64,000 nt of DNA, from the NCBI GenBank assembly GCA_018897195.1, contig JAHILH010000004.1, positions 19,182 to 83,181 of the forward strand. The letters run 5' to 3'. Positions 1-64,000 of this stretch are shown piece by piece (the stretch's first letter is position 1; each line of letters opens with the position of its first letter). The stretch is from Patescibacteria group bacterium (GTDB lineage Bacteria > Patescibacteriota > Patescibacteriia > Patescibacteriales > UBA12075). Both the position numbers and the translations under genes were made by a program. Under the pieces are notes generated by a model. That model was not told the DNA's origin. It did no database searches and was given only the letters and a program-made list of their open reading frames with translations.

Positions 1-80
1 TTGAAGTGCAGACTGGTAACTACATGGGCGAAGATGATATTATTCGTTATGAAGATATCTACAACCGAACTTCAAAATAA
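1..80 (+). CDS. 3' end of an unidentified CDS (partial, starts upstream of window)
   Basis: Frame open from window edge to TAA at 78-80 (...EVQTGNYMGEDDIIRYEDIYNRTSK*), followed directly by a terminator hairpin. Product not recognised. Confidence 0.3.
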   Translation, partial: EVQTGNYMGEDDIIRYEDIYNRTSK

Positions 81-102
81 ATATAACTCAAGCAAATAAA
101 AA

Positions 103-141
103 AGCTACTTTCAAATTTTGAAAGTAGCTTTATTTGTTTTT
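103..141. terminator. bidirectional rho-independent terminator
   Basis: 10-bp perfect stem agctactttc (103-112) / gaaagtagct (120-129), with an A-run upstream and a T-run downstream. It lies between convergent CDSs. Confidence 0.6.
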
Positions 142-142
142 T

Positions 143-364
143 TCATTCAAATAACAAGAGATATTCTTCATTACATGAAAAGCCACACTTGCGCAAGGCT
201 GAGTGCAAAGCCTTCGTCTTAGTTTCTCCATGTCCAGAATAGTTTACTCCATTCTTGGTGGTGATACGACAGCATTGTGCATTGCTAAATTGAGGCGAGC
301 AACCGCTTAATCCCAGGATGGCGACCACGAGTATAAACAGATTAAATTTCCTGAGCATATCCAC
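143..364 (-). CDS. small putative lipoprotein (hypothetical)
   Basis: 73 aa. Signal peptide with lipobox-like LSGC (MDMLRKFNLFILVVAILGLSGC) and four further Cys. Confidence 0.5.
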   Translation of the reverse strand: MDMLRKFNLFILVVAILGLSGCSPQFSNAQCCRITTKNGVNYSGHGETKTKALHSALRKCGFSCNEEYLLLFE

Positions 365-488
365 CCCCCTTTTTTTAAGTTATACTTCAAATGAACAAAC
401 CATTATATAAATAACCCTTATATATAGCACAAAGATTGGAAAAAGTCAATCCATTGTCTTGAGCACAACACCTTTAAATAATAATTAT

Positions 489-953
489 TTAATAGTGATA
501 ACTCTTCCCACTCTCTATCATTTGTGCCCGATAAATCTGCTCAACCAATATCAATCTTGCCATTTCATGCAGAAAAGTCATTTTAGACAAAGATAATTTA
601 ACATCCATTTTACTCAAAGTTTTACTTGAAAACCCTAGAGCACCGCCGATTATAAAAATAATTTCTTGATTAGTTTTATTTAAAAATTTTGAGAATTCCA
701 TTGATGAATATTCAGTCCCGCCCTCAGTTAAGCAAATAATTTTCTTGTCCTTATTTTTTTCAAGATAATCTAAAATTCTCTGATTCTCTTTCTCCTTCGC
801 CTGCTCGCGATTGGTTTCACCAAAAGCTTCAGGTGCCAACTCTACCACTTTAATTTTGGCGTATGGTTTTAAACGTTTCAAATACTCCGCCACCCCATCG
901 CGGTATATTTTTTCTTTTAATTTTCCGACAGCTAAAATCGTTATACTATACAT
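489..953 (-). CDS. rlmH: 23S rRNA (pseudouridine1915-N3)-methyltransferase RlmH (SPOUT)
   Basis: 154 aa with typical RlmH N-terminus (ILAVGKLKE..Y..G..EY.KRL) and C-terminal SPOUT knot region (GGALGFS...LSLSKMTFLHEMARLIL.EQIYRA). Confidence 0.85.
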   Translation of the reverse strand: MYSITILAVGKLKEKIYRDGVAEYLKRLKPYAKIKVVELAPEAFGETNREQAKEKENQRILDYLEKNKDKKIICLTEGGTEYSSMEFSKFLNKTNQEIIFIIGGALGFSSKTLSKMDVKLSLSKMTFLHEMARLILVEQIYRAQMIESGKSYHY

Positions 954-1029
954 AGAAGTTAAAAATATTAAACACCACCGTTCTACCTCACCCCGTCCCC
1001 TTTATTATGAATTGGACGAGGATTACGTT

Positions 1030-1060
1030 AACCCTCTCCTGCAAAGGAGAGGGAGACTGC
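1030..1060. repeat. GC-rich hairpin repeat, truncated copy
   Basis: CCCTCTCC(1032-1039)-tgcaaa-GGAGAGGG(1046-1053). It lacks the GGGTGAGG tail of the full copies. Confidence 0.6.
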
Positions 1061-1117
1061 ACTCGTCATGAATATTAATGGATAATTTATTTTTTTTAAA
1101 AAAAGAAGTTCTACAAG

Positions 1118-1157
1118 TTCCCTCGCCCCGCCGGGAGAGGGTTAGGGTGAGGGAGCC
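1118..1157. repeat. GC-rich hairpin repeat, forward copy
   Basis: ccctcgccccgccgggagagggttagggtgagggag, intergenic between the ROK kinase stop and the rlmH start. Confidence 0.7.
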
Positions 1158-1158
1158 A

Positions 1159-2013
1159 TTAAATTTGCAATAACAGCGCTGCGCCAATCGCACCTGCCTC
1201 ACTGCCGAGTTTGCTCTTCAAAATATCAATCTTCTTTGCCTCCGGATTGCCAACAAATTCTCGCATAGTCTTTTTTAATTCCGGCAAAAACAATGGACTT
1301 GACTCCATTACACCACCACCGACGACAAAAACTTCCGGATCAATCGTGTTTACCACATTAGCCAAGGCAATACCTAAAATTTGGCCGACTTCTTCGTATG
1401 ACTTTATCGCAAAATCATCACCGTGATAAGCCTGGTCAGACAACTTCGCCGGACTGGCTTGCAATAATTTCATATAAGCATCTTCTAGGGAAATTTTTTC
1501 AGAAAAATTAACAATCATACTACAAATCTCACCAGCGCCATTTCTATGTCCGCGATAAATATCACCGTTTACCCACCAAGATGAGCCCACGCTCGTGCCC
1601 AAGGCCACGCCAAAAACATTGGTATGTTTTTTCGCCGCTCCCAACAAAACCTCAGCACGAACAAAACATTTACCATCATTATCCATCACCGATCGATAAC
1701 CCGTTTTCTCTTGAACTATTTGCGCCAACTTCACATTATTTAAAATATCCACATTCGGTGCTTGTACAATTTTTTGTTCATCAAAATCAACCAATCCAGC
1801 CACACTTAAACCAATGCCAACAATTTTACATCGATCTTTCTTTGCTTCCTCCTCCAAGGGCTCAATCAAGGCCTTAATCATGATTAATAAATGATCCAAG
1901 CTATCCTTTGGCGTTGCTAATGAAAGTCGTGACACCACTTTTTTGCCATCAAAAAGAACGGCCTTCATATTAGTACCACCAATGTCGACACCAATTGTAT
2001 AATCATTACTCAT
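1159..2013 (-). CDS. ROK-family sugar kinase (glucokinase-like)
   Basis: 284 aa. N-terminal ATP-binding motif GVDIGGTNMK and overall ROK layout (GIGLSVAGLVD, ..GGGV..). Confidence 0.8.
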   Translation of the reverse strand: MSNDYTIGVDIGGTNMKAVLFDGKKVVSRLSLATPKDSLDHLLIMIKALIEPLEEEAKKDRCKIVGIGLSVAGLVDFDEQKIVQAPNVDILNNVKLAQIVQEKTGYRSVMDNDGKCFVRAEVLLGAAKKHTNVFGVALGTSVGSSWWVNGDIYRGHRNGAGEICSMIVNFSEKISLEDAYMKLLQASPAKLSDQAYHGDDFAIKSYEEVGQILGIALANVVNTIDPEVFVVGGGVMESSPLFLPELKKTMREFVGNPEAKKIDILKSKLGSEAGAIGAALLLQI

Positions 2014-2030
2014 AAAATATAAATTAATTG

Positions 2031-3059
2031 TTATTTTTGATACAACTCCTTAGCCGCTTCCCAAATATCAGGATTATTCTGTATTTCTTTTTCCCAATAC
2101 CACCATTCAACGCCCCAAAGATAAAACTCGCTGAATCCCGTAGTTGAGGAGAACTCTATCATATCTTTAAATTTTTGTAAATTCATAGTCTTACTTCTTT
2201 CCTCTTCGCTCAAATTTTGAAACGGCTTCGGCCCCCAAGGCTCGCCCTGCATTTCAATCACGACCCACTTCTGCGGTTTAGCAAAAAAACTGGTCACATT
2301 TTTCTTAAAACGAAAAAATGCTGGTGTGATTGGATAATGAACATATCTTTCTAGCTTAGCCGAATAAGTATCTCGGTACATAGTCGTACCAAAGATATCG
2401 GCACGCTTAGCTGCCGGAACCCATAGGGACAGTTCTCCGGAATCAGTCACAATTACTGGACGTGAATCTAGTTTTTTTACCAAAGCAATTTCCTTGTCCA
2501 AGAAATTACTATCAAGAGGTGGACAAATGCCAAAATATTTCAAAAACGGTTCATTTTCTACCTGCCAAGCGGTTATGTTTTTATTTTCCTTATATCGCAA
2601 AATAGTTTTCTCCAAATAATCCAAGGTATATTTTTCCTTTTTATCTTTATCTAAATTATTCACCCATTCTGGATAATGACACTCTGGCCAGCGAGGCAGT
2701 CTCCCACCCATTGCTAAAACGATTTCCGCATTACGACTAGACGCTTCACTAATTTGCCAATCCAGGTCGTTCCAAGTATATTCTCCACCCTCAACTGATT
2801 GCAAATCATCCCAATAAGCCGACAGGCGCAATTTCTTAACACCCAATTCATCCAACATGGCAATATAGGTCTTTTTCCAATCCAGGCCTAGTGCCATTGC
2901 TTGTTTTTGAGAAAAAGTGACGCCATATTTTAATTCATTTCTCTTGGGAATATGGATTTGGCTCAAAGTAATAACTATCACCAACAGAAGAAAGAAGAAA
3001 AGAAAAAAATATTTTAATATTCTTAGAGATTTAAACATAAAATATATCAAAAAAAGCAC
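2031..3059 (-). CDS. membrane-anchored glycoside-hydrolase-like protein (clan GH-A type NEP motif)
   Basis: 342 aa. N-terminal TM helix, AWQVENEPF acid/base-like motif and Trp-rich TIM-barrel-like sequence. Family not assigned. The likely start is M8 (3038). Confidence 0.45.
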   Translation of the reverse strand: MLFLIYFMFKSLRILKYFFLFFFLLLVIVITLSQIHIPKRNELKYGVTFSQKQAMALGLDWKKTYIAMLDELGVKKLRLSAYWDDLQSVEGGEYTWNDLDWQISEASSRNAEIVLAMGGRLPRWPECHYPEWVNNLDKDKKEKYTLDYLEKTILRYKENKNITAWQVENEPFLKYFGICPPLDSNFLDKEIALVKKLDSRPVIVTDSGELSLWVPAAKRADIFGTTMYRDTYSAKLERYVHYPITPAFFRFKKNVTSFFAKPQKWVVIEMQGEPWGPKPFQNLSEEERSKTMNLQKFKDMIEFSSTTGFSEFYLWGVEWWYWEKEIQNNPDIWEAAKELYQK

Positions 3060-3489
3060 TATCTATCAAAGTTGTGCTAGAAGTAGCTGTATTTATTTGA
3101 TTACCGACAAAAATAGTAACGCCATAAGCTGCCAAGATTATCGCCAAACCAATCACGGCATTCTTAATTTGAGACAATGCTTCTTCTGTGACCTTATTAT
3201 CACCAGCCATCATGTATTTATAACCTGCTAATATAATTAAAATCACGAATATCAACCCCAATAACCCCAAAAATATTTTAACATATGAAACTATAATTTC
3301 TCGAACATCTTTATTAGGATTGGTCCCAAAGGCGGAATCAATCTGTCCGCTACCCGGAGCCATTCCTTCTTGATTATTAAGATTAAGCGGACCGGCGATT
3401 ACTTGATGAACATTAGACATAAAACTCATCTGAAATACTGCCATAACTAGCAATATTGCAAAACTTACAATTTTTTTGGATTTATTCAT
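3031..3489 (-). CDS. TrbC/VirB2-like (T4SS-pilin family) small membrane protein
   Basis: 152 aa. Signal/TM helix, then two long hydrophobic helices separated by a charged loop (ILAGYKYMMAGDNKVTEEALSQIKNAVIGLAIILAAYG). Paralog-like to 54243..54770. Confidence 0.45.
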   Translation of the reverse strand: MNKSKKIVSFAILLVMAVFQMSFMSNVHQVIAGPLNLNNQEGMAPGSGQIDSAFGTNPNKDVREIIVSYVKIFLGLLGLIFVILIILAGYKYMMAGDNKVTEEALSQIKNAVIGLAIILAAYGVTIFVGNQINTATSSTTLIDSAFFDIFYV

Positions 3490-3556
3490 ATAATTTTGAT
3501 ATAATAATTATAACTTCTTATAATATACCATAAAATTAATTCTTTGAACATAAACT

Positions 3557-4999
3557 ATGCGCTTATCCACTAAAATTGCCTATAATACCATCATTCAAAT
3601 CGTCAGCAAGGTTATTTCTACCGCTTTAGCCTTGGCCGCCGTAGCAATCATCACCCGCCAACTTGGCCAAACGGGTTTTGGTGAATACACAACCGTGGTG
3701 ACCTATCTGTCTTTTTTTGCCATTGCCGCTGATTTAGGCCTAACCCTAATTACCGTTCAGATGATTAGCAAGCCCGATATTGACGAAGATTATGTCTTGG
3801 GCAATCTTTTTGGTCTCCGCCTAGTCTCCGCCCTGATCTTCTTAGCACCCGCTCCCCTGATCGCAGTTTTCTTTCCTTACAGTGCTGCCATGAAAATGGG
3901 CATCATCATCGCCTCTTTTTCTTTTTTATTTATTGCCCTCAATCAGGTTCTCGTTGGCGTTTTCCAAAAAAATCTCCGCATGGACAAAGTTTCCATCGCC
4001 GACATTGTCAGTCGCGTCTTCTTAGTTGTTGGCATTGTAATTGTGTACAAATTTAACTACGGGCTCTTGAGTATCCTCCTTGTCACATCTTTATCTAGTT
4101 TGGTGAATTTTATTTTTCACTTCTACTTTTCTCGCCAATTCACGATTATAAAACTGCGCTTCGATTTTCGCTTTTGGCAAGAAATAATGATCAAGTCCTG
4201 GCCACTCGCACTCACAATTACTCTCAATTTAATTTATTTAAAAACCGACACGCTACTTCTATCCATTGTCGACCGTCAGAGCGATATCGGCATCCTGGCC
4301 GAGGTTGGTTTATACGGCGCTGCTTACAAAGTTATTGACGTTCTGGTCACCCTACCGTTTATGTTCGCCGGCATCATCCTGCCCATCCTAACCCTGTCCT
4401 GGTCGCAGGGCAAAAAAGAAGAATTTAGCACTGTCCTGCAAAAATCCTTCAACGTCATGGCCATCATCGCTATTCCTGTAAGCCTAGGCACTCAACTCTT
4501 AGCCAAGGATATAATGACACTGGTTGCTGGCCCAGATTTTTCCGGCTCTGGAAAAATCTTGCAAATCCTAATCCTGGCTGCTGGCATGATCTTTTTGGGC
4601 AACATGCTTGCCCACGCTATTATCGCGATTGAAAAACAAAAAGCCGTCATCAAGGCATATCTTTTTACCGCTGTCACCTCCGTCATCGGCTATCTACTCC
4701 TCATCCCGCTCTATTCCTACTACGCCGCTGCCTGGGTAACGGTCTACTCCGAAAGTGTCATCGCCCTAGCCTCGATTTACATCATCTGGAAATACACCAG
4801 ATTTTTGCCCAATCTAAAAATAATCATCCAAACTGGCGCCGCCTCTTTATTAATGTGCGCTAGCATTTGGCTATTACATTTTTTCCAAATTAATAATTTA
4901 CTTATCGTGCTAACAGTCGCTATTCTTATTTACTTTTTCTTTTTATTTTTATTCAATGGACTAAATCGAAAAGAAATCATTGAGCTGTTAAAAAAATAA
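3557..4999 (+). CDS. MOP-superfamily polysaccharide/lipid-linked oligosaccharide flippase (Wzx/MurJ-like)
   Basis: 480 aa, about 14 predicted TM segments, N-terminus typical of polysaccharide biosynthesis flippases. Confidence 0.7.
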   Translation: MRLSTKIAYNTIIQIVSKVISTALALAAVAIITRQLGQTGFGEYTTVVTYLSFFAIAADLGLTLITVQMISKPDIDEDYVLGNLFGLRLVSALIFLAPAPLIAVFFPYSAAMKMGIIIASFSFLFIALNQVLVGVFQKNLRMDKVSIADIVSRVFLVVGIVIVYKFNYGLLSILLVTSLSSLVNFIFHFYFSRQFTIIKLRFDFRFWQEIMIKSWPLALTITLNLIYLKTDTLLLSIVDRQSDIGILAEVGLYGAAYKVIDVLVTLPFMFAGIILPILTLSWSQGKKEEFSTVLQKSFNVMAIIAIPVSLGTQLLAKDIMTLVAGPDFSGSGKILQILILAAGMIFLGNMLAHAIIAIEKQKAVIKAYLFTAVTSVIGYLLLIPLYSYYAAAWVTVYSESVIALASIYIIWKYTRFLPNLKIIIQTGAASLLMCASIWLLHFFQINNLLIVLTVAILIYFFFLFLFNGLNRKEIIELLKK

Positions 5000-5009
5000 A
5001 AATCAATTT

Positions 5010-6134
5010 ATGCAAATCCTTATTATAAATTCCTACTACAACATCAAACCTCTTTTTCCCATCTTTGAAGAGTTGAGCAATAAAGATCATAGCTTGTGCT
5101 TTCTTTCACATGATTCACGCTTGATCAAATTAGCGCTCGAAAAAAAATATCCAGCCCAAAAAATCCGCGCACATCAACAACCAGCAACTCTCCTAGCTAT
5201 TTTGCTAATTGTCTTTCTACCGCTTACTCTAGTTTACGGTTTTTTCGCAATTCTTTATTACAAGCTCAAAAAGAAAACAAACACGATTATTTATTTCAAT
5301 TGGTTTGAAAAAATTATCTACACTATCCCGGCTAAACTTTTAAAAATAAAAAATATTTGGCTCTTTTTACCAGAAACAGAAACCAATAATTTAAATATTG
5401 GCCTACAAAAAATTATCAAGCTTTCTTCTCAACTCGCCACTGTTATTGTTTTCAATCAAAAGACCAAAGACAAAATTAATAAACTCATTTCTTTAAAATC
5501 TGTAATCAAAGTCATTCCTCTTGGTATCAAAAATAATCACGAACGCCAAGAAAATATTTTTGAAGAACTTTCCAAAGCCGAACATGCCGAAGGGGCCAAA
5601 AAATATTTCACCATTGGGACCGCCGTTGAACTCAACAAAAATCAAAATATTGAAATGCTTTTTCATGCAATCGAAAAATGTATTTCTGTTTTACCAAACC
5701 TACAATTAATTATTATTGGCGACGGTGAAGAAAGAAAAACCCTCAGCTGGCTCGCCAAAAAAATGAATATCGAAAATATCACCTGGTTCGTGGGTGAACA
5801 AAAATTTCCGCGCAAATGGCTAGACAACTTCGACATCTTCGTTTCAACAAGCAGAGAACTCCATCTCGCCGACATTGAAATTACCCTAACCGCCATGAAA
5901 GCCAACCTGCCTATCATCGGTTTTTGGAATACCGGCATCGACGACCTAATCAGCACCAATAATAATGGCAAAATCATTGAAAAAGAAGACAGCGAACTCT
6001 TAGCTGACGAAATTATCAATCTCTATAAGCACAAAGTATTATGCCACAAACTCGGCGAAGCAGCCAAGTTTCAGGTTGACAAAAACTATAATCTTGATAC
6101 AATGGTAGATACCCTATTGGCGGTTTTAAAATAA
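5010..6134 (+). CDS. glycosyltransferase (GT-B, family 4-like)
   Basis: 374 aa. C-terminal half resembles the GT4 nucleotide-sugar binding domain (LQLIIIGDGEER..L...A....I.NI.W.G......W....DIFV.TS). It follows the flippase gene after 10 nt. Confidence 0.55.
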   Translation: MQILIINSYYNIKPLFPIFEELSNKDHSLCFLSHDSRLIKLALEKKYPAQKIRAHQQPATLLAILLIVFLPLTLVYGFFAILYYKLKKKTNTIIYFNWFEKIIYTIPAKLLKIKNIWLFLPETETNNLNIGLQKIIKLSSQLATVIVFNQKTKDKINKLISLKSVIKVIPLGIKNNHERQENIFEELSKAEHAEGAKKYFTIGTAVELNKNQNIEMLFHAIEKCISVLPNLQLIIIGDGEERKTLSWLAKKMNIENITWFVGEQKFPRKWLDNFDIFVSTSRELHLADIEITLTAMKANLPIIGFWNTGIDDLISTNNNGKIIEKEDSELLADEIINLYKHKVLCHKLGEAAKFQVDKNYNLDTMVDTLLAVLK

Positions 6135-6147
6135 TATTATCATATTT

Positions 6148-6187
6148 TCTCCCTCTCCTTGCCAGGAGAGGGTCGGGGTGAGGTAGT
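6148..6187. repeat. GC-rich hairpin repeat, forward copy
   Basis: tctccctctccttgccaggagagggtcggggtgaggtagt, identical to the copy at 7193-7232. Confidence 0.8.
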
Positions 6188-6197
6188 GAATTACAAA

Positions 6198-7175
6198 ATG
6201 AACAAAATACTAGCAAAAATAGAAGATGAGAGCAAAAGACTAGACGTTTTCCTAGCTGAAAAGCTCGAAAATATCACTAGATCACAAATCCAAAAAATCA
6301 TCAAATCCGGCAACATCACCATCAATGATGTTGTTTATGATTCTCCGCACCACAAAGTCAAAGACAACGACCTGATTGTTGTTACCAGTATGGACAAAAA
6401 AAAGAAAGAAGTGGTGAAGAAGGTAGCCGAAGAAGGTGAAGAGCCAGTTTTTTTCACAATCAAAGACATTCCAATTATCGAAGAAAATGACGACTTTATT
6501 ATCATCAATAAGCCAGCCGGCCTCATCACGCACGGTGATGACCATATCATGGAAAAAACTTTAGCAGATTTATTATTAGAGAAATATCCGGAAATGAAGA
6601 AAGTTGGCGATGACCCACATCGTCCCGGCATCGTTCACCGTCTCGATAAGGAAGCGAGTGGCCTCATGGTCGTGGCACGCACCCAAGAAGCGTTTGAACA
6701 TCTCAAAGAACAATTCAAAAAACGCCGTACGAAAAAAATTTATATAACTCTTGTTCACGGCAAAACCGATAAAGACGAAGACACAATTAACTTCCCCATC
6801 GCCCGCAGTTCCAAAGGTTTCAAAATGGCGGCCAAGGCTTACACGGAAAAAGGCATAAAAAATACAGAAGGCAAACCAGCTGATACTGAATTTAATGTCC
6901 TGACTAGATTTGTTAATTACACCTTATTAAAAGTAAGAATCAAAACCGGCCGCACGCACCAAATACGCACTCACATGTCCGCCTACGGTCACCCGATTGT
7001 CGGCGACAAACTATACAGCACCCGCGTCGCTCGTGAGAAGAATAAGAAAATAAATTTAGGAAGAATTTTCCTAACAGCCGTGGAGCTAGAATTTAAAGAC
7101 CTACAAGGAGAGAAAAGAAATTTCCAGATTGAATTACCAAGTGAATTACAAGAACTATTGAAAGTAGTCAAATAA
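6198..7175 (+). CDS. rluD: RluA-family pseudouridine synthase (RluD-like, S4 domain + catalytic domain)
   Basis: The ATG at 6198 avoids reading through the repeat. S4-like N-terminus (RLDVFLAEKL..ITRSQIQKIIK.G.I.IN) and catalytic motif HRLDKEASGLMVVA. Confidence 0.8.
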   Translation: MNKILAKIEDESKRLDVFLAEKLENITRSQIQKIIKSGNITINDVVYDSPHHKVKDNDLIVVTSMDKKKKEVVKKVAEEGEEPVFFTIKDIPIIEENDDFIIINKPAGLITHGDDHIMEKTLADLLLEKYPEMKKVGDDPHRPGIVHRLDKEASGLMVVARTQEAFEHLKEQFKKRRTKKIYITLVHGKTDKDEDTINFPIARSSKGFKMAAKAYTEKGIKNTEGKPADTEFNVLTRFVNYTLLKVRIKTGRTHQIRTHMSAYGHPIVGDKLYSTRVAREKNKKINLGRIFLTAVELEFKDLQGEKRNFQIELPSELQELLKVVK

Positions 7176-7192
7176 AAAAATTATTCATTACA

Positions 7193-7232
7193 TCTCCCTC
7201 TCCTTGCCAGGAGAGGGTCGGGGTGAGGTAGT
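7193..7232. repeat. GC-rich hairpin repeat, forward copy
   Basis: Identical 40-mer to 6148-6187, immediately after the rluD stop. Confidence 0.8.
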
Positions 7233-7278
7233 ATTCCGTGCACAAAATTAACCACACACGACAAATCATCTTCCGACG

Positions 7279-7317
7279 CCCCCTCACCCCAGCCCTCTCC
7301 AGCCGTGGCGAGGGAGT
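7279..7317. repeat. GC-rich hairpin repeat, reverse-orientation copy
   Basis: ccccctcaccccagccctctccagccgtggcgagggag is the reverse complement of the family consensus. It forms an inverted pair with 7193-7232. Confidence 0.7.
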
Positions 7318-7340
7318 ATTAATAGCCATCTTATATCTAT

Positions 7341-7907
7341 ATGCAAAATAACCTATACATAATCTCCGGTCCTTCCGGTGCCGGCGAAGACAGCATCATC
7401 AACGGCCTCAAAGAATTATTTCCCGTTGAAGTTGTCATTACTACCACCACCCGCTCCATGCGCCCCGGCGAATCACAAGGCCAACCATATTATTTTATCA
7501 TCAAAGAAGAATTTCAAAAAAATATCGCTGCCAATAAATTCTTCGAATGGGCGCAACAATACAACGACAATCTCTACGGCGTTACCTTCGAAGAAATCGA
7601 ACGCGTCAAAAATTCCGGCAAAGTCGGCCTTTGGAAAATCGAATACAAGGGCGTTATGACTGCCAAAAAATTAATGCCAGAGGTGCCAGCCATCTTCATC
7701 AATGCCCCCCTGGATCAACTAGAAGAAAGAATCCGCCGACGCGATAATGTCACCGAAGAATTCATCCAAGAAAGAATCGCCTACACCAAAGAATGGCTTG
7801 AACACACCGATATTTATGATTATGAAGTAATAAATGAGAACGGAAAATTGGCTGAATCCATTAAGCAGGTTGCTCAATTTATCAAAACAAAAAAGACTGA
7901 TTACTAA
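7341..7907 (+). CDS. gmk: guanylate kinase
   Basis: 188 aa. P-loop ISGPSGAGEDS, TTTR..R.GE..G..Y.F motif. Confidence 0.85.
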   Translation: MQNNLYIISGPSGAGEDSIINGLKELFPVEVVITTTTRSMRPGESQGQPYYFIIKEEFQKNIAANKFFEWAQQYNDNLYGVTFEEIERVKNSGKVGLWKIEYKGVMTAKKLMPEVPAIFINAPLDQLEERIRRRDNVTEEFIQERIAYTKEWLEHTDIYDYEVINENGKLAESIKQVAQFIKTKKTDY

Positions 7908-7923
7908 ATCAGTCTTTTTTTAT
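7893..7923. terminator. bidirectional rho-independent terminator
   Basis: Stem aagactgatt / aatcagtctt spanning the gmk stop codon, flanked by an A-run and a T-run. Lies between convergent gmk and the helicase gene. Confidence 0.6.
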
Positions 7924-7936
7924 ATAGTTCTTAATT

Positions 7937-9361
7937 TTATCTATTACCAAACCCACCACCTCTCGGCTTAAATTTGCGTACCGCGCCACCAAAGGACTTA
8001 CCTCTCGCCTCACCGCCTGCTTCTCTGGGTTTGTTAAAATTACCAGTCGCCGCTCTCGGCTCTCTGGTTTTATTAAAACCACCACCGGCACTAGCACCCT
8101 CTTTCGGCTTATTAAAATTTCCGACCTTCTTCTCACCACCTTGTGAACCGCCACGGTTAAATGAACCGCGACCACCATTCACGCCCGAAGAGCGTCGGTT
8201 ACGGCTTGGCTTTTGTTCCTTGGGTGGATTCTGAATTAGTCTTTCTAATTCAACCAAGGGAATGTTTTTTTGAATAATTTTTTCAATTGAACGAATCGCT
8301 GCAATCTGTCTCGGGGTTGCGAATGAAATCGCTCGTCCCGCCTTACCAGCCCGACCGGTTCGACCGATACGGTGAATGTAGTCAGCTGAGTCATCAGGTA
8401 AGTCATAATTAATAACTAACTCGATACCTTTGACATCAATACCACGAGCCGCAATGTCAGTTGCTACCAACACGCGAAATTTGCCGTCTTTGAAACCTTG
8501 TAAAGCCATCTTGCGCTGTCCTAATGAACGGTTGGAATGAATCTCGGATGAAGTATGGCCCATCACCATAATCTTCTTACTCAAATCACTTACGCCACGC
8601 TTAGTTCGCGCAAACACTAACACAGTCCCCTTATATTCATTTAATATTTTCGCTAATTGCTTAGCCCGATCTTCCGCATTCAAAACAATCATCTCTTGAA
8701 TCACGCTCTCCGCTGGTGTTCCCGCTGGCGCCACCTCAATCCGCAACGGTAATTTCATACATTTCGTGGCGATCTTAATTACTTCCGGAGCCATCGTTGC
8801 TGAAAACAGCAAAGTCTGACGATCAGTCGGCACGGCTTTCAATATTTCATTAACCTGTGGCGCAAATCCCATGTCAAACATTAAATCTGCTTCATCCATC
8901 ACTAACATCCGCACCTTGTCCAATTTCACTGACTTTCTTTTAATATGATCAATCAAACGACCAGGAGTCGCGATAATAATATGCGGGTTACCACGCAAAG
9001 CGGTAATCTGGCGGAAAATTGGTGCACCTCCAATCAAAACCGCGGTTTTAATTCCAAGACTACGACCAATGCCCAATAAAGCTTCTTCAACCTGAAGCGC
9101 TAGCTCGCGGGTTGGCAAAATAATTAAGCCATTACCTCTATTCATCAAAACACGTTGTAACATCGGCACACCAAAGGCCAAGGTCTTACCCGTTCCCGTC
9201 TGTGCAATGCCCACGATATCTTTTTCAGTAATAATTACCGGAATCGATTTCAACTGAATAGGGGTTGGTATCTTAAATTCCATTTTATTAAGGACTTCTA
9301 AAATCCTCAAATCAATCCCAAGGGTATCAAAACCCTGAGACACTTCTTTGTTCTCTGTCAT
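7937..9361 (-). CDS. DEAD-box ATP-dependent RNA helicase with Gly/Arg/Asn-rich C-terminal tail
   Basis: 474 aa. Q motif (F..LGI....L......F..PTPIQ), AQTGTGKT, DEAD (VMDEADLM), SAT, HRIGRTGRAG. The last ~95 aa are low-complexity with GNFNKP[KR]E repeats. Confidence 0.9.
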   Translation of the reverse strand: MTENKEVSQGFDTLGIDLRILEVLNKMEFKIPTPIQLKSIPVIITEKDIVGIAQTGTGKTLAFGVPMLQRVLMNRGNGLIILPTRELALQVEEALLGIGRSLGIKTAVLIGGAPIFRQITALRGNPHIIIATPGRLIDHIKRKSVKLDKVRMLVMDEADLMFDMGFAPQVNEILKAVPTDRQTLLFSATMAPEVIKIATKCMKLPLRIEVAPAGTPAESVIQEMIVLNAEDRAKQLAKILNEYKGTVLVFARTKRGVSDLSKKIMVMGHTSSEIHSNRSLGQRKMALQGFKDGKFRVLVATDIAARGIDVKGIELVINYDLPDDSADYIHRIGRTGRAGKAGRAISFATPRQIAAIRSIEKIIQKNIPLVELERLIQNPPKEQKPSRNRRSSGVNGGRGSFNRGGSQGGEKKVGNFNKPKEGASAGGGFNKTREPRAATGNFNKPREAGGEARGKSFGGAVRKFKPRGGGFGNR

Positions 9362-9587
9362 TCATTTAGTGACCCGACGCTTAATAAACAGGCACTAATG
9401 TGACAAAATAAGTTCGAGTTCAATATATATTTAGATTAGACATTTATTCTAGCACAGAATGGATTATTTGTAAAGAGGCTGGAAATCTAAGTCATCATTG
9501 ACAGCTGTTTTTCTTCGTGCTAAAAATACATCATAAAATAAAAGTTCAAAATCATCTAAACAAATAAAAAGCAAAAAGGAGGAAAAT

Positions 9588-9872
9588 ATGACCGCTCGAG
9601 AGTCTATTGCAGCTACACCGCTGATTGCCGTATTCATCGTTAGCATTATTATGCTAATTCATTCATGGTGGAAATATTTTTCACTCGAAAATCAAGACTT
9701 GCTATTGTCACCCAATAGCCAAGAAGCACTTACTATTGCAGACCCGATTGCCAAAACGTTAACAGCTGGCGCATTACTGCTAATCACAGCTGTAATATTT
9801 TTCAAAAACCAATCACAAAATAACGATCATAATGAATTAAGTTTTATTACGAGACAAAAAAAATTAAAATAA
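9588..9872 (+). CDS. small membrane protein (hypothetical)
   Basis: 94 aa with two hydrophobic helices. Strong SD (aaaggagga) 6-7 nt upstream of the ATG and a terminator directly downstream. Confidence 0.55.
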   Translation: MTARESIAATPLIAVFIVSIIMLIHSWWKYFSLENQDLLLSPNSQEALTIADPIAKTLTAGALLLITAVIFFKNQSQNNDHNELSFITRQKKLK

Positions 9873-9879
9873 ACACTCG

Positions 9880-9916
9880 CCTTCCTTCACATTAAATGAA
9901 GGAGGGCATTTTTTTT
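9880..9916 (+). terminator. rho-independent terminator
   Basis: Stem ccttccttca / tgaaggaggg followed by T8. Confidence 0.6.
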
Positions 9917-9920
9917 ACCA

Positions 9921-9949
9921 ACAAAAAAGCGTTCGCATTGGCGAACGCT
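9921..9949 (-). terminator. rho-independent terminator of rpsA
   Basis: Stem agcgttcgc / gcgaacgct with a T-run on the minus strand (complement of acaaaaaa). Confidence 0.6.
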
Positions 9950-9973
9950 TTTCATCTTTAAAGAAAATATTTC

Positions 9974-11119
9974 TTATTCTTTATCTTCAACTTTTGTAGC
10001 TGTTTTCTTTTCTTCCTCTTTCACCTCAACACTTTCCACACCAATAGCAGCTAAACCTAATCTATGTTCCTTTGGCTCTACGGATACGATTGTGAATTCA
10101 ACCTCCTCGTCAACCTTATATTTATCGTTAACGCGTTGTTTTGGCGCTAAGCCTAATTGGCTAATGTGTGCTAGACCGTGAATATCACTGTCTAATTGTA
10201 CAAACAAACCAAATGGATTAACTTTCAAAACTTTCCCTTTGATAACTTGGCCAATCTTATACTTCTCCGCCACGCCATCCCAAGGATCACGCATTAGTTT
10301 TTTCGCACTCAAGAAAATCTTTGAACCTTCAAGGCTGATTACCTCAGCTTTGATTATATCACCAACGTTGAAAAGTTCACTTGGATTATCAATTCTCTGC
10401 CAAGCTAATTCAGAAATATGGATCAAACCTTCAAGATTTTCACCAAAACTAATAAAGACACCAAAGTCTGTAATTGCAGTGATTGTGCCCTCAACTGGAG
10501 TACCAACACTGTATTGAGAAATAACATCTCTTTGTCTTTCGTTCCAAGCTTCTTTTTCAGAGAAAATAATCTTGTCTTCTTTTTCATTAAAGGTTACTAC
10601 GCGAGCCTCAAAATCACGACCAACATAAGATTTTAATTTTTCTAAAATCTTACTCTTATCACCACCATTGATTCTCGGATAATTTTCTGGTGCCAATTGT
10701 GACACAGGTAAAAATCCAGAAATCTGTCGGTACTTAACCAAAAGACCACCCTTGTTCGCATCAATAATTCTAACTTTAACATTAGATTTATCTTCATATG
10801 CTTGACGCAAGCCAAGCCACGCTTTTTCTTGACCAGCAAAACGGAATGAAAGTTCTAGCTCGCCATTCTCATTTTCACCTTCAATTACAGTTGCTTCAAT
10901 AATGTCGCCCGGTTTCAAATTTGCATAATCTTCATCTTCTTCATAAAGCTCTGGGCCACGCACAACACCAATCAAATAACCATTGATGTCCAATTTTACC
11001 TCCGCTCGAGAAGCAGAAACAACTTCACCTTTAATCAATTCACCAACCTGTGGTGCTGCAAATTCATTTTGGCTCAACATCGCCTCAAAATCATCTTGCA
11101 TTTTTTTGTCGTCAGTCAT
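9974..11119 (-). CDS. rpsA: 30S ribosomal protein S1 (four S1 domains)
   Basis: 381 aa. Four repeats of the S1 OB-fold pattern (G..v.G.V......g..V.l.....G.lh.Se). Confidence 0.8.
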   Translation of the reverse strand: MTDDKKMQDDFEAMLSQNEFAAPQVGELIKGEVVSASRAEVKLDINGYLIGVVRGPELYEEDEDYANLKPGDIIEATVIEGENENGELELSFRFAGQEKAWLGLRQAYEDKSNVKVRIIDANKGGLLVKYRQISGFLPVSQLAPENYPRINGGDKSKILEKLKSYVGRDFEARVVTFNEKEDKIIFSEKEAWNERQRDVISQYSVGTPVEGTITAITDFGVFISFGENLEGLIHISELAWQRIDNPSELFNVGDIIKAEVISLEGSKIFLSAKKLMRDPWDGVAEKYKIGQVIKGKVLKVNPFGLFVQLDSDIHGLAHISQLGLAPKQRVNDKYKVDEEVEFTIVSVEPKEHRLGLAAIGVESVEVKEEEKKTATKVEDKE

Positions 11120-11326
11120 AAATATATAAACGCTTTTAATTATTGTGTAATTTTAAACAAAAAACTCAAATAAAAAAAGGCATTTTAACCCCTGACACTA
11201 ATAAATGCTCCAGAAGTCCCCTCGCTGCCACATCCAAAGGGTTTTATAAAAGGCAGTATATTTAAATGTAAAATTAGTATATAATAAATTTTAAAACTAG
11301 TCAATAGTTGGCGAAAATTAGACTAC

Positions 11327-11355
11327 TTGACAAATATTCAATAATGGTGTATGAT
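11327..11355 (+). promoter_or_regulatory. sigma70-type promoter (TTGACA-N17-TATGAT, TG-extended)
   Basis: TTGACA at 11327-11332, a 17-nt spacer ending in gtg, TATGAT at 11350-11355. Confidence 0.5.
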
Positions 11356-11413
11356 ATATATAGTTCATTAAATAAAAAGAATCTTTACAAACTCATCTCA
11401 AAAGGAGCAGGAT

Positions 11414-11521
11414 ATGAAGAATTCAAAAGCAGTAGGCGCCGATTTCGCAAAGAAAGAGTTCCTGAAAAACCAGGTAATCACTCCCAGGAAGAAATCCGCC
11501 AAAAAAAGCGCGAAAAAATAA
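11414..11521 (+). CDS. 35-aa basic small protein (hypothetical)
   Basis: MKNSKAVGADFAKKEFLKNQVITPRKKSAKKSAKK*. SD aaaggag 7 nt upstream, promoter upstream, terminator downstream. The 92-aa track ORF 11308..11586 is in another frame and reads through the terminator. Confidence 0.4.
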   Translation: MKNSKAVGADFAKKEFLKNQVITPRKKSAKKSAKK

Positions 11522-11539
11522 ACCCTCGCGCTACATCAA

Positions 11540-11579
11540 CCCGCCACTTACTAAACAAAGTAAGTCGGCGGGTTTTTTA
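11540..11579 (+). terminator. rho-independent terminator
   Basis: Stem cccgccacttac / gtaagtcggcggg followed by T6. Confidence 0.65.
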
Positions 11580-11590
11580 TTTCTAGGGAA

Positions 11591-12910
11591 TTATATTTTC
11601 AACAAGCCCCTAATCTCCTTATCATTTTTATACGGACCAATCACCGCCATATTCAAACCACCATTCACAAAAATCTCCTGCGCCACTTTCTGAATATCAC
11701 TCGCTTTTACTTTCAAAATTTCTTTCAAATAGTCTTCATGGTTAGAAATATTTTTATCGTCAAATTTTTTCTTTTTCGTGCGACTCACAGTTGATTCCAT
11801 CACCAATTGTCGTGAGTACCAAGTCGCCACGTTGTCTGAGCCTTCCATTTGAATCGCCATGCGACCAACAATCATATCCTTGGCGCGCTTTAATTCTTCA
11901 GCCGTGACCAATTCATTTTTCATCTTGCGATATTCTTGTAAGACAATCTTAATCGCCTCATTCAACTTCGCAGTGGGCACACCGGCGCGCGTTGTCAGAT
12001 AACCACAGTCCGAATAAGTCTCGCCATCCGCGTGCACATAATAAGCGAGGCCATTACGTTCACGCAAGTTAATAAATAAACGTGAGCTCATTGAACCGCC
12101 CAAAATCAAAGACAGCATTTTTAAAATCGCTTTTTTCTTATTGCCATAAGCATAAGTGCGTACTCCCAAAGAAAAATGCGCTTGATCGGTTTTTTTATAT
12201 TCCACCAAACATTGTGGCTTGCTTTGTTTTTCCACGACCGCCACTTTTTCCTGAAAGTCCTCGCCACGCTTGTTTAATTCCGGAGAATTAAAAATACGAG
12301 TCACCTTCGCCACCATCTCTTTGCTATTCTTCAAATTACCAACCACGCAAACTGTAATGTTTTTCGGTGCATATTGCGAATTAAAATAACTGGTAAAATC
12401 TTCACGATTAAATCTCAAGATATTATCTTTAAATCCAATTGTGTCCCAACCCGCTGGTGTATCCTCATACAATACGCGTTCAAAAATATCCTCAATATGC
12501 ATCATTGGATTATCTTCATACATATTATATTCTTCGATAATCACACCCTTCTCCCGATTAATTTCCTCTTCGTCGAATTTTGAATTCAACAACATATCTG
12601 ATAACACATCCAAGGCCTTATCAAATTTCGAACTGTCTGCCTTGATCCAATACCCAGTATACTCTTTGCCGGTAAAAGCATTAAACTCCGCCCCGATGCC
12701 ATCCAACTCTGAAGAAACAGCCAGTGCTGTCGGTCGTTTAGTTGTGCCCTTAAAAAACATATGTTCCAAAAAATGTGAGATACCGCTATTTTTACGATGT
12801 TCATATTTTGAACCGGTTCCGACCATAATTAAAATCGTGGCCGTCTGAGTGCCACGCATTGGTGCGGTTAATAGACGCACGCCGTTTGAAAGTGTTTTTA
12901 ATGTATGCAT
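11591..12910 (-). CDS. M16-family (pitrilysin/insulinase-like) zinc metallopeptidase
   Basis: HxxEH zinc motif (HFLEHMFFKGT) and a two-domain M16 layout. The ATG at 12910 is preferred over the TTG at 12931. Confidence 0.8.
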   Translation of the reverse strand: MHTLKTLSNGVRLLTAPMRGTQTATILIMVGTGSKYEHRKNSGISHFLEHMFFKGTTKRPTALAVSSELDGIGAEFNAFTGKEYTGYWIKADSSKFDKALDVLSDMLLNSKFDEEEINREKGVIIEEYNMYEDNPMMHIEDIFERVLYEDTPAGWDTIGFKDNILRFNREDFTSYFNSQYAPKNITVCVVGNLKNSKEMVAKVTRIFNSPELNKRGEDFQEKVAVVEKQSKPQCLVEYKKTDQAHFSLGVRTYAYGNKKKAILKMLSLILGGSMSSRLFINLRERNGLAYYVHADGETYSDCGYLTTRAGVPTAKLNEAIKIVLQEYRKMKNELVTAEELKRAKDMIVGRMAIQMEGSDNVATWYSRQLVMESTVSRTKKKKFDDKNISNHEDYLKEILKVKASDIQKVAQEIFVNGGLNMAVIGPYKNDKEIRGLLKI

Positions 12911-13020
12911 ATAAAGAATTTTTAATTTCAAATTTTGAATTTTGAATCAATTTTTAATTACTTAATTTTTGAAATTTAAAATTTCTCATTCATTCAAAAT
13001 TGAAAATTCAAAATTATATC

Positions 13021-13656
13021 CTACTTAATTTCTTCATGGTCAAGTATCGCCTTTAACACCTTCGAATCCTCCTTTAGTATCTCAATATATTTAACCTGTG
13101 TTTGATAAATTGTCATTGAACCATCTGGGCCATATGACTCTTTACCTCTTTTAACCAAACGTAGACTGCCAGCCTCTTTATTATCGGTAGTAGTTGCCTT
13201 GTTGCTAGCTTGGTCATAATCATAATAAACGTTGGCAATCTCAACCGGATTTTTATCTTTATCAGCAATTAAGCCATAGTACACCTCCCCATTTACCAAG
13301 ACAATAGCCGACCACATCGCTTTTTTCTCTTCACTGACCACGACTGGCTTTTTTCCCCTATGAGAAAAAACAGAAAACAAAATAATTATGACAATCAATC
13401 CCAAAATGACGGCCCCAATCCTCCACAGTAAAGCGTCATAATTTTTACCAGCGCGAATAATCTTATGTAAACTATTTTCACCATCACCCTCTCTATCCCT
13501 AAACATCCATTCAATCGCCTTTGCCTGAACGGTTTCATTGTTGCCGGTCAAGAATTTTTCTGGTCGGCGTGCCTTCCCGTTTTTTGGCAACACAAAAGCG
13601 GCCTGCTTATTAGACTGGTCTTTTAGATTAACAATCTTCTGAAACTGTTCTAGCAT
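13021..13656 (-). CDS. single-pass membrane protein (hypothetical)
   Basis: 211 aa with one central TM helix (ALLWRIGAVILGLIVIIILFSVF). No recognised motif. Confidence 0.5.
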   Translation of the reverse strand: MLEQFQKIVNLKDQSNKQAAFVLPKNGKARRPEKFLTGNNETVQAKAIEWMFRDREGDGENSLHKIIRAGKNYDALLWRIGAVILGLIVIIILFSVFSHRGKKPVVVSEEKKAMWSAIVLVNGEVYYGLIADKDKNPVEIANVYYDYDQASNKATTTDNKEAGSLRLVKRGKESYGPDGSMTIYQTQVKYIEILKEDSKVLKAILDHEEIK

Positions 13657-13772
13657 AAAATTTTTATTTTATTGCATTTTACCATAAACCCAAACAGCTA
13701 ATAAGCCGCCAACGATTAAGAGGAAAAAAACTGGAAACAAACCCATATATTTTATTTTAATATTTAAACAAA

Positions 13773-16490
13773 CTAATATCTTGCTTTATTGACAACATCG
13801 TCAATCTTCACGCTTAACAACTTCGACACGCCGTCATCACCCATAGTCACTCCATACAAAACACTCGCTCTCTTCATTGAAGCACGATTATGCGTAATAA
13901 CAATAAACTGTGTCTTGTCTGCCAAGTCATCCAAAATTTTTGCCAAGCGTTCTGAGTTGGCCTCATCCAAGGCCGCATCCACTTCATCCAAGAAAACAAA
14001 GGGTGAGGGGTTGTTGCTGATAATCGCACTAATCAAAGCAATAGCGGTCAAAGCTTTTTCACCACCAGACAACATTGAGACAGAGCTAATCTTTTTTCCC
14101 GGTGGACAAGCATTTATTTCAATGCCAGCTAATCCGGTAGAATTATGCTTTTGTAAAAATTTAATTTTCTGCGGATCTGCAAAGCCAGCTGATACACCAC
14201 TCACATTTTTAACCTTCTCTTTTTTGACGGCAACCTCAACACCATCTTCGTTAAGCTCGGTCTGTACTTCATCAACTACGCTCTTCTCCTCAAAATCTTC
14301 AATCACCTTCTCAATCTTGGCCGTGCCTCCATTAAACAATATCTTAAAATATTCCTCAAACTTTTTTGCAATCAAATTAAACTCACGATCAAACTTCTCT
14401 TTAATCGTCTTATCCAACTCGATTATAATTTTTTCCAAAGAATCAATTGCCTTATCCAAATCATCAGCCTGCTCTTTTAAATAATCATAGCGATCCTTGG
14501 TCTCTTTGTATTCATCTTCGATTTGCGGATCAATACCACCAATCGTTTCTAATTGTTTTTTAATTTGATTAATCTTTTCCTTTAAAACATTCTCACTCAT
14601 TGCCTGATCCAAGTGCGTGCCATCCTTAATCTCCTTCAAGCCCTGCAGCTCATCGCGAATTTCGGCCTCCAAGCTTTCCAAGCGTGTTTCAAAACGCGCC
14701 GCTTGGATACTCGTCTCGTTCAAACGCGCTCCCAGGGAATTAATTTCCATTTGTGCTTCATGAATGTCTTTTTGCAAAGCCAAAAGTTTCTTACGCTTCT
14801 CTTCTTCTTCACGGCTAATCTTGCCAATCCGATTTTTTAAGGCCAAAACCGTCTCTTCAATTTTATCAATGTTCACTCGCAATTTATCCTGTTCTTCTTT
14901 CACGCCCTCAAAATCAAAATGTTCGGAGTTCTGTTTAATTTTAGACTCAACCATCTTTAATTCACTCTCCATTGATCCCACCTTTTCTTTCAATAATTTA
15001 ACGCGCTCCGTGCGTGCTCCAATGCGTAAATTGTTTTCGTTGATACGCACAATAATCGCTTCCTTTTCGTCAATCAAGTTTTGTAAATCCAAATGTGCTG
15101 CTTGCCAATTTTCATTAACCGAAGCAGTTTCTTGAATATGGTTTTGCGATTTACCCCTTGATTCATTAAAAATCTCTTCCACTTCTTGATAAATCTCTGC
15201 CAAAATCTCGCGGATCACTGTCAACTCATTCAACTCCTTGGCTACGTTTAATTTTTTCAAAACCTCATCAAAACGCTCATTTAAGCTAATAATGTGCTTC
15301 GGCGGTGTTTGCTGATTACTGCGACCGACTTCAATGATAATTTTATTTTGTTCCTTAATTTTTTCTTCTTGTTTTTTTAATTCCAAATACAACTCCTCAC
15401 CCTGTCCAGTGTCATGGCTCACACTATTGCCCAACGAAATCATTTCCTCATTTACCACTTTTAGCTCCTTCGCAATCTCTTCTTTCTTGGTCAACAAAAA
15501 TGACAAATCAAATTTACCCGCCGCTTCCAATCTGACCTCCAATTGCGCATTCACGCGCGCTAGTTCGCGTTCCAAATTCCCTTTTACCGACATCTCCTTA
15601 TTCAAGTCGCGCTGTAATTGCTCATACTCATTCTCTTCATTCGTTACTGCCTCAAATTTTTCCAACTCCTTGTTCAAAGAGTTTAGTTTATTATCCTTGT
15701 CCTGTTTAATATTTTCCAATTCTAAAAAGGCTTGATTATATTCTCTCAACTTATCATTATTCGCATGCCACAAATTACTGTAATGCACCAATTGTAAAGC
15801 CCGCAATTCTTTTTCCAAGTCACCGCGCTTGCGTAGTTTATTCACCTGTCGTGTTAGACTAGCCAAGCGTGGCTCAATCTCCGCCAACAACATCTGCGCC
15901 TGCACAAGATTATCATAACTCGAACGCAATTTATTCAAAGAGGCATCACGCTTAATCTGATATTGCTTCACGCCTGTTGCTTCATCAAAAAACTCCTTGC
16001 GATCAGCAAGAGAACTATTTAAAAAACCATCAACGGTTCCCTGTCCTACAACACTATAAGTCTTCTGCCCGACGTTCGCCTTCGCCAACAACATCTGCAC
16101 GTCCAACAAACGAACTTTAGTATTATTCAATAAATATTCACTATTACCGTCCCGATAAATCCGGCGTGTAATCACCAGATTGGTATAATCAATCGGCGCT
16201 TTCTTCTCACTGTTATTCAAAAATAAAGAAACCTCGGCCATGCCCAGTTGTCCTTTTTTCTCAGTACCAGCAAAAATCACATCCTCCGCCTTCTTCCCGC
16301 GCAATGATTTCAAACTCTGCTCACCCAACACCCAACGCACCGCATCGGAAATATTGGACTTGCCCGAACCATTCGGCCCGACGATCCCCGTCAAACCCTG
16401 CTTCGCATCCGGCAACATCCCCGGAAACGCCAAAACCGTCTTCTGAGCAAAAGACTTAAATCCGTGAATCTCTAATTTTTCTAAATACAT
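13773..16490 (-). CDS. smc: SMC-family chromosome partition ATPase (short form, no recognisable hinge)
   Basis: 905 aa. Walker A GPNGSGKSN, QGxxD (VVGQGTVDG), signature LSGGEKALTA, Walker B FVFLDEVDAALD. Coiled-coil heptads run throughout aa ~170-690. Confidence 0.8.
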   Translation of the reverse strand: MYLEKLEIHGFKSFAQKTVLAFPGMLPDAKQGLTGIVGPNGSGKSNISDAVRWVLGEQSLKSLRGKKAEDVIFAGTEKKGQLGMAEVSLFLNNSEKKAPIDYTNLVITRRIYRDGNSEYLLNNTKVRLLDVQMLLAKANVGQKTYSVVGQGTVDGFLNSSLADRKEFFDEATGVKQYQIKRDASLNKLRSSYDNLVQAQMLLAEIEPRLASLTRQVNKLRKRGDLEKELRALQLVHYSNLWHANNDKLREYNQAFLELENIKQDKDNKLNSLNKELEKFEAVTNEENEYEQLQRDLNKEMSVKGNLERELARVNAQLEVRLEAAGKFDLSFLLTKKEEIAKELKVVNEEMISLGNSVSHDTGQGEELYLELKKQEEKIKEQNKIIIEVGRSNQQTPPKHIISLNERFDEVLKKLNVAKELNELTVIREILAEIYQEVEEIFNESRGKSQNHIQETASVNENWQAAHLDLQNLIDEKEAIIVRINENNLRIGARTERVKLLKEKVGSMESELKMVESKIKQNSEHFDFEGVKEEQDKLRVNIDKIEETVLALKNRIGKISREEEEKRKKLLALQKDIHEAQMEINSLGARLNETSIQAARFETRLESLEAEIRDELQGLKEIKDGTHLDQAMSENVLKEKINQIKKQLETIGGIDPQIEDEYKETKDRYDYLKEQADDLDKAIDSLEKIIIELDKTIKEKFDREFNLIAKKFEEYFKILFNGGTAKIEKVIEDFEEKSVVDEVQTELNEDGVEVAVKKEKVKNVSGVSAGFADPQKIKFLQKHNSTGLAGIEINACPPGKKISSVSMLSGGEKALTAIALISAIISNNPSPFVFLDEVDAALDEANSERLAKILDDLADKTQFIVITHNRASMKRASVLYGVTMGDDGVSKLLSVKIDDVVNKARY

Positions 16491-16612
16491 ATAAAAAATG
16501 AAAAAACAACCATTTTTAGTTGTCTAGTTATCTAGTTTTCAGCTGTTTACATTATACAATGTTTTCCAAAAATATAAAAGCCTCAGGTTTTAATCTAAGG
16601 CTTTGAAAATTT

Positions 16613-17953
16613 TTATAAATATTTAACCGCGACAGTGGCCAAATCACTCCTTTCACTTTTTAACAGAGAAACATGTCCATGTATTTTATGTCCGCGCAAT
16701 TTTCTAACCACATGAGAAAGTCCATTACTAGAAGCATCGAGCTCAAGACAATCAATTTGATCGGTATCTCCGGTTAAAACAAATTTTGTGCCCTCCCCAG
16801 CACGTGAAATAACTGTTTTTATTTCATGAGGTGTTAAATTTTGCGTCTCATCAACAATAATAAATTGCCTTCGGATAGACCGCCCGCGAATAAAAGATAA
16901 AACCTCAAGACTAATAACTGTTTTAAGTAGACGCTCTACTTGTGCCTCAATTGTCCCTTTTTCATAAGGGATACCTTTTTTATTTTTTTCACTAACAATG
17001 GCTTGCAGATTGTCATAAATGGGTTTCATCCATGGCAAAATTTTCTCATCCTTGCTTCCGGGCAAATAGCCAATGTCTTTGCCAACTGGCATGACTGCCC
17101 GCCAGACAATAATACCGTCATAGAGCTTATTGGGTCCGGATAATTCCAAACCAGCAATTAGCGCCAAGAACGTTTTACCAGTTCCAGCTGGACCAGCCAT
17201 TGTCATTACCTGAACGGCAGGATCAGTTAGCAAGTCAAAACAATATTTCTGCTCCTGATTTCTAGGCTTTATGCCATACAAATCTCTTATTTCTGGCATT
17301 TTAACCAATGCACCATTCTTTTTTCGCATTAAAACCTTCATCTCGAGCGAACGACAGTCCATTTCTAGAAATTCATTCGCCTGAAGATTTGGCAACTTAG
17401 CCTCATTCGTCTCACCCGCCAAAACTGCACCAAAAAGATTCTCGCTCACGGTTACCCTTTCAATACCATCGTGCTGATCAACAATTTTACTTTTGTCACC
17501 TTCGAAATCTTGAGCAAGAATACCATAGCTATTCGCTTTAAGTCTCAAATTTATATCCTTAGAGACCAAAATGACTTTTTTTCCTTTTCTTCTGTTGCCC
17601 CTCTTGGTAAAAGAAAGATTATAGGCCACCGCCAAGATTCTATGCTTCGGGTCATCAAAATCAACGCCCATGGGCGCGGCATTAATAACATTTTTACGAT
17701 TAACCTCAATTCTTATTGACCCACCTCCTGGAGTTTTAACACCCTTTTTAAAGCTTCCTTTTTTCGTGATTAATTTATTAAGAAACCTCATCACCTTTCT
17801 AACGTTGTAGTTTTCTTGCTCTGAGCCATCCTTGTATGCATTTAAACCTTCAATTACGGATATCGGCACAACAATGTCATTATCCTCGAAATACCCAAAC
17901 ACATCTGGACAATGACGTAAAACACCGCCGTCCAAAATATAAATTTTGACCAT
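16613..17953 (-). CDS. PIN-domain + PhoH-like ATPase (PhoH2/YlaK family)
   Basis: 446 aa. N-terminal PIN-like region (YILDGGVL...VVPISVIEGL) and a C-terminal PhoH domain with Walker A GPAGTGKT and Walker B IIVDETQN. Confidence 0.8.
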   Translation of the reverse strand: MVKIYILDGGVLRHCPDVFGYFEDNDIVVPISVIEGLNAYKDGSEQENYNVRKVMRFLNKLITKKGSFKKGVKTPGGGSIRIEVNRKNVINAAPMGVDFDDPKHRILAVAYNLSFTKRGNRRKGKKVILVSKDINLRLKANSYGILAQDFEGDKSKIVDQHDGIERVTVSENLFGAVLAGETNEAKLPNLQANEFLEMDCRSLEMKVLMRKKNGALVKMPEIRDLYGIKPRNQEQKYCFDLLTDPAVQVMTMAGPAGTGKTFLALIAGLELSGPNKLYDGIIVWRAVMPVGKDIGYLPGSKDEKILPWMKPIYDNLQAIVSEKNKKGIPYEKGTIEAQVERLLKTVISLEVLSFIRGRSIRRQFIIVDETQNLTPHEIKTVISRAGEGTKFVLTGDTDQIDCLELDASSNGLSHVVRKLRGHKIHGHVSLLKSERSDLATVAVKYL

Positions 17954-18065
17954 TTTGTCTCCTTTTTAATACACAAGGATTAAAAAGTTTTGGATTAATA
18001 ACAACTTGATTATCACCTCTTTTGGTTAAATTTTATTTCAAAGAACGGCTATTTTAACTACCTAA

Positions 18066-18093
18066 AAATTAGCACAACCCTCTGAAATGTCAA
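18066..18093 (-). promoter_or_regulatory. sigma70-type promoter for the PIN-PhoH gene (TTGACA-N16-TAATTT, TGTG-extended)
   Basis: Minus strand reads ttgaca tttcagagggttgtgc taattt. Confidence 0.4.
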
Positions 18094-18132
18094 TCAGTCG
18101 CACCGGACTAATTTTCTTCAATTTTCTAATCA

Positions 18133-18172
18133 AAAACACCGCCTATAAAGAGTTCAGCGGTGTTTTTGTTTT
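18133..18172. terminator. bidirectional terminator-like hairpin
   Basis: Stem acaccgc (18136-42) / gcggtgt (18157-63), flanked by an A-run and a T-run. Confidence 0.5.
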
Positions 18173-18454
18173 TTATCCCCATGCTCACTCCGCCGCTTGA
18201 AGCGACAAAGTAAGAAAGAGAGCTGTGTCCGTTTTGGTTATTTTTTTTATTTGCGCCAAAAAGGACACAGCTTGTGATAGTGATAACTGATGGAAGGCTC
18301 TGATGTTTAGAGACTAAATATTAGATCTTTCGATCAGTATTTTTTGAAAAGAACGTTTGTATTAATGCTAATACATAGCATTTTTTATCTTGTAAAAATA
18401 CAAGAATGAAAAATAAATTTCTTTATTTCTTATTTTTATATTCTTAAACTAAAA

Positions 18455-18757
18455 TTAACAACTAAAAAAAGGCGAACTGCTAATACTATGCAATCCCCCT
18501 TGTAAATATTCGCTTTTTGCCTCCAATCGATAAATAGTTCTAACACCGGCATTTCTAGTCTGTTCAAATGACTTGTTTACCAAGTTCAAAATAACCGCCG
18601 TTGAAAAGACAACAAAAAAAGCAATGGACAAACTAAGTGCAAGTCCAGCCCAGCTGAACTCCTGCTCCATTGCTTTCTTTTTTATTGTGTTGTAATACTT
18701 CCAACCAACATGGTTTAAATTAAAACCACTGGTTTTCAGTGTAATTGGATGTGTCAT
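18455..18757 (-). CDS. hypothetical small membrane protein
   Basis: 100-aa ORF with one TM helix (WAGLALSLSIAFFVVFSTAVILNL). No clear SD, so weak call. Confidence 0.3.
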   Translation of the reverse strand: MTHPITLKTSGFNLNHVGWKYYNTIKKKAMEQEFSWAGLALSLSIAFFVVFSTAVILNLVNKSFEQTRNAGVRTIYRLEAKSEYLQGGLHSISSSPFFSC

Positions 18758-18969
18758 TTTTGATTTTTTTATTTTTGTTTTTATTTTGGGGACATTTATT
18801 TTTAATGTCTATAAGTAGTATAGCAAATATTAGCAAAAGTGTCAATGTGGATAACTTCGCCATGACAATGCTGCCATCTTTTCCAATTTCAAATCTGAGG
18901 CAAATTTATTTTTATTTAAAAAAATCCCCCTATTCTTGCGCAAATAGGGGGACACATTTATTTTTCAAC

Positions 18970-19572
18970 TTACTTCTCTCTTCGTAAAGCCTCCAGGTGA
19001 GCAGCTTTTGCCAAGTTTTCTTGGCTAAAAAAATTATCGCAAAACTTAATCAAAATCTTTTTTGCCCGCCTTTGTCTTCTTTTTCGTAAGGTTTTAACAT
19101 ATCCAGAAACTGCCAAAATCAACGAACCATAACCAATAAGCATTTCTTCCACCATAACTTGGACCGAGTAAACCAATATTCTGTTCTCATAAATCTTCAC
19201 ATCTACCCTTTCCGCTGATTTAGGCGGGTACGTTCCATTGGGAATTTGCTGAGCAACAACCATTATCTGTCTTGCCTCACTTAATAATCGAGACCACCAA
19301 GACTGTTCATCAATAAAAAAAAGTTGCAACTTGGGGATGTAATCTCGGACAGGATAAATACTTCTAGGCAAGCAATTACCCTCTTCGTTTTTTTTAGCCT
19401 CCTCAATTAAATCGGGGGCCATGTCTTCAAGAACAATCATTAAATCCTGATCACTCAAAACCAAATTCGCAGTGCTGAACTTCTTAAGCTGCAACATAAT
19501 CTCCTGATATTTTCTCGCTGACACTTGACGCTCCAGTAAAAATTTTTCAACAAAATCAATAGAGGCCGGCAT
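18970..19572 (-). CDS. hypothetical protein
   Basis: 200 aa. Good SD (aaaggaga) upstream of the ATG. No recognised motif. Confidence 0.55.
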   Translation of the reverse strand: MPASIDFVEKFLLERQVSARKYQEIMLQLKKFSTANLVLSDQDLMIVLEDMAPDLIEEAKKNEEGNCLPRSIYPVRDYIPKLQLFFIDEQSWWSRLLSEARQIMVVAQQIPNGTYPPKSAERVDVKIYENRILVYSVQVMVEEMLIGYGSLILAVSGYVKTLRKRRQRRAKKILIKFCDNFFSQENLAKAAHLEALRREK

Positions 19573-19702
19573 ATGCTTTCTCCTTTTATAAAGAACTGAA
19601 TTTATAAAATAATTATTATTTTAATGAGTCTATTATGTCTTAAATACTATAAAAAGTCAACAGCGTCTCCATTAAATATGAAAATAAAATTAGAATCAAA
19701 AT

Positions 19703-19735
19703 AAAAGAGCCTCGAATATTCGAGGCTCTTTTATT
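19703..19735. terminator. terminator downstream of the 16S-tRNA transcription unit
   Basis: Stem aagagcctcgaa / ttcgaggctctt flanked symmetrically by A/T runs, 4 nt beyond tRNA-Gly. Confidence 0.65.
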
Positions 19736-19738
19736 TTG

Positions 19739-19810
19739 AGCGGGTAAGGGGAATCGAACCCCTATCTTCGGCTTGGAAGGCCAACATATTAGCCTTTATA
19801 CTATACCCGC
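19739..19810 (-). tRNA. tRNA-Gly (anticodon UCC)
   Basis: Hand-folded cloverleaf: acceptor GCGGGTA/TACCCGC, anticodon loop CTTCCAA, T-arm AGGGG-TTCGATT-CCCCT. No encoded CCA. Confidence 0.9.
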
Positions 19811-19831
19811 CTGTATTCTGCGGTACTCTTG

Positions 19832-19903
19832 TCGGGGTGCTGGGAGTCGAACCCAGCCCACATGGTCCCAAACCATGCGTACGAGCCGATATACTACACC
19901 CCG
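19832..19903 (-). tRNA. tRNA-Pro (anticodon UGG)
   Basis: Acceptor CGGGGTG/CACCCCG, anticodon loop TTTGGGA, T-arm CTGGG-TTCGACT-CCCAG. No encoded CCA. Confidence 0.9.
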
Positions 19904-19934
19904 GAAAACAGCAAACTAAGTTTGCTGTTTATAG

Positions 19935-20007
19935 TTGCGGGAGTTGGATTTGAACCAACGACCTCCAGGTTATGGGCCTGGCGAGCTGCCAACTGCTCTA
20001 TCCCGCT
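19935..20007 (-). tRNA. initiator tRNA-fMet (anticodon CAU)
   Basis: AGCGGGATAGAGCAGTTGGCAGCTCGCCAGGCCCATAACCTGGAGGTCGTTGGTTCAAATCCAACTCCCGCAA. Near-identical architecture to E. coli tRNAfMet, with a 1x72 mismatch and an A11:U24 pair. Confidence 0.85.
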
Positions 20008-20023
20008 ATGTATTTAATTCGAG

Positions 20024-20095
20024 TGCCGGGGGAGAGGATTGAACTCTCGACACAAGGATTTTCAATCCTTTGCTCTACCACTGAGCTACCCCGGC
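20024..20095 (-). tRNA. tRNA-Phe (anticodon GAA)
   Basis: Acceptor GCCGGGG/CCCCGGC, anticodon loop TTGAAAA, T-arm GAGAG-TTCAATC-CTCTC. Confidence 0.9.
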
Positions 20096-20128
20096 GCTTT
20101 GATTGCAAATTATTTTGCAATCATGATG

Positions 20129-20202
<74 letters not shown>

Positions 20203-20234
20203 GTATATTTCATACGACATTCTTTCAACTAACT

Positions 20235-20271
20235 GCCCCTCACCCCAACCCTCTCCCGCGGGGCGAGGGAG
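20235..20271. repeat. GC-rich hairpin repeat, reverse-orientation copy (in the 16S-tRNA spacer)
   Basis: gcccctcaccccaaccctctcccgcggggcgagggag. Its reverse complement nearly matches the copy at 1118-1157. Confidence 0.7.
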
Positions 20272-20580
20272 ATTTATCGGTAGTTTCATTATAACAAAAA
20301 AGATTGATTCCAACAACAAGTCAGAGCCAATCTTTTTTGATAAAAATTGAAAGAACGGACCCATAAAAACCGTTTAGTCTTACAACGAAACAGTTTCGAA
20401 TCTAACAGGCGCCAATTAACACCTTGCGACTTACCGATGCAAGGATTTGTTTTTTTATCCTGATCCAAAATAAATTCTGGAATCAAGCATTTCGTCTTTT
20501 ACAATCTACACGTTCGTAAAAGCTAATAGAAATGTCGCTTTCTGCGTGTACTCTATCGAATTTGCAGAAAATCTCCCTAG

Positions 20581-22064
<1,484 letters not shown>

Positions 22065-22323
22065 TTTTTTACTTGGTTTGCTATCCAAGTGCAATATATC
22101 TTGGCGACATATTACAGATTTGACGTATATTTGAAGATAATTAAATCTTTATTTTTTGGTCGTTAATTGACGCCTGTTAGCGTCAAAACTTATATTCAAT
22201 TGTTAAGGTTCCGATTAAACGAATAAAAAACAGACCTATCAGTTCAGATATAAATGAGTCTGTATTAAAACTCTATTTAGAATTTACCGCATTCAAGATG
22301 CTTGTTTTTTAAAACGTATTCAT

Positions 22324-22352
22324 AATATATATTATTTGCTGTTTCCTGTCAA
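22324..22352 (-). promoter_or_regulatory. candidate rRNA promoter (TTGACA-N17-TATATT)
   Basis: Minus strand reads ttgaca ggaaacagcaaataata tatatt, about 255 nt upstream of the mature 16S 5' end. Confidence 0.5.
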
Positions 22353-22514
22353 GAAGCTATTATCACCATTTTTTCAACATCTCTACACTCCGTTTTTTTG
22401 GCTTTGATTAAACAAAAAAATAATGATTAACTAATCAATTAACACGTCCCAAAATTAGCACTTTTTTTGAAAAAATATTTTATGTGGATAAAAAATTTTA
22501 AATTACACCAATTA

Positions 22515-22553
22515 AAATAAAAAGGGAGAGGTATTCATTCAAATACATCTCCC
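22515..22553 (-). terminator. rho-independent terminator of 22562..22882
   Basis: Minus-strand hairpin gggagatgtat / atacctctccc followed by a T-run. Confidence 0.6.
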
Positions 22554-22561
22554 ATTAACAA

Positions 22562-22882
22562 CTACGGTTCGAGTTCGTAGTCAATCTGACAGCTACCCGT
22601 TATTAAAAAATGGTTATACGGATTTACGGGAAGTGTCCACGAAACCTCTAACTCCCCATCCTCATCAAGCACGCCTTCAATTAATACCTGGCCCGTGCCA
22701 TCACGAAGGACGATCCTTCTATCACAACAAATCATTTCTTGGAAAAACGGTGCTTGCTGATTTAATTTTAAGATCATTTGATACCCGCCATCATCCAACA
22801 AAAACACCAAGGACCAAAATCTTCTATCCGCACTTATCATAGACGGATGACGCAAGTACAACTCCTCACTATTTACCTTCAT
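22562..22882 (-). CDS. hypothetical protein
   Basis: 106 aa. SD-like aagagg 8 nt upstream, its own promoter and terminator. No recognised motif. Confidence 0.55.
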   Translation of the reverse strand: MKVNSEELYLRHPSMISADRRFWSLVFLLDDGGYQMILKLNQQAPFFQEMICCDRRIVLRDGTGQVLIEGVLDEDGELEVSWTLPVNPYNHFLITGSCQIDYELEP

Positions 22883-22943
22883 AACAAACCTCTTTATTTA
22901 TTATTAGTCTGATAAATTTTGCCTCATTATATAGCTACGAACG

Positions 22944-22972
22944 ATATTAACATAAAAATTAGAAAATGTCAA
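22944..22972 (-). promoter_or_regulatory. sigma70-type promoter (TTGACA-N17-TAATAT)
   Basis: Minus strand reads ttgaca ttttctaatttttatgt taatat. Confidence 0.5.
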
Positions 22973-23214
22973 TAATTACACCTCCGCAATCATAAGCTGA
23001 TACTAAAAACCGATAAAGTATTTTTTTTTACTAACGAATAAGTGGTATTGAACTCAACTCAACTTATATGATCTTATTTACAAACCATACATGCTCTTGA
23101 CTTTTCTTTAAAAAAATTCTATTATCTTAATATTAAATAAATAAAAAATAAAAGATAAAACAGGTGACAAAACACCGTCACATGCTCAAAACTGTTTTAT
23201 TTTTTAACTAAAGT

Positions 23215-23508
23215 ATGCTGACTATCAAGCTATCAAGAATTGGAAAGAAGAAAAAGCCAATGTATCGTTTTATTATTTCTGAAAAATCTAAGGATCCCTA
23301 TGGCGATTCATTGGAAATTTTGGGATCATATAATCCTTATTCAAAGGAAATGACTACCAATGGTGAACGTATTAACTACTGGATTAGTAAGGGTGCGCAG
23401 ATGACTGCGACTGTGAACAATCTATTGGTTGGTGCCAAAATTGTTGAAGGTAAAAAAGTAACAGCTTCAAAACCAGGCAAAAAAAAGGACGAAGCGGCTA
23501 AAAAATAA
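23215..23508 (+). CDS. rpsP: 30S ribosomal protein S16
   Basis: 97 aa. MLTIKLSRIGKKKKPMYRFII....D.....LE.LG.YNP is the typical S16 N-terminus. Confidence 0.9.
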   Translation: MLTIKLSRIGKKKKPMYRFIISEKSKDPYGDSLEILGSYNPYSKEMTTNGERINYWISKGAQMTATVNNLLVGAKIVEGKKVTASKPGKKKDEAAKK

Positions 23509-23511
23509 AAG

Positions 23512-23539
23512 TTGACAAATTTTTATTTTGTGTCATAAT
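23512..23539 (+). promoter_or_regulatory. candidate promoter (TTGACA-N16-CATAAT)
   Basis: TTGACA at 23512-23517, CATAAT at 23534-23539, upstream of the KH-protein gene. Confidence 0.4.
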
Positions 23540-23632
23540 TAAGTATATCCTATTTTAGGTATTTATAATTAAAAGCTCTTTCAAAAATGATTAATAGGTA
23601 TTATACATTATCATTATTGAGAGGAAAAAAGT

Positions 23633-23983
23633 ATGAACGAAGTTACAGACAAAGATTTTTTGGAGTTTATCGTAAAGTCCATTGTTGCAAATCCTGACAA
23701 GGTAGCTGTTGAAAGAACAGTTGACGAAAGAGGTGTGCTTTTGACTTTAAACATCGATCCAGCAGACATGGGTTATGTAATCGGACGAAGAGGACAAACA
23801 GCTCAAGCAATTAGAACTTTGTTAAAGATTGTAGGCGCTAAGAACAATTCAAGAGTTAATTTGAAAATTAACGAACCAGAAGGCTCAACAAGAGGACCAA
23901 GATTTGAAAGAGAGTCAAATGACGCTCCAAGAAGATCTTCAGAAGAGATTGATACTTCAAGCGTAGACGATTTCAAGATTTAA
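23633..23983 (+). CDS. KH-domain RNA-binding protein (YlqC/KhpA-like) with charged C-terminal tail
   Basis: 116 aa. KH GXXG region VIGRRGQTAQAIRTLLK. It occupies the conserved position after rpsP. Confidence 0.75.
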   Translation: MNEVTDKDFLEFIVKSIVANPDKVAVERTVDERGVLLTLNIDPADMGYVIGRRGQTAQAIRTLLKIVGAKNNSRVNLKINEPEGSTRGPRFERESNDAPRRSSEEIDTSSVDDFKI

Positions 23984-24006
23984 TTATCAACAAAATCACA
24001 TATCCA

Positions 24007-24040
24007 AAAAGCCACAACTTACAAGTCGTGGCTTTTTGTT
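24007..24040 (+). terminator. rho-independent terminator
   Basis: Stem gccacaactt / aagtcgtggc followed by a T-run. Confidence 0.6.
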
Positions 24041-24069
24041 TATTAACTTAATTAAAGCATTAATTTACT

Positions 24070-24168
24070 GTCATTCTGGAACGAAACGAAGTGTAGTGAT
24101 AGAATCTTCCGCTTTGTACGTTTTTTACGTAGTCGAAGATCCTATCGCTTCGCTCCAGGATAACAAGA
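24070..24168. repeat. ~100-bp imperfect palindromic element
   Basis: Left arm ctggaacgaaacgaagtgtagtgatagaatcttc pairs with right arm gaagatcctatcgcttcgctccag. The central mini-hairpin is tacgt-ttttt-acgta. Confidence 0.5.
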
Positions 24169-24194
24169 AATTATTTACTACCTAAAATATATAT

Positions 24195-24869
24195 ATGAAC
24201 TACAATATAATCACAATTTTCCCAGGCATGTTCGATTCCTATTTCAACGAATCAATTATTAAACGCGCACAAGACAAGGGTATAATCAACATTAAAACAC
24301 ACGCCTTGCGTGATTACACCACCGACAAGCACAAAACTGTCGATGACACACCATACAGTGGCGGCGCCGGTATGGTTATGATGATTGAGCCACTTTACAA
24401 GGCGTTAGAGTCCGTTAAATCAGAAATTAAAACACCTAAATCAAGAACTATTCTCCTCTCTGCCAAGGGGCGACGCTGGACTCAACAAGTCGCTCAAGAA
24501 TTTGCGGAATTAGAAAATATCACCATGATTTGCGGTCGCTATGAAGGTGTTGATCAACGCATCCTAGAGTTTATCGATGAAGAAATCTCTATTGGCGATT
24601 TTGTACTAACCGGCGGTGAAATTGGAGCCATGACCATCGTTGATTCTGTTACTCGACTCTTGCCTGGCGTACTCGGTAATGAATTTAGCGCCATTGATGA
24701 GTCCCATTCCATTCCTGGCGTCCTTGAATACCCCCAATATACCAAGCCAGAAATCTTTAAGGTCGGCAATAAGGAATATACCGTTCCAGAGATATTATTG
24801 TCAGGAAATCACAAAAAAATCCAAGAATGGCGCGAAAACATGAAAAAAAAGAAGCCTTCAAATAACTAA
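24195..24869 (+). CDS. trmD: tRNA (guanine37-N1)-methyltransferase TrmD
   Basis: 224 aa. IITIFPGMF......SI..RA, YSGGAGMVM and GRYEG.DQR...I..EISIGDFVLTGGE motifs. Confidence 0.9.
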   Translation: MNYNIITIFPGMFDSYFNESIIKRAQDKGIINIKTHALRDYTTDKHKTVDDTPYSGGAGMVMMIEPLYKALESVKSEIKTPKSRTILLSAKGRRWTQQVAQEFAELENITMICGRYEGVDQRILEFIDEEISIGDFVLTGGEIGAMTIVDSVTRLLPGVLGNEFSAIDESHSIPGVLEYPQYTKPEIFKVGNKEYTVPEILLSGNHKKIQEWRENMKKKKPSNN

Positions 24870-24896
24870 TATTAGCCAATAAGCCCTATTTGCCCC

Positions 24897-24925
24897 TTGA
24901 CAACTTTTTAATTACCTGCTACAAT
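24897..24925 (+). promoter_or_regulatory. sigma70-type promoter (TTGACA-N17-TACAAT)
   Basis: TTGACA at 24897-24902, a 17-nt spacer, TACAAT at 24920-24925. Confidence 0.6.
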
Positions 24926-25032
24926 GCAATGTTAATCTTTATTTTTATTAAATAGAGATTTTTATTAAGGCAGAACAAAAACTCCTCGCTATACGCGGTC
25001 TAGTCTTTGCTCTTGCACAAACATTGCATTTA

Positions 25033-25602
25033 ATGAAATCAGAATTTCCTATTTTTAGAAAAAAATCTATAATCCCCTCTTTTTTAGCAGACAAAATTAT
25101 TCTGTCACTTATTTTCATCACCTTCTTTGACTTTGCGTTATTTCCAGTGCCAATTTTGGCCGCTGAAATTAACCCCAAGACACAAGAAAGTGGTCTATTA
25201 GAAGAAATTAATAATTCACTTGATCTAATTAAAGATGTTTTAGTTGATGATACTAGCAATTTTACTGGCAAATTGCCAAATAATAAAGACGTAGCAAAAG
25301 CCAAAACAGAGTTTCATGAAATGACCGCCTACACCTCCGAGGTAGCCCAATGTGATGCTTCGCCCTGTATTACCGCCAATGGCTTCAATGTTTGCAAACA
25401 CAACGTTGAAGATACGATTGCGGCTAACTTTCTTAAGTTTGGCACAAAAGTAAAAATTCCGGAATTATACGGCGATCGTGTTTTTATCGTTCGTGATCGT
25501 ATGAATAGAAGATATCCAGACCGAGTAGATATTTGGATGAAAGACAAAAAACAGGCTATCAAGTTTGGTTTTAAGGTCGCTAAAATTGAAATATTGGAGT
25601 AA
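25033..25602 (+). CDS. secreted 3D-domain protein (MltA/RlpA-like double-psi beta-barrel)
   Basis: N-terminal TM/signal. C-terminal MTAYTS......CITANG...........IAAN.L.FGTKV.IP...........V.DRM..RY...VDIWM is the 3D-domain pattern. Start may be the ATG at 25033 or the TTG at 25024. Confidence 0.7.
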   Translation: MKSEFPIFRKKSIIPSFLADKIILSLIFITFFDFALFPVPILAAEINPKTQESGLLEEINNSLDLIKDVLVDDTSNFTGKLPNNKDVAKAKTEFHEMTAYTSEVAQCDASPCITANGFNVCKHNVEDTIAANFLKFGTKVKIPELYGDRVFIVRDRMNRRYPDRVDIWMKDKKQAIKFGFKVAKIEILE

Positions 25603-25698
25603 AAACCTAATATTGACTTATTTCTTGAAATATATTAATATCAAATTATAACAGTTGGAAAACGATTGTTATTTTTTGTTATAAGAAGTATTTTTGGC

Positions 25699-25772
25699 GG
25701 AGCGGTAGCTCAGCTGGTTAGAGCGCTGCCCTGTCACGGCAGAGGTCGCGGGTTCGAGTCCCGTCCGCTCCG
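25699..25772 (+). tRNA. tRNA-Asp (anticodon GUC)
   Basis: Acceptor GGAGCGG/CCGCTCC, anticodon loop CTGTCAC, T-arm GCGGG-TTCGAGT-CCCGT. Confidence 0.9.
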
Positions 25773-25790
25773 CTAAGAATATTTAAGCTC

Positions 25791-25822
25791 AAAAAAAAGA
25801 AGCATTAGTGCTTCTTTTTTTT
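25791..25822. terminator. bidirectional rho-independent terminator
   Basis: A8 - gaagca ttag tgcttc - T8. Confidence 0.6.
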
Positions 25823-25842
25823 ATTTTATATAATTTTCTAAT

Positions 25843-26409
25843 TTACATCGGCAATATTTTTTTATCGTAAACCTCATTAAGAATTTCCGCGGAAGCTAAA
25901 TAGATAGCCGAAAAACCACAAACAATTCCTTCGTAGCCAGCAATTCTAGTAATCAAAGTAATTCCAGTAATATCACCCAAGGCCAACAACATAAACAAAA
26001 TTGTTAAAAGTGCAAAAACGATTTGCAACCCTTTGCCCAGTTTTAAAGTCGCGACATACATCACCGCCGTAAAAAGACCCCACATAAACAAATAAGCAGC
26101 CATAGCGCTTGGCTCAGGCTTAGAAGCTAGGCCAGCGGCTGGCAAGACAATAATTCCCACTAAAGACAACCAGAACAAACCATAAGAAGTAAACGCCGTC
26201 ATACCAAAAGTATTTTGCTTACGCCATTCCAAAATACCAGCAATAATTTGCGCGATGCCACCATAAAAGACACCCATCGCGAGGATCATGCCGTCCATCG
26301 AAAAGAAGGCCGCGTTATGCATGTTTAACAAAACTGTTGTCATGCCGAATCCTAACAAGCCCAAAGGCGCTGGATTAGCGGCATTAATTAAACCTTTTGG
26401 AAGAGTCAT
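25843..26409 (-). CDS. satP: GPR1/FUN34/YaaH-family acetate(/succinate) transporter
   Basis: [14 protein letters not shown] signature and six TM helices. The ATG at 26409 (MTLPKG...) is preferred over the longer ORF start. Confidence 0.7.
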
Positions 26410-26575
26410 AAAAAAATATTCCGCTATCCTCAGCTTGTGATCGTAGAATTTAATTTCTCGACCATACAAAAAGCCTTAGGCTTTTATAACTGGGACACAG
26501 GAGTTAAATTATTAAAATTACAAATTAGATATTTTTATTTTACTATATTTTTGAAATTTTTAAAAGAGAAATTTA

Positions 26576-27811
26576 TTATTCTGCCAAAGCTTCGCCAGCT
26601 GCATGGCCTGTACTCCAACAGATTTGTAAATTATAACCACCAGTCGGACCATCAAGATCCAGAATTTCACCGGCAAAATAAAGATTTTCAATTATCTTTG
26701 ACTGCATTGTCTTCGGATTAACTTCGCGCGTATCTACACCGCCGGCAGTAATCATGGCTTTATCAAAACCTTTCACATCCTTTATTTCCAAGCTAAAACT
26801 CTTGAGCAAACGAACAATACCCCTACGCTCGTCTTTAGTCATTACACTTAATTGTTTTTCCGGGTCAATGTTTAAGAGCCACAAAAGCAACACTCCCAAA
26901 CGCGACGGCGCCAAGGGCGTTAAGCTATTTTTGATCATTTTATTGCCATCACGCTGAAATTCTTTTTGCAGCTGCAAATCCAAGTCCGCTTCATTAACAT
27001 GCGGCAATAAATCCAAACTCAAAGAAAACTTGCCAGACACTGATAAATCAACCTCGCGACTCATATCGATAATCGCCGGCCCACTCACGCCGTCAGCGGT
27101 AAAAATAATTGAACCACTTTTAGTGTTCATTTTTTTATTATCTTTTTTAAGAGTAATGCCAATATTTTGCAGACTCACACCTTCAACGGCTTTAACAAAA
27201 GTGTCGTTCAAGATTAATGAAGTCAGGGCCGGTCGCGGTTTAACAATATTATGTCCTAGTTTTTCTAGCCACGCATAAGCATCACCAGTTGAACCAGTGC
27301 CCGGATAAGATTGACCACCGACACAAATCACAAATTTGTCCGCCATTAACTCCTCGCCGCTTTCTAAAATAATTTTTTCAATTTTATCGTCTTTTTTAAT
27401 TATCTTTTTTACTATCGCACCATATTTTATCTGCACCTTATTCTCATCTAAATAATTCGTCAACACCTGCAAAACATCCCGCGCCTTGTCGCTTTTCGGA
27501 AACACACGACCATTGTCCTCAACTTTCGTCACCACGCCTCGCGTTTTAAAAAAATCCAAAGTCTCCTTAACGCCAAATCGATGAAAAGCCGACATCAAAA
27601 ACTTGCTATTTTTACCATAGCAATCAATTAATTCTTTTTTATCTGCAAACATATTGGTTAAATTACAACGCCCATGTCCGGTCGCTAATAATTTAATGCC
27701 CAGGCTCTGGTTTTTTTCCAACAACAAAACCTGCTGCCCAAGTTCACCTGCTCGCCCCGCCGTCATCATACCAGCTGGTCCGCCACCAATTATAATTATA
27801 TTGTAGTTCAT
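26576..27811 (-). CDS. NAD(P)/FAD-dependent oxidoreductase, HI0933/BaiN-like flavoprotein
   Basis: 411 aa. N-terminal dinucleotide fold IIIIGGGPAGMMTAG and C-terminal GLYFAGE-type motif (NLYFAGEILDLDGPTGGYNLQ). Confidence 0.75.
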   Translation of the reverse strand: MNYNIIIIGGGPAGMMTAGRAGELGQQVLLLEKNQSLGIKLLATGHGRCNLTNMFADKKELIDCYGKNSKFLMSAFHRFGVKETLDFFKTRGVVTKVEDNGRVFPKSDKARDVLQVLTNYLDENKVQIKYGAIVKKIIKKDDKIEKIILESGEELMADKFVICVGGQSYPGTGSTGDAYAWLEKLGHNIVKPRPALTSLILNDTFVKAVEGVSLQNIGITLKKDNKKMNTKSGSIIFTADGVSGPAIIDMSREVDLSVSGKFSLSLDLLPHVNEADLDLQLQKEFQRDGNKMIKNSLTPLAPSRLGVLLLWLLNIDPEKQLSVMTKDERRGIVRLLKSFSLEIKDVKGFDKAMITAGGVDTREVNPKTMQSKIIENLYFAGEILDLDGPTGGYNLQICWSTGHAAGEALAE

Positions 27812-27870
27812 ATAAATAGTATATTCTTTTTAACAGATTTTGTCGACACTGCCCGTTATCTTAAATTACC

Positions 27871-27907
27871 AAAAAAAGACGTCCTTAATTAAGGACGTCT
27901 TTTTTTG
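27871..27907. terminator. strong bidirectional terminator at the end of the large minus-strand operon
   Basis: Perfect 37-bp palindrome aaaaaaagacgtccttaattaaggacgtcttttttt. Confidence 0.75.
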
Positions 27908-27935
27908 GATTTAAATACTGAGTTGTAATAAAAAT

Positions 27936-28640
27936 TTAATAATTACTATTTTGAACAATCTTGACGTTTTGAATAACTTCCTCCATGGCTTTTTTATATT
28001 TTTCAACCTGATCAACGTCTATCCAGCCACTTAATACTAAGACATCTTTATCTGAAAGCCTTATTACTTGTCCAATATTCCAGGTATCCATCACTGGATC
28101 GATATCCTTGAGATTATTTTTAATATAATCATTGTAATATTTATTGCTATACTCTATTACATAACCCTGATAGCCGCCAATAATATTTTTTTCCTTTCTT
28201 ATTTCTTTAAACTCAATTAAATCAGGATTTATTATTTTGTCGCCAGTGCTTTCGATCAGTTCAGTAATCAACTTCTCATAATCCAATTCATTGCGTCCCT
28301 CAAATATTTGCACATCTAGCCAACCACTACCATCACTCATTGATACCGCCTTTTTCGCATCTTGTTCTACGTTCGGCAATCTCATATAAGCATAGCTATT
28401 TGCCGTAAAATTAGTAGATGACCCAATATTAACTGACTCTTGATTTAAGCGACTAATCCAATTTTCTGGCAAATTAAACTCAATTGAATAATTCTTATAT
28501 TGAATAGTGGAAGTGCTCTTTATAATTTGATTTTCAACATTCTCCTCAACATTAATTCTTTTGTAGTTTATGCCAATGATTAGAATTATCAATATAGAGA
28601 TAATTATTGTAATTAATAGGGCAATCTTATTTTTTGTCAT
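27936..28640 (-). CDS. membrane-anchored extracytoplasmic protein (hypothetical)
   Basis: 234 aa. N-terminal TM anchor (IALLITIIISILIILIIG). Starts 20 nt after the upstream gene. Confidence 0.5.
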   Translation of the reverse strand: MTKNKIALLITIIISILIILIIGINYKRINVEENVENQIIKSTSTIQYKNYSIEFNLPENWISRLNQESVNIGSSTNFTANSYAYMRLPNVEQDAKKAVSMSDGSGWLDVQIFEGRNELDYEKLITELIESTGDKIINPDLIEFKEIRKEKNIIGGYQGYVIEYSNKYYNDYIKNNLKDIDPVMDTWNIGQVIRLSDKDVLVLSGWIDVDQVEKYKKAMEEVIQNVKIVQNSNY

Positions 28641-28660
28641 AGAAATATCTTATCCTCTTT

Positions 28661-29986
28661 TTAAAAACCAACCTCTCTCCAATTTGGCAATATCCCATCG
28701 GCGCTACATGAAGATTCTACTCCACCAAGCTCGCCAGCACATGTCCAATACCATGGTCCTCTTCCCGTTAATGCTGAGGGTATGCCAACATTACAGAGAT
28801 CAGTTGTTGGGGCGATAAAAAATGACTGTCCATCTGCCGGTCCACACTGACCATTTACGGCACATGTCGCATCTGACGGCGTAACCGCACTACACGCTCC
28901 AAGGCAGTCTATTATCCCGCTAGTTGTCTGTCCGCAAGTATTCGCAGTCGAGGTGCAGCTGATTAAAGGTCGTTCAGCTGGTTTGACGGCGCTACACGGA
29001 AGCCCACAGCTCATAAGACCAGTGTTTGTATCGCCACAGGAATTTGCAGCAGAGGTACAAGGAATTGATGTAACGGGTGGTGCCACGGTAACACTACACA
29101 CTCCAACGCAATTATATACACCAGGCGTTGTCATCCCACAAGCATTAGCCGGAGAAACGCAGGGAGTGCCATAGATGGCCGGATTAGGTGGCACGGTAGC
29201 ACTACACGCCCCCGTACAAGTTATCGTTCCGGAATTTCTTTGATTACAACTATTAAATGCAGAAAAACAAGCATTTCCATAAGGTGGCTTATATACCGTT
29301 GTACTTGTATACGTCCTTGGCAATGGCGCCGGCGCACTACACAAACCCGTATTGCACTGGATTACGCCAGTATTATATTCTCCACAAACATTAGTATAAG
29401 ATTGACAATAAGTCAGGGCATTAAGCGGATAAAGAGGAGGCACTGGATTAGGCGGTACACTGCATGTCCCAGAACAGCCTATAAACCCAGAATATTTTTG
29501 ATTACAAGCATTGGGGTTTGAGTAACAAACTGAGCTATATCCAGGTGGAGTGGGCGGCGCAGCAACGCTGCAAGATGTCGCTCCCCACAACCCATAAACT
29601 ATCGTACCAACGGCGCACACCTTGCAGGGGTTACAAACGACACAGGCACTACTAGCGCAAATAGTATTTGCTGGCGTGACAGCACTACAAGCACCGTAAC
29701 AATCTATTGTCCCGCTACTAGTTTTCCCGCAAGCGTTCGGAGCAGAGGTGCAAGCTTTGCCGTAATTTGCCGGATTAGCAGGAACTGGGGCAGAACAAGC
29801 AACCCCACCACCCCAAAGATTATAGTATGTACCGGAATTACAAGTACCACAAAAATTACAAGACTTACAAGCAGTTCCCACGGCTTGTGCCTTGGCCTCA
29901 TTTTTAAAAAAAACAAACGAACTAAAAATAAAAAAACAAACAACAATTAAAAACTTTATCCATTTTGTCATATTATTGTTAAACAT
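28661..29986 (-). CDS. secreted Cys-rich modular repeat protein
   Basis: 441 aa. Signal peptide ending AKA/QA, seven modules of C-x6-C-x9-C-x3(4)-C-S-[AV]-x-x-P, and a terminal C..NG.CG...G...... domain. About 45 Cys by hand count. Confidence 0.7.
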   Translation of the reverse strand: MFNNNMTKWIKFLIVVCFFIFSSFVFFKNEAKAQAVGTACKSCNFCGTCNSGTYYNLWGGGVACSAPVPANPANYGKACTSAPNACGKTSSGTIDCYGACSAVTPANTICASSACVVCNPCKVCAVGTIVYGLWGATSCSVAAPPTPPGYSSVCYSNPNACNQKYSGFIGCSGTCSVPPNPVPPLYPLNALTYCQSYTNVCGEYNTGVIQCNTGLCSAPAPLPRTYTSTTVYKPPYGNACFSAFNSCNQRNSGTITCTGACSATVPPNPAIYGTPCVSPANACGMTTPGVYNCVGVCSVTVAPPVTSIPCTSAANSCGDTNTGLMSCGLPCSAVKPAERPLISCTSTANTCGQTTSGIIDCLGACSAVTPSDATCAVNGQCGPADGQSFFIAPTTDLCNVGIPSALTGRGPWYWTCAGELGGVESSCSADGILPNWREVGF

Positions 29987-30010
29987 AAATATATGTTAAA
30001 AGTATAATTA

Positions 30011-30961
30011 TTAAAAAGTGATAAATATATTAGCCTTAAAAATAGTTATGAGTGCCCCAAGAATAATCCACACAGAAAAAGGCAGGGATTTTACAATATT
30101 GATTTCCTGATGATTATTAGAAAAATAATAAATTTTAATTTTTTCCACCTGTTCAATCGTTAGACCCTCGGCCATAAATCTTCCCAATGACGCTAAAAAT
30201 TCTTTTTTTTCTATAATCTTATTCCTTTCCACTTCGCTCAAATTCATACCCGGCTTAAGTTCTTCAACTCTTATTTTCATCTCACTCTTATTATAATAAT
30301 ACCCCAAAATTCGATTAAGCGCAAGAAAAAATATAAAATAATAAATTATTTTAGAAATATTTAATTGTATTTGAAAAGACCTATGTAAAATAAAAAAATA
30401 TAGCAAATACTTCAAGGTAATCTTAGAGATATTAATCAGATAATACTTAGGATTTTTTAAATTAACTAATAGCTTTAAAAACTGCTTTTTAGTATCGTTC
30501 CAAAATTTAATTAAAACAACGTTCATTGAACTTTTTTTTATCTCGAAAATTAAATCGCTCAAAAATAAAAAAGCGGCCTTAATAAAAATAAAAAATAGAA
30601 ACGGAATAAAAATATTAACTAATAAAACGACAGATGGAAAAATGGGAACGTAACTTTTATTGTAATATTCAAGCGGCAACAAGAAGGCAAACAGGGCAAA
30701 AAATTTTGCATCACCCGCTGGCCACACTTGCGCATACCACATCAAAAACCCAAGCAATAAAGCCAAGGCGGAGTTGAGCCAAACAGTTGTAATATATTCA
30801 TTGCTTATTTGTCCAATAACTAAAAAAGAAAAAAATAAAATCTCGCCAAAAATCAAACCAAACAAAATCCATTTATTTCTAATTTTTCTTGTAACAAGAT
30901 CATCATCCAAAATCAACTTTCCAATCACAAACATGATAACCAATGAAATAATTTTAAACAT
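30011..30961 (-). CDS. polytopic membrane protein with A24 (prepilin/preflagellin peptidase)-like aspartyl motifs
   Basis: 316 aa. LDDDLVTRKIRNKW (first Asp motif, cf. D..tr.IPN), WPAGDAKFFALF (GxGD-like) and C-terminal LPFSVWIILG. The start overlaps the upstream rSAM gene by 8 nt. Confidence 0.5.
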   Translation of the reverse strand: MFKIISLVIMFVIGKLILDDDLVTRKIRNKWILFGLIFGEILFFSFLVIGQISNEYITTVWLNSALALLLGFLMWYAQVWPAGDAKFFALFAFLLPLEYYNKSYVPIFPSVVLLVNIFIPFLFFIFIKAAFLFLSDLIFEIKKSSMNVVLIKFWNDTKKQFLKLLVNLKNPKYYLINISKITLKYLLYFFILHRSFQIQLNISKIIYYFIFFLALNRILGYYYNKSEMKIRVEELKPGMNLSEVERNKIIEKKEFLASLGRFMAEGLTIEQVEKIKIYYFSNNHQEINIVKSLPFSVWIILGALITIFKANIFITF

Positions 30962-31901
30962 TTTTTAAAATTTTATTAATTATCTTTTTTTTGTCGACAA
31001 AAACCGGGTATGCCTCATCCATTTTGTAATAATTACCTTCATTATACAATCCAATACAAATATTATTCAAAGAGCACGTCACACAGTCCTTCTTCTTCTT
31101 ATAAAATCCATCAATATGCCCGCTTTCCTGCAAAAACTCTCCTTTGTCATCAAGAAAGTAAGTAACCCGTTTTTCTTTTTTAACTATTTTTCGAGTCTCC
31201 GTAGACAAGTGTTCATAGCCAGTCATATAACACAAAGGCACACGTTCAACCCTGGCCGTCTTATGATTTTTTTGAATAATTTCAAGCGCCTTAAAAAGTT
31301 CGAGTTGAAAATCATTCATCCGCGGAATCACTTCCGAGTGACTTCGAATTCTTTCCGAAGTTGGATCAAGATTATTGAAGACAAAATGATCAACAAATGG
31401 ATAGTTAGTAACTAACATTTTAATCAATTCCGACAAATTATCCGCATTCCACTTGCCTATTACCACATTCATATTAACCTTAACATTTCCCAAGCGCTGC
31501 AAATTTACCAAAGCTTTTTTTATATTAGGCAGAGATTCTTTGTTTTTCGATATTTTTCCCTGAACCTCCTTCTTGTGTGAATAAATTGATAGGTGCAATT
31601 GTCTCAAACCAGCCTTTTTCAGCATCTCCAAATATTCATAATCTGCGATTTTTTGTCCATTACTGATCATATTCACAAACAACCCGCTTTGACTAGAATA
31701 GGTCATAATCTCTTTTAGCTCGGGATGCAACGTCGGCTCCCCTCCTGTTAAAATAATTCCTTCAAAGCCCCTTTTTTTAAAATCGTCAATCTTGGTTCTT
31801 ATTTCAGGCAAGCTCAAAACTAACCCGTTGTCGGGATTGGAACAAATTATGCATTGCTGATTGCACTGCCTGATTATCTGAAGATAGGCAAAATTGGCCA
31901 T
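30954..31901 (-). CDS. radical SAM enzyme (compact type, paralog group A)
   Basis: 315 aa. C13-x3-C17-x2-C20 (RQCNQQCIICS), GGEPTLHP, VPLCYMTGYE motif shared with 33035..33922, C-terminal CVTCSLNNIC. Confidence 0.75.
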   Translation of the reverse strand: MANFAYLQIIRQCNQQCIICSNPDNGLVLSLPEIRTKIDDFKKRGFEGIILTGGEPTLHPELKEIMTYSSQSGLFVNMISNGQKIADYEYLEMLKKAGLRQLHLSIYSHKKEVQGKISKNKESLPNIKKALVNLQRLGNVKVNMNVVIGKWNADNLSELIKMLVTNYPFVDHFVFNNLDPTSERIRSHSEVIPRMNDFQLELFKALEIIQKNHKTARVERVPLCYMTGYEHLSTETRKIVKKEKRVTYFLDDKGEFLQESGHIDGFYKKKKDCVTCSLNNICIGLYNEGNYYKMDEAYPVFVDKKKIINKILKNV

Positions 31902-31907
31902 ATTATT

Positions 31908-33038
31908 TTAAAACGGTTTTATTATTTTAAAACTTTTATTTCTTATTTCATTTATATGAACACCGTCACAGTCCTTGTCCATGACGCATTTCTGACATCT
32001 TATGCTTTTTACAAAATATCTATTTTTTATATAAAATTCCGTAAATTCATTTATATCAAGACTCGGACTGAACTTAGCAACCCCTGTTTGCATGGTTGTC
32101 GCTCTTTGACATTTTGCCCTTGCCTTAGGCCCAAGCACCCCTATAGTTCTTAGCTTAATTAAATCCTTGCAAAAATCATTCATATAACAAATGTCGCATC
32201 TTTCTCCATGACAGCTCATCAGTCGGCCAACCTTAATATATTCTAAAAATTGTTGTCTCATGCCCAGCACATCATCATTTAGCTTATGCGGACTTTGTAT
32301 CAACCACTCATAGTTCTCCAAGTTGCGCGCCGGCCATCTATTGGTCCACAAATGCACGCCTTCTATTTTTGAGAATTCCCAGGCCTTGTCGAGATATTTC
32401 TTTGCCCCTCCATAATTAAAAAAAAGTTTTTTTCGATTGTGCCAAGCCTGACCGAATGGAACAAGATAAAGAATATCAAACTCATACACCCCCAACTTTA
32501 TAAAAAAATTCAAAGTTTGGGATAAAGTTTTATAATTCAATTTTGTTACCACGATATCAATACTAACAATCAGATTATGTGCGATAACATTCAATAATCC
32601 TTTCATGGTCTGCTCATAAACACCTTTTACGCCAATAATCTCTTCAAGGATCTGCTTGTTGTGACTATGCAGAGAAACAGTCACCTCATCTAGTCCGGCT
32701 TTTTTTAACTTCTCGGCAAAATCGTCATAAGCAAACATTCTCCCATTACTAATCATTTGTACATGGGTATAACCGATTTTTTTTGCCTGACTAATTATTT
32801 TAACCACATCCGGATGCAAGGTTGGTTCTCCCCCAGAAATTATCACCCGCTTAGCACCACCAAGAAATCCAGATTTCAATTCTTTTACAATCTCCTCATA
32901 AGCAATTGATGTTCCATCTTGGTTGCCTGTATCATGACAAAAAAGACAATTGTTATTACAAACTTTTGTCACCCTAACCCAGTGTCTTTTTTCTTCCGCC
33001 ACCAAGTCTCTTAAAATAAGATCTTCTTGTCTACTCAT
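31908..33038 (-). CDS. radical SAM enzyme (paralog group A, Cys-rich C-terminal extension)
   Basis: 376 aa. VCNNNCLFCHD, SGGEPTLHP, ISNGRMFAY, SLHSH. C-terminal clusters CHGERCDICYMNDFC and CQKCVMDKDC. Confidence 0.75.
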   Translation of the reverse strand: MSRQEDLILRDLVAEEKRHWVRVTKVCNNNCLFCHDTGNQDGTSIAYEEIVKELKSGFLGGAKRVIISGGEPTLHPDVVKIISQAKKIGYTHVQMISNGRMFAYDDFAEKLKKAGLDEVTVSLHSHNKQILEEIIGVKGVYEQTMKGLLNVIAHNLIVSIDIVVTKLNYKTLSQTLNFFIKLGVYEFDILYLVPFGQAWHNRKKLFFNYGGAKKYLDKAWEFSKIEGVHLWTNRWPARNLENYEWLIQSPHKLNDDVLGMRQQFLEYIKVGRLMSCHGERCDICYMNDFCKDLIKLRTIGVLGPKARAKCQRATTMQTGVAKFSPSLDINEFTEFYIKNRYFVKSIRCQKCVMDKDCDGVHINEIRNKSFKIIKPF

Positions 33039-33922
33039 TTTTTTATCGGTTTAAATTCTTTCCAGCCAAATTTTTCTGGATATTCTCGCCAAGTTCCTTC
33101 ACAATATTTATAATGCTTACATTTATTACAGTTCGGCCCTTTTAATTTGCCCTCAGTAATTCGATATTTCTTATAATCTTCAATTTCCATCTGGTAATCA
33201 TAAACCATCGAATCAAACTGAATATTTTCCGCCACATATTCCTCATAACCTGTCATAAAACAAAATGGAATCGCCTCTGTCATTGCGGCAACTTTGAAAT
33301 GTTTAGCAATATCTAATCCCTTTTTTACATAAGGCATTACCAAGCTCATTCTTGGCACAACCATATCAAAATTTCGCTCCGCCGACCCCACGGCATGCAC
33401 AAAGGCAAATTGAAACTGAGCAACACCAAGACTAACTAGTAATTTAGCTATTTCCGGCAAGTGGCGGTAGTTGGACTTAACCACAACCACATTAATCATA
33501 ACCTTCTGTTTCAGCTGTACTAAATTTCTAATACCAGCCACAGTCTGATGAAAACTATCACTCCCGGTCAACCAATTATGCAACTCCGGTGTATGTCCAT
33601 GCAAAGCAAGGGCGAATTCATTAACACCAAGCGCTATCATTTTCTCACAAAATTCTGTATAGGCAAACATCCGACCATTAGTCTGCATCTGAATGATCTT
33701 ATAACCACTCTTTACAGCCAAGGCCACTAGGCCCTCGATTCCTTTTTTTATTGTCGGTTCGCCACCAGTAAAGACAACGCCATCACAGTCCTTGCTACCA
33801 GCTACAATATTCTTTTCAATCACCTCTAAAGAAATGTCGCCAAATTGTTTTTTATGTCCCTGGACACAAAAAACACAATTATTATTGCACAAAAATCCTA
33901 TTTTGATATCCGCTTTTTTCAT
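33035..33922 (-). CDS. radical SAM enzyme (paralog group A)
   Basis: 295 aa. LCNNNCVFCVQ, TGGEPT, QTNGRMFAY, ALHGH, IPFCFMTGYE, C-terminal CNKCKHYKYC. ATGA overlap with the next gene. Confidence 0.75.
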   Translation of the reverse strand: MKKADIKIGFLCNNNCVFCVQGHKKQFGDISLEVIEKNIVAGSKDCDGVVFTGGEPTIKKGIEGLVALAVKSGYKIIQMQTNGRMFAYTEFCEKMIALGVNEFALALHGHTPELHNWLTGSDSFHQTVAGIRNLVQLKQKVMINVVVVKSNYRHLPEIAKLLVSLGVAQFQFAFVHAVGSAERNFDMVVPRMSLVMPYVKKGLDIAKHFKVAAMTEAIPFCFMTGYEEYVAENIQFDSMVYDYQMEIEDYKKYRITEGKLKGPNCNKCKHYKYCEGTWREYPEKFGWKEFKPIKK

Positions 33923-33934
33923 AATTCAATCTAT

Positions 33935-34690
33935 TTAAAAAATATCTATAAATTGTACCTCTTTTATTTTAAAAATACCAACTTTTTCCAAATATTTTTT
34001 GGGCATTTTTTCTACTTCAATATTTAAAAAATCTTTATCCCTGGCTGCCACGATGGCCTCCAATAACAAATCGGCATAAGCCGAAAAATCAACAACAAGC
34101 CAAGAGTTGTCCAATATTCGCCCCTCTGGAACTAATCCGGAAAATTTAATACCCCTTACATTGTTTTGATGCAATAACTCAACTATGTCCAACAAGTATT
34201 CGTGGTTTAATGATGTAATAACAATGTTTACGGCCAAATAATGAGTATGCTTTAAAATATTTTGAATACCTCGCATGGTCATACCATGGCTACCAATGAC
34301 ACCCGTAATTAAATCATGTTTCTCTGCTCGAAAATCATGAAAACTTGTTCTCATCATAAAGCGATTCAAATCAATGTTTTTAAAAAAATCTTGCGCATAA
34401 TTAGAGTCAGAAAATTTAACACAGTTTGTCGCCATTGTACACGAAAAACCCTCCTTCTGGGCATAAATAACAGCCTCTTTTAAATACGGAAAAACTGTTG
34501 GCTCTCCGCCAAAAAAATCAATCTTCTGATAGCCACGCGTCTTGGCAAAACTAATTTGCTCTTTTACCTCCTTATAAGAAAACAACTCCCCTTTTGCCAA
34601 ATTTTCTTTTTCCATGCAAAATAAGCAATTCAAATTACACTTATTCAAACGGATAATATAGGCCATCTCTTTTTCTTTAATAGTCTTCAT
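33935..34690 (-). CDS. radical SAM enzyme (short)
   Basis: 251 aa. KCNLNCLFCME, FGGEPT. 4-nt overlap with the upstream PP-loop gene. Confidence 0.7.
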   Translation of the reverse strand: MKTIKEKEMAYIIRLNKCNLNCLFCMEKENLAKGELFSYKEVKEQISFAKTRGYQKIDFFGGEPTVFPYLKEAVIYAQKEGFSCTMATNCVKFSDSNYAQDFFKNIDLNRFMMRTSFHDFRAEKHDLITGVIGSHGMTMRGIQNILKHTHYLAVNIVITSLNHEYLLDIVELLHQNNVRGIKFSGLVPEGRILDNSWLVVDFSAYADLLLEAIVAARDKDFLNIEVEKMPKKYLEKVGIFKIKEVQFIDIF

Positions 34691-35409
34691 TTTTTTACTC
34701 TTCGAGCCTTTATGATATTTAATTCATAGCCCTGTCTTGATGTCACCACCTCGCTCTTATTAATAACAATTTTTTCCTTAAAAAAGGGAGCATCAACAAC
34801 CAAGGTATGATACTCGCCCTTGTCGCCACAATAATCAATACCGTTTGTCTTACTTAAATATTCAAAAAAAACATTATCAACTTCCCTGCCAAGCCACTCT
34901 CGACCAATATATATTGGTTTAACCGCAGTAATAATAATTTTTAATCCTGAATCAATGATTGCGCGTAAAACATTTTTGGAATTTTTTTTATAATTTGGCA
35001 AAATTAATTCCATATTTAATTTCTTTGTAACATCTACCAGAAGCTTATCCTGATAATCGCCAGACAGAATATAACCAAAAACAACGCCATCAATGCCTTT
35101 CTTTTTTAAAGATGAAAAAATGGCAAAAATTTGTTTTTCAAATAACTCTTTATCAACTCTCTGATGAGCTACGCTTTTTTGCATAATTGGCAGGCCAATT
35201 GAACGCGCCTGTAATTTCACTAACTCCTTGCCATAAGCATGAAAGCTCACTCTGCCCTCATTGTTAATTAAGTTTAAAAAACCTACAACTTCAAAATTGT
35301 CATTAAGACAAGACTGATAAGCAAACAAACCATCCTTGCCGCCACTAATAACGCTTATTAATTTTTTAACAGGTTTTACTCCCTTTATGTTTTTGACATT
35401 TTTTATCAT
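34687..35409 (-). CDS. Dph6/MJ0570-like PP-loop ATP pyrophosphatase (ATP_bind_4 family)
   Basis: 240 aa. PP-loop variant SGGKDG, then the ...H......L...QA.S.GLP... and GVVFGYILSGDYQ pattern typical of the diphthine-ammonia ligase family. Confidence 0.6.
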   Translation of the reverse strand: MIKNVKNIKGVKPVKKLISVISGGKDGLFAYQSCLNDNFEVVGFLNLINNEGRVSFHAYGKELVKLQARSIGLPIMQKSVAHQRVDKELFEKQIFAIFSSLKKKGIDGVVFGYILSGDYQDKLLVDVTKKLNMELILPNYKKNSKNVLRAIIDSGLKIIITAVKPIYIGREWLGREVDNVFFEYLSKTNGIDYCGDKGEYHTLVVDAPFFKEKIVINKSEVVTSRQGYELNIIKARRVKK

Positions 35410-36502
35410 CTAACTTGTTCTTATTTTTTATTATTTTGCTTGACCCGATCATAACATCTGCTATTTTACAAAAGTTTTTAAAATATTCGAGAAAGTTTTT
35501 TCCATTATAAACTGACCAAAGGTACAGGGGTAAGGGATTAGCGCAAATATATCCGTATTCACATGTTTGACACTTATCATCAACAGCTTTAGTTAATTTC
35601 AAAAATAACAAATCAAATAATTTTTTTCTTTTTTCTAAATCAATTTTTCCGGCATCGCCAATAATAAACCCCTTACGGTCCTCTTCTTTTAGCGGAAGCA
35701 CCCATTCAAAAAAATAAAAATTTCCATCTGCTCCCAATAATATTTTTGCATAATGAGATGAGCCCCAGAGACGATTAAGTAATCGAAAGTTAATTTTATC
35801 ATTATCGTTATATTTTTTAATGACAACTCCTAGTCTTTTCTTTAATTTTCTTACATCGACCTCACTCCACAACGTAAGCATTTGCGGAAACAAGTCAATA
35901 TAAGGAAAATTATTGCTCGTCATGAAGTTGACATTCTCTTCCAAGTGACCAACTTCAGACGGAGAAATTGTTGAAATAACCCTCATTGAACATTTCCTTT
36001 TTTTATTCAAGGAAAAATTTTTAAAATTCTTCCAGGCTAAATCAAAAGAATTTACTCCATCCCCGCCCCTAGTTTTCCGATGAGCGCCGTGGCTCTTAGC
36101 ACCACCATCCAAGCTAAAATTAATTGTAAATCGTTCGTCCATTTTGCTGACGAAATCTTGCATTTTTTTGTCAAAGGCAACTCCATTGGTAGTTGCAACA
36201 ACTGAAATATTTATCCCCTTCTCCGCTGCTCGCTTAAAGATGTAATTGACTGAACTCACAAAAAGATCTGGATAAATAAAAGGCTCGCTCGTCGTAAAAG
36301 TTATTGTCTTATCATTACCTGATAATTCATAAAAAGTATCAATAGCCTTTTCAATTGTTTTATAGTCTAATACTGATTCGCTTGTTTTGTTCACGAAACA
36401 ATAATCACAATCCAAATTACATTTTTCACTAAAACAAATATCCATCTGCGAGGGATGGGAAATTTCATTATTAAAAACATTTTCTTTTTTTAAATTATTC
36501 AT
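35366..36502 (-). CDS. radical SAM enzyme, anSME/SPASM-like
   Basis: 378 aa. EKCNLDCDYCF. C-terminal CQTCEYGYIC (CxxCx5C) partial SPASM/twitch-like cluster. Confidence 0.7.
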   Translation of the reverse strand: MNNLKKENVFNNEISHPSQMDICFSEKCNLDCDYCFVNKTSESVLDYKTIEKAIDTFYELSGNDKTITFTTSEPFIYPDLFVSSVNYIFKRAAEKGINISVVATTNGVAFDKKMQDFVSKMDERFTINFSLDGGAKSHGAHRKTRGGDGVNSFDLAWKNFKNFSLNKKRKCSMRVISTISPSEVGHLEENVNFMTSNNFPYIDLFPQMLTLWSEVDVRKLKKRLGVVIKKYNDNDKINFRLLNRLWGSSHYAKILLGADGNFYFFEWVLPLKEEDRKGFIIGDAGKIDLEKRKKLFDLLFLKLTKAVDDKCQTCEYGYICANPLPLYLWSVYNGKNFLEYFKNFCKIADVMIGSSKIIKNKNKLDDKKCQKHKGSKTC

Positions 36503-36509
36503 ATTTTTC

Positions 36510-37604
36510 TTAAAAACACCGCGCCTTAATAGCCGCCTGAATAGCGCTCTTGTCGTACTTATTTTTCTCTATCTTTTTTCTAAAATACTTCACCGCCTCA
36601 ATGGTGGCTAAATAATAGTATCGCCTAACTATATGCGCGTGATCATTATTAATAACTCCACCATAATATTCCCTCTCACATTTTTGACATTCTTCCCTGG
36701 TTATATCAAACGAACATTTCTCATATTTTAAAAATTTTTTCTCCTTCAGGTTAGCAATAACAAACTTTTTTTTATCATCGCGATTAAGCAAAAAGGGTGA
36801 GAAGGCCACCTCCCCACTTGGATAAACCTCTAGCGTATGCTGGAATGGACACGCAACGCCTTGTAAGCCGCCTATAAACTGTCGATCAAACTCCCAGTTA
36901 ACAGGATTGATATAAAATTTTGGCATACCGTTTGTACCAATATTCTTCAAAAATTCTTTTAACACTTTCTCATATCCCCTAATAAAATTATCCTGATATT
37001 CCTTTGTCCAGTCCTCAAATTCTTGCACTATTTCAAAGTTAATATTATCACTAACCCCAAGTGCAAGCAAGTCTGTGAAATAGTCGTATATTTTTTTACT
37101 TTGCGAAGGAATTATAACAAATGAGATACCTATATTCTGAAGAGGAATTTTTTTTCTCAATTTTAATAAATTAGCCAAGACAACGTCATAAGTACCACTA
37201 CCCCCTTTGAAAAAACGATACTGATTATGATTTTTTTTGTCACCAGCTAGGCTAACCGAAATTTTAATATCATAAGTTTTTATAAAAGCGATCAAGTCAT
37301 CATCTAAAATCGTTAGGCTGGTAGCCACGGAAATAACTAGTTTTTTCTTATTCTCTATGGCTAAATCAAAGGCATATTGCACAATATTTTTAAAAAGCGC
37401 TATTTCCAAAAAAGGCTCTCCTCCATAAATAGACAATAGCTTTTCTTCGCCCTGAGACTCAATAAGTAAATCAACCGCCGCCCTAGCCACCGACAACGGC
37501 ATAACTTCATTTGTTTTTTTAACAAAACAATAATTACAGTCAGCATTACAGCTCGTTGTTAAAGCTAATTTAATTTTACGAACATTTTTATTATTAAATT
37601 TCAT
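36510..37604 (-). CDS. radical SAM enzyme, anSME-like
   Basis: 364 aa. TSCNADCNYCF, YGGEPF. C-terminal Cys (CPF..., C..DITREECQKC). Confidence 0.7.
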   Translation of the reverse strand: MKFNNKNVRKIKLALTTSCNADCNYCFVKKTNEVMPLSVARAAVDLLIESQGEEKLLSIYGGEPFLEIALFKNIVQYAFDLAIENKKKLVISVATSLTILDDDLIAFIKTYDIKISVSLAGDKKNHNQYRFFKGGSGTYDVVLANLLKLRKKIPLQNIGISFVIIPSQSKKIYDYFTDLLALGVSDNINFEIVQEFEDWTKEYQDNFIRGYEKVLKEFLKNIGTNGMPKFYINPVNWEFDRQFIGGLQGVACPFQHTLEVYPSGEVAFSPFLLNRDDKKKFVIANLKEKKFLKYEKCSFDITREECQKCEREYYGGVINNDHAHIVRRYYYLATIEAVKYFRKKIEKNKYDKSAIQAAIKARCF

Positions 37605-37608
37605 AAAT

Positions 37609-38535
37609 CTACAACCGTATATAAAAAGTCACTACGCCATCATCTTCAATGGCCAAGATTACCAGGCGAGCATTAATGCCTCGAAAGACATCCCTAAACG
37701 TTTCCTTATTATACTCACATCTCATTATAGTCAAAATTTCTTCAATTAAATCCAAGGTTTCTTTCTTGTTTAAATATAGGTCATCTAAAAATTCCAAATA
37801 TAATTTTTTTCTACCTACGCCTAGTCCTCCTTTTTTGTATCGCTCGCTGGCAAAAAACCAATACTTATGCTCGCTTTTAAGCAATCCTATTAATTCACCA
37901 ACAATTCGCCTTTCCTCGCTATTCATCTGATGATAATTATCTTTATTTAAAAAATAATAAATCTTGTAATAGAGATCATTATTGTCAATATCAAATCCAA
38001 TATTTAAAATATTTTGAGTAATTTCAAAACTGGGATTAAACCCTAGTCGTTTAAAAAGTTTATCGATTATCTCAACAGAGTTCTTTTTTAAATTTATTTT
38101 GCCACTTCTCAAAGCTCCACCCAAGATAAGCCAAATTGCAAACTGATAATCTTCATTTTCAATATCTGCCCCAATATAAACATCCATGGGGTCATCAGAA
38201 ACGGACTTCAAGGCCTCGTGGAGTGTGTCGAGCTGAAGATTAATATTATTTTTTTGAAAAATATCAAAATAACTATCTAGTCTTTTTAAATAGGCGCCTT
38301 TATTGCGATAAGAATACGCTTTACTATCCAAATTTAAAAGACGCATTTTACTATCATCTTTTATAGCCTTGTTAAACTTAAAAGACAGTTCAAACTGAGT
38401 CAAGCCTAAACTGTCTATCGCAAAAATATCTCCAACAAAAGAGTTAAGATTGGATTTTGTTGTCTTGGAAAGTTTTAAACTTTGACAAAACAAATTTATA
38501 TTTTCTACTATCTCCCTTTGATGATCATCCAACAT
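37609..38535 (-). CDS. hypothetical cytoplasmic protein (no motif recognised)
   Basis: 308 aa. Tightly packed between an rSAM gene and a secreted Cys-rich protein gene. Has recurrent beta-strand-like Y/F-rich segments (YYKIYYFL, KLYLEFL, VTFYIRL). Confidence 0.5.
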   Translation of the reverse strand: MLDDHQREIVENINLFCQSLKLSKTTKSNLNSFVGDIFAIDSLGLTQFELSFKFNKAIKDDSKMRLLNLDSKAYSYRNKGAYLKRLDSYFDIFQKNNINLQLDTLHEALKSVSDDPMDVYIGADIENEDYQFAIWLILGGALRSGKINLKKNSVEIIDKLFKRLGFNPSFEITQNILNIGFDIDNNDLYYKIYYFLNKDNYHQMNSEERRIVGELIGLLKSEHKYWFFASERYKKGGLGVGRKKLYLEFLDDLYLNKKETLDLIEEILTIMRCEYNKETFRDVFRGINARLVILAIEDDGVVTFYIRL

Positions 38536-38549
38536 CGTTTAAAATATTA

Positions 38550-39608
38550 TCAATCCTTAGAAAAAATCGCCAAACACTCTTCGTGCATAATTTTATTATC
38601 TGAGTCTCTTTGTGGAATTTTTTCACATAACTGCTGGTCTTTTTTTTCTTTGACGGCGTCAAGGGCATATTTTTCATAACAAAAATTGTCGTGAAAAAAA
38701 TTATTTACCTCAGTCTTCAAATTATAATCATCATCCATGTTTAAGACAATACAATATTCACGCATAAATCTATCGTTAATCATGTCACAAATCCCCTTGT
38801 CAGAGGTCTTGGAGGCTTTTGATAAATAAACAGTCGACTGGCAACGCTTTTCCGCCCTCTCGGCCTCTAATTTACAGCCGATAGTACCGCCGTCGTCTTG
38901 CTTGCTCTTAATACAATCATTTGCGGCAATGCTTCTGTCAAAGACGCACATATCAGGATTTCCCGCCGCCATCGCAAAACACAATTTCTTGTCATATTGA
39001 TCGTTAACAAGATTGCAATGATCTGCCGAGCCGTCAACAAGCGCCAACACTATTAATTTAGCATCATCTGTCAAATTGCTAATAACTTTATCACTATAAT
39101 CTTTCAAAGACACCAACTTATAGTAAAATGAGTTGCAATTTTCCATTAATTCTTTTGAAAAAGAATTGCAATTATTATTATCCCTAGCAACCAACATGCG
39201 AATCATGGCATAATTATAGTACTCATCACCACTAAAATAGTCAGGTGTATTTTGAGAAAAAAAATCGGCAGCTAAGCAGATATTCAAATCGTTAAATTTC
39301 GACGACGGTTCCTTTTCTAATGTAGCCGGGTTTAAGCCATTGCCCAGGACTGATGGTTTTACAAATTTTAGAAAATCTGCATCAGTTGGATTTGGGGAAA
39401 TTACATCATCAGAAGCTGGCGCTTGGCAAGCAGCACCATTATTATTACTATCACTGCTCGGGCTCCACGGTAAGGATAAAATTAACCCAGAAAGCGCCAC
39501 ACCTGGACTAATATGATTCTTCCAGGCGTAACTAAAGACTAAAATTATAACGGAAAGATAGGTCAATGACACGACCAATAATAAATAAAAAAGAATTTTT
39601 TTGAGCAT
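38550..39608 (-). CDS. secreted/membrane-anchored Cys-rich protein (hypothetical)
   Basis: The ATG at 39608 (MLKKILFYLLLVVSL...) is preferred because the 39647 start overlaps the precursor gene. N-terminal TM/signal and about 16 Cys in the mature part. Confidence 0.55.
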   Translation of the reverse strand: MLKKILFYLLLVVSLTYLSVIILVFSYAWKNHISPGVALSGLILSLPWSPSSDSNNNGAACQAPASDDVISPNPTDADFLKFVKPSVLGNGLNPATLEKEPSSKFNDLNICLAADFFSQNTPDYFSGDEYYNYAMIRMLVARDNNNCNSFSKELMENCNSFYYKLVSLKDYSDKVISNLTDDAKLIVLALVDGSADHCNLVNDQYDKKLCFAMAAGNPDMCVFDRSIAANDCIKSKQDDGGTIGCKLEAERAEKRCQSTVYLSKASKTSDKGICDMINDRFMREYCIVLNMDDDYNLKTEVNNFFHDNFCYEKYALDAVKEKKDQQLCEKIPQRDSDNKIMHEECLAIFSKD

Positions 39609-39637
39609 ATTTATAATTTGTAAAAAATAACAACCTA

Positions 39638-39829
39638 CTAGCACCAACCACCTTCACTGTGTGAGCCATGAGAGGCGTGAGAGGCGTGAGAGGCGTGAGA
39701 AGCGTGAGAACAGTGCTGTGAATGAATACATAATTGTGCATTTGCGTCATGAACCTGCGCAACACCGCCGAGCATGGCGGCGACACCAATCAGGGCCAAT
39801 CCCATCTTCGCGCCATTTTTCTCCACCAT
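39638..39829 (-). CDS. hxsA: His-Xaa-Ser repeat precursor peptide (HxsA-like)
   Basis: 63 aa from the ATG at 39829 (GAGGAGGG SD 4 nt upstream): MVEKNGAKMGLALIGVAAMLGGVAQVHDANAQLCIHSQHCSHASHASHASHASHGSHSEGGWC*. Sits next to paired rSAM/SPASM genes. Confidence 0.75.
   Translation of the reverse strand: MVEKNGAKMGLALIGVAAMLGGVAQVHDANAQLCIHSQHCSHASHASHASHASHGSHSEGGWC
39656..39724 (-). repeat. 9-bp (3-codon) tandem repeat encoding the H-x-S units
   Basis: agaggcgtg occurs 3 times perfectly (39671-39697) with degenerate units on both sides. It is in frame within the precursor CDS. Confidence 0.85.
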
Positions 39830-39910
39830 TTTTCCCTCCTCGCTAAGAAGGAAGGTTTTTAACTCTTTTTTAATTTTTGGTAATTTTTGAGACTTATTTT
39901 TCATATGTAT

Positions 39911-39939
39911 ATTTTAACACATTAAAAACTTTTAATCAA
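39911..39939 (-). promoter_or_regulatory. internal promoter upstream of the precursor (TTGATT-N17-TAAAAT)
   Basis: Minus strand reads ttgatt aaaagtttttaatgtgt taaaat, in the 114-nt gap after the upstream rSAM stop. Confidence 0.45.
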
Positions 39940-39943
39940 CTTA

Positions 39944-41083
39944 CTAGAATCTATATGTTTTAATAAATTTAGCGTTCAATTCCAATTCTTTTTTTATAGA
40001 CAGGAATGTCTTAATGTAAATTTTTGAGATAAAACAATAATTCTCCCAGTGACTGTCGCCATCATTGTGTTGATAATAAATATAATGGCCGACGGGACAA
40101 AAACAATATTTGGCGTAATGACAGCGAGCACAGCCTAGTCCGCTATTTTTTAAAAAACCATTTCTAAGCTCTAATAACAAATCCGCTCTTTTCTCGTCAT
40201 CCAGTCCAGCCTCTGCACTGCCAACGATATATGTTGAGCGTTCAGCCTTTTTTAAAGAAAGCACCTTGTCGCATACATAAAAATCTCCATCGATATTAAG
40301 ATTTATTTTATTACATTGCCTTGCCTTATCAAGATTTACTTCATTAACAAAGCTGTCTAATAAATTGTTCTTAAAAACATCTCCCCCAACGTCAAATAAG
40401 CCAATATAATACTTTTTAAATTCCTTAAAAAAATTGACCAAGTGCCCTAAATCATCACTACTCCACGTGGCGTACAAATCCGGTAAAAAATTAATGACAG
40501 AAAACTTCTTGGCGTGTAAAAATTTTATATTCTGCATCAAAGTCTTTATGTCACGCGGTGCAAAAACCAAGGAAGAGGTTATGCCTGACTGGTAAACGTC
40601 TATACTGTTTATATTTTTAAAAATCAACTCAAAACTAGAATTAGCAGATTCTTTTAAAGGGCGATTAGCGTCGTGACAATTCTTATCTCCGTCAATGCTT
40701 ACCTGGATGTTAATTTTATTTTTTTTAAAAAACTCAATTTTATCTATATCCAAAAGCGTTCCATTGGTTGCCAATTTATAGCTAAGAGAAATTTTTTTCT
40801 CCTTAGCTTTATTTGTGGCATACTGATAGACTCTTTTTATTAATGAAAATTCTACAAGGGGCTCGCCACCCAAAAAATTAATCATTTTTTTCTGCCCCGG
40901 ACCGTCCAATAAAATATCCACCGCTTTTCTAATCAGTTCCTCATTAAGGGTAGAATCTCCGTCGTCGGATCGGTCAACAAAACAATATTTGCAATTCAAA
41001 TTGCACTTGCCGGTAAAGAACAGATTTAATACTGATGGGTTATTATTTAACATCCTCCTCATGTCTTTCAAACCATTTTTCAA
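39944..41083 (-). CDS. radical SAM/SPASM enzyme (HxsC-like by size and context)
   Basis: 379 aa. GKCNLNCKYCF, LGGEPL, C-x8-G-x4-C (CNKINLNIDGDFYVC) and CARCHYAKYCFC. Start is ambiguous (41083, 41062 or 41053). Confidence 0.7.
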   Translation of the reverse strand: MKNGLKDMRRMLNNNPSVLNLFFTGKCNLNCKYCFVDRSDDGDSTLNEELIRKAVDILLDGPGQKKMINFLGGEPLVEFSLIKRVYQYATNKAKEKKISLSYKLATNGTLLDIDKIEFFKKNKINIQVSIDGDKNCHDANRPLKESANSSFELIFKNINSIDVYQSGITSSLVFAPRDIKTLMQNIKFLHAKKFSVINFLPDLYATWSSDDLGHLVNFFKEFKKYYIGLFDVGGDVFKNNLLDSFVNEVNLDKARQCNKINLNIDGDFYVCDKVLSLKKAERSTYIVGSAEAGLDDEKRADLLLELRNGFLKNSGLGCARCHYAKYCFCPVGHYIYYQHNDGDSHWENYCFISKIYIKTFLSIKKELELNAKFIKTYRF

Positions 41084-42503
41084 ATATTTTACGATATTTT
41101 TTATTTTTAAGTTTCAAAAATAAATAATCAAACATAGCCTTATTCATCTTGCAACGATCAGTGTTTGATAATTGTGGAAACAATGTCCCATATTCCATGA
41201 AATTAATTAAAGGACAAGTGCCACAATACGGCTTATAAGCACAATTCATGCAACTCACATGACCATCAAGAACCGACGACAAACAAGTAGTCTTTGTCAC
41301 ATCATTGTCTATCAGGTCATTATATCGACTCTCGTTTACGTTACCAATCTGAAAATTATCATATCCCATTTTCTTTGCCATTCTGCCTTCATCGCAAGTA
41401 TAGACTCTTCCATCATAATCAAAGGCCATCTGGCCTATGCCGGCGCCACATGGGGAACGCATCTCCAAATAACCGGAGTCCGTACCTTGTAATACTTTTT
41501 TAAGTGCCAAAAATGACATTCTTTCTACAAACAATAGTCCCTCCGAATTTAATTTTAAAATATAGTCCATCGCCTCCTTATAAAAATCAATAAAATCCTC
41601 GATTTTATAGCCTATCACATCAATGTGTTGCTTTGCCAAACCGATTGGACTCAAGGGCCGCAAAAAAATATTCGTAAAATCACATTTTATATATTCATCA
41701 ATTATTTCCTTGGCATGTGGCAAAGAAAAGCGACTTACGGTTAAAATGGCATTCAACCTATCAATATGTTTTTCCTCGGACTTTTTTCTATTCAGCTTTA
41801 TAACCCCCTGAATGTATTTAATTTTTTTAACAACCGCATCATAGCTATTACCATCTTCTAAATATACCCTATTTTTATTATGAATATTTTTTGGTCCATC
41901 AAAAGAACAACTAATATTCACTCTATTCTCCTCTAAAAATTTCATCTTCTCTTCATCAATCAGTGTTAAATTAGAGACCAGGCTGATTTTTAAATCCTTT
42001 TTAACTTCCTTGTTTAGCTCCCGTGCGTATTTAACGATAAACTTTAAAACTGGCCAATTCAAAAGAGGCTCCCCTCCCTGCAACTCAATGCCAATTCCTT
42101 GCGATGGGGTATTAAACAGCACGTCAATAGTTTTCTTGGCCGTAATCTGTGTCATGTTATAACCGTTAGATTGATGACTCTCAGGCGTCGCCTGACAGTA
42201 AAGACAGCGATGATTACACCTGGCGGTCAGCACGAGAATAAACAAGCTCGGCCCGCTCATGGCAGACTGATTCATTCTGAGATATTCACCAGCCAAATCT
42301 AATATTTTCTTATCGTCTGTTTTGTAAAATCCCTTTACGACTAATTCATTTTTGACTTCTTTTTTAGCGATATCTTTTCCACCCACAAAATCATCAAAAT
42401 CACTTTGACCTAAAATCATCCAACCGCCACTGGCGCTTGTCAACAGAACATCTTTGCCAATATTTCTAAATCTAAAAAATGCCAAATTATTGTTTTTCGT
42501 CAT
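41043..42503 (-). CDS. radical SAM/SPASM enzyme (HxsB-like)
   Basis: 486 aa. N-terminal FRFRNIGKDVLLTSASGGWMIL...DF domain, ARCNHRCLYCQ, QGGEPL, and a full SPASM pattern: CGAGIGQMAFDYDGRVYTC ... CMNCAYKPYCGTC ... C. Confidence 0.75.
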   Translation of the reverse strand: MTKNNNLAFFRFRNIGKDVLLTSASGGWMILGQSDFDDFVGGKDIAKKEVKNELVVKGFYKTDDKKILDLAGEYLRMNQSAMSGPSLFILVLTARCNHRCLYCQATPESHQSNGYNMTQITAKKTIDVLFNTPSQGIGIELQGGEPLLNWPVLKFIVKYARELNKEVKKDLKISLVSNLTLIDEEKMKFLEENRVNISCSFDGPKNIHNKNRVYLEDGNSYDAVVKKIKYIQGVIKLNRKKSEEKHIDRLNAILTVSRFSLPHAKEIIDEYIKCDFTNIFLRPLSPIGLAKQHIDVIGYKIEDFIDFYKEAMDYILKLNSEGLLFVERMSFLALKKVLQGTDSGYLEMRSPCGAGIGQMAFDYDGRVYTCDEGRMAKKMGYDNFQIGNVNESRYNDLIDNDVTKTTCLSSVLDGHVSCMNCAYKPYCGTCPLINFMEYGTLFPQLSNTDRCKMNKAMFDYLFLKLKNKKYRKIFEKWFERHEEDVK

Positions 42504-42508
42504 ACATA

Positions 42509-42721
42509 TTATTTTACGCTTAAAAAAAGAGCGTAATTTTTAAACTCATTACTTATACCCGCTACATCATCAACAACGGGTAATTCAACCTCATAATACT
42601 TTGGGGTATTTTTCAATAAAATCTTCTCCTTACTGATCCATGAAAATTCGCTCATTGTCGTTTTGATAGCGCCTTCACTATAAATAGCCTTATTAAATTT
42701 TAATAAATTTTTTTCTTTCAT
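42509..42721 (-). CDS. small protein, HxsD-like candidate
   Basis: 70 aa. N-terminal F-N-x-x-I-Y-S-x-x-A-I motif shared with 42733..43182. Lies directly upstream of the HxsB-like gene. Confidence 0.4.
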   Translation of the reverse strand: MKEKNLLKFNKAIYSEGAIKTTMSEFSWISKEKILLKNTPKYYEVELPVVDDVAGISNEFKNYALFLSVK

Positions 42722-42732
42722 CTTATTAAAAA

Positions 42733-43182
42733 CTAAATAATTTTTTTAATATTCAAAGAGTCTGACTCATAATCACCGCCATCGATTTTTTCTAGTTCCT
42801 TTTTTAAAGCCTCGATTTCTTTTTCAACATCCATAACTTCATTGTCATTGTTAATGGGCTCCTTTTTTTCCAGTGCTGCCGAAATTGCTCCACCAACAAT
42901 GTATTCAATAACTTTCTTGTTTTGCTTTACCAAGTCTTCTCTTAATATTGTATTAAGTAATTCATTGCTAAACTCGCCTTTAATTTTTTCCAAATCTTTT
43001 TTACTTAAAATATCTTTCCCCTTCAAAACAACTAAGATTTCATCCTTGCTTGGCTTATCTAAATAAACATACACTCTATCAATAAAAACATAGCAGGTTT
43101 TCATTATTATGGCCTGCGAATAAACACTGGTTTTTACATTAAAGCTGATTTCATTATTCTCTATTTTCATTTTAATCTTCAT
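42733..43182 (-). CDS. HxsD-like candidate with acidic coiled-coil tail
   Basis: 149 aa. ISFNVKTSVYSQAIIMKTCYVFIDRVYVYL resembles the HxsD pattern as I remember it (unverified). Confidence 0.4.
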   Translation of the reverse strand: MKIKMKIENNEISFNVKTSVYSQAIIMKTCYVFIDRVYVYLDKPSKDEILVVLKGKDILSKKDLEKIKGEFSNELLNTILREDLVKQNKKVIEYIVGGAISAALEKKEPINNDNEVMDVEKEIEALKKELEKIDGGDYESDSLNIKKII

Positions 43183-43207
43183 AGTTTTGATTATTAATTC
43201 TAAAGTT

Positions 43208-43236
43208 AATTTAGCACAGCATTGCTATTTTGTAAA
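43208..43236 (-). promoter_or_regulatory. candidate internal promoter (TTTACA-N17-TAAATT, TGTG-extended)
   Basis: Minus strand reads tttaca aaatagcaatgctgtgc taaatt, in the 93-nt gap between the UbiA-like and HxsD-like genes. Confidence 0.35.
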
Positions 43237-43275
43237 CGACAACGAATTAAATTGCAACGGAGGTTTCTTCATCAA

Positions 43276-44796
43276 TTAAGAAGAAAATATATACGAAAAA
43301 ATAAATGCAAGCCAGGAACTTAAATATAATACGAATATCTGTTTTTCCTTATACACTTTTTTATTAACCAAATAAAATTGCCACAAACCAGCCAAAATAG
43401 ACAGTACTAAGAAATAAATATTATTAACAACAAAATTAAATAATAAATAATTAATAAGAAAAAAAAGCCCAATTATTATTTTTGAATTTTTTAATCCGAA
43501 AAAGACCGGCAAGGTTATAATACCCTCTTTTTTATCCCCCTCATAATCTTTAATATCAATAAATTGAATAGCGGCCGTAAAACCAATTAAAAATATCAAA
43601 ATTATTAACCTTGGAAATGTTTTTAAGTCTGGTAAAAAATAAGAATACCCCATGAATATCAAAACCAAAGAATTTAAAGAAATTAATAATTTTGAAAAAA
43701 AGAAAACCCGCTTCAATCGTAATGGCGGCATTGAATATAGGAAATAATTTCCGATGAACAAAACTTGATAAAACAAACTCTTATACCCGTTCAAGCTGGC
43801 AAAAAATAAAGATAGGGCAAGGGCAACCCAGGCTAATTTCTTATAAAAATCTAAACTGATTTTTCCTTGCACCAACGGCCTGTCCGTGTTTGATATTTTG
43901 TCAATATTATAATCAATTATATCGTTTGTAATCCCAGAGAACAACAGACCAAAAATAATGCCCATGGCGGAAACAAAGATCATGTCAGGACGCAACACGG
44001 CAAGGGCATCATTAACGCCAATTTGCATCGCACCAATGATAATGCCGAAAAAAAACATTAAAAAATAATGCACCTGTCTTGAAAATCTGGAATCTCCAAT
44101 AATTATTTTAAACTTTTCTTTTTCAAAAAGGAAAAATAAAATTACCAACAACAAAATACTGAACACGGAAAAATAATTAATAAGAACATTGGTCATTACA
44201 ACAAAACAATCATAAATTCTACAATACGGCAACACGATAAACGGTGTAGCGGCAAAAAGAAAAAATATATTATAGGCAAAAAACAGACCCATCATTGATC
44301 TCAAAACACTCTTTGTTTTTAAAATAAAATAAAAAAAGATTAACAATAAAAAAATACCAGCCTCGACTTTCAAACCAGGCGTAATCCCATTTTCAAAAAA
44401 CTTACCGACTGGAAAAAAATATCGATAAATTAAATTAGTATCGACTCCTGGTATTAAATAATCCATATTTAAACCTGCCCCTCTACTGACAACTAAATCA
44501 ATTAAAGGCGGGAGCAAGATTAAGCCGAATGAATGCAAGGCGATATTAATAATTTTCTTAAACGACTCCCTGGTAATAATTCTAATTAAAAAAATGAAAG
44601 ACAAGGCTATGGCTGGAAAAAACATAACAAAATGCAAGTGCATTTCTCGGGAAAAAAGATTGTCAGTGTCAGCAAATGATTCCAAAAAAACCCTCAACAA
44701 GATAATAAAAAGAAAAGATAAAAAATGATAAATAGAAATATTTATATTTTCTATATGATCCACCACTCTTTTGAAGAGCTGCCACGCACTATGCAT
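43276..44796 (-). CDS. UbiA-family prenyltransferase fused to a large N-terminal polytopic membrane domain
   Basis: NDIIDYNIDKISNTDRPL (NDxxDxxxD) and DIKDYEGDKKEG (DxxxD) in the C-terminal half, with ~15 TM segments. The ATG at 44796 avoids an 80-nt overlap with the YcaO gene. Confidence 0.7.
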   Translation of the reverse strand: MHSAWQLFKRVVDHIENINISIYHFLSFLFIILLRVFLESFADTDNLFSREMHLHFVMFFPAIALSFIFLIRIITRESFKKIINIALHSFGLILLPPLIDLVVSRGAGLNMDYLIPGVDTNLIYRYFFPVGKFFENGITPGLKVEAGIFLLLIFFYFILKTKSVLRSMMGLFFAYNIFFLFAATPFIVLPYCRIYDCFVVMTNVLINYFSVFSILLLVILFFLFEKEKFKIIIGDSRFSRQVHYFLMFFFGIIIGAMQIGVNDALAVLRPDMIFVSAMGIIFGLLFSGITNDIIDYNIDKISNTDRPLVQGKISLDFYKKLAWVALALSLFFASLNGYKSLFYQVLFIGNYFLYSMPPLRLKRVFFFSKLLISLNSLVLIFMGYSYFLPDLKTFPRLIILIFLIGFTAAIQFIDIKDYEGDKKEGIITLPVFFGLKNSKIIIGLFFLINYLLFNFVVNNIYFLVLSILAGLWQFYLVNKKVYKEKQIFVLYLSSWLAFIFSYIFSS

Positions 44797-44806
44797 AATT
44801 TTATAT

Positions 44807-46609
44807 TTATTTATAAAAACTAAAAATGAGTTTTCTAAGATTAATTTCAAATTTTTTAGCGCAAGCATCGCCACAAGGTTTATCACACCAGGAAATGAGT
44901 GGATTTTTCACCGGTCTTTCTATCATAAACCGATAACACCCTTTAGCGCTAGCGAAATAATCCCTTGCCTCATTTATTTTTTGAGCTTTTATCAAAAAGC
45001 CTAATTTTTTGTAAAATTCAGAATTATCGGGATAAAAAGCGCCTAACAATTTCAACACTATTTTTAGTTTATCATATTTACCCAGAATAAAAAACAAAGA
45101 TGCTAACAGCTCATATAGATTAATCGAACGACCATAAAGACCGTTCGTCTTAATGTAAATATCACTGGGCCTAGACTTGATGTGGCTTTCAATTTCAGCC
45201 ATGAAGCGAGCTACCTCCACCTCAACAGATAACCATTTATTTGAAACGCGAAAATCATAAAACTCCTTGGGCCAATATTTTTCTATGGGCAAAATTACCC
45301 TATCAATGTTAAAGCCTTTCTCATATTCGGTATTTATCTCATCTGAGATACCTGGTATAACAATCCGCACGGCTGGAAATTTCAGAATAGGGTGAGTTTG
45401 ATCAATCACTATTAATTCCGTGTTCATTGATCGACAAATTAATTTTATTTGATCGACGTTTTTGGCAAAATCAAAATCAGACTCTTCACTCCAAATATCC
45501 TTCATATTAATTAAAGGCCCTTTTTCCAAGAAACCTAAATCTCCGGTGTAAATATTTTTTTTCGATAAATCTCTATAAGTATCCTCTGGTTCATAATCAA
45601 CTCCACCTTTTTTAAACCACTCTTTCCAAATAATATCTTGCTTGGAAAATTCTTTTAATTCATCAACGCCATCCACGCCCTGAATGTACGATGTAAAACA
45701 TCTCATAAGTGCCTCCCTATAATCAAATGCCACTTCAACGAACCAACGATAACCATTCTCTCTTTTACTAATAGGGTTCCTCTTATGGCTCAAGTTATCA
45801 TTAATAAACAAAACACCTAAACAAGGAAATTGTCCCTTGAAAGAGCAATCTTTTATAATCACTCTTATTTTGTTTTTGTAGAAAAATTTAATCAATCTCA
45901 GTATATAAAGATCATTAATAGATCCGACATTAATAGATGGTAAATTCTTTTTTTCTTTTACCGTTTTGTGCAAAATATATCTTTCAAAAATTTCATTTGC
46001 TCCATGCACAATGGCTTCCTCAATTGTATTGCCGGAAGCCAATCCATTTGTTCCCGAAATTCGGTGCACCAATCTCAGGGGCACTTTTATTTTTTTATTT
46101 CTCGTTACAGAATAACCATCAACCCAATGTTGTGACACTTCACTATCCTTGATTAAGCTTATTTCTTTTTCTGTTAATTTCTGTTTCTGGAAGATACTTT
46201 CTATAGCAAGAATCTCCCCCTCAGCCATCAGGGCCTGCTCTGTGTTTACATAACCTTTTAAATGAGAAAAATAATAAAACTTAAAATAATCAGCACTTTT
46301 AAGCTGCTCATGATTATCCTGGCTTAGGATGGGGAAAAAATTAAAAAACCCGCAAGAAATTCGTTCGGCAAGTTCAGCATAAGCACTAGCCTTGGCCAGT
46401 TCACTAGTAATACCCTTTCCGTTCACGGCATAATTCAAGGCTGGCACAACAAGGGCGCCTGAATACAGATTATCCTCATAAAACGTCATGGGGGTATATA
46501 GCACGTCTAGCCCTATTTTTTTTAAGCCTTCTTCTATTTTTTTAATTGTGGTTAAGGGATTTTCAGACTTAAAAGTAGTTCCATCCTTAAGACACTTTTT
46601 AATTTTCAT
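44807..46609 (-). CDS. YcaO-domain protein with C-terminal helical extension
   Basis: 600 aa. NGKGITSELAKASAYAELAERIS and SGTNGLASGNTIEEAIVHGANEIFERY match the conserved YcaO ATP/Mg-binding blocks. Confidence 0.75.
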   Translation of the reverse strand: MKIKKCLKDGTTFKSENPLTTIKKIEEGLKKIGLDVLYTPMTFYEDNLYSGALVVPALNYAVNGKGITSELAKASAYAELAERISCGFFNFFPILSQDNHEQLKSADYFKFYYFSHLKGYVNTEQALMAEGEILAIESIFQKQKLTEKEISLIKDSEVSQHWVDGYSVTRNKKIKVPLRLVHRISGTNGLASGNTIEEAIVHGANEIFERYILHKTVKEKKNLPSINVGSINDLYILRLIKFFYKNKIRVIIKDCSFKGQFPCLGVLFINDNLSHKRNPISKRENGYRWFVEVAFDYREALMRCFTSYIQGVDGVDELKEFSKQDIIWKEWFKKGGVDYEPEDTYRDLSKKNIYTGDLGFLEKGPLINMKDIWSEESDFDFAKNVDQIKLICRSMNTELIVIDQTHPILKFPAVRIVIPGISDEINTEYEKGFNIDRVILPIEKYWPKEFYDFRVSNKWLSVEVEVARFMAEIESHIKSRPSDIYIKTNGLYGRSINLYELLASLFFILGKYDKLKIVLKLLGAFYPDNSEFYKKLGFLIKAQKINEARDYFASAKGCYRFMIERPVKNPLISWCDKPCGDACAKKFEINLRKLIFSFYK

Positions 46610-46621
46610 TCCATTTAAATA

Positions 46622-47998
46622 TTATAGCTTTTTTAAATATAGATAATATATACCTTCTACTCCCTGATCTTTATTAAAAATAATTTTTTCTATCAAAAAC
46701 TTATTAGAATCAAAAAGATTAATAACTTGCTCCTTGGTATACCCATAAACTGGCAACATGTCTACATAAAAAAGCGGCTTCATGTCGCGATTATTATCAT
46801 TCTTAAAAATCCGAATAAACATATATCCACCCTTCTTCAACGATGTATAATAATTTTCTATAATTTTTTTATGTTTACCCGGGTGAGTAGAGTGCAAGCA
46901 CCCAGCATCACAAATAACATCAAAAAAATCTCTCTTATACAAAATCGACACGTCGTGCACGCTAAATTCCCCAACGGGATTATTCTCCTTGCTATACTTA
47001 ATTGCTTGCGGTGATATATCAATACCATGAACAACTAAATCATTAGCAATAAAATATTTAGAATTTTTTCCATGTCCACATCCGGAATCTAATATCTTGG
47101 CTCCTTTTTTAAAAAAATTATAATATTTTACAAAATCAACAACATGATTGTCTGCATTCACCGCCCCCCATGCCGCATTATCGGAATGTTTTTTGTAATA
47201 TTCATTCCACAAAATATCCTCATTAATATAAAAGGGTAATTCGGGCGAATACACGAGCCGATCCGCGCTTAATTCTTCTATATTTTTATTAACTTCTTCA
47301 TTTTTATAAAATATTGAATTTCCCTTAAAAATTAATTTTGTCTCTCCGTCGGCAAGACTGGCGCGAAAAACATATTTTGTACATTCAAAATTACATCCTG
47401 ACAGAGGAAGACAATCAGTTTGAAGTGGGTCTGCACAATAGGCTGTTATGCATTTTCTCGAAGTGGAGACATACACAAAAGGATAATGAAGTGATATTTT
47501 TATTTTTTTATGCAATTTAAACTTATATCCCTGAACAACATTATCCAGCTCAACTCTAAAAATATCATTTTTAATTAAAAAATTTTGAAAGTCCTTACTT
47601 TCTAAATTACATGTTTTAAAATAATCTAAGTTTTTTAGGTCCGTCGTTTTAATTCGCACATCTCTTTTTATTGAAATCATCAATCGCCCTAAAATCGGCA
47701 CCAAATTATATTTTTTAATAAGCTCAAGCACCCCCCAATCACTAAAAACAACTTCCGTTCTTACGGGCAAGAGCGGTAATATTTCGCGCAACTTTTCAAT
47801 GCCATGGTCAGTACAATATGGTGTTAACAAAGTGAGTGTTAGACCATTCTTATGCACATATTTTAACAATGCTAAAACCTCCCCCTTGTCAGGAATAAGA
47901 TTTTCACAAAACTCATTTCCAAAATAAAGATTTTGCACCTTGGACAAATCTGTTCTTTTTGCAATATTAAAATCTCTAATATAAATAGCATTTTTCAT
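46622..47998 (-). CDS. UbiV-like U32-family domain fused to a class I SAM-dependent methyltransferase
   Basis: 458 aa. The N-terminal half parallels E. coli UbiV (LYFGNEFCENLIP; LTLLTP; VVFSDWGVLELI; YPFVYVSTSRKCITAYC...C...C..C). The C-terminal half has motif I ILDSGCGHGKN and post-I/II motifs. Confidence 0.6.
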   Translation of the reverse strand: MKNAIYIRDFNIAKRTDLSKVQNLYFGNEFCENLIPDKGEVLALLKYVHKNGLTLTLLTPYCTDHGIEKLREILPLLPVRTEVVFSDWGVLELIKKYNLVPILGRLMISIKRDVRIKTTDLKNLDYFKTCNLESKDFQNFLIKNDIFRVELDNVVQGYKFKLHKKIKISLHYPFVYVSTSRKCITAYCADPLQTDCLPLSGCNFECTKYVFRASLADGETKLIFKGNSIFYKNEEVNKNIEELSADRLVYSPELPFYINEDILWNEYYKKHSDNAAWGAVNADNHVVDFVKYYNFFKKGAKILDSGCGHGKNSKYFIANDLVVHGIDISPQAIKYSKENNPVGEFSVHDVSILYKRDFFDVICDAGCLHSTHPGKHKKIIENYYTSLKKGGYMFIRIFKNDNNRDMKPLFYVDMLPVYGYTKEQVINLFDSNKFLIEKIIFNKDQGVEGIYYLYLKKL

Positions 47999-48004
47999 AT
48001 TTTC

Positions 48005-48958
48005 TCAACCCTTAAATAGGCACCTACGACCACAATGACCTCCAAAAATCTCCTTGTAAAAAATCCTCACCAAATCTTCATATTTATCTTTGGGCAGATG
48101 CACATATGAAAGGGCTTTTTTTATAAAAAACACATAGCGCAACCTCTGCTTAAACGGAGTTTCTCTGTCAATTATTTTAACAGTTCTTATATTCATGCGA
48201 GATAACTCCCATAGGGCACATGCACCGCAATTATTAAACATTATTTTATTATAATTATTCAACCTTGTCGCTATCTCACTTTCACTTGCACAAGAGGAAT
48301 CTAAATCTGGTATCTCAGTGCCACTAACGACAAAATTATACATGGAGCTGCAGGCATTTTTAGATTTATCACAATCAAAAACACCATGCGTAAACCTACA
48401 CAACCCGTCCACATTCGCACAATCGCCACCAAAGATAAAACACTCGAAATCGAGATCGCTACGCTCATCAGTCATTTTTTTAATTTCACTTATACTGAAA
48501 TGCCTAGGAATAACAATTTTTTGTAAACCAATTTTTTTAAAGAAATTTATCGCATTTGCGTTTTGAACATGTGCTCCAGTACTGGCAACGATGTCTACAT
48601 CAGAAAATTCTTTTTTAAGTGCGAGCATTAATCCTAAATCAGCAACAATATAGCCATCAATTATTCCCTGATTAGCTCTAATAAAATCGATAATTTTCGC
48701 TATCTGCTCATCTGTATAAAAATGTTCATTAATAGCCAACGAAATTTTCTTGCCATGCTCATGCACCAAAAAACAAGCTTTTTTAAAATCTTCCAGTAGA
48801 TTAAAATTTGCTGCTTTCCAGGGCCGTCTATTAAGCAACCCGGAAGATGGACCAAAAATAATTTCACTATCGAGACCGGCATAAAACATATCCGCTCCTA
48901 TTTTTATCAGACTACTGACTTCGTTTAAACCTGCCAACGGGCAATTGATTTGCATCAT
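48005..48958 (-). CDS. peptidase-U32-family protein (UbiU/RlhA/TrhP-like Fe-S enzyme)
   Basis: 317 aa. GADMFYAGL...R......NF..EDF..A....H..GKKISLAIN and a near-match to the U32 signature: EcFifGGDCanvdGlCrFT. Confidence 0.7.
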   Translation of the reverse strand: MMQINCPLAGLNEVSSLIKIGADMFYAGLDSEIIFGPSSGLLNRRPWKAANFNLLEDFKKACFLVHEHGKKISLAINEHFYTDEQIAKIIDFIRANQGIIDGYIVADLGLMLALKKEFSDVDIVASTGAHVQNANAINFFKKIGLQKIVIPRHFSISEIKKMTDERSDLDFECFIFGGDCANVDGLCRFTHGVFDCDKSKNACSSMYNFVVSGTEIPDLDSSCASESEIATRLNNYNKIMFNNCGACALWELSRMNIRTVKIIDRETPFKQRLRYVFFIKKALSYVHLPKDKYEDLVRIFYKEIFGGHCGRRCLFKG

Positions 48959-49044
48959 TTTACCAATAGTAAATAATTTAAATTATTTAATAATTTTATT
49001 ACATTTTTTATTATTAATGATAAAAAATGAAGTTAAGTATTGTT

Positions 49045-49899
49045 TTAAATTATTTGCTCACTTTTAAAATTTTTCCTAGAAAAAAACAATATCAAATTAA
49101 TTACCACCACTGGAATCATTGCAAAAAAACCAACTAGCATAAGATTATACATTTTTAATGTTGCTGCATCAGAAAGAAATGATAAACATAATATTCCATA
49201 ATACAGAACGGGAATTAACATAACAGAATCGCTTATTTTATAAATTGAGCGTGGAATAAAATATTCAAACACTCTAAAAATGCCGGTTGTAATTATTGCC
49301 ACAGTAAACCAGCCAATAAAATTAACGAATGGGACACCAAAATACTGTCCCTTACTCAACCATGTCCAGACACCAAATTTTACCAATATAGGCTCCATAA
49401 AAATATCTATTGCGGTTACAAGCAAACCGTCAAAAATTATTAATAATGGCAAGATTATAAAATCATTTTTATCTTTGGTCGGCCTACTTTTTCCTATCCA
49501 ATTTAAAAATGAGTTTGAAATTGAATACCCAATGTAAATGAAAACAGCCCAATAGAGTGGGACGAATAATGGAACATTAAATAATATAAAAGAAAAGTTT
49601 TGACCCTGATAAACATAGTCAGCACCAAAAAATGTGCCATAATTTATTCCAATTACTTCAAAAACGAAACTCGTTAATGCTGCCAATAAAATCAAAAAAA
49701 ATCCCCTAGAATAAGTCAACGTCCAGCTACTGTGAAAAAATAAAAGAATAATCGGAAGATATATTTTAAGTATTTCAAAAAAATAAATAGAACTTCCGCC
49801 TAATACTTTATTTATAATATCAACTATGTGCAGTCCTGTTATTATAATAAAGAACAACCACAATATATTAGTTTTGTTTATAAAATCAATCTTATTCAT
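49045..49899 (-). CDS. polytopic membrane protein, carotenoid-biosynthesis-protein (CruF/DUF422)-like
   Basis: 284 aa, ~8 TM. GINYGTFFGADYVY...NVPLFVPLYW and FGVWTW....YFGVPFVNFIGWF resemble the DUF422 blocks as I remember them (unverified). Confidence 0.45.
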   Translation of the reverse strand: MNKIDFINKTNILWLFFIIITGLHIVDIINKVLGGSSIYFFEILKIYLPIILLFFHSSWTLTYSRGFFLILLAALTSFVFEVIGINYGTFFGADYVYQGQNFSFILFNVPLFVPLYWAVFIYIGYSISNSFLNWIGKSRPTKDKNDFIILPLLIIFDGLLVTAIDIFMEPILVKFGVWTWLSKGQYFGVPFVNFIGWFTVAIITTGIFRVFEYFIPRSIYKISDSVMLIPVLYYGILCLSFLSDAATLKMYNLMLVGFFAMIPVVVINLILFFSRKNFKSEQII

Positions 49900-50495
49900 A
49901 GTTTTATTATTTTATTGATAAATTTTAAATCCACGTAATGGTCTTTATTATACTAAGAATTACTATTTTTTACCAGAACTAGTTTCAGTGTCACACAATA
50001 TGAGCCTAATGCTCTCACAAAATTCACATCCAAGACAAACCTTAAGGTTAAAAAATTGCCAACTCGGCAAAATTGACTTAATACTATAAGATGAGGTGAA
50101 ATAATTATTTACATCAAAAATTATAACTAACAATTCAACGGAAATTGAAAACTTTTCGGCGAGAAAAAGCTATTATCGACCGTGGCGAAGCTATGGGGAC
50201 GATGTTAATAACGGGAGTTGTTTTTATAATTTGAAAAAAAACAGCTAACACTAAAAGTTATGTCAAATATACCAAAATATATGAGAAAAAAAGTTTAAAG
50301 ATGCTTAAAATTATACACTTTAATACTAATTAATCACAACTATCATAATTCGCCTTTCGGGCTTATTTTTGAATAAAAAAAACTGAATAGATGCTATTCT
50401 ATCATATCCACTAATGCATATTGTTCAGTATTTAGACAAAAAGTTATATCTATAGTAAAATATTAAAATCACATACTATTAATCTACATTATCCT

Positions 50496-51179
50496 ATGAA
50501 TAATACTTACATCATCTCACTCGGAGGCTCACTAATTGTACCTGGTTGTGGCATCGATTATACTTTTTTGAAAAAATTCAAAAACCTCATCAATGCCGAA
50601 ATTAAAAAAGGAAAAAAGTTTTATTTAATTGCTGGCGGTGGTCATACGGCTCGACAATATATTGAATCAGCAAATAAAATAACCAAAATCTCTGACGAAG
50701 ACAAGGATTGGCTTGGCATACACTCCACTCGGCTTAACGCTCACTTAATCAGGACTGTCTTTTGGGATACCGCTCATCCGGAAATTATCAAAAATCCAAC
50801 CATCCACCTTCATTCAACAAAAAATATAATCGTCGGTGGTGGCTGGAAACCAGGTTGGTCCACAGATTATGTCGCTACCATGATTGCCCAGGAATATGAA
50901 GTTGGCACCATTATTAATCTTTCTAATATTGAATATGCCTACGATAAGGACCCGAAAAAATTCAAAGACGCAGTAAAAATAGAAACTAGTAACTGGCCCG
51001 ATTTCCGTAAAATTGTTGGCGACAAATGGATTCCTGGCCTTAATATGCCTTTCGACCCCATCGCCTCCAAGAAGGCGCAACAACTTAATTTGAAGGTCAT
51101 TATTGCCGATGGGAAAAATTTAAACAATTTAAAAAGTATTTTAAATAATAAGAAATACAAAGGCACAACTATTGCCTAA
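50496..51179 (+). CDS. pyrH: UMP kinase, archaeal type (amino-acid-kinase fold)
   Basis: 227 aa. ISLGGSLIVP, AGGGHTARQYI, GGGWKPGWSTD and C-terminal ..GTTIA closely parallel archaeal PyrH. Confidence 0.7.
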   Translation: MNNTYIISLGGSLIVPGCGIDYTFLKKFKNLINAEIKKGKKFYLIAGGGHTARQYIESANKITKISDEDKDWLGIHSTRLNAHLIRTVFWDTAHPEIIKNPTIHLHSTKNIIVGGGWKPGWSTDYVATMIAQEYEVGTIINLSNIEYAYDKDPKKFKDAVKIETSNWPDFRKIVGDKWIPGLNMPFDPIASKKAQQLNLKVIIADGKNLNNLKSILNNKKYKGTTIA

Positions 51180-51189
51180 ATTTAAATTT

Positions 51190-52716
51190 ATGTCTTCAAA
51201 CATTTTATCCGCGGCCGTTATTGGTCTTGATGCGGAAATTGTTGAGGTTGAAGCGGATAAAGGTGGGGGTGAATTAGGCTCATTTACAGTCGTTGGCCTG
51301 CCAGATGCATCAGTATCAGAATCACGCGAACGTGTCCGCAGTGCTATCAAAAATTCCGGCTTTCATTTTCAAAAAGCGAAGATGACTGTCAATCTGGCGC
51401 CGGCTGATCTCAAAAAGCACGGTCCGAGCTATGACTTGCCGATTGCCATCAGTGTTTTGATTTCTCATGACAGCATTGAAACGCCCGTTGATATTGATAA
51501 GATGCTTTTTATCGGTGAACTCGCTCTTAGTGGTGACCTTAGACCGGTTAACGGCGTTCTCTCCATCGCCTTGAAGGCACAAAAGATTGGCCTTAAAACG
51601 ATTTTTTTACCAGAACAAAACGCTCGCGAAGCAAAGTTGGTTAAAGATATTGAAGTTATTCCCGTTAAAAATCTCAAAGAACTTATTCGCCATTTATCAG
51701 GTAAAGCCAAAATTACACCCGCCCCCGAAACAAGCATCAATTTTTCAAATAACAAAATCATGCATGACATGTCACACATTCGCGGTCAAGAACATGTCAA
51801 AAGAGCGATGGAAATCGCAGCCGCCGGCGCCCATAATATGGCGATGAGTGGCCCACCCGGATCGGGTAAGACTCTAATCGCGCGCACGATGCCTTCTATT
51901 CTTCCCGATCTCACCATGAGCGAAGCTTTAGAAGTAACTAAAATTTATTCCGTCGCGGGCATGCTTTCCGCCAACGATTCATTGGTTACCAGTCGCCCCT
52001 TTCGCTCGCCCCATCATACTGCCTCAGCAGTCGCCCTTGTCGGTGGTGGTGCTTGGCCGCGACCAGGTGAAATTTCCCTCTCGCATCGCGGTGTCCTTTT
52101 TCTTGATGAATTCCCTGAGTTTACTCGCCAATCACTAGAAAATCTACGACAACCTCTTGAGGATGGTATTATCCATATCAGTCGCGCAGCTGGCAATCTT
52201 CAATTTCCGGCAAAATTCATTCTTATCTCCGCGATGAATCCTTGCCCCTGTGGTTTCTCTTCTGACCCGGAAAAAAATTGCTCTTGCTCACCAATGCAAA
52301 TTAGTAATTACAAAAAGAAAATCTCCGGACCGATTATCGACCGTATCGATTTGCACATCGAAGTGCCCAGGGTTGCCTTTGAAAAACTAGCTGGTGAAGC
52401 TAACGGCGAAACGTCGGCTGATATTAAAAGACGCATTGAAAAAGCGCGTGTTATTCAAAAGAAACGTTTTGAAGGTACACATTATATTACCAATTCCGAA
52501 ATGAGCAGTGAAGCCGTCAAAAAATTCTGCCCCCTTGACGACACCTCTACCCATCTCATGAAAAATGCCGTTGACCGCATGCATCTTTCTGCCCGTGCTT
52601 ATTTCCGCATTCTCAAATTGGCGCGCACCATTGCCGACTTAGCTGAGATCGAAACAATCTCCTCTACCCATATTGCTGAAGCCTTACAATATCGACCAAA
52701 GATTGATGAAAATTAA
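51190..52716 (+). CDS. comM: YifB/ComM-family Mg-chelatase-like AAA+ ATPase
   Basis: Lon-like N-terminal domain (LPDASVSESRERVRSAI), Walker A GPPGSGKT, Walker B LFLDEFPEF, C-terminal ChlI-like region. Confidence 0.85.
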   Translation: MSSNILSAAVIGLDAEIVEVEADKGGGELGSFTVVGLPDASVSESRERVRSAIKNSGFHFQKAKMTVNLAPADLKKHGPSYDLPIAISVLISHDSIETPVDIDKMLFIGELALSGDLRPVNGVLSIALKAQKIGLKTIFLPEQNAREAKLVKDIEVIPVKNLKELIRHLSGKAKITPAPETSINFSNNKIMHDMSHIRGQEHVKRAMEIAAAGAHNMAMSGPPGSGKTLIARTMPSILPDLTMSEALEVTKIYSVAGMLSANDSLVTSRPFRSPHHTASAVALVGGGAWPRPGEISLSHRGVLFLDEFPEFTRQSLENLRQPLEDGIIHISRAAGNLQFPAKFILISAMNPCPCGFSSDPEKNCSCSPMQISNYKKKISGPIIDRIDLHIEVPRVAFEKLAGEANGETSADIKRRIEKARVIQKKRFEGTHYITNSEMSSEAVKKFCPLDDTSTHLMKNAVDRMHLSARAYFRILKLARTIADLAEIETISSTHIAEALQYRPKIDEN

Positions 52717-52720
52717 CAAA

Positions 52721-52750
52721 AATCCCCATTGCGAAGTGGGGATTTTTTAT
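52721..52750 (+). terminator. rho-independent terminator
   Basis: Stem aatcccca / tggggatt followed by a T-run. Confidence 0.65.
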
Positions 52751-52787
52751 TTTGAAAATAAAATAAACTGTGTTATAATATTCACAT

Positions 52788-54224
52788 ATGAAAAAAAACT
52801 TTCTCTCACTATTAATCTTATTAATATTACTCCCAGGCTTTGGCTTTGCCTGTACCCCAGCCGCCGTCCAAGAACAAACTCAACCGATTGAGCTAAACTA
52901 TTGGCGCGTCTGGGATGGACCAGATGCTTTTGAGGGCACTATTGCCAAATATAATGCCCTTCATCCTTTTATAAAGATAAACTACAAGAAATTTCGCTAT
53001 GAAGAATTTGAGCAAAAATTATTAGAAGGTTTTGCTACTGACCGCGGACCAGACATCTTCTCGATTCATAATACCTGGCTACGAAAATACCAAAAGAACG
53101 GCTTAATCTTGCCAATGCCGGCAACAATCAGCATGGTTTATCCAATTGAACAAGGCACCATCAAAAAAGAAACAATTCTTACAGTCAAGGAAACCAAAAG
53201 CATTACCCTCAAAGAAATAAAAAATAATTTTGCGGACGTTGTTTATAATGACATAGTTATTAATGTAAATGAAAACAATAAAATTACTTCTCAGGTCTAT
53301 GGCCTGCCTTTGTCAGTAGACACCTTGGTCATGTTTTACAATAAAGATCTTTACAACAATGCTGGCATCACAGCCCCATCTGCATATTGGGACGCTAAAT
53401 TTCAAAGTGACGTCAAAAAATTAAACAAACAAAACGCCAAAGGAGAATTAATCCAATCCGGTGCCGCTCTTGGTGGCAGCAAAAACATTGATCGTTCTAT
53501 GGATATTTTAGCCGCCCTCATGATGCAGAGTGGCGCCGAAATGCTTAATGACTCAGGACAAGTTAAATTCAATCAAAGTCCTGTTAACATGAAACAGACC
53601 AATTATGTTCCCGGCCTAGACGCAATTAGATTTTATACCGATTTTGCTAATCCTGGAAAAGAAATTTACAGCTGGAATAAAGACCTTGATAGCGCTCTCA
53701 ATCTTTTTGCTGATGGCAAGCTAGCCACCATGTTTGGCTACTCCTATCACACGCCACAAATAAAAGCCTTATCACCAAAATTAAACTTCGCCATTGCTAA
53801 ATTACCGCAGATTGAAGGCAATACACCGGTGAATTATGCTAACTATTGGGCTGAGGTTGTTTCCAGTAAGATTCTTACCAATCCAGAAAACCTTAAGAAG
53901 GGCGCCAAATACGCCAAGAATAAAGCCGACGCCGCGTGGGATTTTATCCAATTTGAAACCAAGGAAGAACAAGCCAAGCTCTATTTAGAAAAAACCAAAA
54001 AACCAACTGCCTTAAAATCACTTATCAATTCCCAAACTGAGGATATGGAAATCGGCGTTTCCGCGGAACAAATATTAACCGCTAAAAGCTGGTATAAGGG
54101 CAATGACGCTAACGCCATGGAAACTATTTTTCAAGAAATGATTGAAGAAGGCAATGTGAATCCAGAAAAAATTAAAAACGCCCTTGATATCGGAGCGCAA
54201 AAAGTACAACAAACGATTGAATAA
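52788..54224 (+). CDS. ABC-transporter-type extracellular solute-binding lipoprotein (family 1, sugar-type)
   Basis: 478 aa. Lipobox GFGFAC and typical SBP_bac_1-like length and composition. No adjacent permease or ATPase genes. Confidence 0.6.
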   Translation: MKKNFLSLLILLILLPGFGFACTPAAVQEQTQPIELNYWRVWDGPDAFEGTIAKYNALHPFIKINYKKFRYEEFEQKLLEGFATDRGPDIFSIHNTWLRKYQKNGLILPMPATISMVYPIEQGTIKKETILTVKETKSITLKEIKNNFADVVYNDIVINVNENNKITSQVYGLPLSVDTLVMFYNKDLYNNAGITAPSAYWDAKFQSDVKKLNKQNAKGELIQSGAALGGSKNIDRSMDILAALMMQSGAEMLNDSGQVKFNQSPVNMKQTNYVPGLDAIRFYTDFANPGKEIYSWNKDLDSALNLFADGKLATMFGYSYHTPQIKALSPKLNFAIAKLPQIEGNTPVNYANYWAEVVSSKILTNPENLKKGAKYAKNKADAAWDFIQFETKEEQAKLYLEKTKKPTALKSLINSQTEDMEIGVSAEQILTAKSWYKGNDANAMETIFQEMIEEGNVNPEKIKNALDIGAQKVQQTIE

Positions 54225-54242
54225 TTTTAAATTTACAACCTT

Positions 54243-54770
54243 ATGAAAAAACTTCTAGCGAGCTATTTACTCGTCTCTTCTTTGATTATTATTGGCATAA
54301 TGCTTTTTAATGGTCGGCAAATTTTAGCGGCCGACACAGTCATGACTGACACAACTGGGTTTACTACCGAAGACTGTAAAAGAGGTTGCGGAGACAAAAT
54401 TGACGATCCTAAAGTACAAGCATGTAAACAATACTGTGGCGAATACGGACTCAATGACTTTGTACTTCTTGGTATTAAACTTACAAAAATAATGCTCGGC
54501 CTAGTTGGCACTCTAGCCTTTGGCGCCTTTGTTTATGGCGGGGTAATGTTTCTTATTTCTGCTGGCGACGCCGATAAAGTTAAAAAGGGCAAGCACGCCA
54601 TGACTAGTGCTGTCGTTGGTTTAGTAATCGTCTTTTCTAGTTATTTAATTATTCAATTCACCCTACAAACACTTGGATATTTAAAACCGACAGCAAATTC
54701 AACAGAACCAGTAGATACCAAAAATTTTGGGAATAGTTGGAATGAAGTACCAGCACCACCAAAAAAATAA
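54243..54770 (+). CDS. TrbC/VirB2-like (T4SS-pilin family) membrane protein with Cys-rich N-terminal module
   Basis: 175 aa. Signal peptide, C-x3-C...C-x3-C module, then two hydrophobic helices around the charged loop SAGDADKVKKGKHAM. Confidence 0.45.
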   Translation: MKKLLASYLLVSSLIIIGIMLFNGRQILAADTVMTDTTGFTTEDCKRGCGDKIDDPKVQACKQYCGEYGLNDFVLLGIKLTKIMLGLVGTLAFGAFVYGGVMFLISAGDADKVKKGKHAMTSAVVGLVIVFSSYLIIQFTLQTLGYLKPTANSTEPVDTKNFGNSWNEVPAPPKK

Positions 54771-54847
54771 ATAACGCAGTATTGTAGTACAATATATTGC
54801 CGTCGACTTTAAAATCACATTCCGCTAAACAACAAATATCAGTATTT

Positions 54848-55522
54848 ATGTCTGAAAATTTTACCCTCAATAAAATAACTCCAACAAACGAGCAAATTGC
54901 CGAAGAGTTAAAAGCTACTCGCCTACACAATGGCATTAATTTAGAAAAAGTTTCTGAAAAACTCAAAATCAACATCAAATATCTCAAAGCCCTTGAAGCT
55001 GGCGAACTAAAAAAACTCCCCGCGGGAATTTATGGTCGTAATTTTCTCAAAGAATACGCTCAATTTCTTCGGCTTGATATTAATCACCTCTTAGAACTTT
55101 TTGACAATGAAATCGGTGAAAAAAATAATCAAAAACCTAAAAATATCTTTATCAAAAAAACCGGCAACGCCTACCACTTCATTACCATTCCAAGAATCAT
55201 CAAAAACTTAATTATTCTTGGCGTTGTCGGCATCATCATTGCCTATCTTGGCTTTTCAGTTAATAATATTATTTCGGCCCCTGAAATGACGATTCTTTAT
55301 CCTGACAAAGACACTATCACTGAAGAGCGCTCAATCACCATCAAGGGAAAATCAGAATCAGAGGCCAAAATTACCATCAATGAGGAAACCGTCCTAATGA
55401 ACGCTGATCTCATTTTTGAAAAAACTATTAATCTTAAACAGGGCTTAAATGATATCGAAATCATCGCTCAAAAAAAATATAGCAAACAAAACATAGTCAC
55501 CCGAAAAATACTCGTAAAATAA
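54848..55522 (+). CDS. RodZ-like HTH membrane protein
   Basis: The ATG at 54848. HTH/XRE-like INLEKVSEKLKINIKYLKALE, single TM, extracytoplasmic beta-rich C-terminus. Confidence 0.6.
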   Translation: MSENFTLNKITPTNEQIAEELKATRLHNGINLEKVSEKLKINIKYLKALEAGELKKLPAGIYGRNFLKEYAQFLRLDINHLLELFDNEIGEKNNQKPKNIFIKKTGNAYHFITIPRIIKNLIILGVVGIIIAYLGFSVNNIISAPEMTILYPDKDTITEERSITIKGKSESEAKITINEETVLMNADLIFEKTINLKQGLNDIEIIAQKKYSKQNIVTRKILVK

Positions 55523-55619
55523 GGTAAAATTGCTTTATTCCCTGGAAAATTATATAATAACAGACGGAGGGGAAAAAAGACCTCTTTTTATTTACTTAAA
55601 AATATTTAACTTATAATTT

Positions 55620-56672
55620 ATGAAACCTATGTCTACTGACAAAAAAGTAAAAACGACTGATGCGGACGGCAAATTTCAAGCTGCCCAATCAGCTATCGAA
55701 CAAATCCAAACTCGTTTTGGTGACGGTGCTATTATGAAATTCGGCGAAGCGCGTAAAGTAAACGTCGACGCTATTTCTACCGGCTGTCTTTCTCTTGATT
55801 TATCCCTAGGAATCGGTGGTGTGCCCCGCGGTCGCATCATTGAAATCTACGGTCCTGAGTCCTCTGGAAAAACTACCCTAGCCCAGCACATTGTCGCTGA
55901 GGTACAAAAATTAGGTGGCATCGCGGCCTTTATCGACGCCGAGCACGCGCTTGACCCTGACTATGCCGAAAAAATCGGCATCAACATCAAGGAGATGCTT
56001 ATCTCCCAACCTGACACAGGTGAACAAGCTTTAGAGATTGTTGAAACCCTGGTTCGCTCTAACGCCGTCGATGTTATCGTTATTGACTCTGTGGCTGCCC
56101 TGGTTCCACAAAAAGAAATCGAAGGTGACATGGGTGACCAGCACATGGGCTTGCAAGCTCGTTTAATGAGTCAAGCTTTAAGAAAACTAACTGGTGTTGT
56201 TTCTAAAACAAAAACTGTCGTTATCTTCATTAACCAAATCAGAAATAAAATCGGCGTCTTTTTTGGCAGTCCGGAAACCACTTCCGGTGGTAATGCCTTG
56301 AAGTTTTACGCTTCGATTCGTATCGAAGTTCGTAAAGCCGCTCAAATCAAGCAAGGTGAAAAAGTTATCGGCAACCGTGTCAAAGCCAAGGTAGTGAAAA
56401 ACAAAGTCGCTGCCCCTTTCCGTACTTGTGAATTCGACATTATGTACAATGAAGGCATTTCCGTTTCCGGTGATATCCTAGATATCGGCGTCGCCAACGG
56501 TGTGATTGCCAAAAATGGCAACTCTTATTCTTTTGGCGAAATAAAATTCGGCGTCGGCCGTGAAACAGCCAAGCGATTTATTGGCGCTGACAAGAAATTA
56601 CTAGCTGAACTGAGAAAGAAAATTATTGCCACAATCGAGGCCAAGGATTTAGACGAACAAAATAAGAAATAA
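55620..56672 (+). CDS. recA: recombinase RecA
   Basis: 350 aa. Walker [20 protein letters not shown]2 loop region. Start may be 55620 or 55629. Confidence 0.95.
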
Positions 56673-56685
56673 AGAATTATCACAT

Positions 56686-56721
56686 AAAAAAAGACTTCGA
56701 AATTTCGAAGTCTTTTTTTTT
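56686..56721. terminator. bidirectional terminator between recA and efp
   Basis: A-run - aagacttcgaa / ttcgaagtctt - T-run. Confidence 0.7.
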
Positions 56722-56735
56722 ATTATCTTGAAGTT

Positions 56736-57293
56736 TTATTCTCTCTCAGAATACTCACCCGTATCAGTATTAATCCGAATCACATCGCCCTCGTTGATAA
56801 ACATCGGCGCATTGATAGTCGCTCCTGTTTCGAGTTCGATTTGCTTAGTCACACTCCCAGCGGAGTTACCTTTTACTCCAGGAGGAGCCATGGTTACTTT
56901 TAGAGAAACCTTGATTGGCAATTCAACGCCAACTGGTTTGCTCGAAAAATAAAACACATCCACATCGATTCCTTCTTTCAAGAATTTAATCTTGTCACCA
57001 ATTTGCTCCAAAGGAATTTCAAATTGTTCAAAACTCGCGTTATCCATGAAAAAAGCGTTGGTCTCATCTTTGTACATGTAGTTAGCTTTTTTCTTTTCCG
57101 TATCCGCCGGCTCAGCCTTGTCATTACCCTGAAAAGTCTTGTCCAACATGTTGCCGGAAATAAGATTTTTCATCTTTACTTTCAAAACAGCACCGCCGCG
57201 ACCAGTTTTATGATGATCTGTTTTGGTAATAGAGTACGGCTCATTATTAATAACAATAATTTTACCTACTTTGATTTCGTTTATGCTTAGCAT
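56736..57293 (-). CDS. efp: elongation factor P
   Basis: 185 aa. N-terminal KVGKIIVINNEPY.I........GRGGA..K.K.KNL..G pattern. Confidence 0.9.
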   Translation of the reverse strand: MLSINEIKVGKIIVINNEPYSITKTDHHKTGRGGAVLKVKMKNLISGNMLDKTFQGNDKAEPADTEKKKANYMYKDETNAFFMDNASFEQFEIPLEQIGDKIKFLKEGIDVDVFYFSSKPVGVELPIKVSLKVTMAPPGVKGNSAGSVTKQIELETGATINAPMFINEGDVIRINTDTGEYSERE

Positions 57294-57316
57294 ATTTTTT
57301 AATTATTATTAATAAG

Positions 57317-57532
57317 CTATTTCACAAAAGGCAATAAAGCCATGATTCTTGAGCGCTTGATCGCATTCGCCAAATCTCTTTGGTGCTTTGAGCAAGTACC
57401 AGTCTTTTTACGAGGCTGGATTTTTTTATAAATGTTAATAAATTTCTGCAAAGTTCGAGTATCCTTATAGTCAACTTCCGCGATCTTGTTTGCACAAAAA
57501 TAACATTCTTTTCTTGTTGTTGTTTTGTCCAT
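57317..57532 (-). CDS. rpsR: 30S ribosomal protein S18
   Basis: 71 aa. C.FC......VDYKD...L..FI, ..I.PR..TG.C.KHQR.L..AIKR.R..ALLP. Confidence 0.9.
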
Positions 57533-57560
57533 ATTATTTATTAGTTTAATTTAATTTAGT

Positions 57561-57992
57561 TTAGAAAGGGATATTCTCCACTTTTATTTCATCTTCAAAG
57601 TTCTCGTCTGGCATTGAGCTTGATGGTGATTGACCTTTTGGCTCAAATGAACCACCGCCTGAACCCTTAGAGTCAAGCATAATCATGTTATCAACAATGA
57701 CTTCTGTTCGATATTTCTTCACGCCGTCTTGTCCAGCCCATTCACGAGTTTGTAATTTGCCTTCAAGATAGACCTTTGATCCTTTTTTTAAATACTGTCC
57801 GATTACTTCCGCCAATTTTCTCCACGCCACTACGTTGTGAAATTCAGTCTTCTCTTGCTTTTGTCCGGATTGATCAACCCAGGTAGTTCCAGTTGCCACT
57901 GAAAAGGAAACAACTGATTGTCCGCTTGGAGTAGTTTTTAATTCAGGATCACGAGTCAAACGACCGATAATCATTACTTTATTTAAATCCAT
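57561..57992 (-). CDS. ssb: single-stranded DNA-binding protein
   Basis: 143 aa. N-terminal OB fold (MDLNKVMIIGRLTRDPELK), Gly-rich linker and acidic tip ending IPF. Confidence 0.9.
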   Translation of the reverse strand: MDLNKVMIIGRLTRDPELKTTPSGQSVVSFSVATGTTWVDQSGQKQEKTEFHNVVAWRKLAEVIGQYLKKGSKVYLEGKLQTREWAGQDGVKKYRTEVIVDNMIMLDSKGSGGGSFEPKGQSPSSSMPDENFEDEIKVENIPF

Positions 57993-58083
57993 ATTTTTGT
58001 ATTTTTAAACCATCTATTAATATAAACAATTTAAAATGATAATAAATATTTAGTTAAACTCTCTTTTGGTCACTTGATGAAGA

Positions 58084-58620
58084 TTATAGCAAATCATCAG
58101 TTTCCAAAATCTTGTCCAATTTATCGTCCAAGTCTTGTAAGTTGATATCTTTTTTCTTGCTCACTGCCTCTTCTTGAGCAACTGCCTCTGATTTAGCTGG
58201 CGCTGCCACTTCGTCACGTTCCTCTTTGATCACTGCTCTCTTTTCACCAAAAGCATCTTTAAAGATTTTCTCAGCTTTGATCTTCTCGGCTTTAATTTCT
58301 TCAACAGTTTTTTTCTTGATAGACACAATTACATGTCGTAATAATTCACTCGACAATCTCAACTCATTATTAAGACCATTAACGTCTTTTCCGGCCATAT
58401 CAAATTCAACTAAGAAATAATAACCATGACCAAAATGTTGGATTGGATAAGCTAATTTTTTCTTACCCCAATCTTCAGAGTAAGTTACAGTACCGCCGTA
58501 CTTTGCAATGAGCGCGTCTACGTTGCCACAAATAGGCTTGATTTCCTCTTCTGTATATTTATTACTAACAATATACAAAAGCTCATAATGAGGAATCTCA
58601 GATGATTTCACTTTTGACAT
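58084..58620 (-). CDS. rpsF: 30S ribosomal protein S6 with long charged C-terminal extension
   Basis: 178 aa. The N-terminal ~100 aa are S6-like (YELLYIV......E.........I...GG.V......G.KKLAYPI). First gene of the conserved rpsF-ssb-rpsR order. Confidence 0.8.
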   Translation of the reverse strand: MSKVKSSEIPHYELLYIVSNKYTEEEIKPICGNVDALIAKYGGTVTYSEDWGKKKLAYPIQHFGHGYYFLVEFDMAGKDVNGLNNELRLSSELLRHVIVSIKKKTVEEIKAEKIKAEKIFKDAFGEKRAVIKEERDEVAAPAKSEAVAQEEAVSKKKDINLQDLDDKLDKILETDDLL

Positions 58621-58923
58621 TTTTATATTTACAAATTCTAATGCGGGTCAAATAACCAGAATATAAAATTTGTTTTAATTAAGTTAAATTTAAATTTATA
58701 ATAAAAAATCCCAAAAAGTATTCTTTTCGGGATCTTTGTGAGACCTGTAGAGAGAATACCTTTAATCACGAATTAACCGTGATTATACTACCTAAATTTG
58801 GCAATATGCGGGAAAGGTTTATATTGATTTATAGAAGTAATCTAACACTATTTCCAAAAAAAAGCAAGTCATGCTACAATAAAAAAGTATTTTGTTTTAT
58901 ATTAGCTAATAATAACTAAAATT

Positions 58924-59433
58924 ATGCTTTTCTTGTACATCTTAATCTTTCTAATTTTAATTTCTGTAGCCTATACCACCTATTCTTTAGCTCCCTGGGT
59001 ACCTTCTTTTAAGAAAGATTTTCCCAGAATATGTAATTTGGCTAATTTTAAAGAAAATGATAAATTCTACGATTTAGGTTGCGGCAATGGTAGTTTAGTG
59101 CTTTACGCTGGCAAGTATTACCCAATTAAAGCGATTGGCCTAGAGTTATCGATTCCCCTATATTTATTTTGCAAAATAAAACAAATAGCTGCCAAAAATG
59201 CCACTTTTAAGTTTCAGAATATTCTCTACGCCAATTTTAGTGACGCCGATGTCGTTTACCTTTTTCCCCTTTGGAAGAACACAATTAAAAAGCTAAAAAC
59301 TAAAATGGAAACAGAACTAAAACGAGGTACTCGCGTAATCACCTACACCTTTCCAATAGAAGGCTGGATTCCGGAAAAGATTGATAAGCCAACAGATAAG
59401 GATTTAAGTGTTTATCTATATATTATAGAGTAA
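58924..59433 (+). CDS. class I SAM-dependent methyltransferase with N-terminal TM helix
   Basis: 169 aa. Motif I YDLGCGNGSLVL. Confidence 0.6.
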   Translation: MLFLYILIFLILISVAYTTYSLAPWVPSFKKDFPRICNLANFKENDKFYDLGCGNGSLVLYAGKYYPIKAIGLELSIPLYLFCKIKQIAAKNATFKFQNILYANFSDADVVYLFPLWKNTIKKLKTKMETELKRGTRVITYTFPIEGWIPEKIDKPTDKDLSVYLYIIE

Positions 59434-59532
59434 CAGTTTGACAAATCGTTCAATACCTGCGAGCATATAGAAATTAAATAGCTCTTTCTAATTAAATAAA
59501 TTTCAACATACAACCAGCTTGGAGGAAGTGCA

Positions 59533-60492
59533 ATGAGTAGATTTGGCGCATTAAAGATTTTTTCCGGAACTGCTAATCCAAAATTAGCAACAGATATTTG
59601 TAGACATCTTAATATAGATCTTTCTCCAATATCCATAAATTTTTTTTCTGACGGTGAGCTTGATATTGAAATTGGCGAATGCGCTGACGGCAGAGGTGTA
59701 AGAGGTGATGACATATTCTTTATTCAACCAACATGCGGTCCAGTGAACGACAACCTGGTGGAATTAGTCTTGGCAATTGATGCATTTAAACGTGCATCTG
59801 CCGGGAGAATTACAGCTGTTATTCCTTATTATGGATATGCGCGTCAGGATAGAAAAGTACGAGCCGGTGTACCAATTAGCTCCAAGGCTATAGCGATAAT
59901 GATTATGGGCGCAGGAGCAAACCGAGTTATTTTCATGGATTTGCATGCCCCACAAATTGGGGCCTTTTTTGAAATTCCCGTTGATCATCTTTATGCCTCA
60001 CCTATTATCATCGATTATCTTCGTGCGAATCTTAAAGACTTCATTATGGTGTCACCAGACGCTGGAGGAGTAGAAAGAACCCGCGCCTACGCTAAACGAC
60101 TTAACGCCGACCTTGCCATTATTGACAAACGACGTGAAAGAGCCAACGTTGCCGAAGCAATGAATGTCATCGGTGATGTTCGTGGTAAAAGAGCCGTCCT
60201 CGTTGACGACATGGTGGACACTGCAGGAACTCTGTGTGAGGCCGCCGCAATTCTTATCAAAAATGGCGCCACAGAAATTTACGCAGCTTGCGGACATGGC
60301 GTTTTGTCAGGCCCGGCAATAAAGAGAATCAATGATTCTCAGATTAAACAGTTGATAGTTGTTGACACAATTTCACAAGAGGAAAATGTTAAAAAATGCA
60401 ACAAGATTAAGGTGTTATCAATAGCACCAATACTTGCTAAAACAATTACTGAGGTACATAAAGAAGGGACTGTTAAGGCTCTTTTTAAATGA
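59533..60492 (+). CDS. prs: ribose-phosphate pyrophosphokinase
   Basis: 319 aa. KIFSGTANP.LA, YYGYARQDRK and the PRPP-binding loop VLVDDMVDTAGT. Confidence 0.9.
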   Translation: MSRFGALKIFSGTANPKLATDICRHLNIDLSPISINFFSDGELDIEIGECADGRGVRGDDIFFIQPTCGPVNDNLVELVLAIDAFKRASAGRITAVIPYYGYARQDRKVRAGVPISSKAIAIMIMGAGANRVIFMDLHAPQIGAFFEIPVDHLYASPIIIDYLRANLKDFIMVSPDAGGVERTRAYAKRLNADLAIIDKRRERANVAEAMNVIGDVRGKRAVLVDDMVDTAGTLCEAAAILIKNGATEIYAACGHGVLSGPAIKRINDSQIKQLIVVDTISQEENVKKCNKIKVLSIAPILAKTITEVHKEGTVKALFK

Positions 60493-60577
60493 CAAAAACT
60501 CCAAAAGCGTTCCAAATAATCGGAACGCTTTTTTCTTTACAATTTGCAATTTTTTAAATAATCATTATAATAAGCAT

Positions 60578-61756
60578 ATGAAATATTTCTTCGCCCTGGG
60601 CAACAATCCAACTCTTTCCGTCGCTGAACTCAGCGCTGTTTTGCATTTCAAAAATATGATTTTGAGTAAGAATATTTTAATAGCGGACACGGACGAAATT
60701 AACGCATCTGAGCTAATCAAGCGATTCGGTGGCACGATTAAGATTGGTGAAGTAATTGAAGAAAATACCGATCGTAATAAATTACTTGAAAGTATTTTGA
60801 AAATCATTACTCCCGCCACCGAAGGTAAATACAAATTCGGCTTGTCTTATTATGGCGATAAGAAATTCAACGACAAACCGATTGGCATGGAAATCAAAAA
60901 ATTTCTCAAAGAACAAGGCATCAGCTGTCGTTGGGTTATTAGCAAAGAAAAAGTTTTATCAAGCGTCGTGGTAGAGCAAAATAAATTAACCGGCAAGGGT
61001 GATGAGATTGTCTTAATTGAAAATGGCAAAAATATTTTTATCGGCAAAACTTTGGCCGTGCAACCATTCAAGGAGTTATCATTCCGCGACTACGGCCGTC
61101 CAGGGCGCGATGACGAGTCTGGCATGTTGCCACCAAAGCTGGCGCAGATCATGATTAACCTCACTAAGACTCGCGACTCGATTAAAGATATTACCTTGCT
61201 CGATCCATTTTGTGGCTCTGGCACTGTTCTCACTGAATCAATTTTAGTTGGCTACCAAAACTTAATCGGCTCTGATTTATCCGCCAAGGCAGTTAATGAC
61301 ACCAAAACCAATATTGAATGGATTAAAGATACTTACCGCTTCACTATTCCGCCCTACGAATTAATCAACGAATCAGCGACGACAATTTCAAAAAAAATTA
61401 AATCTAATTCAATTGATGCGATTGTGACTGAACCCTTCCTTGGTCCGCAACGTGGGCATTTAGATATTCGTAAGGTAACGCAAGACCTAGAATTACTTTA
61501 TAACCAAGCCCTTCAAGAATTTAAAAAAATATTAAAGAAAGATGGCGTGATCGTTATGCTTTGGCCAGTCTTCATGACCGGACGCCAACCGCAGCCGATT
61601 AATCCCGATATTTCTGACTTCAAAATTATCAACCCAATCCCTGGCATTTTAATGAATAATCAAGTTATAAATCTAACTGACCGCGACACGATTATCTACG
61701 GCCGCGAAGGCCAACGCGTCTGGCGCGAAATTGTTGTTCTGAAAATTGCTAAATAA
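60578..61756 (+). CDS. UPF0020/Trm11-like RNA (N-)methyltransferase
   Basis: The ATG at 60578. SAM motif I LLDPFCGSGTVLTE and motif IV-like VTEPFLG. The upstream part of the track ORF overlaps prs and is rejected. Confidence 0.5.
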   Translation: MKYFFALGNNPTLSVAELSAVLHFKNMILSKNILIADTDEINASELIKRFGGTIKIGEVIEENTDRNKLLESILKIITPATEGKYKFGLSYYGDKKFNDKPIGMEIKKFLKEQGISCRWVISKEKVLSSVVVEQNKLTGKGDEIVLIENGKNIFIGKTLAVQPFKELSFRDYGRPGRDDESGMLPPKLAQIMINLTKTRDSIKDITLLDPFCGSGTVLTESILVGYQNLIGSDLSAKAVNDTKTNIEWIKDTYRFTIPPYELINESATTISKKIKSNSIDAIVTEPFLGPQRGHLDIRKVTQDLELLYNQALQEFKKILKKDGVIVMLWPVFMTGRQPQPINPDISDFKIINPIPGILMNNQVINLTDRDTIIYGREGQRVWREIVVLKIAK

Positions 61757-61792
61757 AAAACAGCCCTGGCTACAACCGGGGCTGTTTTTTTA
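61757..61792. terminator. bidirectional terminator
   Basis: A-run - cagccctgg / ccggggctg - T-run, between convergent genes. Confidence 0.65.
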
Positions 61793-61806
61793 TACTCCAC
61801 CTATCT

Positions 61807-62871
61807 TTATTTATTATGCAAGAAATGCACAACGTCGCCATCTTGCATGACATATTCTTTCCCTTCAATCCGCATTAAACCTTTTTCTTTGGCTGCAGCT
61901 TCCCCGCCAGCCTCAACATATTTTTCCCAATTAATAACCTCTGCTCGCACAAAACCTTTTTCAATATCTGTGTGAATCTCACCGGCCGCTTGCGGCGCTT
62001 TCGAGCCAACCTTCACTGTCCAAGCGCGTGTTTCCTCTTTTCCAGTTGTCAAAAAAGTCATCAAGCCCAATAATTTATATGAGGTTTTAATTAATTTATC
62101 CAAACCACTCTCGTCCAAGCCTAGTTCTTGTACATACTCTGCTTGTTCTTCCTCTGGCAAGCTCGCAATCTCGTCTTCTAGTTTAATATTCAAACTTAAA
62201 ACTTCACCATCCCATTTCGTTGTATCTAGCGGTCTTGAAACATCAGATGTATTTACTACGTACAGAATTGGTTTCACTGATAACAAGTTCAAAGACTTCA
62301 CAATTTTTTGTTCTTCCTCATCGAAAGTCATTGCCCGCACCGCCTTACCTGCCTCTAGTTGCGTTTTTATTTTTTCGACAATATCTCTAGTTTTAACCGT
62401 CAACTTATCACCACTCTTTGAATCCTTCACCAAGCGATCATATTTCTTTTCAACTGATTGCAAGTCCGCCAAAATTAATTCCAGATTAATTGTTTCCCGA
62501 TCATCTTCAGGGTCGATTTTATTATTAACATGAATAATATTACTGTCTTCAAAATTACGCACCACCTCACAAATTGCATCACACTCACGGATGTTGGCCA
62601 AAAATTGATTACCCAAACCTTCGCCCTTGCTCGCACCCTTAACTAAGCCGGCAATATCAATAAAATCAATCGTAGTGGGGATTAATTTTTTTGATTGAGA
62701 AATAGCTGACAACTTTTCCAAACGTTCATCAGGTACTTTCACGACACCAACATTGGGATCGATGGTACAAAAAGGATAATTCGCCGCTTCGGCTTTCTTT
62801 TTTGTTAAAGTATTAAATAAAGTAGATTTTCCCACATTTGGCAACCCAACAATTCCGATAGATAATGACAT
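61807..62871 (-). CDS. ychF: ribosome-binding ATPase YchF (Obg-like)
   Basis: The ATG at 62871 (MSLSIGIVGLPNVGKSTLFN). G1-G4 motifs, C-terminal TGS-like domain (DGDVVHF). Confidence 0.9.
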   Translation of the reverse strand: MSLSIGIVGLPNVGKSTLFNTLTKKKAEAANYPFCTIDPNVGVVKVPDERLEKLSAISQSKKLIPTTIDFIDIAGLVKGASKGEGLGNQFLANIRECDAICEVVRNFEDSNIIHVNNKIDPEDDRETINLELILADLQSVEKKYDRLVKDSKSGDKLTVKTRDIVEKIKTQLEAGKAVRAMTFDEEEQKIVKSLNLLSVKPILYVVNTSDVSRPLDTTKWDGEVLSLNIKLEDEIASLPEEEQAEYVQELGLDESGLDKLIKTSYKLLGLMTFLTTGKEETRAWTVKVGSKAPQAAGEIHTDIEKGFVRAEVINWEKYVEAGGEAAAKEKGLMRIEGKEYVMQDGDVVHFLHNK

Positions 62872-63137
62872 GAAATTAAATATTAGTAAATTAACTATTT
62901 TTGTGGCGGAATAAGAATTCCTGACCATACAAAAATCTTGTAGCTTTTATATATCCTAGCAAATTTATTCTAGCTTTACAAGATTTAAACATAGGTATAA
63001 AATATAGAATGATTTTAATCTAAATTTAATCTTTTTGTAATATAGTAAGAATAGATTTATAACTTACGATTAATTTACTCATTTGCGTTATATATTGTCC
63101 TAAAAAGCAATAAGATTGGCGTAAAATAACCAAACAT

Positions 63138-63824
63138 ATGACAATACTCGTCGTCGAAGATGAAATCAAAATCTCTAAATTCATTCGAAAGGGCCTAGAA
63201 ATGGAACACTACACTGTTGACTTCGCCTATGACGGCGAAGAAGCACTTGAAAAAGTCCAGATCAATAATTATGATATTATTATTTTGGATATTATGATTC
63301 CAAAAATTAATGGCATTGAAGTATGTCGTCAGATTAGAGAAAATAAAATTGACACACCGGTAATTATGCTCACGGCCAAGGATACGGTCGATGACCGCGT
63401 CAAAGGGCTTGACGTTGGCGCCGACGACTACTTAACAAAACCATTTGCTTTTGGCGAATTGGTTGCTCGTATCCGTGCCCTATTACGCCGGGAAAAAATG
63501 GTTAAACCAACCAGATTAGAAATCAGCGACCTTATTCTTGACCCACAAACACACGAAGTTCACCGTGGCGGTAAAGAAATTGCACTATCTAGTAAAGAAT
63601 ACAAGCTACTCGACTATATGATGCGACGACCAGGTCACGTTTGCACACGCACAATGATTGGTGAGCATATTTGGGGATACAACTTTACTGACGACTCCAA
63701 TGTCATTGATGTCTACATTAGCTACTTGCGCAAAAAAATCGACAGTGGTTTCAAAAGTAGGCTCCTGCATACAGTTCGCGATGTCGGCTACAAAATTCAA
63801 GACAAAAGTCTAAAGAAAGTATAA
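63138..63824 (+). CDS. OmpR-family two-component response regulator
   Basis: 228 aa. Receiver domain (ILVVEDE, phospho-Asp region IILDIMIP, K at LTKPF) plus a winged-helix domain (LT.KEY.LL.Y.....G.V..R..I......................IDVYISYLRKKI). Confidence 0.9.
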   Translation: MTILVVEDEIKISKFIRKGLEMEHYTVDFAYDGEEALEKVQINNYDIIILDIMIPKINGIEVCRQIRENKIDTPVIMLTAKDTVDDRVKGLDVGADDYLTKPFAFGELVARIRALLRREKMVKPTRLEISDLILDPQTHEVHRGGKEIALSSKEYKLLDYMMRRPGHVCTRTMIGEHIWGYNFTDDSNVIDVYISYLRKKIDSGFKSRLLHTVRDVGYKIQDKSLKKV

Positions 63825-63825
63825 T

Positions 63826-64000
63826 ATGACTGAACCAAAAAAATTGAATCATGAAGAGGATAATGCTGCTATTGCATCCCTAATGAAAACAATTGAAAAA
63901 TCCAAGAAACAATATGAACAAGCAATCGATGCTATCCAAGATAGTATTTGTGTTGTCAATCGAAATTTTGAAATAACGAGCTGTAATAAAGCCTTCGCCA
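63826..64000 (+). CDS. sensor histidine kinase, N-terminal PAS-like part (partial, runs off window)
   Basis: The ATG lies 1 nt after the regulator stop. MTEPKKLNHEEDNAAIASLMKTIEKSKKQYEQAIDAIQDSICVVNRNFEITSCNKAFA is PAS-like. Assignment rests on context. Confidence 0.5.
   Translation, partial: MTEPKKLNHEEDNAAIASLMKTIEKSKKQYEQAIDAIQDSICVVNRNFEITSCNKAFA

Follow-up and report, generated by a model that had tools for sequence, protein, structure and literature searches.

A true Hxs (His-Xaa-Ser) peptide-modifying cassette is encoded in the tiny genome of a Candidatus Parcubacteria (CPR) bacterium, and its five genes are the promoter-proximal core of a His-Xaa-Ser maturation operon of the HxsA4 type. 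The analyzed window was the whole 64,000-nt stretch of DNA. The five genes were confirmed on the minus strand as initially annotated, encoding proteins of 149, 70, 486, and 379 aa followed by the precursor; the precursor gene (39638-39904) lies just outside the range 39944-43236 that had been assigned to the cassette. The whole system probably joins HxsD, a truncated HxsD paralogue, HxsB, a SPASM enzyme other than HxsC, and a single precursor to HxsC-like paralogues located downstream, with a 295-aa enzyme as the conserved HxsB partner and an architecture that spans the whole array.

The Hxs-type cassette holds, as both HxsD and HxsB passed the curated NCBIfam cutoffs; those cutoffs were missed by the precursor, the HxsD-like protein, and all the HxsC-like proteins. 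The larger enzyme set around the cassette was likewise recovered. The array comprises about 17-22 co-directional genes, compactly spaced throughout with gaps of at most 93 nt, and contains eight radical SAM enzymes, a Dph6-like ATP pyrophosphatase, and a homologue of A24-type membrane peptidases, with a YcaO gene just upstream. No description of this conserved operon, with its eight radical SAM enzymes, was found in the literature searched. The contig of the closest relative (L087; surveyed loci carry L numbers), which comes from a different sample, keeps the full gene order and has an HxsB 88% identical to ours. Related systems were found in CPR bacteria, DPANN archaea, Elusimicrobia, and Omnitrophota. 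The names HxsB and HxsD had already been assigned by NCBI in this genome.

HxsD, HxsB, and the precursor

The 93-nt gap between the UbiA and HxsD genes contains a sigma-70-like candidate promoter on the minus strand (43208-43236; TTTACA-17-TAAATT with an extended TG), which scores 9/12 when read from 43236 to 43208. Because 25 such matches occur in this AT-rich region, against 16.1 +/- 4.0 in shuffles, the match is weak taken alone. Some suggestive support comes from L087, in which both hexamers are kept exactly despite divergence in the spacer and in the DNA upstream; this comparison covers two sequences.

The first gene (42733-43182, minus strand) encodes the 149-aa HxsD, which scored 57.2 bits against TIGR03976 (cutoff of 50); an identical protein bears the name HxsD at NCBI. 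It differs from canonical HxsD, which has 96-110 aa, by a C-terminal acidic/coiled extension. The second gene (42509-42721, minus strand) encodes the 70-aa HxsD-like protein, labeled hypothetical by NCBI. The proposal of a second, HxsD-related small protein was backed by a score of 39.4 bits against NF038315 (cutoff of 41) and by an hhalign probability of 90% (E 1.6e-6) between its family and that of HxsD. Additionally, NF038315 was matched by 13/13 syntenic homologues, and homologues lie directly upstream of HxsB in loci of CPR, Spirochaetes, Oligoflexales, and DPANN. Judged from these profiles, the 70-aa protein belongs to the curated 'HxsD-like' family and is a truncated HxsD paralogue corresponding to the N-terminal 75 residues. 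The F-N-x-x-[IV]-Y-S-x-x-A-I motif said to be shared by the two proteins is only approximate: it is present as FNKAIYSEGAI in the 70-aa protein, but the FNVKTSVYSQAII of the 149-aa protein aligns to it only with indels. Pairwise BLASTP between the two gave E=0.19, and their homology is supported at the profile level only.

HxsB (486 aa; 41043-42503, minus strand) is a radical SAM/SPASM enzyme with an N-terminal domain of the peptide-binding type, and scored 490.7 bits against TIGR03978 (cutoff of 370). Its N-terminus was confirmed as ...FFRFRNIGKDVLLTSASGGW, and the SPASM motif was borne out by a Pfam score of 22.5 bits (cutoff of 21.5) and a full Cys pattern. Over the full length, it is 35.6% and 33.7% identical to the annotated HxsB of Aeromonas and Nostoc, respectively. 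Residues 10-431 align to residues 8-417 of CteB (PDB 5WGG), the N-terminal domain of CteB included.

The HxsA4-type precursor (88 aa; 39638-39904, minus strand) scored 46.2 bits against NF038313 (cutoff of 55) and 39.5 bits against HxsA3 (cutoff of 65), whereas precursors of its relatives passed the HxsA4 cutoff with 62-111 bits. Its leader, which contains FLLSEEGK, is followed by a hydrophobic segment and then by eight His-x-Ser units, and the sequence closes with GGWC. The conserved leader reads K-L-P-x-I-K-K-E-L-K-x-F-L-x-S-E-E-G-K, the tail is HSQHCSHASHASHASHASHGSHSEGGWC, and the DNA underlying the tail repeats a 9-bp unit 4.6 times in tandem.

The 379-aa SPASM enzyme and the HxsC-like enzymes

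The 379-aa enzyme (39944-41083, minus strand; TTG start) occupies the position of HxsC and yet, judged by its matches and tree placement, is of a different enzyme family. The D-B-C-A gene order is common to 99.6% of HXS systems (PMC13128918), and the enzyme fills the C position in that order and is a fixed cassette member in about 15 related loci. Read in this way, it would be a divergent HxsC that completes a canonical cassette in which HxsD is duplicated, and the remaining operon would be an add-on. We regard this reading, which agrees with the HxsC-like assignment of the initial annotation, as very improbable, and the assignment failed on NCBIfam, BLASTP, and the NJ tree alike. Against the HxsC model, with a cutoff of 267.9, the enzyme scored less than 47 bits, as HxsC was absent from its 25 best NCBIfam matches; its best matches there were PapB, with 165.5 bits (cutoff of 340), and a partial match to HxsB, with 150.6 bits. 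BLASTP gave no match at E<0.01 to the annotated HxsC of Aeromonas and Nostoc, whereas HxsB was matched at 1e-22. In the NJ tree, the enzyme falls in the SPASM clade on the HxsB/PapB side, away from HxsC; the non-HxsB SPASM group was recovered in 39/40 bootstraps and the HxsC-like superclade in 40/40. Scores below the cutoff and clustering with other SPASM families, which the initial annotation had named as grounds for rejection, were both found for this gene.

The SPASM-like C-terminus described for the 379-aa enzyme was confirmed as seven Cys residues (C257, C271, C318, C321, C327, C329, and C350), which are invariant in six homologues; HxsC, in contrast, lacks this seven-Cys domain. The enzyme aligns to CteB only from CteB residue 99 onward and has no N-terminal peptide-binding domain. 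Homologues above 40% identity all lie between HxsB and the precursor wherever the contig includes that flank; the contig of L092 begins at the homologue. A non-HxsB SPASM enzyme was adjacent to the precursor in 13/15 non-duplicate cases of GGWC-ending precursors and in 0/8 cases with other tails, counts that are uncorrected for phylogeny. Partial exceptions are L038 and L097, in which the 379-like gene is 0.8-1.6 kb distant. The closest paralogue within the operon is the 378-aa enzyme (28.6% identity over 367 residues by BLASTP, E 1.8e-37), and the two grouped in 35/40 bootstrap trees.

The HxsC-like genes were found 6-9 kb downstream, where four radical SAM genes on the minus strand (30954-34690) encode proteins of 251, 295, 376, and 315 aa. 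When compared by BLASTP with annotated HxsB and HxsC references, the radical SAM enzymes of the operon fell into two clades. The 251-aa protein (33935-34690), which has no C-terminal Cys motif, scored highest in NCBIfam for HxsC4 (67.2 bits) and HxsC (61.7 bits), and matched Nostoc HxsC at E 6.5e-9. The 295-aa protein (33035-33922) scored 167.8 bits for HxsC4 (cutoff of 500) and 97.7 bits for HxsC (cutoff of 267.9), with 29% identity to Nostoc HxsC (E 6.5e-19), and has the same C-terminal CX2CX5C-G motif as HxsC. For the remaining two, HxsC was the best NCBIfam match: the 376-aa protein (31908-33038) scored 117.2 bits (cutoff of 267.9) and was 30% identical to Nostoc HxsC (E 5.9e-18), and the 315-aa protein (30954-31901) scored 88.2 bits and was 28% identical (E 1.2e-17). 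All four differ from canonical HxsC in lacking its N-terminal domain of ~110 residues.

Orthologues of the 295-aa enzyme, with 43-64% identity, occur in nearly all the HxsA4-type loci surveyed, and the family shows 54-64% identity among the best 120 database matches. In seven distant loci (L012, L013, L021, L027, L028, L029, and L041), the orthologue adjoins HxsB; more remote HxsA4-type loci are without the 379-aa type and have the 295-aa type beside HxsB instead, which also argues against the 379-aa enzyme as HxsC. In L012 and L021, the 295-aa type is part of a single fusion protein with a PapB/HxsB-like radical SAM core. Judged by gene neighborhood, HxsB is accompanied most constantly by the 295-aa type in other genomes, and this enzyme is likely the functional counterpart of HxsC.

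Downstream and upstream genes of the array

The gene after the precursor encodes a membrane-anchored Cys-rich protein of 352-365 aa (38550-39647, minus strand), and the next one a conserved 308-aa protein (37609-38535, minus strand); neither had a family match in NCBIfam/Pfam profile searches. In L001, L007, L008, and L087-L093, the precursor is likewise followed by a homologue of the former (25-61% identity). The latter opens a four-gene minus-strand module. It is followed by a 364-aa SPASM-clade radical SAM enzyme with a degenerate C-terminal Cys set (36510-37604), placed by family matches, BLASTP, tree, and Cys positions, then by the 378-aa SPASM-clade enzyme (35366-36502), and then by the Dph6-like ATP pyrophosphatase of 240 aa (34687-35409). 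The Dph6-like protein matched Pfam Diphthami_syn_2 at E 7e-35 and scored 125.4 bits against TIGR03679 (cutoff of 197), and is a candidate amidating or adenylating enzyme. In L003, L087, L095, and L096, homologues of the 308-aa protein (39-78% identity) adjoin homologues of the 364- and 378-aa enzymes, and the conserved Dph6-like gene is adjacent or nearby.

The last of these genes (30011-30961, minus strand) encodes a 316-aa polytopic membrane protein resembling prepilin peptidases (A24, GxGD-type), which NCBI labels 'FUSC family protein'. Its Peptidase_A24 score in Pfam was 18.0 bits (cutoff of 26.5), and the model was matched by 9/11 members of the family, with a best E of 4.1e-11. Residues D21, N29, W80, D84, and K86 (DxxxxxxxN and WxAGDAK) are invariant in homologues from CPR, Spirochaetes, Omnitrophota, and DPANN, including the two-Asp signature. 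The gene is conserved in at least 10 loci, and its product is a candidate leader peptidase.

The upstream minus-strand genes encode a UbiA-family membrane prenyltransferase of 506-536 aa (43276-44886; Pfam UbiA E 3.6e-29), a 600-aa YcaO-family protein (44807-46609; Pfam YcaO E 1.2e-42), a 458-aa protein with a Cys-rich N-terminal domain and a class I methyltransferase domain (46622-47998), and a 317-aa U32-family protein (48005-48958). The last two were identified by family profile matches, and their membership in the system is uncertain. The proposed linkage of YcaO, U32, and UbiA genes to the cassette was upheld in part: YcaO recurs in related clusters and U32 does so occasionally, but among the surveyed loci UbiA stands beside an Hxs cassette only in L087. 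YcaO homologues lie inside Hxs-type clusters in L087 (75% identity) and L102 (47% identity), and a 420-aa YcaO is within the cluster in L007 and L088. U32 genes occur near HxsB in four loci (L010, L014, L016, and L035), the latter two of which have a methyltransferase next to U32. The L087 version of the 458-aa protein has 263 aa and no methyltransferase domain. YcaO is likely accessory to the Hxs pathway, and the membership of UbiA is doubtful.

These upstream genes bear on another reading, in which a small Hxs cassette merely neighbors unrelated radical SAM, YcaO, U32, and UbiA pathways, for example of cofactor or lipid/quinone biosynthesis, that do not act on the precursor. Among the surveyed loci, UbiA and a CruF-like gene neighbor Hxs in no genome but this one or its closest relative, and the conserved promoter-like site separates UbiA from HxsD. 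Moreover, the combination of U32, the methyltransferase, and UbiA is reminiscent of quinone-type chemistry (best matches UbiU and UbiG, at low scores), and YcaO homologues of 39% and 35% identity stand in unrelated contexts. However, the downstream radical SAM, Dph6-like, and A24-like genes are found together with HxsB and precursors of the HxsA4 type across many phyla and in rearranged orders, a pattern that marks functional linkage. The fusion of both radical SAM clades into a single protein and the recurrence of YcaO within clusters of three lineages also count against an assembly of unrelated pathways, as does the window, which holds no second precursor-like ORF. We consider such an assembly unlikely and favor a single maturation operon.

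Proposed maturation and biological role

For Hxs enzymes, the recorded chemistry is limited to a shift of +8 Da in E. coli (PMC13128918). We therefore infer every enzymatic step of the proposed pathway, and individually each step is tentative, the best of them reaching about even chances. The leader would be bound by the CteB-like N-terminal domain of HxsB, by HxsD and the HxsD-like protein, or by both. HxsD binds HxsC in E. coli (PMC13128918). For those radical SAM enzymes without a peptide-binding domain, the adaptor role may fall to HxsD and the HxsD-like protein. HxsB and the HxsC-like enzymes would perform radical chemistry on the His/Ser repeat units. The GGWC tail, with its Cys, would be the substrate of the 379-aa PapB/CteB-like enzyme, and the likeliest product would be a cross-link of the thioether type. 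The modified peptide may then be inserted into the membrane or exported across it, and the A24-like peptidase would cut off the leader at a K-x-[G/A] site before the hydrophobic segment. As an A-x-A-like site and then a Cys follow this segment, processing by an ordinary signal peptidase is an alternative to A24 cleavage.

By analogy with E. coli HXS, the product might be an envelope-located barrier to phage DNA entry. We rate this role as possible but on the doubtful side, because basic residues are missing from the repeats and the locus sits in a housekeeping context. Here the units are H-A-S or H-G-S, without Arg or Lys, whereas the E. coli repeats are basic (HRSHSSHRSH) and were proposed to bind DNA. 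A product without a defense function would be compatible with the proposed maturation mechanism, differing in biological role only: a secreted or surface-anchored His-rich peptide, for example for metal binding/acquisition, or for attachment or host interaction of an episymbiotic CPR/DPANN cell. This role is a serious candidate, though somewhat short of an even chance. The mature region, (S-H-G/A)n, is free of basic residues; the system has been kept in CPR, DPANN, Elusimicrobia, and Omnitrophota, and its 295-aa enzyme is highly conserved (54-64% identity); and the A24-type peptidase accompanies a pilin-like layout of leader plus hydrophobic segment. On the other hand, antiphage activity is the sole experimentally established function of an HxsB/HxsD-dependent product (PMC13128918), and the operon has no linked genes for metal transport or adhesion.

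The genomic setting also fits a non-defense role. The locus is chromosomal, with the housekeeping genes for 16S rRNA, UMP kinase, RecA, and SMC in its flanks and no mobile-element genes around it, whereas canonical HXS is commonly plasmid-borne. An HxsB-like match was present in 588 plasmid records, and the top annotated matches were hxsB.

The His-Xaa-Ser (Hxs) cassette and its operon

All five genes assigned by the initial annotation to an Hxs-type core cassette were present in the ORF list on the minus strand. In order of transcription, they encode a 149-aa protein (42733-43182), a 70-aa protein (42509-42721), a 486-aa radical SAM enzyme (41043-42503), a 379-aa radical SAM enzyme (39944-41083, with a TTG start), and an 88-aa precursor (39638-39904). 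The NCBI record begins the fourth gene at an ATG 10 codons later, giving 369 aa. We favored the longer form because residues upstream of the NCBI start (K3, N4, L6, and K7) are kept in the homologue consensus. The overlap with the 486-aa gene is 41 nt from the TTG at 41083 (41043-41083) and 11 nt from the NCBI start.

For comparison, we examined about 50 related loci (handles within L001-L102) carrying a full-length HxsB (~30-88% identical), an HxsA4-type precursor, or a homologue of the 379-aa enzyme. They came from CPR, Elusimicrobia, Omnitrophota, Spirochaetes, Oligoflexales, Planctomycetia, and DPANN archaea, with a few canonical-type loci from other bacteria, and the window proteins were mapped onto them by BLASTP.

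The cassette is part of an array of about 22 co-directional genes, running from 49899 down to 27936 with gaps of at most 93 nt. The widest gap, 93 nt, lies directly upstream of the 149-aa gene and contains the candidate promoter. As a consensus match, this promoter is weak (9 of 12 positions; 25 such matches in the region against 16.1 +/- 4.0 in shuffles), but both of its elements, TTTACA and TG-n-TAAATT, are identical in L087, the contig of the closest relative, which comes from another sample and has an HxsB 88% identical; the spacer and upstream DNA have diverged. The sole terminator candidate 3' of the precursor (39576-39561) is weak, with five pairs and a poor T run.

The proteins were scored against the curated NCBIfam cutoffs for HxsD (TIGR03976, 50 bits), HxsB (TIGR03978, 370 bits), HxsC (TIGR03977, 267.9 bits), and HxsA (TIGR03979, 121.65 bits). 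The 149-aa protein passed as HxsD with 57.2 bits, and the 486-aa protein passed over its full length as HxsB with 490.7 bits; the profile searches thus bore out both of these earlier assignments. HxsB is 35.6% identical to an annotated Aeromonas HxsB and fell within the HxsB clade in 40 of 40 bootstraps of a neighbor-joining tree. Metagenomes contain many homologues of it with 42-88% identity; those that carry a name belong to Parcubacteria, Moranbacteria, and other Patescibacteria. HxsB also aligns to CteB from residue 10, covering the N-terminal domain of CteB (PDB 5WGG), which we take to be a peptide-binding domain; because the alignment includes this domain, HxsB could itself hold the leader of the precursor. 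Since the other seven radical SAM enzymes of the operon have no such N-terminal domain, HxsD and the 70-aa HxsD-like protein would be natural adaptor candidates for them.

The reading of the 70-aa protein as a second HxsD-like component was supported. It reached 39.4 bits with the HxsD-like model (NF038315, cutoff 41), falling 1.6 bits short, although homology to HxsD was apparent at the profile level: the 70-aa family aligns to HxsD residues 1-75 (hhalign probability 90%, E 1.6e-6). Pairwise BLASTP of the 149-aa and 70-aa proteins was not significant (E=0.19), and it is the profile comparison that argues for their homology. All 13 syntenic homologues of the 70-aa protein matched NF038315 (best E 1.3e-22), and a homologue immediately precedes HxsB in CPR, Spirochaetes, Oligoflexales, and archaeal loci; the two canonical reference loci, from Aeromonas and Nostoc, have no room for such a gene. 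The N-terminal domain of canonical HxsC was considered as a relative of HxsD or the HxsD-like protein, because such kinship might have explained the extra small protein, and was rejected at hhalign probabilities of 0.7% and 0.1%. A representative-library search with the 70-aa protein gave seven matches, a number not informative on family size, since a single sequence this short and divergent makes a poor query.

Two sets of radical SAM enzymes

The 379-aa enzyme had been read as HxsC-like, and this assignment has to be corrected. Its best matches were PapB (NF047865, 165.5 bits, cutoff 340), a partial match to HxsB (150.6 bits, cutoff 370), CcpM (136.6 bits), and CteB (E 3.8e-21), and it remained below every curated cutoff. 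The HxsC model was not among the 25 best NCBIfam matches listed, the weakest of which scored 47.1 bits, so that its HxsC score is below 47 bits against a cutoff of 267.9. Reference loci annotated hxsD-hxsB-hxsC were taken from one plasmid of Aeromonas salmonicida and one of Nostoc. BLASTP gave no match of the 379-aa enzyme to either reference HxsC at E<0.01, and aligned it to HxsB with 24% identity (E 1e-22). The enzyme has a CX3CX2C motif (C27, C31, and C34), and its C-terminus, initially noted as SPASM-like, carries the complete seven-Cys pattern (C257, C271, C318, C321, C327, C329, and C350), invariant in six homologues, which argues against HxsC.

All-against-all BLASTP divided the eight radical SAM enzymes of the operon into a SPASM set (HxsB and the 379-, 364-, and 378-aa proteins) and an HxsC-like set (the 251-, 295-, 376-, and 315-aa proteins). 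The neighbor-joining tree with reference sequences gave the same split, with the HxsC-like superclade in 40 of 40 bootstraps and a non-HxsB SPASM group in 39 of 40. As judged from these sequence comparisons, the correction stands, and the 379-aa gene is not HxsC-like. The gene order is D, D-like, B, a non-HxsC SPASM enzyme, and A, with positions as in the canonical order and a third enzyme of another family; an 'HxsC' annotated by position should not be passed on.

The four HxsC-like enzymes are encoded downstream on the minus strand, at 33935-34690 (251 aa), 33035-33922 (295 aa), 31908-33038 (376 aa), and 30954-31901 (315 aa). All four matched the Nostoc HxsC by BLASTP (29% identity and E 6.5e-19 for the 295-aa enzyme), with HxsC model scores of 61.7, 97.7, 117.2, and 88.2 bits, respectively. 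The best NCBIfam match of each was HxsC or HxsC4 (167.8 bits for the 295-aa enzyme, cutoff 500), far under the cutoff in every case, and the HxsC cutoff was reached by no window protein. Ten counterparts in relatives scored 115-180 bits with HxsC4, and none of the ten HxsC-like partners tested there reached the HxsC or HxsC4 cutoff. Because their alignments begin at about HxsC residue 113-123, all four enzymes are without the HxsC N-terminal domain; the C-terminal CX2CX5C-G motif of HxsC is kept in the 295-, 315-, and 376-aa proteins.

The 295-aa type is the most constant partner of HxsB, occurring in nearly all HxsA4-type loci with 43-64% identity and adjoining HxsB in L012, L013, L021, L027, L028, L029, and L041. 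Among its 120 best database relatives, identity ranges over 54-89%, with most by far at 54-64%, and every one is annotated generically. Two of these loci carry, directly after HxsB, single ORFs of 589 aa (L012:2177-3946) and 595 aa (L021:11506-13293), in which a PapB/HxsB-like radical SAM core (~6-190) is fused to an HxsC4-like radical SAM domain of the 295-aa type (~295-535). The presence of this fusion in both loci indicates that the two enzyme clades are functionally linked.

The precursor, its GGWC tail, and the accessory genes

The 88-aa precursor (MKNKSQKLPKIKKELKTFLLSEEGKMVEKNGAKMGLALIGVAAMLGGVAQVHDANAQLCIHSQHCSHASHASHASHASHGSHSEGGWC) is the only such ORF within the 64-kb window. Its tail consists of eight His-x-Ser units (HSQ HCS HAS HAS HAS HAS HGS HSE), underlain by a 9-bp DNA repeat of 4.6 copies, and no domain, in particular no peptidoglycan-binding domain, follows the repeats. 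The precursor aligns to the HxsA4 and HxsA3 models over leader and repeats and scored below the cutoffs of HxsA4 (NF038313, 46.2 bits, cutoff 55), HxsA3 (NF038309, 39.5 bits, cutoff 65), and HxsA (TIGR03979, 28.6 bits, cutoff 121.65). Precursors of six related loci (L003, L010, L013, L014, L019, and L020) passed the HxsA4 cutoff with 62.5-111 bits; compared with them, the window precursor has fewer repeats and HAS instead of HGS. The precursors of the related loci form one family, with the leader K-x-P-x-I-K-K-[DE]-L-K-x-F-L-x-S-E-E-G-K, a hydrophobic stretch, (S-H-G)n, and often R-G-G-W-C. Given this shared family and the six precursors over the cutoff, the branch is the HxsA4 type modeled by the NCBIfam curators. 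A canonical precursor type, with a Sec signal plus HYSHRSHSSHRSH, was found in L026, L030-L032, and L034 and is distinct from the HxsA4 type.

The GGWC ending is associated with the SPASM enzyme. A non-HxsB SPASM enzyme lies within 300 nt of the GGWC-ending precursor in 13 of 15 non-duplicate cases, and adjoins precursors with other endings (SY, SW, QW, or AY) in none of 8 (Fisher p ~9e-5, uncorrected for relatedness; L001-L102 and window 39638-39652). In the two exceptions, L038 and L097, a 379-like gene is 0.8-1.6 kb off. Homologues of the 379-aa enzyme above 40% identity were confined to closer relatives, in about 15 loci, and on every contig that covers the flank in question their position is between HxsB and the precursor. 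PapB, CteB, and CcpM belong to the radical SAM-SPASM maturases, which introduce thioether cross-links at Cys residues of peptides. The 379-aa enzyme resembles them in its CX3CX2C motif, its seven-Cys SPASM pattern, and its co-occurrence with a Cys-containing GGWC tail. It differs in having no N-terminal peptide-binding domain of the kind found in CteB and HxsB, and its last SPASM motif is CX2CX5CXC, not CX2CX5CX3C. Because its nearest relatives form thioethers and its presence tracks the tail, the 379-aa enzyme would most likely cross-link the GGWC Cys. The His/Ser units would be modified by HxsB and the HxsC-like enzymes. ATP-dependent reactions on the backbone or on carboxylates could come from the YcaO protein and the Dph6-like ATP pyrophosphatase.

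The cluster of L102 has three precursors (1431-1706, 9959-10312, and 10367-10765); a GGWC-ended one lies beside a 379-like enzyme and a 597-aa YcaO, and two SY-ended ones follow HxsB, which suggests two sub-pathways within one cluster. In L097 (66-538), short HxsB and 379-type fragments upstream of an intact GGWCD-ended precursor, near a second 379-like gene, look like a decayed cassette or a misassembly.

The operon also encodes a 316-aa membrane protein (30011-30961, minus strand) with homologues in at least 10 loci, within Hxs-type clusters of bacteria and archaea. D21, N29, W80, D84 (in A-G-D-A-K), and K86 are invariant in 11 homologues, so both Asp motifs of the catalytic type of prepilin/preflagellin peptidases, D-x7-N and GxGD-type, are present. 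Nine of the 11 homologues matched Pfam Peptidase_A24 (PF01478) at E<=0.01 (best 4.1e-11), and the window protein itself scored 18.0 bits, under the gathering score of 26.5. By its motifs, we classify the protein as prepilin-peptidase-type and not as the 'FUSC family protein' of the NCBI record, and it is a candidate dedicated leader peptidase. As in prepilins, the charged leader of the precursor stands directly before a hydrophobic segment, and K-x-[G/A/T] is conserved at the junction throughout the family. Unlike the prepilin system, no pilus assembly genes are linked here, and the leader, with its conserved FLxSEEGK motif and some 35 aa, exceeds the usual length of class III signals. The A24-like peptidase would most plausibly cut between K-M-G and L-A-L, before the hydrophobic segment; an A-x-A-type site after that segment is the alternative processing point. 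Lipoprotein-type processing was rejected: several relatives have A-A-C after the hydrophobic segment, but A-Q-L-C in the window and S-Q-T-C in L001 fit no lipobox.

The proposed linkage of accessory genes to the cassette was sustained for YcaO and in some loci for U32, but not for UbiA. A block of U32, 263-aa, YcaO, and UbiA genes is conserved in L087 only, and no UbiA or CruF-like gene was found in the other related loci among the ~50 surveyed. A 47%-identical YcaO lies inside the Hxs-type cluster of L102, and L007 and L088 have a 420-aa YcaO placed between the 295- and 376-aa types; YcaO homologues with 39% and 35% identity lie elsewhere. U32 genes occur near HxsB in L010, L014, L016, and L035, two of them with a methyltransferase.

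In a 458-aa protein (46622-47998, minus strand), a class I methyltransferase domain follows a 270-aa N-terminal domain that matched no family and has a Cys cluster (C183, C188, C196, C202, and C206). In L087, that N-terminal domain alone forms the 263-aa protein adjoining the U32 gene, a possible partner subunit for the U32 protein. At the operon end, a 441-aa secreted protein (28661-29986, minus strand) carries repeats of the form C-x-S-x-x-N-x-C-G-x-x-x-S-G-x-I-x-C-x-G-x-C-S, and short proteins resembling it lie near the clusters of L003 and L011. Pfam and NCBIfam gave no usable match for the 365-, 308-, 441-, and 234-aa proteins or for the N-terminal 270 aa of the 458-aa protein.

Relation to canonical HXS and possible roles

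The canonical HXS system, the one that has been studied, defends against phage with four genes, HxsD-HxsB-HxsC-HxsA (Li et al., Nat Commun 2026, PMC13128918). In the survey of that study, the four genes occurred in >99.8% of cases and 99.7% were from Pseudomonadota; the system blocks phage DNA entry, a +8 Da change was found in one SHRSS unit, and in the E. coli HXS, HxsC binds HxsD and the model is one of basic repeats binding DNA (PMC13128918). The window operon agrees in that HxsB and HxsD pass their models, the substrate is a tandem His-x-Ser peptide, the order is D...B first and substrate last, and enzymes with an HxsC-like core and a CX2CX5C-G tail are present. It departs in several respects. 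The HxsC position is taken by a SPASM enzyme, with no protein at the HxsC cutoff; the HxsC-like enzymes are four, without the ~110-aa N-terminal domain, and lie 6-9 kb away; and the operon has a truncated second copy of HxsD. The substrate has 88 aa, carries its non-basic repeats behind a long conserved leader, and contains no peptidoglycan-binding domain. The organism belongs to the CPR, and the operon has eight radical SAM enzymes against two, together with YcaO, Dph6-like, and A24-like proteins. Against the NCBIfam variant models, the window proteins fall below the cutoffs (46.2 of 55 bits for HxsA4, 39.4 of 41 for HxsD-like, and 167.8 of 500 for HxsC4, NF038332).

HxsB and HxsD are already so named in the public annotation of the identical proteins, in which the rest are 'radical SAM protein' or 'hypothetical', and the precursor type and the HxsD-like protein already have NCBIfam models. 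The literature searched, which covered a minority of subscription journals, yielded no paper dealing with Hxs variants from CPR or DPANN organisms and no description of the HxsA4, HxsA3, HxsD-like, and HxsC4 variants. Nor did it yield a paper on the extended architecture, with its lack of a true HxsC, its four HxsC-like paralogues without the N-domain, its SPASM enzyme linked to GGWC, its dedicated A24-type peptidase, and its CPR/DPANN distribution. PADLOC (2023), which has no Hxs models, returned generic viperin-type radical SAM matches only and was uninformative.

We regard these loci as a large sister branch of HXS in ultra-small-genome bacteria and archaea. The branch keeps HxsB and HxsD, appears to replace HxsC with N-domain-less paralogues, and adds a putative Cys-tail-specific SPASM enzyme, a second HxsD-like adaptor candidate, and an A24-type peptidase. 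It offers natural 'subtraction and addition' variants for assigning enzyme roles on His-x-Ser motifs. The locus is of interest for radical SAM/RiPP enzymology and CPR biology. The component list, the two enzyme clades, the conserved neighborhoods, and the sequence motifs are observations; a wider model is advanced tentatively, as an unlikely one. In it, HxsA4-type operons of CPR, DPANN, and some other uncultured phyla would make a pilin-like peptide with a radical SAM-modified (Ser-His-Gly/Ala)n repeat, a GGWC modified by a dedicated SPASM enzyme, and a leader cleaved by a dedicated A24 peptidase. Two radical SAM families, up to eight enzymes per operon, would act on this peptide, YcaO sometimes joining the SPASM enzyme. 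If true, the product would represent a new class of His-rich peptides, heavily modified and either anchored in the membrane or displayed at the surface, with a role in envelope defense, metal handling, or host contact central enough to persist in ~1-Mb genomes. The retention of a ~20 kb operon in such genomes suggests that the product is important to their biology.

Phage defense, by blocking DNA entry, is the one role known for an Hxs product and would be the role here by analogy with canonical HXS. Four observations speak against a simple transfer: the repeats here have no Arg or Lys, compared with the basic repeats of the E. coli model; there is no peptidoglycan-binding domain; the locus is chromosomal, amid housekeeping genes, with strong sequence constraint across small-genome lineages; and canonical HXS is instead common on plasmids, with 588 plasmid records having an HxsB-like match and the annotated top matches being hxsB. 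We therefore consider defense doubtful here, though with an appreciable chance, and keep a surface, metal-binding, or host-contact role open as an option.

The host is a Candidatus Parcubacteria (CPR) metagenome-assembled genome, and the flanks of the operon carry 16S rRNA and tRNA genes, UMP kinase, YifB, RecA, SMC, ribosomal protein S1, and YchF. Five tRNA genes (Ile, Phe, Met, Pro, and Gly) come after the 16S rRNA gene (19738-22064). The 64-kb window has no 23S rRNA gene, which leaves the rRNA genes unlinked. The G+C content of the operon (30000-50000) is 0.31-0.37, and that of the flanks is higher, mostly 0.37-0.41. The UMP kinase (50496-51179, plus strand) passes the archaeal-type model TIGR02076 (178 bits, cutoff 158) and not the bacterial model, in a bacterial genome.
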